Shown: positions 1-30,114, counted from the first letter of the stretch. The stretch is 30,114 bases of DNA from Thermoplasmatales archaeon SW_10_69_26 (GCA_003009755.1 PXUB01000014.1:1-30114), one strand, 5' to 3'. The notes: generated from the letters alone by a model not told the origin. Numbers and translations are program-made.

Positions 1-142
1 GAAAACCCACAGGGGGTTTCCTTCCTCGGGCTCCGCGACCTTGCCTCGCTCATTCGCACGGGCTTGGCGCCCGTACTCTCGGCAGACCGTGCCCGGTCTC
101 CCGAGACCGGCGCGAGAGCTTAAGCAAAACACGTCCGGCAGT

Positions 143-1408
<1,266 letters not shown>

Positions 1409-1469
1409 GGTCTCAGGCCAGCGAACGCCTACCCGGGTAAAAACTCCGGGGCCGTGCCCTCGCGCACCG

Positions 1470-2528
1470 TCACCGTTCGCCGTCGACCTCGTCGCAGATG
1501 CCGGTCTCGTCGGGCCCGTAGGGACCGTTGCTGCCCTCGTAGGTCTCCCCTTCGGCGCACCAGGTGATCGTGTAGTCCTGGGCGGCGCCGTCCTGGAGCT
1601 CGACGGTGACCGTGTAGTCGCCTGGGCTGGGGTCGTCCCACCACTCGGCCGCGGCGGGCTCGTCGGCGGTGGCCTCGATCGTGCCCAGCTCCTCGCTGGG
1701 GCCCTCGACGGTCGCGGTCACGGTGCTGGTGGCCGGGTCGTCGAGCGTCAGCTCGACGCCGAGCTCGGGGTGGTCGGGCTGTTCGACCTCGAAGGTGTGC
1801 TCGGCGGTCGGCTCGGAGACGCTGACGGTACCCTGGAAGGAGTCGCCCTCCGGGTAGGGGTCGTCGCTGGAGGCGTTGCCGGAGCCGGAGCCCCAGCCGC
1901 CGCCCCAGCCACCCCAACCGCTCCAGCCGCCGTCACCGCCGTCCATCGAGCCGGAGCCGAGGAACTCGCCGGTGGTGGCGTTGACGCGGGCCCACTGGAG
2001 GCCGTCCTCGCGGAACTGGGCCATCGACCAGATCGGATCCTTCTCGGCCTCCTCGCGTTCGAGGTGGTAGAAGGCCATGCCGTCGTCGTCGACTGTCCAG
2101 GCGTCGGTGTTGTCCTGGACGATGTCGACGGCCTCGATCGAGCTGATCTCCCAGTCCGTGATCGCGGGTTGGTCCTCGTCGACGTCGTCATCGCGTTCCT
2201 TGGCGACGACCTCGCCGTCCTCGTCGACGACGACCTGCAGCGTGGCGTTCGGCAGCCGGTACTCGTAGACCCAGAACGGGGCGCCGCCGTCGCCGATCCG
2301 GTCCTCTTGCATCGAGGCGTTGGGGGACCACCCGTCGCCGCGGTCGCTCCAGGACTCGTTGGCTTCGGCGGCGTTCACGCCGAGAAGCTCGGCGTCCTCG
2401 TGCTCGGCGTAGGCTTGCTCGTCGGCCGTGCTGCGGTGCTCCATCGCCGGGGCTCCCTGCGCTGCGGCGCCGATGCAACCGGCGAACGCGAGCGCGGCCA
2501 CCACGATCGCTGCTCCCAACCGTCGCAT
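1470..2528 (-). CDS. Putative lipoprotein: tandem PepSY-like repeats, W/G-rich linker and C-terminal beta-sandwich (PPC/Ig-like) domain
   Basis: Signal MRRLGAAIVVAALAFAGC (lipobox). PepSY-like ends VVVDEDGEVV and ARVNATTGEFL. Linker GGWSGWGGWGGGWG. C-terminal PGDYTVTVE..YTITW. Acidic composition matches real genes. Start set at ATG 2528, with TATA-like TATGTAAG on the minus strand near 2549-2556. Confidence 0.75.
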   Translation of the reverse strand: MRRLGAAIVVAALAFAGCIGAAAQGAPAMEHRSTADEQAYAEHEDAELLGVNAAEANESWSDRGDGWSPNASMQEDRIGDGGAPFWVYEYRLPNATLQVVVDEDGEVVAKERDDDVDEDQPAITDWEISSIEAVDIVQDNTDAWTVDDDGMAFYHLEREEAEKDPIWSMAQFREDGLQWARVNATTGEFLGSGSMDGGDGGWSGWGGWGGGWGSGSGNASSDDPYPEGDSFQGTVSVSEPTAEHTFEVEQPDHPELGVELTLDDPATSTVTATVEGPSEELGTIEATADEPAAAEWWDDPSPGDYTVTVELQDGAAQDYTITWCAEGETYEGSNGPYGPDETGICDEVDGER

Positions 2529-2612
2529 GGGCAACCGAAGGACAGTCGCTTACATAGGGTTTCCTGCCCGGTCGAGGTCCTCGCGGGTGGCCGAGACCGC
2601 GAGCGCGTCCCC

Positions 2613-2831
2613 CTAGCCTGCGGCGTCCTCGAGCTCCTCCTCGATCTCGGCTTGGAGGTCGGGCGGGAGGAGGTTGGGGATGCCGTCCTCGATCGGGTAG
2701 GCGTGCTCGCACTCCTGGCAGGTGAGCGTGCCGGCGAGCACCTCGCCGTCGTCGGCTTCCTCGTCGACGTCCAGCCTTAGACGGCCCTTGTCTTCCGGGC
2801 AGCGGAGGATGTCCATCAGGTCTTTCTCCAT
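2613..2831 (-). CDS. trm112: Trm112-like methyltransferase activator
   Basis: 72 aa with LMDILRCPEDKG...GTLTCQECEHAYPIEDGIPNLLP, the Trm112p signature. GAGGTG SD overlaps the metK stop. Confidence 0.9.
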   Translation of the reverse strand: MEKDLMDILRCPEDKGRLRLDVDEEADDGEVLAGTLTCQECEHAYPIEDGIPNLLPPDLQAEIEEELEDAAG

Positions 2832-2842
2832 CGTTCAACACC

Positions 2843-4015
2843 TCACAGCTCGGGCGGCTCGGCCTTGTCGCCGACGGCGGCCTCCAGATCGGCGACGCGG
2901 TCGGTTCGTTCCCAGGGCAACTCGAGGTCCTCGCGGCCGAAGTGGCCGTAGGCGGCGGTGGGCTCGTACGTGGTGTCGCGCAGCCCGAGCTCCTCGATCA
3001 TGCCGCCGGGGCTGAAGTCGAAGGTCTTCTCCACGAGCTCGGTGAGCCGCTCGTCGGGGACGACGCCGGTGCCGCGCGTGTCGACGTCGAGGCCGACGGG
3101 TTCGCGAGCGGCGATCGAGTAGGCGACCTCAAGCTTGCACTCGTCGGCGAGGCCGGCCTTGACGACGTTCTTGGCGACGTAGCGGGCGTAGTAGGAGGCC
3201 GAGCGGTCGACCTTGGTCGGGTCCTTGCCGGAGAAGGCGCCGCCGCCGTGGGGGACGCGGCCGCCGTACGTGTCGACGATGATCTTGCGTCCGGTGAGGC
3301 CGGCGTCGGCGTAGGGACCCCCGCGCACGAAGCGTCCGGTGTGGTTGATGTAGAAGTCGGTGGTGTCGGTCACCCACTCGTCGGGCACGATCTCGCCGAT
3401 CACGTGCTCGCGGACGTCCTCGCGGACCTTGTCGAGCTCGACGTCGTCGCCGTGCTGGGCGGCGATCACGATCGCGTTGGCGCCCTGCACCTCGCCCCCG
3501 CGGTAGTCGAGCGTGATCTGGCTCTTCCCGTCGGGACGCAGGTAGTCCACGGGGCCCTCCCGGCGGACCTCGGACAGGCGGCGGGCCAGCTGGTGGGCGT
3601 AGTGGATCGGGGCTGGCATCAGGCTGGGCGTCTCGTCGCTGGCGTAGCCGACCATCAGGCCCTGGTCGCCCGCTCCGGGGTCGTCGCCGTCGACGCCCTG
3701 GGAGATGTCGGGCGATTGCTCGTGGAGGGCGGAGATCACGCTGCAGGTGTCGGCGTCGAGCCCGTAGGCGGCGTCGGTGTACCCGATGTCCGCGAGCGTG
3801 TCGCGCACGATCGTGTCCACGTCGAAGCGGGCGTCGGTCGTGATCTCGCCGGTGGTGAGGATGAGCCCCGTCGAGGCCATCGACTCGCAGGCGACCCGGG
3901 CTTCGGGATCGTCGGCGAGGATCGCGTCCAGGACGGCGTCGCTGACCTGGTCGCAGATCTTGTCGGGGTGGCCTTCGGTGACGGATTCGCTCGTGAGGAC
4001 GTGCCGGGAGGCCAT
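2843..4015 (-). CDS. metK: S-adenosylmethionine synthetase, bacterial/eukaryotic type
   Basis: Motifs [58 protein letters not shown] and AAYGHFGR. Confidence 0.97.
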
Positions 4016-4044
4016 CTGGGTTCGGCGGGCGGAGGGGGTTGGCG

Positions 4045-4056
4045 CTTAAAGCGGTT
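4045..4056 (-). promoter_or_regulatory. Archaeal BRE/TATA-like promoter of metK
   Basis: Minus strand AACCGC-TTTAAG about 30 nt upstream of ATG 4015, in otherwise GC-rich DNA. Confidence 0.55.
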
Positions 4057-4301
4057 GGGGATGCGGCCACGGAGGCCGACGGGGAGCCGAGACGCTGTCG
4101 GGCTCTGGCGCTCGTCTCACCCCGGACGTGGCCGGCCACCGAGGGACGCCGCTGTCTCGCGCCACCGCATCCGATGGGGAACGAACCCTGGTGCGTTTGG
4201 TCCTGCTGATCGTGAAGGCCTCCAACGGGGAGCGCGACTCGGTCCCCTCAGCTGGCGGGGTCGCCGAGCAGAGGGTCGAGCCGAGGCCGCCGACGAGGCG
4301 C

Positions 4302-5468
4302 TCAGGTCACGATCTCGTCGAGCTGGCCGCGCTGGGCGGCGGCCTTGACCTCGAGCGCCAGCCGGCGGCCGGTGCTCATGTCCTCGCGGAACAGCGTGTT
4401 CCCGTAGGGATGGCCTTGCGAGAGGTGGATGTTGGTGCCGCCGCCGATGCGGGGGGCGACGTCGTAGATGTGGAAGTTCATGTCCTTGTCCACGCAGGTC
4501 TGCAGGCAGAAGGGCCCCAGGATGCCGGGATCGTAGTGCTCCTCAGCCGCCTCGATGAATTTCTCGGCCATCGCGAAGGCGTCGTCGAGCAGGCTCTCAC
4601 GCAGCGTGGCGTTGGCGTGACCGACGACGGTCATCTCGGGCACGGCCTGGTGGTCGGGCAGCGTCGTCTGCTGGTCGGCGGGCAGGCGCACGTGGCCGTC
4701 GAGGCTGGACTCGAAGCGCCAGTCGACGCCGAGCAGATCCAGCGATTCACCGTACAGCTCGAGCGGCGAGTGGAAGAAGTCGAAGTTGAAGACGGGTCCG
4801 ACCACGTAGCGCTCGATGCGGGCGTGCTCGAGGCCCTCCTCGGTGATGACGCCCTCGTCGACGAGCTGTCGGCTCTTCTCGTGGTACTCCTCGGTGCTGG
4901 CGGCCGTGAAGAACCCGCGCTCGAGCTTCTTCTCGGCGTGGTGGAGCTTGACGATGCACAGCTCGTCGATCTCGTTCGGGTGCTCCTTGGCCTCCGGGGA
5001 GGGCAGGCCGGCCTCGTCGAGCAGCCAGTAGTAGTCCTGCTCCTCGGAGCGTTCCTCCATGCGGAGCATGTTGCGGGAGCCGACCATCGGGACCTCGAAC
5101 TCGGACTCGATGCGGTCGAGCTCGCAGTAGGCTGTGAACGAGCGGTTGGGCACGAAGAGGACGTTGTCCTCGCGCAGGCGCTCTTGGCTTTTCGGCTCGA
5201 GCACGTCGCTGAAGTCGTCGAGGACCCAGGATTCGTCGACGCAGCCGCGCAGTCGGTCGCCCGCCTCGTCTCGGGTGGTGCGGAAGTAGCGGGCGTAGGT
5301 CGACTCGCGGCCGCGTTCGCACACGGCGATGTTCGGGATGCCCTCGTCGGCCGCCCCGTCGCAAACGTCCAAGCAACTGTGCGAGCCGATCGCGGCCAGC
5401 TTGACCTCGTCGGGGTCGTAACCGTTCACGACCTCGCGGGCGTTGGCAGGGTCCAGCACCGACGACAT
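4302..5468 (-). CDS. purP: PurP-family ATP-grasp enzyme (formate--phosphoribosylaminoimidazolecarboxamide ligase-like)
   Basis: GSHSCLDVCDGAADEG, FVPNRSF, GSRNMLRMEER, LERGFF, GPFCLQ, DVAPRIGGGTN, MSTGRRLALE. Start moved to ATG 5468 (MSSVLD), with TTTTAC on the minus strand at 5490-5495. Confidence 0.88.
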   Translation of the reverse strand: MSSVLDPANAREVVNGYDPDEVKLAAIGSHSCLDVCDGAADEGIPNIAVCERGRESTYARYFRTTRDEAGDRLRGCVDESWVLDDFSDVLEPKSQERLREDNVLFVPNRSFTAYCELDRIESEFEVPMVGSRNMLRMEERSEEQDYYWLLDEAGLPSPEAKEHPNEIDELCIVKLHHAEKKLERGFFTAASTEEYHEKSRQLVDEGVITEEGLEHARIERYVVGPVFNFDFFHSPLELYGESLDLLGVDWRFESSLDGHVRLPADQQTTLPDHQAVPEMTVVGHANATLRESLLDDAFAMAEKFIEAAEEHYDPGILGPFCLQTCVDKDMNFHIYDVAPRIGGGTNIHLSQGHPYGNTLFREDMSTGRRLALEVKAAAQRGQLDEIVT

Positions 5469-5542
5469 GGACGGGGATTCCCCTCCTGTGTAAAAGCCCT
5501 CCGGGCAGGGCTTCGGATGGAGATCGGCTTCGGAGGGTGGAC

Positions 5543-5584
5543 GAGAGGAGAAAGAGAGGAGGCCCGGCGACCGGACGGCCGGGC
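5543..5584 (-). terminator. Hairpin plus pyrimidine-tract terminator
   Basis: GCCCGGC/GCCGGGC stem (5562-5568 / 5578-5584), then CTCCTCTCTTTCTCCTCTC on the minus strand, just after the stop at 5602. Confidence 0.5.
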
Positions 5585-5601
5585 TGGCGACCCGTCGGGG
5601 G

Positions 5602-5976
5602 TCAGTGGGAGTCAAAGGTGAGCGTGTAGTCCACGCTCCCGTCGACGACGAGGCCGGCGACCTGGGCGGCGGGCTGGCAGCCGTTGTTCTGCGTGAACGA
5701 GACCTGGGCCGTCGTCGTTTGGCCTGTGGCCACGTCCACGCCGGCGCCGGGAGAGCCCTCGACCGAGAGGCTCACGACGTCGGTCGGCGCGGGGTCCTCG
5801 AGCGTGAGGGTGACTGTCCACGTCGTGATGACCTGGGGGCAGGCGGGGCCACCAGGGGCGTAGGTGTCGATCTCGCCGGTCGAGACCGAGCCGCTCTCGG
5901 TGGTGTCGGCGGCGGCTGTCGGAGCCATCGCGAACGAGGCGACGAGCAGAACGGTCAGCGCGATTTTCCCTCGCAT
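5602..5976 (-). CDS. Small secreted beta-rich hypothetical protein
   Basis: Signal peptide MRGKIALTVLLVASFAMAPTAAA, two Cys, ends DYTLTF. TTTAGG box at 6001-6006. Confidence 0.7.
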   Translation of the reverse strand: MRGKIALTVLLVASFAMAPTAAADTTESGSVSTGEIDTYAPGGPACPQVITTWTVTLTLEDPAPTDVVSLSVEGSPGAGVDVATGQTTTAQVSFTQNNGCQPAAQVAGLVVDGSVDYTLTFDSH

Positions 5977-6243
5977 GGGGCGGCGAGTATCGCTCGGATT
6001 CCTAAACCTTGGGCTTCGTCGGCCAGGTTGCGCCTCGGCAGCGCGACGGTCAGCGTCCTCGGCCGACGACCAGCCGCTGGGACCGGCCGCAGGCCGACGA
6101 GCACCGCGACCGGGTGCCGACCGCGCGGGAGACCTACCACGAGGTCCCCTGAGGCCTACAGGCAGGCGCGCTGGATCACCACGTCCGGCGACGGCTCGGC
6201 GCCTGCTCGGGGACCGCGGCCACCGGGGTCTGGGTCCGTCGGC

Positions 6244-6450
6244 TCACGCTGGGCTCCGGGCCAGCGTGTCGTCCACGGCGCCCAGACGCTGGCGAGGCAC
6301 GGCCTCGTGGTGGCTGCAGGTGCCCAGCCAACAGCTCGGGGCTGGGCCGAACACGTCCCGGTAGCGCAGCCCGTGGGCGCGCCGCAGGTGGCGGTCGAGG
6401 CACGCGTCGCAGTCGGTCTCCGTCTCGCATTCGGGGTTCGGGCATCGCAT
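6244..6450 (-). CDS. Small Cys/His-rich protein with C2H2-like zinc finger
   Basis: MRCPNPEC-x12-HLRRAH plus an internal CDAC and CWLGTCSHH. Directly follows the aceA stop; the alternative GTG at 6459 overlaps it. Confidence 0.55.
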   Translation of the reverse strand: MRCPNPECETETDCDACLDRHLRRAHGLRYRDVFGPAPSCWLGTCSHHEAVPRQRLGAVDDTLARSPA

Positions 6451-6455
6451 GGCGA

Positions 6456-7823
6456 TCACGTCTCCGGTGCAGGGTCGGCTTCGGGGGCCGAGTCGAACTG
6501 GTCGGCCTCGGTGGACCCCTCGAGCGCGAGCGTCGACGAGCGGCCGCCGGTGACGGTCTGGCTGACCTGGTCGAAGTAGCCGGCGCCGGCTTCGCGTTGG
6601 TGGCGGACGGCGGTGTAGCCGTCCTCCGCGAGCGCGAACTCGCGCTCCTGGAGGTCCACGTAGGCCCTCATCCCCTCCCGGGCATAGTCCTGCGCGAGCT
6701 CGAACATGCTAGCGGTGAGGCTGTGGAAGCCGGCCAGCGTCACGAACTGGAATGCATAGCCCATGTCGGCCAGCTGCTCCTGGAAGTGGTCGATCTCGTC
6801 CTCGTCGAGGTGCTTGGTCCAGTGGAAGCTCGGCGAGCAGTTGTACATCAGCGGCTTGCCGGGGTGCTCGGCGTGGACGCGGTCGGCGTAGCGTTCGGCC
6901 TCCTCGAGGTCGGGGGTGCTCGTCTCGAACCAGAGCATGTCGACGAGCGGGGCGTAGGCGAGCGAGCGCTCGATGGCGGCCTCGAGGCTGCCTTCGTAGC
7001 GGTAGAAGCCCTCGGGCGTGCGGTCGTCGACGATGTGGGGGCGGTCGCGGGCGTCGACGTCGTTCGTGATGAGCGTGGCCGAGAGGGCGTCGGTGCGGGC
7101 GATCGTGATCGTCGGGACGCCGAGCACGTCGGCGGCCAGGCGGGCGGCCGTGAGCTTGCGTTCGTGCTCGCTGGTCGGGACGAGCACCTTGCCGCCCATG
7201 TGGCCGCACTTCTTCTCGCTGGCGAGCTGGTCCTCGTAGTGGATGCCAGCCGCGCCGGCGCGGATCATCCACTTCGTGAGCTCGAACGTGTTGAGGTTGC
7301 CGCCGTGGCCGGCTTCGGCGTCGGCGACGACGGGCAGGTGCCAGTCGCGGGTGAGCTCGCCCTCGCTCCACTCGATCTGGTCGGCGCGGCGCAGCGCGTT
7401 CGTGATGCGGTCGACGAGCTGGGGGGCGCCATCGGCGGGGTAGATCGACTGGTCGGGGTAGGTCTCGCCGACGGTGTTGGCGTCGGCGGCGGTCTGCCAG
7501 CCGGAGACGTAGATGGCGTCGAGGCCGGCCTTGCCCATCTGGACGGCTTGTTGCCCGGTGACGGCACCCAGCGCCTGCACGTAGTCTCGACCGTTGATCA
7601 TGCGCCACAGCTTCTCGCTGGTCGTCTGGGCGAGGGTGTGGTCGACGGGCATCGAGCCGCGCAGGCGGACGACCTCCTCGGCGTCGTACTCGCGGCGGAT
7701 GCCCTCCCATCGCGGGTCCCGACCCCACTCGCGGCGGAGCGAGCGGGCGACCTCGCGGATGCGATCGTCGACGCCGCGCGGCTCCTCGTCGGCGCCGTTC
7801 GGGCCGCCGTACAGCGCCATCAT
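6456..7823 (-). CDS. aceA: Isocitrate lyase
   Basis: Active-site [57 protein letters not shown] 7823 overlaps the aceB stop (ATGA), with a GGAGG SD. Confidence 0.96.
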
Positions 7824-9433
7824 CGACCCTCCGGCAACCGCTTTTGCGCTGGCTGGGTCAGGAAGTCGACGAACTCGTCGGCCAGCGCCACCTGCTCGAA
7901 CACCTCGCGCGCTTCCTCGAGCCGGGCGTCCGCGAGCTGGTCCTCGTCCCGTTCCTCGCGGATCGCGTCGACCTGGGCGTCGGCGACCTCGCGCACGAGC
8001 TCGGGCGTGATCTCGGAGCCGTCGTCGAGCTCGACCTCGCGGTGGACCCATTGCCACACCTGGGAGCGGCTGATCTCGGCGGTGGCGGTGTCCTCCATGA
8101 GGCTGAAGATCGCGGCTGCACCCTGGCCGCGGAGCCAGGATTCGACGTAGCGGATGCCGACGCCGACGTTCTGCTCGAGGCCGTCGTGGGTGATCGAGCC
8201 GTACGCGGGCGCGGTGGCGCTGCCGGGTTCGCCGACGCGGACGAGGTCCTCGGGGGCGACGTCGACGTCGCTGCGCTTGGCGTCGATCTGGTTGGGTTCA
8301 CCGTCGAGCACAGCCTCGAAGGGCTCGCGGGCCACGTCGACGAGGGCGGGGTGGGCCACCCAGGTGCCGTCGAAGCCTTGCCCGGCCTCGCGTTGCTTGT
8401 CCTGTTCGACCTCGGCGAAGGCCGTCTCGTTGACCTCGGGATCCGAGCTGGGGATGAAGGCGGCCATGCCGCCGATGGCGTGGGCGCCGCGCTCGTGGCA
8501 GACGCGGACGAGCCGCTCGGTGTAGGCCTCCATGAAGGGGACCGTCATCGTGACCTGCGAGCGGTCGGGCAGGACCTTGGTGGGATCGTCGCGGAAGGTC
8601 TTGATGACGCTGAAGATGTAATCCCAGCGGCCGGCGTTCATGCCGGCGCTGTGGTCGCGGAGCTCGTAGAGGATCTCGGGCATCTCGAAGGCGGCCGGCA
8701 GCGTCTCGAGCAGGACGGTGGCCTTGATCGTGCCCGGTTCGAGCCCGAGCTCGTCCTCGGCGGATCGGAACAGGTCGGCCCACAGGCGGGCTTCCTCGTG
8801 GCCTTCGAGCTTGGGGAGGTAGAAGAACGGGCCCTGGTCGCGCTCGGCGAGCCGTTGGGCGTTGTGGAACAGGTGGAGGCCGGCGTCGAAGAAGCTGCCG
8901 GCGACGGGGTCCCCGTCGACCCGGACGCGGTCCTCCTCGAGGTGCAAGCCGCGGGGACGGACGAACAGCTCGGCGGGGTCCTCGTCGACCTCGTAGACGG
9001 TGTCGTCGTCCTTGGTGACGGTGATCTCCTGGCGCACCGCGTCGTAGAGGTTGACCTGGCCACAGGCCATGTTCGTCCAGGTCGGGCTGTTGGCGTCCTC
9101 GAGGTCGGCCATGAAGACGTCGGCCCCGCTGTTGAGGGCCTTGATCATCATCTTGCGATCCGTCGGGCCCGTGATCTCGACGGTGCGCTTGGCGATCGCC
9201 TCCGGCACGTCGGCGACGGTCCAATCCTCTTCGCGGATCTCGGCCGTCTCCTCCGGGTAGGTGGGGTCCTCCCGGATGCGGGCGCGGCGCTCGGGGCGGG
9301 CCGCGAGCAGCGAGCGGCGGCGGTCGTCGAACTCGGCGTGAAGCTTGGAGAGGAACGACAGCGCTTGCGAGGAGAGGATCTCGTCGATCGGGGGCTCGAT
9401 GGGGGCGTGGACCTCGATGGTTTCCGTCAGCAT
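7820..9433 (-). CDS. aceB: Malate synthase A
   Basis: [89 protein letters not shown]. About 537 aa, MSA size. Confidence 0.95.
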
Positions 9434-9452
9434 GGCTGAACAATTCACCTAC

Positions 9453-9601
9453 TGTGAGGGGGACCACACACCTCTGCGCCGATCCGCGACGGTTCTCTGT
9501 TGGGTGTGGGTCACGTTGGTTCAATTGAGGGTGGCCATGCCACATCAACCCCGGGCACAGTCGAGCATCTGGGTGAGATCACCATCACATCTATGGGGTG
9601 A
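9453..9601. promoter_or_regulatory. Candidate aceBA control region with several short GTG/CAC palindromes
   Basis: TGTGA-N6-CCACA 9453-9468, GTGGC-CAT-GCCAC 9531-9543, GGTGA-GA-TCACC 9572-9583, in a lower-GC intergenic region. Confidence 0.3.
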
Positions 9602-9635
9602 GCGTACCGAGGACCGTCATCGCGCGGTTCGACAC

Positions 9636-9673
9636 AGAAAAGGAGAAGAGAAAGAGAGGGCTCGCGGAGAGCC
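9636..9673 (-). terminator. Hairpin plus pyrimidine-tract terminator
   Basis: GGCTC/GAGCC stem at the stop codon, then CTCTCTTTCTCTTCTCCTTTTCT on the minus strand. Confidence 0.5.
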
Positions 9674-9906
9674 TAGTCGACGAGCTGGTCCACCTTGTCG
9701 AAGACGGGCCCCAGGCCCATCGGGTGGCAGACGTGGATCGTGAAGGAGACCTCACCCTGGTGGCCGTGGATGGTGGACCCGGTCGGTGGCGCGCAGGCGG
9801 GCGTGAACTCGACGTGCTTGTTCTCCTCGTGGGCGGCGGCGTTGCCCACGAACAAGCTCCCGAACAACAGGAGGCCGACCGCGAGGGCCATCCATCGTCG
9901 CTTCAT
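9673..9906 (-). CDS. Small secreted His-rich hypothetical protein (77 aa)
   Basis: Signal MKRRWMALAVGLLLFGSLFVGNAAA. Mature part has 2 Cys and 6 His. Own AACGTTGAAAG promoter-like motif (about 9934-9944) and terminator. Confidence 0.6.
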   Translation of the reverse strand: MKRRWMALAVGLLLFGSLFVGNAAAHEENKHVEFTPACAPPTGSTIHGHQGEVSFTIHVCHPMGLGPVFDKVDQLVD

Positions 9907-9972
9907 GGCTGAGGCGTTGACGGGCACGACCGGCTTTCAACGTTCCGGTCCCCGGTCGCGCCGCTGGTGGGC

Positions 9973-10018
9973 GAAAAGAGAAAGGAGAAGGGAGGCGAGC
10001 GGGCGTGGTGCCCGCTCG
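9973..10018 (-). terminator. Thermosome terminator
   Basis: Perfect 9-bp stem CGAGCGGGC/GCCCGCTCG (9996-10004 / 10010-10018), then CCTCCCTTCTCCTTTCTCTTTTC on the minus strand. Confidence 0.6.
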
Positions 10019-10036
10019 GTGGGTTGGGGGACCGGC

Positions 10037-11653
10037 TTAGAGGTCGGGCAGGTCGGGACCGTCGCCGCCGTCGTCGCTGAAGCCGGAGGCAGCGATCACG
10101 TCGTCGATCCGGAGGATCATGTCGGCGACCTCGGTGGCCGACTGGAGGGCCTGGGTCTTGACGCGCAGGGGCTCGAGGACGTTGGCCTCCTGGCTGTTGG
10201 CGACCTCGCCCTCGAAGACGTCGAACCCGTAGGCCTTGTCGCCGCTCTCGTGGGCGGCGCGGAGGTCGACGAGCGCCTGGATGGCGTCGAGGCCGGCGTT
10301 CTCGGCGAGCGTGCGGGGCACGATCTCGAGCGCCTCGGCGAAGGCTTCGACGGCGAGCTGCTCTCGGCCGCCGACCTTGTTGGCGTAGTCGCGCAGGCGG
10401 AGAGCGAGCTCGGTCTCGGGGGCGCCGCCGCCGGGGACGATCTTGCCGTCCTCGACGGCCACGGAGGTGACGCGGACGGCGTCCTGGATGGAGCGCTCGA
10501 TCTCGTCGATCACGTGCTCGGTGCCGCCGCGCAGCAGGATGCTGACGGAGCGGGCGCCATCGGAACCTTCGACGGCGGTGAAGGTGTCGTCGCCGATGGT
10601 GCGCTCCTCGACGGACCCGACCTGGCCGAGGTCGTCGGCGGCGATGTCCTTGATGGAGGAGATCGTGCTGGCGCCGGTGACGCGCTCGAGCTTCTCCATG
10701 TCGGAGGACTTGGCGCGGCGGACGGCGTAGATGCCGCGCTTGGCGAGGAAGTGCTGGGCCAGGTCGTCGATGCCCTTCTGGCAGAAGACGACGTCGGCGC
10801 CCGCGTCGTCGATCGCGTCGACGAGCTCCTCGATCATCTCCTCCTCTTGGTCGAGGAAGGACTGCAGCTGGTCGGGGTCGGTGACCTGGATGCTGGCGTC
10901 GACCTCGGTGTCCTGGACCTCGATCGCCTCGTCGATGAGGGCGACGTTGGCGTCGGTGACCTCGGTCGGCATGCCGGTGTGGACGCGGTCCTTGTTGACG
11001 AGGATGCCCTCGATGAGCTCGGTGTCGTCGACGCTGCCGCCTTCTTGGGCGATGAACTGGACGTTGTCGGTGTCGACGAGGTGGCCGTCGTCGGTCTCGT
11101 CGGCCACGGCGCGCACGGCGCGCACGGTGAGGTCGCCCAGCAGGTCGCTGGAGGCCTCGGCGTTCTTGCCCGTCATCGCCGTCTGGGCGATGGAGCGGAG
11201 GGTGTCCTCGTCGTCGATGTCGACGTCGATGGCGTACTCCTCGAGGATGTCGAGCGCTCGCGTGGCGGCCTTGCGGTAGCCGGCGCAGATGAGCGTCGGG
11301 TGGACGTCCTCGACCAGGTCCTCGGCGCGCTTGAGGAGCTCGCCGGCCAGAACCACGGACGTGGTCGTGCCGTCGCCGGCCTCTTGGTCCTGGGTCTCGG
11401 CGATCTCGACGACCATGTTCGCCGCGGGGTGGTCGAGGTCGATCTCGTTCAGGATGGTGACGCCGTCGTTCGTGATGACGACGTCGCCCATGGAGTCGAC
11501 CAGCATCTTGTCCATGCCCTTGGGACCGAGCGTGGTCCGCACGGCGTCGCCCACCGCTCGGGCCGCCATGATGTTGTTCGATCGAGCGCCCTTGCCTTGT
11601 TCGCGCTCGGTGCCTTCCTGAAGTACGAGTACGGGTTGTTGTCCGCCAAGCAT
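10037..11653 (-). CDS. ths: Thermosome subunit (group II chaperonin)
   Basis: [51 protein letters not shown]. Alpha or beta subunit cannot be assigned by eye. Confidence 0.97.
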
Positions 11654-11698
11654 GGTCGTGTACCTCTGGTCGGGGCCAGACCCCCGGTTTCACCGAGA

Positions 11699-11740
11699 TA
11701 GAAGAGGCCTTCTACAAGAGTGTTTTCCCTCACATGAGGG
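11699..11740. promoter_or_regulatory. Two palindromes upstream of the thermosome (possible heat-shock operator)
   Basis: TAGAAG-AGGC-CTTCTA 11699-11714 and CCCTCA-CA-TGAGGG 11727-11740. Confidence 0.35.
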
Positions 11741-11771
11741 CGGAGCGGGATGACCACGAGATGGAGTCTCA

Positions 11772-12110
11772 CTACTTCATGTCGGCCGCGAGGCGGTCGA
11801 CGTCCTCGGGTTCCAAGCCCTGGCCGGGCCGGCCGTCGACGCGAGCGGTCTCCTGTCCGTCGGCGAACCCGATCAAGGTGGGAACGACGTCGATGTCGAA
11901 CCTCGTCCAGCGGGGGTCGGACTCTTCGGAGATGTTGCTGGCGACCGCGTCGACGTCCAGCGTCTCGACGCGTTGGGGGAACGAGGGCGCGAACGCGCGG
12001 CAGAAACCGCACCAGTCAGCGTAGAAGAACACGGCCACGGGGTCGGGCTCCTCGATGCGGTCGGCCAGCTCGTCCTCGTCCAGGATCTCTACGCCGGGGT
12101 CGATGGCCAT
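11772..12110 (-). CDS. Thioredoxin family protein
   Basis: FYADWCGFC active site, cis-Pro motif VVPTLIGF, 112 aa. Confidence 0.9.
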   Translation of the reverse strand: MAIDPGVEILDEDELADRIEEPDPVAVFFYADWCGFCRAFAPSFPQRVETLDVDAVASNISEESDPRWTRFDIDVVPTLIGFADGQETARVDGRPGQGLEPEDVDRLAADMK

Positions 12111-12111
12111 C

Positions 12112-12585
12112 TCAGGACCCCCCTGAGGGCTGGGGGTTCGTCAACGTTTCCTCGACGCCTTCGAGGGCCTCCTCCACGTGGGACCAGTGGAACGGCGAGC
12201 GGAACCGCTTGCGGACGGTGCCCTCCTCGTCGACGACGAAGGTGACACGCTGGGTCCCCAGCAAGCCGTCGACGCCGTAGGCCTCGCGCACCTCCCCGTC
12301 GACGTCGGCCAGCAGATCGAAGCCGAGGCCGTGCTCCTCGCGGAACCGCTCGTGTTCCTCGGGGGGATCGGTGCTGACGCCGACGACGTTGACGCCGTGG
12401 GCCTCGAAGGCCGCCAGGTTGTCCTGGAAATCGCAGACCTCCTTCGTGCACACGAGCGTGAAATCGCCCGGATAGAAGAACAGCACGAGCGGGCGGTCGA
12501 GCAGCTCGGCCAGCTCGACGGTGTCGCCGTCGTGGTTGGGCAGCGCGAACTCGGGCGCGCGGTCACCCACGTCGATGTCGGCCAT
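12112..12585 (-). CDS. bcp: Peroxiredoxin, BCP/PrxQ type
   Basis: VGDRAPEFAL, FYPGDFTLVCTKEVCDF (peroxidatic and resolving Cys, CxxxxC), GVSTD, RVTFVVD. Real start is ATG 12585; the 742-aa ORF extension is antisense to the next gene. Confidence 0.9.
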   Translation of the reverse strand: MADIDVGDRAPEFALPNHDGDTVELAELLDRPLVLFFYPGDFTLVCTKEVCDFQDNLAAFEAHGVNVVGVSTDPPEEHERFREEHGLGFDLLADVDGEVREAYGVDGLLGTQRVTFVVDEEGTVRKRFRSPFHWSHVEEALEGVEETLTNPQPSGGS

Positions 12586-12693
12586 CACCGGACGAAACGA
12601 CCGGCATCGGGAAAATCCTAGCCTGGGCACTGTCGGCGGCCGGACCCGACGTGCCCCGCAACGTTGAAAGGCTCGGGGCCAGCCTGTCCATCG

Positions 12694-14259
12694 ATGACCG
12701 AGCTTCGCTCCTCGCTGCTCGCCCTCGTTCTGGTGACGACGGGATGGGCAGGCTGCATCGGGACCGCGGACGACTCCCTGGACGCCAACCGGGCCGGCCT
12801 GGACGAGGCGAGCTCGATCCAGGTCGTCGACGAGGACGAGGAGGCGATCGCGTTCGCCCAGGTCACCCAGTACGCGGCCGGCGAGGTGCTCACCGTCACC
12901 TCCGCGAACGCGAGCGGCGCCCTGGCGGCGGAGGAGTTGACCCCCTCGGCCGAGCGCGTGCTCGTCACCGCCGACGGCTACGAGGACTGGGAGGGCTCGG
13001 TCGAGGACCTCGGCGACCAGATCAGGCTGGCGAACGCCACCGAGCGCGTCCAGCCCGAGCCCAGCGCCGACCGCGACCGGCTGTCGCTGCTGGCCCCGCT
13101 GCAGCTGGGCTCGGCCTACATGGCCGACCGGCCCGAGACCTGCAACGTGAACAACTGCGGGGCCAGCGAGCCCGTGATCGAGGTCGCCGGCGATGGCACC
13201 ATCTACGTCTCGGGCGTGTGCTGCGTGGGCGGCTCGCCGCCGATCTGGTTCAGCCAGGACGACGGGCGCAGCTTCCAGCTGCTCCGCGGGGACGTGCTCC
13301 GCGACAGCTTCGGGATCGAGGGCGACTTCGCCATCGACGAGACCGGCAACATGTACTTCTCGGACATCAGCGTCGCCAGCGGCTACCTCTCCTCCTGGGA
13401 CGAAGACCAAGAGCACCGCTCGACGATCCCGGCCGGTCCCTTCGTGCCGCCCGTCGACCGCCCGTGGATCGAGGCGGGTCCCGAGGATACCGCTTGGTTC
13501 CTCTACAACCAGGTCACCAGCACGCTGCTGTACAAGTCGACCGACGGCGGCATCACCTGGACGCTGCAGCAGGAGTTCCCCGGCGCGCTCGGGTACTTCG
13601 AGTCCGGGCCCGGCCTCGAGGAGCTGTGGGTCGCGGCCGACGACCACCTGTGGCACAGCGAGGACGGCGGCGAGACGTTCGAGCAGCTCGAGGAGATCCC
13701 CCGACCCAGCGACGAGGGCCAGCGGTTCATGTCCTACGAGACGCTCGGCGTCGACGAAGCCGGCAACGTCTGGGCCGTCTACGACTGGTCCAACGGCACC
13801 TCGGACGCCTACCACATCTACGCCGTCAAGCGCAGCCCCGACGGCGAGTGGTCCCAGCCCGTCCGAGTCAGCCCCGACCAGGGCACGCACCACCTGCCGT
13901 GGGCTGACGCCAGCGCCGAGGGAAGCCTGGCCCTTGCCTGGTATGGCACCCTCGACGACGAGGCCGGCCCGAACGAGGTGGACGAGGACGCCCAGTGGGA
14001 GCTGTTCACCGCGGCCACGATCGACGGGACCGAGGACGATCCGGGCTTCCAGCTGGCCCAGCCGGAGCCCGCGCTCGTGCACGAGGGCCCGATGAACCGC
14101 AAGCTGTTGGACTTCCTGCAGGTCGAGATCGGGCCCGAGGGCGCCGTCCACATCGCCTACGCCCAGGACCGCGAGGGCCAACAGGACGAGCGCACCGAGT
14201 ACGTCCGCTCGACGACGGGCTTGGACCTGGCGCGCGAGGACTACCTGAACGGGCCCTGA
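12694..14259 (+). CDS. Lipoprotein with BNR/Asp-box (sialidase-like) beta-propeller
   Basis: Lipobox WAGC. Asp-boxes SQDDGRSF, STDGGITW, SEDGGETF. TTGAAA box at 12664-12669. Confidence 0.8.
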   Translation: MTELRSSLLALVLVTTGWAGCIGTADDSLDANRAGLDEASSIQVVDEDEEAIAFAQVTQYAAGEVLTVTSANASGALAAEELTPSAERVLVTADGYEDWEGSVEDLGDQIRLANATERVQPEPSADRDRLSLLAPLQLGSAYMADRPETCNVNNCGASEPVIEVAGDGTIYVSGVCCVGGSPPIWFSQDDGRSFQLLRGDVLRDSFGIEGDFAIDETGNMYFSDISVASGYLSSWDEDQEHRSTIPAGPFVPPVDRPWIEAGPEDTAWFLYNQVTSTLLYKSTDGGITWTLQQEFPGALGYFESGPGLEELWVAADDHLWHSEDGGETFEQLEEIPRPSDEGQRFMSYETLGVDEAGNVWAVYDWSNGTSDAYHIYAVKRSPDGEWSQPVRVSPDQGTHHLPWADASAEGSLALAWYGTLDDEAGPNEVDEDAQWELFTAATIDGTEDDPGFQLAQPEPALVHEGPMNRKLLDFLQVEIGPEGAVHIAYAQDREGQQDERTEYVRSTTGLDLAREDYLNGP

Positions 14260-14269
14260 CGCCGGCAAC

Positions 14270-14310
14270 GAGCGGGCCTCACCCCGACGGACCGCGTCGG
14301 CGGCCCGCTC
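14270..14310. terminator. Intergenic GC-rich hairpin
   Basis: GAGCGGGCC/GGCCCGCTC outer stem and CCGACG/CGTCGG inner stem, just after the stop at 14259. Confidence 0.4.
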
Positions 14311-14443
14311 ACGACCGGGGTCTCGCAAGCACCGCTGCAAGAGCCCCTAGGATCGCCCCCACGACCGCCAGCCCCGCGTCCACCGCACCCGACCCTCGGT
14401 GCCCCAACAACGCTTATCAGGGCCCCGGAGTCCTCCCAACGCG

Positions 14444-15865
14444 ATGCGACGGTTGCTTTGGATCCTGGCGCTGGCTTCCCTGGTCGCGGTCGCCGGTTGC
14501 CTGGGTGGAACGGACGACGACCTGGACGCTGCCGAGGCCGAGGAGCAGCAGGCGGGCACCGGTCACGAGATGACGTTCGCGAACGAGACCCTCATCGACG
14601 ACACGCGCGCCGGCGGCGAGCCGGTGATCGCGACGACGAGCGAGGGATCGTTGCTCGTCAGCGCCCACCCTGGGTCCACGCACTACCACCCCAGCGACGA
14701 GACCGGGCACGTGGGCAGCGAGTTCGTGACCCCGACCAGCGGGCAATCCTACCTGTGGCGGTCCACCGACGACGGCGACACGTGGACCCACATCGGGACG
14801 CCCGGCGCCGGCGAAGCCGGCCCCCGCGGCCTCGGCCTGGGCATCTCGGACCCCGACTTCACGGTGGACGGCGACCGGATCTACCGCACGGATCTGCTCG
14901 CGCTGGCCTCGGCGCCGGTGGACTGGAGCGACGACGACGGCCAGACGTGGGTGCAAGGCAACCCGGTGGCCTCGGAAGGCGTCGTCGACCGCCAGTGGCT
15001 GGCCAGCCACAACGGGACCGTGTACTTCACGGCGAACTACTTCGCGCCCGATCCCGGCCGCCACGTGCTCGCCAGCGAGGACGGGCTCGTCTGGGAGCGC
15101 CGCGGCGATCTGCCGGGCGACTGCGGAGCCGACTTCGTCGCTTCACCGCACGACGGCACGCTGTACGCCGGCTGCGGTGACGGGATCGCGGTCAGCACCG
15201 ACGACGCCCAGTCCTGGGAGCAGCACACGATCCCCGGCCACGAGGGCGCCTCGGCCCGCATGACCGAGCCCGCGGTGGACGGGGCCGGGAACGTCTGGAT
15301 GGCGATCCAGGAGAACGAGACCGAGATGTCCATCGCCGGCAGCCCCGATCAGGGCGAGACGTGGCCCTGGATCCACGACGTCACCGACGAGGTCCGCCAC
15401 GCCCTGAACGACACCGAGGACCTCACGATGATGTGGCCGTGGATCTCGGCCGGCAGCGAGGGCCGCGTGGCCGCCTCGATCTACGCCAGCCCGACGCCGC
15501 CGCCCAGCGACGAGGGCCCCGACGACCGCTCGTGGAACGTCGTCACCGTCGCCGCCATGGACGCGGACACCGCGACCGGTCCCGCCGCCCACGGCTATCC
15601 CGTCGCCGAGGACGTCCACCGCGGACCGGTGTGCCAGTCGGGCACCTTCTGCCAGGTGTCCAGCCTGCAAGGCGAGGACTCCGGCGACCGACGGCTGGGC
15701 GACTTCTTCGAGACCACGATCGGTCGCGACGGCAAGCTCTTCGTGACCTACTCGGACACGACGACGAAGCCCGAGGACGTCGTCGCCCACCCCGGGTTCG
15801 TGAAACAGACCGGTGGGCCGTCCTTCATCGCCGAGGACAGCGACTATCGGCCCACGCAGGGGTGA
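14444..15865 (+). CDS. Lipoprotein with BNR/Asp-box (sialidase-like) beta-propeller, paralog of the preceding gene
   Basis: MRRLLW...VAGC lipobox. Asp-boxes STDDGDTW, SDDDGQTW, SEDGLVW, STDDAQSW, SPDQGETW. TTATCA box at 14414-14419. Confidence 0.8.
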   Translation: MRRLLWILALASLVAVAGCLGGTDDDLDAAEAEEQQAGTGHEMTFANETLIDDTRAGGEPVIATTSEGSLLVSAHPGSTHYHPSDETGHVGSEFVTPTSGQSYLWRSTDDGDTWTHIGTPGAGEAGPRGLGLGISDPDFTVDGDRIYRTDLLALASAPVDWSDDDGQTWVQGNPVASEGVVDRQWLASHNGTVYFTANYFAPDPGRHVLASEDGLVWERRGDLPGDCGADFVASPHDGTLYAGCGDGIAVSTDDAQSWEQHTIPGHEGASARMTEPAVDGAGNVWMAIQENETEMSIAGSPDQGETWPWIHDVTDEVRHALNDTEDLTMMWPWISAGSEGRVAASIYASPTPPPSDEGPDDRSWNVVTVAAMDADTATGPAAHGYPVAEDVHRGPVCQSGTFCQVSSLQGEDSGDRRLGDFFETTIGRDGKLFVTYSDTTTKPEDVVAHPGFVKQTGGPSFIAEDSDYRPTQG

Positions 15866-15929
15866 GAACGGCGGGGTTCGTGGTTCAGAGGAGAGAGGAT
15901 CCATCCATCAGGGTCCAAGGTTCACGAGC

Positions 15930-16300
15930 TGTGGACACTCCGTGGGGGCTGATCCTCGGTGGCGGCCTCAGTTTCTCGGTCCTCGCGGTCCGATCGACCC
16001 CCCAGGGGTCTGCCGGAACCCGTAACTCATCCCACACTCGTGGGGCTCGATCGGCGGATCAAGGGCAAGGATCTCTTGGAACATCCGACCCGCGTGGCTG
16101 TTCTGGGCCTCCTCCGAGAGAGGCCCGGTAGCCACCTCCGAGGGATCTGCCGGGATCTCGGCCTCGCATACAGCACGGCGGACGACCATCGTCGCCGCCT
16201 CGTCGAGGAGGAGAGTACGGAGATGAAACAAAAGCGAGGAAAGAAGAGGTTCTTCGTGAAGGACGAGCATCAGGTCCCTTCGTCTGACGGAACGCTTTTG
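15930..16300 (+). pseudogene. Degraded winged-HTH regulator fragment
   Basis: LDRRIKGKDLLEHPTRVAVLGLLRERPGSHLRGICRDLGLAYST...RRLVEE...GKKRFF resembles an ArsR-like wHTH. No convincing start. A hydrophobic stretch (WGLILGGGLSFSVLAV) lies just upstream in another frame. Boundaries approximate. Confidence 0.5.
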
Positions 16301-16419
16301 GGTGCACCCGGGGTGTCCGAGACGCTGAAGAGGTGTAAGCGATCGAACACAGCCGACGCTTCCGCCGTCGTGCAACACTCGCCGCAGCCGCGATCGCGCT
16401 CTCGCTGATCGTCGCCGCG

Positions 16420-16635
16420 GTGCAGTTCCTGCAGACGCGGGGGGTCTCGGAGCTGCTTGTGCTCGCCCTCGCGATCCCGGTCCTGCTGGTGGTCCTCCTG
16501 CAGGCGAGCTGGGTGTACGCGGACGCCCGACGCGAGGGCTTCCCGGCCGGGCCGTGGCTCCTCGCGGTTCTCACCGTGCCCGGGCTCGGGTTCCTGGCCT
16601 ACCTGGTCGCGCGCGGCCGCACGGCCAAGCGGTGA
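16420..16635 (+). CDS. Small membrane protein, PLDc N-terminal-like
   Basis: WVYADARREGFPAGPWLLAVLTVPGLGFLAYLVAR fits the PLDc_N pattern. The frame is open upstream to 16339 with an extra hydrophobic helix, so the start is uncertain. Confidence 0.65.
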   Translation: MQFLQTRGVSELLVLALAIPVLLVVLLQASWVYADARREGFPAGPWLLAVLTVPGLGFLAYLVARGRTAKR

Positions 16636-16727
16636 GTCCCAGCCCCCGGCGGCTACGTCGGCACCCACGCGCTGGAGCCGGCAAGCACGAGCGGGGCCTC
16701 GCGCCGGAGCACGCTGGACGTCTTGGC

Positions 16728-17474
16728 CTAATCCATCACGCGCTGGATACCCTGCAAGATGGCTTCCTGGGTCTGCCGGGAGTCCAGCAGCTCGACGTAC
16801 TCGTCGAAGGCACCCTCGAAGAGGCTCTCCCACGTGTCGAGGATCGGCTCGTTGAGGCGCTGTTTGACGCGGCGGAAGGCCTCGGGGTTGGTGCCGCCGA
16901 TCGTGTCGGTGGCCGCGAGGGCGCCCTCAACCGGGTTCTCGTCCAGCTCGTCGATCCAGCCCAGCTCCAGCGCCTCTTGGCCATGGACTTTGCGCGGTTG
17001 CAGGATGGTGCGACGGACCGTCTGCGGCGGGAGCCGCGCCTCGAAGAGGCTGAGGTCGGTCGGCGGGAACGGGATGCCGACCTCCAGCTCGGTGCAGCCG
17101 ATGTCGGCCTCGGGGTGGGCCACGCGGTAGTCGCAGGTGAGCGCGAAGATGCCGCCCCCGGCGACGGCGAAGCCCTCGAGGGCCGCGATGACGGGAACCT
17201 CGGCCGTCAAGATCGCTTCCGTGCCGGTCTTGAAGTGGTCCAACAGCTCGCGCAGGCCCTCGCGGTCTAGCGTGGGGACCTCCTCGAGGTCCAGGCCGGC
17301 GGAGAAGGCGTGCCCGTTGCCCGTGAGAACGACCGGTTGCTCTTGGGCGGTGGCTTTCTCGAGCTTGTTGCCCAGCTCGCCCATGAACTCGGTCGACAAG
17401 GCGTTGACCTTGCCGTCGTCCATCTCCACGAGCGTGACCTCGTCCCGCCGGTCGACCGTGATCGCCTCCGTCAT
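16728..17474 (-). CDS. Enoyl-CoA hydratase/isomerase family protein
   Basis: DDGKVNALS, AFSAGLDL, PVIAALEGFAVAGG, CDYRV, ELEVGIP, EALELGWID. Confidence 0.9.
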   Translation of the reverse strand: MTEAITVDRRDEVTLVEMDDGKVNALSTEFMGELGNKLEKATAQEQPVVLTGNGHAFSAGLDLEEVPTLDREGLRELLDHFKTGTEAILTAEVPVIAALEGFAVAGGGIFALTCDYRVAHPEADIGCTELEVGIPFPPTDLSLFEARLPPQTVRRTILQPRKVHGQEALELGWIDELDENPVEGALAATDTIGGTNPEAFRRVKQRLNEPILDTWESLFEGAFDEYVELLDSRQTQEAILQGIQRVMD

Positions 17475-17605
17475 GGTCCTTGCTAGGACCACCCAGACGT
17501 TGAACGTTTGGGGGTGGTATCAGCCGGCGGGCCGACCGCGCTGTTGCCACTCAAGCAGACATAGCCCTGCACGAAGACCCAACCGCGCCCAAGATCAGCG
17601 TCGTT

Positions 17606-17686
17606 GGGGGCTGGGCCGCTCCCGAGGGGGGTTTCTTTGTTGCCGAGGATTTTTCTTTGTCCCCCCTCGGGAGGCGTCAAGCCCCC
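17606..17686. repeat. Long inverted repeat with a directly repeated loop
   Basis: Perfect 13-bp stem CTCCCGAGGGGGG (17619-17631) / CCCCCCTCGGGAG (17661-17673), extended by GGGGGCT/AGCCCCC. Loop has TTTCTTTGT twice. Confidence 0.7.
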
Positions 17687-17704
17687 GTCGAAAGAAAAAT
17701 GCTC

Positions 17705-19289
17705 CTAGCAGGCGAAGCAGCCGATCTGCTCGGGTTGCTCGTCGACCGTGGTGTCCATCGGGGCCAGCGGCATGTCGACGTGGCCGCCGTGGTCGGTGTA
17801 CGCGATGCCGTGCATCTGGCCGGGCGCGGGCTGGGCGTGGCGGGGGTCGTCGCCGAACACGACGATCCACCGGTGGCCGGGTTCGAGCACGTCGTCCTGC
17901 GGGTAGAGCGGGATCTCGATCTCGAGGTGCTCGTTCTGGGGCACGGGCTGGGCGTCGGTGAGGCCCTCGCGGTAGATGCCGCGGACGACGCCCTCGTTGA
18001 CCCATTCGCGTTCGCCGTCGGGGGTCTCCTCGTAGAGGACGGCCGTGAAGACGGGGTCGGGGTTGCCTTGGACCTCGGCTTCGACGGTCACGGTGGGTTG
18101 GCCGGCGTAGCGGTAGGGGGCTTGGCCTGGAAGGTCGACGGGACCCTCGACTTGCACGGTGCCGGTGTCGGAGTAGGAGGCGACGAGCTCGTTGATGTGG
18201 CCCTCGACGTGCTCGGCGTCCTTGGGGGGCCAGTCGTCGCTGGCGCGCCACACCCCGTCGTCGCCTTCGACCTCGAAGCCCCAGTCGACGCCGGTGGCCT
18301 TGCCCTTGCCGGTGTGTTCCAGCCAGCGGAGCATCGTCTGGTTCCAGTCGGCCCGCATCGGGTACACGTGCCCGGTCCCGTCCTCGGTGTCTTGGTGCAG
18401 CCAGCCCTTCACCCGGATCTGCTCGGGCAGCTCGTCGAGCCAGGGCAGGATGTGGTCGGGTTTCACGTTCCAGTCCTGGAGACCGTGCACGAAGAAGACC
18501 GAGCCGTTCCAGTCGCTGTCGGCGACGTAGCGGTTCCAGTCCCGCTCGACCCAGTAGTCGGTCTTCATGCCGTGGGCGCCGGAGCCGACACCGTTGGCCT
18601 GCATCTCGGGCAGCTCGGGGCAGGCGGCGTCCGACGCCGTACTCGTGCACGCCCTGGCCGTAGTAGTACGTGTTGAAGATCGGGCCGTGGGTGTAGGCGA
18701 CACCCTGGCGGTACGTGTAGCGGTACATGTCCGTGATGCCGGACACGTGGAACAGGCCGACCAGGCCCTCGGGCGGGTCCTTGGCGATCAGCCCGTTCTG
18801 CGGCGTGGAGTCGTAGCTTTTCCCGCCGGCGATCACGTTCCCGTTGGACCACTCGGCGTTGGCGAAGCGCTCGACGGTCTCCTTGAGGTCGGCCACCTCG
18901 CGGTCGCTGCCGATCTCGAAGCAACCCTCCGAGTGGCCGGTGCCGCGGATCGCGGAGAGGACGACGGCGTAGCCGCGCGGCACGTACTCCTCGATCATGT
19001 ACTGGGCGAAGGCGTCGCCGCGTTCCTCAGCCGCGTCACCCCAGTAGGGGCTGAAGTTGACGAACACGGGCACGGACTCGTTCGTGTCGGGGCGGTAGAT
19101 CGCGTTGTGAATCGTGGTCCCATCCGACAACTCGACCCGGACCTCGGTGACCTCCTGCACGTCGTAGCGGGGCTCGGCGAGGTCGCTCGAGGCGCTGTCG
19201 GGATCGATCTCCTGGCCTTCGTCGTCGCCGAGGCAACCGGCGAGCCCGGCGGCGAGCACGAGGGCAGCGAGGACCACGAGCCGTCGCAT
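17705..19289 (-). pseudogene. CocE/NonD (S15-like) alpha/beta-hydrolase lipoprotein, frameshifted near 18632
   Basis: N-half: MRRLVV...LAGC, SPYW, YVPRGYAVV...RGTGHSEG, WSNGNV..GKSYD. C-half in another frame: YWVERD, VHGLQDWNVKP, WLEH, LYPQDDVLEPGH. Confidence 0.8.
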
Positions 19290-19345
19290 CGTGACACGAG
19301 CGGCCGCGCAGCATGTTAACGGTTGTGGGCGCCCGGTTGGGCGGA

Positions 19346-20179
19346 TCAAACCGCTGGCGAAAGCAGGACGACGGCGCCCAGCGCCCAGCAGTACCAGCAG
19401 AAGTGCGTGAACCCGCGGCGTTCGACGATGCGGACGAGCAGCCACAGCGCCCCGTAGCCGACGAGCGCGGCGACGGTCACGCCGGCGGCGTAGGCCGGCC
19501 AGGCGCCGCGAGCGGCCGACAGCGATCCCGGATCGGCTTGGAGGACGGTGGCACCGGCGATGGCGGGGATGGACAGCAGGAACGAGAAGCGGACGGCGTG
19601 CTCGCGCTCGACGTTGCGTTGGAGAGCCATCCCGATCGTGGCCCCCGAGCGGGAGACGCCGGGCACGATGGCCAACCCCTGGAACAGACCGACGAGGAGG
19701 GCATCCCAGCCGCCCGGGCTGTCGGGGTCGGGCTCGGGGGCATAGCGAGCCAGGAACAGCCAGGCGCCGGTGGCCAGCAGCGCGATGCCGACGACGGTCG
19801 TGCTCTCGAAGAAGCCGACGAGCCGGTCCTCGAAGGTGAACCCGATGGCGACCGTGGGGATCGTGCCGACGACGACGAGCGCGGCCAGGCGCCGGTGGGG
19901 GTCCTCCCACCAGACCTCGCGCCAGCCGCCGCTCTCGCGGTGGGCGCGGGGGGCGCGGGCGAGCGCGAGGAGGACCTCGCGCACGGTGTCCCGATAGAAC
20001 ACGAGGATGACGGCGAGGGTCCCGAGGTGGAGCAGCGCGTCGAAGAAGACGTCGACCTCGACGCCGAGGTACTGCTGGGCGAGCACGAGATGACCGCTGC
20101 TGGAGACGGGCAGCCACTCCGTGAGGCCTTGGATGAGGCCCAACAGGATGGCCTCGAGCAACGAGGGGCCCGACGACAC
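19346..20179 (-). CDS. uppP: Undecaprenyl-diphosphate phosphatase (BacA family)
   Basis: LGLIQGLTEWLPVSSSGHL, LHLGT, QGLAIVPGVSRSGAT, FSFLLSIP. Multiple TM segments. Confidence 0.93.
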   Translation of the reverse strand: MSSGPSLLEAILLGLIQGLTEWLPVSSSGHLVLAQQYLGVEVDVFFDALLHLGTLAVILVFYRDTVREVLLALARAPRAHRESGGWREVWWEDPHRRLAALVVVGTIPTVAIGFTFEDRLVGFFESTTVVGIALLATGAWLFLARYAPEPDPDSPGGWDALLVGLFQGLAIVPGVSRSGATIGMALQRNVEREHAVRFSFLLSIPAIAGATVLQADPGSLSAARGAWPAYAAGVTVAALVGYGALWLLVRIVERRGFTHFCWYCWALGAVVLLSPAV

Positions 20180-20255
20180 GGGCCTGTCGAGGCCCGGCCA
20201 CGGCTTGAAGGCTTCGAAGCTGGGCCCTCCCTCGCCCCCGCCGCGGGCAGGCCCG

Positions 20256-22787
20256 TCAGCTGGGCCGCGTCGTCGGTTCGCGCACGATCGTGCACCGCCC
20301 TTCGCCGTCGACCTGTTCGCCGTCTGGAGTGAAGTAGGTGCACAGGTCGGTGGCGACGTTGGCCGTGTGGGCGATGGCTTCGGCTTCGCAGGTCTGCCAG
20401 CCGTCGGCGTCTTGGGGGATCGTGCACGCGGCGTCGGCGCCTGTGCACTTGACGGCGGCCCCGGACCCGGGGGGCCCGAACCACTCGACCTTGTAGCGCC
20501 CCTCGCGGCACTCGATCGGCACGTTCTGCCGGGCGCCGCCGATCCACGAGCACTCGATGTCCTCCTCGGGGACGGCGTCTGCGTAATTGTCGCGGATCTC
20601 CTGGCAGGCTTCGAACGAGCCGGGGCGGTACTCGGTGGTGCTCTCGCCGAGGAAGATCCGGCTCGGCGTGGATTCGGCTTCCGAGTACACCACGTATTCC
20701 CCCTCGGGGTGGGGCGTGTCCGGGAAGGTGCAGTAGTCGCTGGTCCGCACGCCCACCTCGAGCTCGTCGCCCGGCTCGAACGTGACCTCCCGAGGCTCGT
20801 GGACGGGATCGTCAGCGCTTACCTGCTTGTCACCGAACACGACGGGGATCTCCTTCATCCAGGGCCCGGGACCGGCCATCGGTTCCGCATCGGTCTCGCC
20901 GACGCCGATCACCTCGCGTTCGCCCGTGTCGGCGTCGATCCGGGCGATCTCGGCCTGGAAGTTCACCGAGCGGCAGAACACGGTGTGCTGGGTGGACTGG
21001 TCACCGTCGCCGATCCAGATCTCGGCGTAGGCGGCCGAGATGGTCGTCTCCTGCTGGATCTCGGTCCGATGGACGATGGACTCCCCCCAGGTCCTGGCCC
21101 GGACGCGCGGCAGGTCTCCCTCCGGCGCCTCGCGGGAGAGCTCGTCCTCGCCTTCGAGGTGGAACGCCTGGTCCTCGTCGGGGCTGACGACGGCGTCCTC
21201 GTGCAGGTAGTCGTCGGGGATCTCCGCGAGGCTCGGCTCGGTGTCGGGCAGGCCGTCGAAGGCGATCGCGGCCTCGAGAGCGTCGACGGCGTCGACGAGG
21301 CCGTGGCCGACCTCGTAGTTGGCGCCGTCCCACGGGTTCGTGGCGTCGGCTTGCAGGAACGGAGCCGGGCAGTGGCCGCCGTCGGCGAGCTCGGGGCCCT
21401 CGTGGGCGGTCGACTCGAGCACGTGCTCGACCTCGCCCGGCGTCAGCTCGGGGTTGGCTTGCAGCATGAGCGCGGCCACGCCCGCGATGTGGGCGGCGCC
21501 GATCGAGGTGCCGAACGCGTCGGTGTACCCGTAGCGGGCGGACGTGGGGTCCTGACCGCTGCCGGCCGGCAGCCGCGGCTGCTGCTGGACGGACAACGCG
21601 TTCGGGCTCGTGATCGCGTTGCTCGGTCCAGCGATGTCGGGCCACGTCGAGGGGTCGAAGGCGTTGCCTTGGCTGGAGATCTTCGAGGCGCAGCTGTCGC
21701 GGTCGCCGGGGCCCTCGTCGTCGTAGCCGGCGACGCCCAGGACGCCGGGCGTGGGCAGGGTGGCCTCGGCGGACGTGGCCGGGACGAGCGCTTCGCCGTG
21801 CCCGTTGCCGACGGGAAACACGACGACGTGACCGTCGTCGGCGAGGGCCTGGGCGAGCTGGAGGTGCGCCTGGCGCTCGTCGCCGCACTCGCGCTCGTCG
21901 CAGGTCCAGCCGTTGAGCACGACGTCGATCGCCGGGTCGAGCTGGTCCCCGTTCTCGAGGATCCAGTCGAAGGCGATCGCGGCCTCGAGCGTGGTGGCGG
22001 GCTTCTCGGCGGAGAACGTGCCGGCGTAGCCGCGCTGGTTGCGGGGTTCGACGGCGAACCCGTACAGCGAGGCGCCGGGGGCGGCGCCGCGGAGGTCGGC
22101 GTCGCCGGCCGTGCCGCCGCCGGTGCCGGCGGCGACGCCGGCGATGCGCGTGCCGTGGCCTTCGCCGAGCTCGCTGTAGGAGCCGACGTCGACGACGGCG
22201 GCCGGCGTGACGACGTAGTTGGCCGGCACCTTGCCCGGGGCGTCGAAGGTGGGGTGGGTGGCGTCGAGCCCGGAGTCGACGACGGCGATGCCGACGCCGT
22301 CACCGTCGATCGGGGAGCCGTCGTCGGCGGTGAAGGTGGCCGTGGGCTCGTCGACGAACGGCGAGGGGTCGAAGCTGGGATCGAACACCTCGCGGGCGCG
22401 GGAGGTGATCGTGGCCTCGTCGAGGTGGTACTCGAGGCGTTTGTCGGCGTCCTCGACGAACGTGATGCCGGGTTGCTCGGCCAGCGTGGCCAGGCTGCCC
22501 TCGCGGGCGAGGGCGTAGGCGGCGTCGAGGTGGGCGAACCGGTAGCGGGGCTCGATCCCGTCCAGCGCCGTGGCCCGATCGAGCGCCTCGTCGTCGCGGG
22601 CGTGCACGATGACGTTGGCGGGATCGCTCGCGGCGAGCCCGTCCTCGAGCACGTCGGCCGATCCCGATCCCGCAGCCGGGATCGACGGTCCATCCGGGGC
22701 GTCCACGGTGCCGGCGAGGGCTTGGCCGGCGGCGGGAACGGCGGTCACGAGCGCTAGCACGACGACGGCGAGACGGGGCACCTGCAT
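20256..22787 (-). CDS. Secreted subtilisin-like S8 peptidase with long Cys-containing C-terminal extension
   Basis: Signal peptide, propeptide and triad motifs IAVVDSG, GHGTRIAG and GTSIGAAHIAGVAALMLQANP. Start is ATG 22787; the rest of the 1289-aa ORF is antisense to the phosphatase. Confidence 0.88.
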   Translation of the reverse strand: MQVPRLAVVVLALVTAVPAAGQALAGTVDAPDGPSIPAAGSGSADVLEDGLAASDPANVIVHARDDEALDRATALDGIEPRYRFAHLDAAYALAREGSLATLAEQPGITFVEDADKRLEYHLDEATITSRAREVFDPSFDPSPFVDEPTATFTADDGSPIDGDGVGIAVVDSGLDATHPTFDAPGKVPANYVVTPAAVVDVGSYSELGEGHGTRIAGVAAGTGGGTAGDADLRGAAPGASLYGFAVEPRNQRGYAGTFSAEKPATTLEAAIAFDWILENGDQLDPAIDVVLNGWTCDERECGDERQAHLQLAQALADDGHVVVFPVGNGHGEALVPATSAEATLPTPGVLGVAGYDDEGPGDRDSCASKISSQGNAFDPSTWPDIAGPSNAITSPNALSVQQQPRLPAGSGQDPTSARYGYTDAFGTSIGAAHIAGVAALMLQANPELTPGEVEHVLESTAHEGPELADGGHCPAPFLQADATNPWDGANYEVGHGLVDAVDALEAAIAFDGLPDTEPSLAEIPDDYLHEDAVVSPDEDQAFHLEGEDELSREAPEGDLPRVRARTWGESIVHRTEIQQETTISAAYAEIWIGDGDQSTQHTVFCRSVNFQAEIARIDADTGEREVIGVGETDAEPMAGPGPWMKEIPVVFGDKQVSADDPVHEPREVTFEPGDELEVGVRTSDYCTFPDTPHPEGEYVVYSEAESTPSRIFLGESTTEYRPGSFEACQEIRDNYADAVPEEDIECSWIGGARQNVPIECREGRYKVEWFGPPGSGAAVKCTGADAACTIPQDADGWQTCEAEAIAHTANVATDLCTYFTPDGEQVDGEGRCTIVREPTTRPS

Positions 22788-22895
22788 CGACGAAGCCTCC
22801 CACGGTGTCCAGCAGCATCCGGTGCCAAAAGCCTTCGGCGCGGAGCGGCGACCCCCGGCACGCAAGGTTTTTCCAGCCAGTTGGCCCTGGGTGGC

Positions 22896-24278
22896 ATGGG
22901 AGGTTCTCGCATCAGAGGGGCTGACCGTTCGCTGCTCGCGACTAGCAACCTGTTGACCGCCGTGGCCGCCGTCCTCGTCGTCGGCGGCGGTGCCTTGATC
23001 GCCGGGATGGCCGAGGACGACACCGGCTCCGAGGCCGAGGTCCAAAGCGTCGATCCAATGCCGCGGGGCGTGCACCTGAGCTGGGTGGACGACCCGCAGA
23101 CGACGATGACCGCCACCTGGTTCACCGACGGGACAGATCCGGGCACGGTGGTGCAGTGGGCTGCCACCTGCGGCGACCTGTCCGACGAGGCCACCCGATC
23201 GTCGACCAACGGCACGGCCTCGACGTTGACCCGCAAGCCCGACGTCCACGTCCACGAGGCGACGATGACCGGGTTCTCGCCCGGTGAGTCGTTCGCCTAC
23301 CGCGTCGGCAGCTTCGAGGGCGGCTTCTCGCCGTGCTACGAGACGTCGACGGCGCCGGACGAGGGTCCGGTCGACATCGCCCTGTACGGGGACCAGGGCC
23401 TGGGCGAGAGCGCCGAGGCCGTCCACGACCGCGTCAAGGCCAACGATCCGGACATGGTGCTGATCGCCGGCGACCTCGCCTACGGCGAGAACGATCCGCA
23501 GGTTTGGGACGACTGGTTCGCGATGAACGAGGACATCTTCGCCGAAACCCCGGTGATGAGCTCGCCGGGGAACCACGAGACCTACGCGGACGCGAGCCCT
23601 CCCACGGCCTCCTACGAGGAGCGGCTGGCACAGCCGGGAGAAGAGCTGTACTACAGCTTCGATTTCGTGAACGCCCACTTCCTCGTCCTCATGTCCGAGA
23701 CGCCCGACGCGACCGGGCGCGGCTACTTCCAGGACATGGTCGAGTTCGCCGAGCAGGACCTGTCGGAGGCCTACGAGGCCAAGAAGGCCGGCGAGATCGA
23801 CCACATCTTCGTGATCCAACACCACCCGCTGTACAGCAACACGCAGCGCGCCGGTCGCTGGGTCGACGCCGAGATGGCCAGCTGGGAGGAGCAGCTGTTC
23901 CACCGCTAGGACGTGAGCATGCTGCTCGTCGGCCACAACCACAACTACGAGCGCACGTATCCGATGGCTTACCAGACGCCCACCTCGCTCGAGCAGGAGC
24001 ACTACGAGGATCCAGAGGGCTGGATCGAGCTGATCAGCGGAGGCGGTGGCCAGGGCTTGTACTCGTTCAAGCACCCCGACGACTTCCTGCCGTACTCGGC
24101 CTCGCACGAGCACGCCCACCACCACACGAACCTCGAGCTCGACGGCGACACGGTCACCGTCCGGGCCGAGCGGGCGCTCTTCCAGCCGGGCGAGATCTTC
24201 GACCAGTTCACCCTCGTCGAGTCCGAGGATCCGGTCGCGAAGACCGCGACGGAGCCGTCGACGCAGGTCGCACGCTGA
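22896..24278 (+). pseudogene. Purple acid phosphatase-like metallophosphoesterase (FN3-like plus catalytic domain), interrupted by an in-frame TAG at 23907-23909
   Basis: Motifs GDQG, GDLAY, GNHE and HHP before the TAG; GHNHNYER and SGGGG after it, in the same frame. N-terminal hydrophobic anchor. Confidence 0.85.
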
Positions 24279-24293
24279 CGAGCGAGGGCCGCG

Positions 24294-25025
24294 TCAGGCG
24301 TCGACGAGCTTGTCGCGCTCGTAGACGTCGATCTCGTGCACCATCGAGGGGTCCTGCTGGGCGGCGTACGCGATCGCGTCGGCGACCTCCTCGGGTTCGA
24401 CGACCTCGCCGGGCGCGAAGCGGTCCTGGAAGGCCTCGCCGTCGATCTCGAACTCGGTCCGAACGGCGGCCGGGTTGACGATGGTGACGGCCACGTCGTC
24501 GCCGGCCTGGGCGGAGACGCTCTTGGCGAAGCCACGCGTCCACCACTTCGTGGCGGCGTACACGGGGTTGTACCCGCGGGGCGCCTTGCCGGCGGCGCTG
24601 CCGACGAAGACAGCCAGCCCCTCGGCGTCTTGCAGGTGGGGGAGGGCGGCGCGGGTGGCGTAGAACATGCCATCGCAGTTGGTGTCCATCATCGTCTCGT
24701 AGGCCTCGTCCTCCATCGTGGCGACCTCGGCCCCTCGGGCGAGGCCGGCGTTGTTGACGAGTACATCCAGGCGGCCGAGCTCGTCGACGGTCGTCTCGAC
24801 GAGGGCGTCGACGGCCTCGCGGTCGGTGACGTCACTCGGGACGGCGAGCGCCTGCACGCCGTGGGCTTCGCGAACCTCCTCGGCCAGCTTCGCAAGCCGG
24901 TCCTCCCGTCGCGCGGCCAACGCCACGTCGGCGCCCTCCCGGGCGAGCGCGCGGGCCGTGGCGGCACCGATCCCGGAGCTGGCCCCCGTCACGATCGCGA
25001 CCTCGTCGGCGAGCGGTGCAGACAT
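24294..25025 (-). CDS. SDR family NAD(P)-dependent oxidoreductase
   Basis: TGASSGIG, LVNNAG, catalytic YAATK; ARR suggests NADP preference. Confidence 0.92.
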   Translation of the reverse strand: MSAPLADEVAIVTGASSGIGAATARALAREGADVALAARREDRLAKLAEEVREAHGVQALAVPSDVTDREAVDALVETTVDELGRLDVLVNNAGLARGAEVATMEDEAYETMMDTNCDGMFYATRAALPHLQDAEGLAVFVGSAAGKAPRGYNPVYAATKWWTRGFAKSVSAQAGDDVAVTIVNPAAVRTEFEIDGEAFQDRFAPGEVVEPEEVADAIAYAAQQDPSMVHEIDVYERDKLVDA

Positions 25026-25049
25026 CGGCGGCCCTAGGCGGGAGCGAGG

Positions 25050-25430
25050 TTAAACCTCGTTGGGGGGGACGCATATAAGCAGGGGCGCAGAGGACAGCAG
25101 AGGGGACCGGGTGAGGATGGTGGGAGGAGGAGAGCAGCGACGTTGCGGGAGGGCGGGGTCGAGCGTGCCCAGGAAGACACGCCAGCCGATCCCCACCGCA
25201 ATGAACGCCGCCTCCAGGCCCTCCCGGACCAGGCCGACCCCGTCGTCTGTGACGGTGACGTCCTGCAGCGTGACGGGGCCCGCCCCGCTCCTCTCGATCG
25301 TCGCCGGGGAGGCCAGGCCTCTCGGTTCCAAGCTCGACCGGTGCCTCGTCTCCGCGCTCGGGGCGGCCGGTGCCCTCTGACGCGTCCAGTCCCATGCAGC
25401 CAGCCAGCGGACGACGACGAGGAGCACCAC
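25050..25430 (-). CDS. Possible small membrane protein or gene remnant
   Basis: Hydrophobic N-terminus and VTLQDVTVTDDG...AFIAVGIGW segment. The rest has atypical composition. Confidence 0.25.
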   Translation of the reverse strand: MVLLVVVRWLAAWDWTRQRAPAAPSAETRHRSSLEPRGLASPATIERSGAGPVTLQDVTVTDDGVGLVREGLEAAFIAVGIGWRVFLGTLDPALPQRRCSPPPTILTRSPLLSSAPLLICVPPNEV

Positions 25431-25514
25431 GGCCCGGATCCAGGTCGTCCTACCGGTTCCACGGACCTCGCCCCGGATCGAGCCCGATCGGCCCCGGTCA
25501 CGGTTCGTCCTCGA

Positions 25515-26162
25515 TCAGCTCGACGGGCCCGCCCGCTGGGCCTCGCCGGTGTCGGCGTCGACCTTCATCTGGACGTTCTCGTCGCTCGTCTTCGCGTTCA
25601 GCAGCCACGACTTGTCGCCACCGCCCTGCGCGAGCAGGTAGCCGACCTTGACGTCCTCGCTCTCCAGGGCGGAGGCGAACTCGTCGTCGGCGTCGACGGC
25701 CGCCTGCACGGCGTCGGCGCTCGACACCGACCAGTCCTCGACGGGCGCGTCCATGAAGAACGTGTCCTGCTGGCGCTCTTCGAGGTGGGTCTCCCCGTCC
25801 ACGTTCATGTAGACTGTGGCCAGGTTGCCCTCGCCGTCCTCGAACGTGTACGTCCACTGGGGCGACAGGCCGTCGCCGACGTTGTCATCAGCCTGGAAGT
25901 CGAAAGCCTCGCTGGACCACTCCTCGGCGCTGCCCTCGGTGGTCTCCGTGATCGAGGTTCCGATGAACTCGGCGTCGCTGGACCACTCGGCGGCCCTCGA
26001 TTCGGCGTTCGAGAGACGATCCTGAGCCGTCATCGCGTCACCGTCGACCCCCCCGCCTCCTCCTCCGCCCCCGGCGCAGCCCGCCAGCGGGGCGGCCAGC
26101 AGGAGGACGGTGGCCAACAGATGCACGTTGCCGTTCGCCGACCCGCCCTCGGAGCCGATCAT
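25515..26162 (-). CDS. Lipoprotein with tandem PepSY-like repeats, paralog of 1470-2528
   Basis: LLATVLLLAAPLAGC lipobox, poly-Gly tether, GDGLSPQWTY, DWSVSSADAV, KVDADTGE. Start is ATG 26162 or GTG 26126. Confidence 0.75.
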   Translation of the reverse strand: MIGSEGGSANGNVHLLATVLLLAAPLAGCAGGGGGGGGVDGDAMTAQDRLSNAESRAAEWSSDAEFIGTSITETTEGSAEEWSSEAFDFQADDNVGDGLSPQWTYTFEDGEGNLATVYMNVDGETHLEERQQDTFFMDAPVEDWSVSSADAVQAAVDADDEFASALESEDVKVGYLLAQGGGDKSWLLNAKTSDENVQMKVDADTGEAQRAGPSS

Positions 26163-26314
26163 CGAGGGCTCCCCCCGGTGTCGGTCGGTCGATCGAACCG
26201 CGCCAGCCCGCCGGCCGTCTGCTCGATGCTTGATGTCGGTGGGTTCTCGTCCGTTCGTTGACCGCTCATCGGTGTCACGTGGTGGACGGATGGACGTCGA
26301 GGGGGACCATGGTT

Positions 26315-26332
26315 TGCAGTCGGACGACTGCA
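26315..26332. promoter_or_regulatory. Palindromic operator candidate, copy 1
   Basis: TGCAGTCG-GA-CGACTGCA; the same arms occur at 27157-27174. Confidence 0.6.
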
Positions 26333-26371
26333 GGGGATCGAAGAGGTCGGAGGACGGTGACCCGTCCCGCC

Positions 26372-27094
26372 TTACTCCGGCACGAACGTCAACAGCGAAC
26401 GCCCGACGCCGATCGCGTCGCCGGGTTGTAGGACCCGCTTCTCGTCCTCGGGGAGGCGCTGCCAGTTGATCCACGTCCCGTTCTTGCTCTGCGGGAGGTC
26501 GCGGATCGCGAATCCGTCCTCCCGCGGTTGGACGAAGCTGTTCTGCGTGCTCACGTAGGGATCGTAGTCCAGGCAGATCGGGGCGTCCTCGCTACGACCG
26601 ATCGCCCAGCCACCCTCCTGGCGACTGGCCTCGGTCAACGGGAAAGCCTTCCCTTCGTAGACGCCGTGCGTGAGCACCAGGCGGGGACCCTCGGCCTCGT
26701 CGGGCGAGGCCATCGGGTCCACCGTCCCCGTGGCCTCGGGATCGACGCCGTCCCCGGCGTACATCGTGGACAACTCGCGCAGGTCCTCGACCACCGCGTA
26801 CAGCTTGGAGGCGTTCACCTGGTAGCGGCGCGCCCCCGCGTCCTCCGGCTGCTCCTCACGGACGAAGCCGCAGGCGACGAGCTTGTCCACGTGCTGTTGG
26901 ATCGTCTGGCGGGCCAGGGGACGATCGGGGCTGCCCTCCCCCGTCTGCTTGTGCGGGGTGATCTCCAGCTCGCTGACCTCTTGTGGCATCCTCAGGTGGG
27001 TGAGAAGCTCGAGGCGGACCGGGTAGGCGAGCGCTTCGAGGAACTCCGCGAGAGCCACGTAGTTCACCGGCGGCTGGGAGGGGTCCGAGCGCAC
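26372..27094 (-). CDS. ArsR-type winged-HTH regulator fused to a C-terminal FHA domain
   Basis: N-term LEALAYPVRLELL...LARQTIQQHVDKLVACGFV (wHTH). C-term WAIGRS...DPYVSTQN...IRDLPQSKNGTWIN...LQPGDAIGVG (FHA). Start is GTG 27094 or ATG 27121. Confidence 0.85.
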   Translation of the reverse strand: MRSDPSQPPVNYVALAEFLEALAYPVRLELLTHLRMPQEVSELEITPHKQTGEGSPDRPLARQTIQQHVDKLVACGFVREEQPEDAGARRYQVNASKLYAVVEDLRELSTMYAGDGVDPEATGTVDPMASPDEAEGPRLVLTHGVYEGKAFPLTEASRQEGGWAIGRSEDAPICLDYDPYVSTQNSFVQPREDGFAIRDLPQSKNGTWINWQRLPEDEKRVLQPGDAIGVGRSLLTFVPE

Positions 27095-27154
27095 GTCTCC
27101 ACGATGCGTCCCCGCCCTCATGAAACCCTGAACGGGACAGCGTCCGTTTGTGTC

Positions 27155-27176
27155 TCTGCAGTCGACCGACTGCAGA
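27155..27176. promoter_or_regulatory. Palindromic operator candidate, copy 2 (divergent promoter)
   Basis: Perfect TCTGCAGTCG-AC-CGACTGCAGA between the regulator and kinase genes. Confidence 0.6.
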
Positions 27177-27300
27177 CTCGCGGGACCCGCGCCAGCTCGA
27201 GAAACCCGCGCCATACAGCGAGCGGGCTCCCGATCGGCTCGAACGGGCGTGGGAGGGTTCAAGTAACCCTCTCGATTGAAAATGTTCAGGAGGAACGGGC

Positions 27301-29304
27301 TTGCTCTCGGCGCTCGGAGCTCAGCAGTGGCTCTCGTTGGGATCAGCCGCCTTCATCGCCTACACGGCTTGGTGGCTGTACCGTTCCCAGCCCGAGAACA
27401 CCCTCAAGCGCCTCATCGCCGTCTACCTCGTCGCCGTCGTCGCGCAAAGCCTCGGAGGGGTCGGAAGGCTCCTCGAGGGCGACGCCAACCCCACTCGCTG
27501 GAACAACGTCGGGCACGCCGTCTGGACCGGCAGCTTCTTCTGGATCGCGTTGGCCACGGTCGCGATCTTCTACGTGTACCCTCGACGGCCCGAGCGTGGC
27601 TCGCTGGACTTCTGGTTCTTCGCCGGTCTGGCGGGGATCCTCGTCGTCGCCACCGTCCTGTGGTTCCTCGCACCGGACGTCTACTACCTCGACCAGGGAT
27701 CCGGAACGAGCGTCCTCTGGTGGCTGTTCGTCCGTGTCCCCGGGCGGACGCTTCTCGTCCTCCTCGCTCTCACCGCAGCCGTCTGGCGAGCCCGTGAGAT
27801 GGATGAGGCCGACCGACGGGCCGCGCTCATCCTGCTGCCGTCGATCGTGCCGTGGCTGTTCGTTGTCGGCGGGATCCGGCTGAGCCAGGCCGCCTACCAG
27901 GTGGCCGGCGCTCGCGACGTCCTCCTCCAGGTCATCCAGTACTTCGACGCGAGGCCCGGGAACATCGGTCACCTGCTCCCATCGCTTTGGCTCACCCAGC
28001 ACGCGCTGGTCCTCGCGTTGACCGCCTACCTCGTCTGGCGACACCGTTCCTACATGGCCCTCGGCATGGTCGTCTCCGGGGTCCTGATCACCACGGTTCC
28101 CCCGCTCGCGTTCATCAGTCTCTACGCGTTCTTCTTCCTCTGGACGCCGATCGGCATCCTCTATGCGATCGGACGACACCGGGCTCTCGGTGGGGACGAT
28201 CGCGATCGAACCGCGTGGAACTGGACGGCGGGGACCGTGGCCGCGTTCGTGTTCGTGTTGATCTTCGCTGCCGGGTTGGCCCGCCGCCCTGAGCAGGCGA
28301 CGGTGCCGATCGCGCTCGTCGTCTCCGGCCTGTGCAGCCTCGCGGCCGGCGTTGGGGTCCACCCGAGCGGCTGGTCCCTCCACGAGTCCTCGGCCCCGGT
28401 CCAACAGGGCCCCTTCGAAGCCGGGGCCGCGAACAGCGAGAACGGCCGGATGGGCGATCGCTTCCGGGTGCTCGAGCACCTCGGTAGCGGCGGGTCGGGC
28501 AGCGTGCACGAGGTCCACGACACCGTGCTCGACCGACGGGTTGCCATCAAAGTGCTGGAGGACGCCTCCAGCGACGAGGCGTGGGAACGGTTGCAGACGG
28601 AAGCCCGGCGAGTGGCCGACGTTCGCCATCCCCGCCTGGTCGACGTCCTCGATCTGCTCCGGATCGACGGGGATCCCCACTTGGTCATGGAGTACGCGGC
28701 CGGCGGCTCCCTGGCGGATCGGATCAGCGATGGCTCGCTCGGGGACGACGACTTCCACCAGGTCGCCCGGCAGGCACTCGACGCTCTCGAAGTGATCCAC
28801 AGCGGGGACTTGCTTCACCGTGATCTGAAGCCCTCGAACGTTCTCCTGACGGGGAACGGGGACGCCAAGCTCGCCGACTTCGGGATCGCCCGGTGCAAGG
28901 GGGACCAGACGGCGCTCGAGTGGCACGGCCCCGGGTCGCCGAAGGGGACGGTCGCCTACATGAGTCCCGAGCAAGCCAAGGGCCAGCCCGTCGACGAGCG
29001 CAGCGACCTCTACAGCCTGGCCGCGACCCTCTACGAGGCCTACACGGGCGAGGCCTACGTGCAGGTCGACCCCGCCGAGTCGCTCGTCGAGGTCCAGATG
29101 CGCGTCGCCGGTCTGGTGCCCTTCGACGAGGAGATCGAGGCCTCCCAGAGCCTTCAGGAGTGGTTCGCCACGGCGCTGGCGCCGCGGCCCGAGGATCGGT
29201 TCTCCAGCGCCCGCGAGATGCGCCAGGCCCTCGACGAGATCCTCGAAGTGTCCGAGACGCCCCGCTCGCAAGCGGAGAGCGAGGACCCCCCAGGCGCGGG
29301 CTAG
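27301..29304 (+). CDS. Multi-pass membrane sensor fused to a C-terminal Hanks-type Ser/Thr protein kinase
   Basis: About 10-11 hydrophobic helices counted by eye, then LGSGGSGSV, VAIK, HRDLKPSN, DFG, GTVAYMSPEQ and SDLYSL. Confidence 0.92.
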   Translation: MLSALGAQQWLSLGSAAFIAYTAWWLYRSQPENTLKRLIAVYLVAVVAQSLGGVGRLLEGDANPTRWNNVGHAVWTGSFFWIALATVAIFYVYPRRPERGSLDFWFFAGLAGILVVATVLWFLAPDVYYLDQGSGTSVLWWLFVRVPGRTLLVLLALTAAVWRAREMDEADRRAALILLPSIVPWLFVVGGIRLSQAAYQVAGARDVLLQVIQYFDARPGNIGHLLPSLWLTQHALVLALTAYLVWRHRSYMALGMVVSGVLITTVPPLAFISLYAFFFLWTPIGILYAIGRHRALGGDDRDRTAWNWTAGTVAAFVFVLIFAAGLARRPEQATVPIALVVSGLCSLAAGVGVHPSGWSLHESSAPVQQGPFEAGAANSENGRMGDRFRVLEHLGSGGSGSVHEVHDTVLDRRVAIKVLEDASSDEAWERLQTEARRVADVRHPRLVDVLDLLRIDGDPHLVMEYAAGGSLADRISDGSLGDDDFHQVARQALDALEVIHSGDLLHRDLKPSNVLLTGNGDAKLADFGIARCKGDQTALEWHGPGSPKGTVAYMSPEQAKGQPVDERSDLYSLAATLYEAYTGEAYVQVDPAESLVEVQMRVAGLVPFDEEIEASQSLQEWFATALAPRPEDRFSSAREMRQALDEILEVSETPRSQAESEDPPGAG

Positions 29305-29441
29305 CCGCCGCGAGGACCGCCACGGGTACACCCAGGCCGGGCCTGGGAGCACTCCCAGCGCCCTCCGTCGTCACGTCGACGCTGGAGACCGCGTGTCGGG
29401 CGACACGTGAACCAGCCGTCCTTCGGCGGCGCCCGCGGAGA

Positions 29442-30113
29442 TCACGAGTCCGTGAAGGCGGCGTCGTCGCCAAACACCGTTCCGTCGACGACGACGCCCG
29501 GAACGATGGCACGGTCGTCGCCCTCGGAGATCGTGGTGCCCTCGCCGGACGCGATCTCGATAGCGTGGAGGGCTCCCCCTGCGGAAGCGTACACCTGGGC
29601 TTCCGTGACGATCGGGGCACCGTAGGCGGACGAGCCTACGTCGTAGCGCCACACCTCTTCGCCCGTCTCGCCGTCGAGCGCGTAGACGTGGGTGTCGTGG
29701 GGGCCCTCGTAGTCGCTGGTGGGGCCGCCGGCCTTCTCGACCACCCCGGAGCCGACGTAAACGTGGTCCTCGTCCACCGCCGGCGTGTGGACGTCGTCCT
29801 CGGCCTCGAAGGTCCAAGACTCCTCCCCGGACTCGAGGTCGAAGGCGTAGAGGCCATCGTCCCCGAGGGTGACGTAGACGTGACCGTGGGCGACGACGGG
29901 CCGACTGGGGCTCTCGTCCATGCCGTAGGGGAACTCGTGCGTCCAGGACTCCTCGCCGGACTCGAGGTCCACGGCGGAGATCGCGTAGTCGGGGCTCTTG
30001 CGAACGGCGGCGACCACGGTCCCGTCCGCGGCGGCGACGGAGACGCGATCCTCCGTCGTGTAGTTCCAGGACACCTCGCCGGTCCCGGCGTCGCGCGCGA
30101 CCACGGTCGAGTC
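29442..30113 (-). CDS. PQQ-like (BamB-type) beta-propeller repeat protein, 5'-truncated by the window edge
   Basis: Repeats ARDAGTGEVSW, AVDLESGEESW, AFDLESGEESW and ALDGETGEEVW. Frame open to the window end. Confidence 0.85.
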   Translation of the reverse strand, partial: DSTVVARDAGTGEVSWNYTTEDRVSVAAADGTVVAAVRKSPDYAISAVDLESGEESWTHEFPYGMDESPSRPVVAHGHVYVTLGDDGLYAFDLESGEESWTFEAEDDVHTPAVDEDHVYVGSGVVEKAGGPTSDYEGPHDTHVYALDGETGEEVWRYDVGSSAYGAPIVTEAQVYASAGGALHAIEIASGEGTTISEGDDRAIVPGVVVDGTVFGDDAAFTDS

Positions 30114-30114
30114 C

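Follow-up and report, generated by a model that had tools for sequence, protein, structure and literature searches.

Does a membrane kinase gene that lies head to head with a gene for a DNA-binding FHA protein belong with it in a signalling pair, and does such a pair use threonine phosphate where two-component systems use His and Asp? The question is raised by a locus of Thermoplasmatales archaeon SW_10_69_26, contained in a window (the whole stretch of DNA that was analysed) of 30,114 nucleotides. A first-pass annotation, made from the sequence, had placed the locus at 25515-29304, which is correct, and had proposed that the two proteins work like a two-component system based on phosphothreonine (pThr). 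A functional pair of this kind is supported by conserved adjacency, co-divergence of the partners, retention of catalytic and pThr-contacting residues, and the finding of no third conserved gene. The features of the locus are listed in table 1.

Table 1. Features of the locus, in order of position within the window.
Feature	Position	Strand	Basis
Lipobox protein gene, 215 aa, acidic	25515..26162	-	Hydrophobic leader and LAGC lipobox in translation
Palindrome 2, second copy of core	26313..26334		38 nt downstream of regulator stop, ~150 nt upstream of lipoprotein ATG
wHTH-FHA regulator gene, 249 aa	26372..27121	-	Homologue alignment; Pfam; AF2 model (pLDDT 85.5)
FHA domain, aa 144-249	26375..26692	-	PF00498 and fold matches
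Codon of Thr131, flexible interdomain linker, candidate phospho-acceptor	26729..26731	-	Conservation
ArsR-like winged helix-turn-helix (wHTH), aa 18-116	26774..27070	-	Fold matches to ArsR structures
Divergent intergenic region, 179 bp, common to regulator and kinase genes	27122..27300		Gene starts
Palindrome 1, perfect 10+10 bp inverted repeat with 2-bp spacer, candidate operator	27155..27176		33 nt upstream of regulator ATG
Sensor Ser/Thr kinase gene, 667 aa, TTG start	27301..29304	+	ORF; homologue start; Pkinase match
Polytopic membrane domain of kinase, aa 1-357, 10-12 helices, presumed sensor	27301..28371	+	Hydrophobicity scan and AF2 model
Hanks-type catalytic domain, RD kinase	28465..29214	+	Pkinase profile and motifs in translation

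The kinase and the regulator

The start residue of the kinase is that of a 97%-identical homologue of 668 aa. Pfam Pkinase (PF00069) matches its C-terminal part at aa 389-637 (E = 7.6e-44; 150.5 bits, cut-off 31.7), where the translation reads as a G-loop (GSGGSGSV), VAIK, HRDLKPSN of the RD type, DFG and SPE; the VAIK Lys, alpha-C Glu, HRD Asp, catalytic-loop Asn and DFG Asp are all present. The same catalytic residues are invariant or at least 90% conserved across 48 partner kinases, in which the Lys, HxD, Asn, DFG Asp and PE never vary and the activation loop bears a Thr, at one column in 41 of the 48. By profile and by residues the protein is a Hanks-type Ser/Thr kinase, and phosphotransfer is predicted.

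The N-terminal 357 aa are hydrophobic and are presumed to form the sensor. A Kyte-Doolittle scan separates eight segments and the AlphaFold model of this part (pLDDT 76.5, pTM 0.78) shows some 12 helices from residue 4 to residue 351, so that the 'about 11' transmembrane (TM) helices first counted are a fair figure. The domain has no match in Pfam, and HisKA_7TM (PF16927) is not found in it at E up to 10; HisKA_7TM matches 5 of 49 partner kinases scanned, one of them above the cut-off. By phmmer the domain shows weak sequence similarity (1.3e-7 and 2.6e-5) to the N-terminal parts of partner kinases. Each of its 50 best structural matches is a 7TM receptor (Z 11.4-13.2), which for a helical bundle is not decisive. 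Look-alikes in the Atlas, which serve as leads only, are histidine-kinase membrane domains, including HisKA_7TM (feature match 0.88).

The open reading frame of the regulator spans 26372..27262 on the minus strand. Alignments with homologues of 249-250 aa begin at the ATG at 27121, and the gene is therefore taken to start there. The fusion of an ArsR-like wHTH to an FHA domain, as first described, is borne out at both ends of the protein. Sequence models recognise the wHTH weakly: the ArsR model NF033788 gives 20.3 bits where its cut-off is 55, HTH_20 gives 14.1 bits (E = 0.046) where its cut-off is 27, and PF12840 is present in some homologues. In the predicted structure, residues 18-116 match the ArsR protein 6j05_B (Z 11.3, rmsd 2.2 Å, 86 of 90 residues), followed by 2oqg (Z 10.9) and 3f6o (Z 10.6); 2oqg is also found when a sequence profile is compared with the PDB (E = 4.7e-4). 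The modelled domain is clearly ArsR-like by fold and is not assigned to ArsR/SmtB; the curated sequence model stays below its cut-off.

At the other end, PF00498 matches aa 172-240 (E = 1.4e-10; 41.9 bits, cut-off 20.7). The modelled FHA domain superimposes on that of DgcB (Z 18.6, rmsd 1.2 Å over 99 aa), with further fold matches to GarA (Z 17.3), EmbR (Z 16.6; also matched by sequence profile, E = 1.7e-8) and ArnA (Z 16.2), and the top Foldseek match is the PknB-GarA structure 6i2p. Residues that contact pThr are retained across the family: R176 in 139, S191 in 133 and N214 in 134 of 141 sequences. Where FHA domains canonically have His, Asn stands in this regulator and in 82 of the 141. Profile, fold and pThr-contact residues identify an FHA protein, and pThr binding is predicted.

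Between the two domains lies a linker with low model confidence (pLDDT ~60) in which a single residue stands out. Thr131 is present in 48/48 sequences of one alignment and in 134 of 141 representatives, while adjacent linker columns vary; in 83 of the 134 it lies 14 residues ahead of the first conserved FHA residue (G145, A3 alignment). Conserved, and placed in a flexible stretch that is not part of the FHA domain, Thr131 matches the arrangement of the GarA/OdhI type. Position +3 is variable (A 30, L 20, V 19, G 19 and R 15 of 134), which weakens the case for a simple pTxx-hydrophobic FHA motif.

A recurrent two-gene module

The regulator-kinase pair is not a solitary case; it is one of five in its own genome. 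Five of seven regulator paralogues adjoin all five strong Hanks kinase matches, and the five FHA matches and five strong Pkinase matches make up five adjacent pairs. The other two paralogues have no kinase nearby.

Co-occurrence across genomes, put forward at the outset as a test, holds. In 21 species genomes of the class, at least 93 of 132 near-full-length regulators lie within 5 kb of a Pkinase match, and at least 86 within 2.5 kb; these are lower bounds, as 24 kinase matches lie beyond those listed. Among the matches listed, 39 of the 132 regulators lack a kinase within 5 kb, and 98 of 150 kinases have a regulator within that distance whereas 52 have none. A pattern scan of species genomes, largely the same ones, finds a kinase within ±5 kb at 65 of 79 loci, and 13 of the 14 misses have a shortened flank. 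The closest species-genome homologue (L033, 52% identity) has complete 5-kb flanks and no kinase. Outside the class, adjacency, as read by eye, is kept in four of seven other phylum genomes that hold the family; coordinates from five genomes place a kinase within 5 kb of 20 of 21 full-length regulators. Paralogues number 1-15 per genome. Because of these synteny counts, the pairing is beyond chance.

The head-to-head arrangement seen here is not a conserved feature. Class-wide, 44 of 93 pairs are convergent, 41 lie on the same strand and eight are divergent; the pattern scan gives 7 divergent pairs in 65. Related loci inherit their orientation: it changes 13 times along the clades, whereas shuffling gives a mean of 23.9 and 0 of 200 shuffles are that low. 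The partners also diverge together: regulator and kinase distances correlate with a Spearman coefficient of 0.71 (63 pairs, 64 within-genome comparisons), a value reached in 0 of 2000 within-genome partner shuffles (mean 0.42, s.d. 0.09). The only widely conserved families in the 79 loci are the regulator (76 loci) and the kinase (67 loci). The next clusters are shadows on the strand opposite the kinase gene, and no third conserved gene family was found across these loci. The locus is one case of a lineage-wide two-gene module in a salt-loving archaeal class. Thermoplasmatota, the phylum named in the first-pass annotation, agrees with the names that homologues carry.

Contigs of two other DNA runs span the regulator-kinase and lipoprotein-regulator junctions at 95-99% identity. 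Two short contigs from an RNA library give a hint of transcription and are not accepted as proof of it.

The genome also encodes two-component systems, with 17 receiver domains, so that the pair supplements His-Asp signalling and does not replace it.

Palindromes and the lipoprotein gene

A lipoprotein gene does follow the regulator, as first noted, and it is not conserved within the module: no homologue was found in 20 + 79 related loci, and the gene lies outside the conserved unit. Its reading frame covers 25515..26474 on the minus strand, with the most likely start at the ATG at 26162. The mature part has a pI of 4.05 and resembles PepSY weakly (E = 0.002, below the cut-off), and a single distant homologue (65% identity) was found among 5.8 billion proteins.

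The sequence TGCAGTCG-NN-CGACTGCA forms palindrome 1, and palindrome 2 differs from it by four mismatches over 22 nt and by none in the 16 specified bases. At 0-1 mismatch this 16-base core occurs at just two sites in the 2.8-Mb genome, flanking the regulator gene. With up to three mismatches there are 26 genomic sites against 16-24 in shuffled sequences, and hence no additional core sites. The motif is absent near five of the other six regulators of this genome, and the sixth (C43) has a looser GCAG-N8-CTGC match ~340 nt upstream. In another genome, G015, 4 of 12 distinct matches to the degenerate form fall within 1.9 kb around a regulator of 44% identity, beside genes for secreted proteins; GCAG-N8-CTGC has nine matches in 51 kb of regulator flanks and 29 in the remaining 618 kb. 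The palindromes could be RNA hairpins or a local repeat instead of operators. With a palindrome nearby, the lipoprotein gene may be a local target of the regulator.

Mechanism, alternatives and known relatives

The closest known layout is that of PknH/EmbR in Mycobacterium tuberculosis, where a membrane Hanks kinase gene adjoins that of a transcription factor with an N-terminal winged helix and a C-terminal FHA domain. EmbR binds DNA through a SARP/OmpR-type domain plus BTAD, whereas the regulator here has an ArsR-like wHTH and Pfam scans at E up to 10 detect neither SARP/Trans_reg_C nor BTAD in it. In PknH the kinase domain is N-terminal, with a single TM helix and an extracellular sensor, whereas the present protein has the opposite order, beginning with a polytopic membrane domain and ending with the kinase. 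EmbR forms a single pair, in contrast to the multiple paralogues described above.

Within the archaea, the kinases ArnC and ArnD of Sulfolobus are coupled to the FHA protein ArnA and to ArnB (PMC5007285), and in S. tokodaii the Hanks kinase ST1565 is coupled to the promoter-acting FHA protein ST0829 (PMC10470591). In both systems an archaeal Hanks kinase phosphorylates or binds a promoter-acting FHA protein, as is proposed for the present pair. ArnA has an N-terminal zinc ribbon and a vWA partner, ArnB, where the pair here has a wHTH and no conserved third gene; nor is ArnA described in that account as encoded beside its kinases (PMC5007285), whereas adjacency here is tight.

In structure and in sequence, the FHA domain is matched best by GarA/OdhI with PknB/PknG in actinobacteria and by DgcB of Bdellovibrio. 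Besides their FHA domain these proteins carry a flexible segment with a phosphorylatable Thr, to which that domain binds in turn, an analogy that Thr131 would fit. That Thr lies in an N-terminal tail, whereas Thr131 lies in an interdomain linker, and their output goes to metabolic enzymes or a GGDEF domain and not to DNA.

Eukaryotic FoxK and Fkh1-2 likewise unite a winged helix (forkhead) and an FHA domain in one transcription factor, which is an analogy only. Theirs is another class of winged helix, and their domain order is opposite to that of the regulator here.

With His-Asp two-component systems the pair shares the coupling of genes for a membrane sensor kinase and a DNA-binding partner, duplicated and co-diverging; some partner kinases, moreover, have matches to HisKA_7TM, otherwise a histidine-kinase sensor. 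The chemistry differs, being predicted Ser/Thr phosphorylation read by FHA, and Pfam finds no HisKA, HATPase_c or receiver domain in either protein. Judged by its domains, the pair falls outside the two-component family, although it would work in the same manner.

We consider it probable that the two proteins are a cognate membrane sensor kinase and a pThr-switched transcription factor. The domains and folds, intact residues, adjacency, co-divergence, conserved Thr and two palindromes with their clustering are observed; the phosphosite, every biochemical step and the sign of the effect of phosphorylation on transcription we infer. The kinase would be anchored in the membrane through its polytopic sensor domain, and a stimulus would lead the C-terminal Hanks domain to autophosphorylate its activation-loop Thr. 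The FHA domain of the soluble regulator would dock on this pThr, and the kinase would then phosphorylate the regulator, most likely at Thr131 in the linker before the FHA domain. As in GarA/OdhI, pThr131 may be bound by the regulator's own FHA domain or by that of a dimer partner, and this binding would alter how the ArsR-like winged helix is seated on DNA. The likely DNA sites are both palindrome copies; if so, the pair would regulate the divergent promoter of the pair itself as well as the lipoprotein gene downstream. Counted against this reading is that no PP2C, PP2C_2 or SpoIIE phosphatase to account for a reset step was found in the genome, which is 95% complete. Also counted against it are the regulators that lack a neighbouring kinase, the variable residue at +3 of Thr131, the Asn in place of the canonical FHA His, the ArsR score below its cut-off and the absence of the palindrome near most other regulators of this genome.

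Phosphorylation of the regulator might be dispensable. Docking of an FHA domain on a kinase pThr is the established mode of FHA/Hanks kinase pairs (PknB-GarA, 6i2p), the activation-loop Thr is kept in the partner kinases, and the residue at +3 of Thr131 varies; the FHA domain could hold an unphosphorylated regulator at the membrane, tethered to the autophosphorylated kinase, or set it free, its location governing DNA occupancy. We regard this as unlikely to be the whole account, because it leaves unexplained a Thr held at a fixed distance within a variable linker in nearly all representatives; tethering and a phospho-switch can, besides, both hold. The pThr might also be carried by a further protein that the neighbouring kinase phosphorylates and the FHA domain reads. 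For this there is archaeal precedent in ArnA, which reads phosphorylated ArnB in Sulfolobus (PMC5007285) and whose FHA domain is among the structural matches given above, but no third gene family is conserved over the 79 loci and neither a vWA nor a zinc-ribbon domain was detected in the kinase or the regulator, which makes it decidedly improbable.

Adjacency could, finally, be a relic of history; the kinases would then act pleiotropically, like many Hanks kinases of bacteria, and the wHTH-FHA proteins would be general pThr readers with no dedicated partner. Three regulators without a nearby kinase (L033 and the two in this genome, C25 and C8) and the 52 listed kinases without a nearby regulator speak for it. 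That pairs persist through repeated changes of orientation, and that paralogous pairs co-diverge within genomes, is hard to explain without selection on the pair, and we rate a merely historical association as highly improbable.

Beyond the cognate pair itself, we propose tentatively, as a plausible but far from assured extension, a distinct prokaryotic class of 'phosphothreonine two-component systems'. Its members would be one-to-one, insulated pairs that grew in number as entire pairs were duplicated. A sensor resembling 7TM receptors, of a kind shared with histidine kinases, would drive a Ser/Thr kinase; one linker Thr would be phosphorylated and read by the regulator's own FHA domain to switch an ArsR-like domain, and each pair would control itself and neighbouring genes for exported proteins. 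The first-pass annotation knew of no characterised archaeal pair of this architecture, and no description of it was found in the open-access literature. The pair points to an unstudied form of signalling, laid out like a two-component system and with threonine phosphate as its currency.

Kinase and regulator genes

The first-pass annotation had described a kinase, a winged helix-turn-helix (wHTH)–FHA regulator and a lipoprotein gene, all of which are borne out at the positions tabulated below by ORFs, Pfam matches and structure matches. The start of the kinase is shared with a 97%-identical homologue of 668 aa, which begins at the same residue. Pfam Pkinase covers residues 389–637 (E 7.6e-44) and the translation contains GSGGSGSV, VAIK, HRDLKPSN, DFG and SPE; judged by these motifs, the protein is an RD-type Hanks kinase with a complete set. 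Residues 1–357 are hydrophobic, with eight separate Kyte–Doolittle segments, and an AlphaFold model of this N-terminal part, built from 49 divergent relatives, contains approximately 12 helices (pLDDT 76.5, pTM 0.78).

Searches with this membrane domain found little: a word-indexed search returned a single protein (98% identity), tblastn over 99 related loci gave no match, Foldseek of the model against the PDB found nothing at E ≤ 0.001 and the Pfam family HisKA_7TM does not match this kinase. The best 50 chains in VIA-align are all 7TM receptors (GPCRs and rhodopsins), at Z 11.4–13.2 and rmsd 3.9–5.6 Å, which is below the level that assigns a helical bundle. The look-alikes in the ESM Atlas, membrane domains that precede histidine-kinase or SpoIIE outputs, also fall below that level and are leads only. 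A cautious reading is that the N-terminus is a polytopic sensor module of a kind that also feeds histidine kinases.

The regulator gene lies 179 bp away on the opposite strand. Its start was assigned from close relatives of 249–250 aa, which align from the Met at this position. PF00498 identifies its C-terminal half as an FHA domain (E 1.4e-10), which in the structure model (pLDDT 85.5) matches the solved FHA domains of DgcB (Z 18.6), GarA (17.3), EmbR (16.6) and ArnA (16.2). The first-pass label of ArsR for the wHTH holds for the fold, since model residues 18–116 align with ArsR repressors (6j05_B, Z 11.3, rmsd 2.2 Å over 86 residues), but only weakly for the sequence, where NF033788 (ArsR) reaches 20.3 of the 55 bits set as its cut-off and the family profile matches ArsR-like 2oqg at E 4.7e-4. 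Owing to this weak sequence resemblance, the domain is termed ArsR-like and the protein is kept out of that family. The closest relatives are 74–96% identical, and homologues are named in databases as either ‘FHA domain-containing protein’ or ‘ArsR family regulator’.

Runs from four studies, labelled halite metagenome, contain the stretch 25400–29400. In a second study, contigs from two DNA runs carry strain variants of 95–99% identity that bridge regulator and kinase, and lipoprotein gene and regulator; of the differences listed, which leave out a further 56, none falls inside either palindrome. The acidity of the soluble protein parts (pI 4.1–4.8) is in keeping with the ‘Halobacteriales’ names that some relatives bear. 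Inside the kinase gene lie two short contigs (272 and 215 nt) of one RNA-library run, which by themselves neither prove transcription nor give a start site.

Locations of the genes and palindromes discussed, in the window unless another contig is named
Feature	Position	Strand	Remarks
Kinase gene	27301–29304	+	ORF, 667 aa
Regulator gene	26372–27121	−	ATG at 27121; 249 aa; inside ORF 26372–27262
Lipoprotein gene	25515–26162	−	215 aa, acidic; leader and LAGC lipobox; downstream of regulator
Palindrome 1	27155–27176		Perfect 10+10-bp inverted repeat, 2-bp spacer; 33 nt upstream of regulator ATG
Second palindrome core	26315–26332		About 40 nt past regulator stop; about 150 nt upstream of lipoprotein ATG
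Other kinase/regulator pairs, same genome	C13:4177–6965; C19:55485–58388; C43:44730–48102; C1:36065–42083
Secreted-protein paralogues flanking a regulator, locus L029 (G015:C256)	2112–3005 and 3963–6224		Each preceded by palindromic motif

Pairing within the genome, the class and the phylum

The genome of this archaeon (2.8 Mb, 95% complete, about 70% G+C) contains five FHA and five strong Pkinase domains in Pfam, and these make up five adjoining pairs, one in the window (contig C12) and the others on contigs C1, C13, C19 and C43. HGD replaces HRD in the C43 kinase, DLG replaces DFG in that of C19, and the C1 kinase has 1302 aa with a large ectodomain. There are seven regulator paralogues in all; the copies on C25 and C8 have no Hanks kinase nearby. 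A search of the genome for PP2C, PP2C_2 and SpoIIE phosphatases found none. Its 17 receiver domains indicate that the module supplements His–Asp signalling and does not replace it.

The regulator family occurs in all 21 species genomes of the class to which this archaeon belongs; each genome has 1–15 copies, and matches at E ≤ 1e-20 number 137. The adjacency seen in the first-pass annotation recurs in these genomes: a Pkinase match lies within 5 kb of at least 93 of 132 near-full-length regulators and within 2.5 kb of at least 86, counts that are lower bounds owing to many short contigs and to 24 kinase matches beyond the 150 listed. From the kinase side, 98 of those 150 have a regulator within 5 kb. 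A second, pattern-based scan of species genomes, largely overlapping the same set, gave 79 loci, of which 78 carry archaeal record names of the Thermoplasmatota type (the remaining one is a Myxococcales match to FHA only) and 65 have a kinase catalytic domain inside ±5 kb. The flank is truncated in 13 of the 14 kinase-less loci; the single clean exception, with full flanks and no kinase, is L033, the nearest species-genome homologue (52% identity). None of the 200 pattern matches that a scan for the regulator found in metagenome contigs was confirmed.

Among 301 genomes sampled from the phylum, 21/21 of the class and 7/280 of the others have the family. In five of those seven (G161 and G255 being left out), a kinase lies within 5 kb of 20 of 21 full-length regulators, with coordinates read by eye. 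Searching 1.84 billion representative proteins with the full-length profile gave 282 clusters (50% identity) at E ≤ 1e-30; the wHTH–FHA family is small and lineage-restricted.

Most kinases adjoining regulator homologues, here called partner kinases, have a polytopic layout. At least six hydrophobic segments precede the catalytic domain in 60 of 76 distinct partner kinases, and phmmer joins 55 of 69 N-terminal regions into a single component, in which the kinase of the window is linked with two partners (1.3e-7 and 2.6e-5). HisKA_7TM matches weakly in five of 49 partner kinases scanned, once over the Pfam cut-off. In an alignment of the N-terminal regions, most partner kinases have an R..LFD.D motif behind a late helix and a helical linker of about 100 aa, with the motif EVYRAAL...L..LR..LG, between membrane domain and kinase; no Pfam family matched this linker in the partner-kinase scans, and the kinase of the window is without it. 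A few partner kinases (that of C1 and those of L023 and L050) carry instead a PQQ/PKD ectodomain and a single membrane anchor.

Candidate operators and neighbouring genes

Palindrome 1 sits in the divergent intergenic region, and its core of 16 specified bases has exactly two copies in the 2.8-Mb genome at 0–1 mismatch, both at this locus. We infer that the two palindromes are candidate operators. At up to three mismatches the core is no commoner than in shuffles (26 sites versus 16–24), which speaks against a regulon beyond the locus. In G015, whose family within the class is a different one, a regulator of 44% identity is surrounded by four related sites, which lie 34–94 nt upstream of two paralogous secreted-protein genes; a degenerate motif has 12 distinct matches in this 2.9-Mb genome, four of them inside one 1.9-kb stretch around the regulator. 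The form GCAG-N8-CTGC is found up to 135 nt upstream of the regulator in seven of the 79 loci, and nine matches fall in 51 kb of regulator flanks versus 29 in the other 618 kb. Of the six further regulators in the genome, five are without such a site and that of C43 has a looser match about 340 nt upstream. If the palindromes are operators, specificity varies among regulator subfamilies. A scan for sigma-70 promoters and intrinsic terminators, which is ill-suited to archaea, returned nothing.

The lipoprotein was considered as a conserved third part of the module and rejected, given that no homologue was matched in 20 + 79 related loci. Among 5.8 billion proteins it has one homologue (65% identical), and its PepSY match is below threshold. 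Lipobox or exported-protein genes adjoin regulators in five to six further loci.

A purple-acid-phosphatase/metallophosphatase-like gene at 22881–24278 (+; PF16656 and PF00149) has one in-frame TAG (23909–23911) immediately ahead of a conserved GHNHNYE motif, and may be a pseudogene, contain a sequencing error or be read through. A PQQ-like beta-propeller gene at 29442–30113 (−) is convergent with the kinase gene and runs past the end of the window. Some paralogous partner kinases have a PQQ/PKD ectodomain where the kinase of the window has its polytopic domain, and a sensing link is conceivable. The S-adenosylmethionine synthetase at 2843–4015 (−) is of the three-domain MetK type (PF00438/PF02772/PF02773); most archaea use a MAT family other than the MetK type. 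Pfam places an S8 subtilase, an S15 peptidase and an AhpC/TSA peroxiredoxin in 20256–24125 (−), 17595–20201 (−) and 12112–14340 (−), respectively, these being ORF extents only. Many long ORFs of the window without a Pfam match are probably shadows in high-GC sequence.

Probable cognate pairing and a proposed phospho-switch

Pairs within 5 kb in the class genomes are convergent (44), on the same strand (41) or divergent (8), as is the pair of the window; the corresponding numbers in the 79-locus scan are 36, 22 and 7. Pair orientation is inherited inside clades: the maximum-likelihood phylogeny of 63 paired regulators requires 13 changes versus a shuffled mean of 23.9, and 0/200 shuffles are as low. 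Within genomes, distance between regulator paralogues tracks distance between the neighbouring kinase domains (Spearman 0.71, 64 comparisons), a value reached by 0/2000 within-genome partner shuffles (mean 0.42, s.d. 0.09). Kinase and regulator are a module, not a coincidence, and in evolution the pairs behave like two-component systems in that adjacency is kept while both genes duplicate and diverge jointly. Given this co-divergence, and retention of the pair through the mapped changes of orientation, it is hardly credible that the adjacency is non-functional. Clustering of ORFs in the 79 loci yields only two widespread families, regulator (76 loci) and kinase (67 loci), the next-largest clusters being shadows on the strand opposite the kinase gene; these loci thus lack any third partner, phosphatase or vWA protein that is conserved. 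The same result makes it quite improbable that the FHA ligand is a third protein, as with ArnA/ArnB. Pure sequestration of the regulator at the membrane is a further alternative, and an unlikely one. We consider it likely that kinase and regulator are a cognate pair.

The residues required for such a pair are well conserved. All of 48 partner kinases keep the VAIK Lys, HxD, catalytic Asn, DFG Asp and PE, and 41 of these kinases have an activation-loop Thr at one column, in the motif (E/D)-(T/A)-T-hydrophobic-G. Among 141 regulator representatives, the FHA Arg, Ser and Asn are retained in 139, 133 and 134, while at the canonical His position 82 have Asn and 54 have His. Residue 131 of the regulator, in the interdomain linker (pLDDT ~60), is Thr in 134/141 with variable columns on either side, and in 83 of the 134 it is spaced 14 residues from G145, the first conserved FHA residue in the regulator alignment. 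Its motif within the regulator's own subfamily is (D/E)-A-T-G-T-(L/V), but the +3 residue shows no conservation across the whole family, and an argument from a simple motif is weaker for it. The GarA/OdhI switch is characterised by just such a layout, with a single conserved Thr in a flexible stretch next to an FHA domain, and GarA and OdhI rank among the top matches to the FHA domain of the regulator by sequence and by structure. In the mechanism that we propose, the membrane sensor kinase would autophosphorylate, the FHA domain of the regulator would dock onto a pThr of its neighbour, and the kinase would then phosphorylate the regulator, most likely at T131. Binding of pT131 by an FHA domain, either the regulator's own or that of its dimer partner, would alter how the winged helix is seated on the palindromes, and the pair would thereby control its own promoter region and the adjacent exported-protein gene. 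The role of T131 as a phospho-switch is put forward tentatively.

Detailed knowledge of archaeal Ser/Thr kinase signalling comes, as far as we are aware, almost solely from the archaellum network of Sulfolobus, where kinases and FHA proteins are not arranged as cognate pairs. The general kind of system, a Hanks kinase with an FHA-bearing regulator, is already known from PknH/EmbR, ArnC/D with ArnA/B, ST1565 with ST0829, and PknB/G with GarA/OdhI. The pairs described here differ in that the DNA-binding domain is ArsR-like and not a SARP or zinc ribbon, the kinase has an N-terminal polytopic sensor and a C-terminal catalytic domain, the loci are without a conserved third partner, each genome has many co-diverging pairs and the regulator has a conserved linker Thr. 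In the portions available, the FHA proteins of PMC5007285 are solely the zinc-finger type of Sulfolobales, PMC5847659 mentions neither FHA nor threonine, and preprint 10.1101/2021.02.01.429150 concerns an unrelated subject. No description of this pair architecture was found in open-access papers.

If the mechanism is true, a predicted phosphosite (T131) and predicted operators follow from it, and the winged-helix plus FHA transcription factor, familiar from eukaryotic forkhead proteins, would be an independent prokaryotic invention. The halophilic Thermoplasmatota lineage, which has up to 15 kinase/FHA-regulator pairs per genome, would then offer a simple, genetically encoded map of which Hanks kinase addresses which transcription factor, a kind of map that is usually very hard to obtain.
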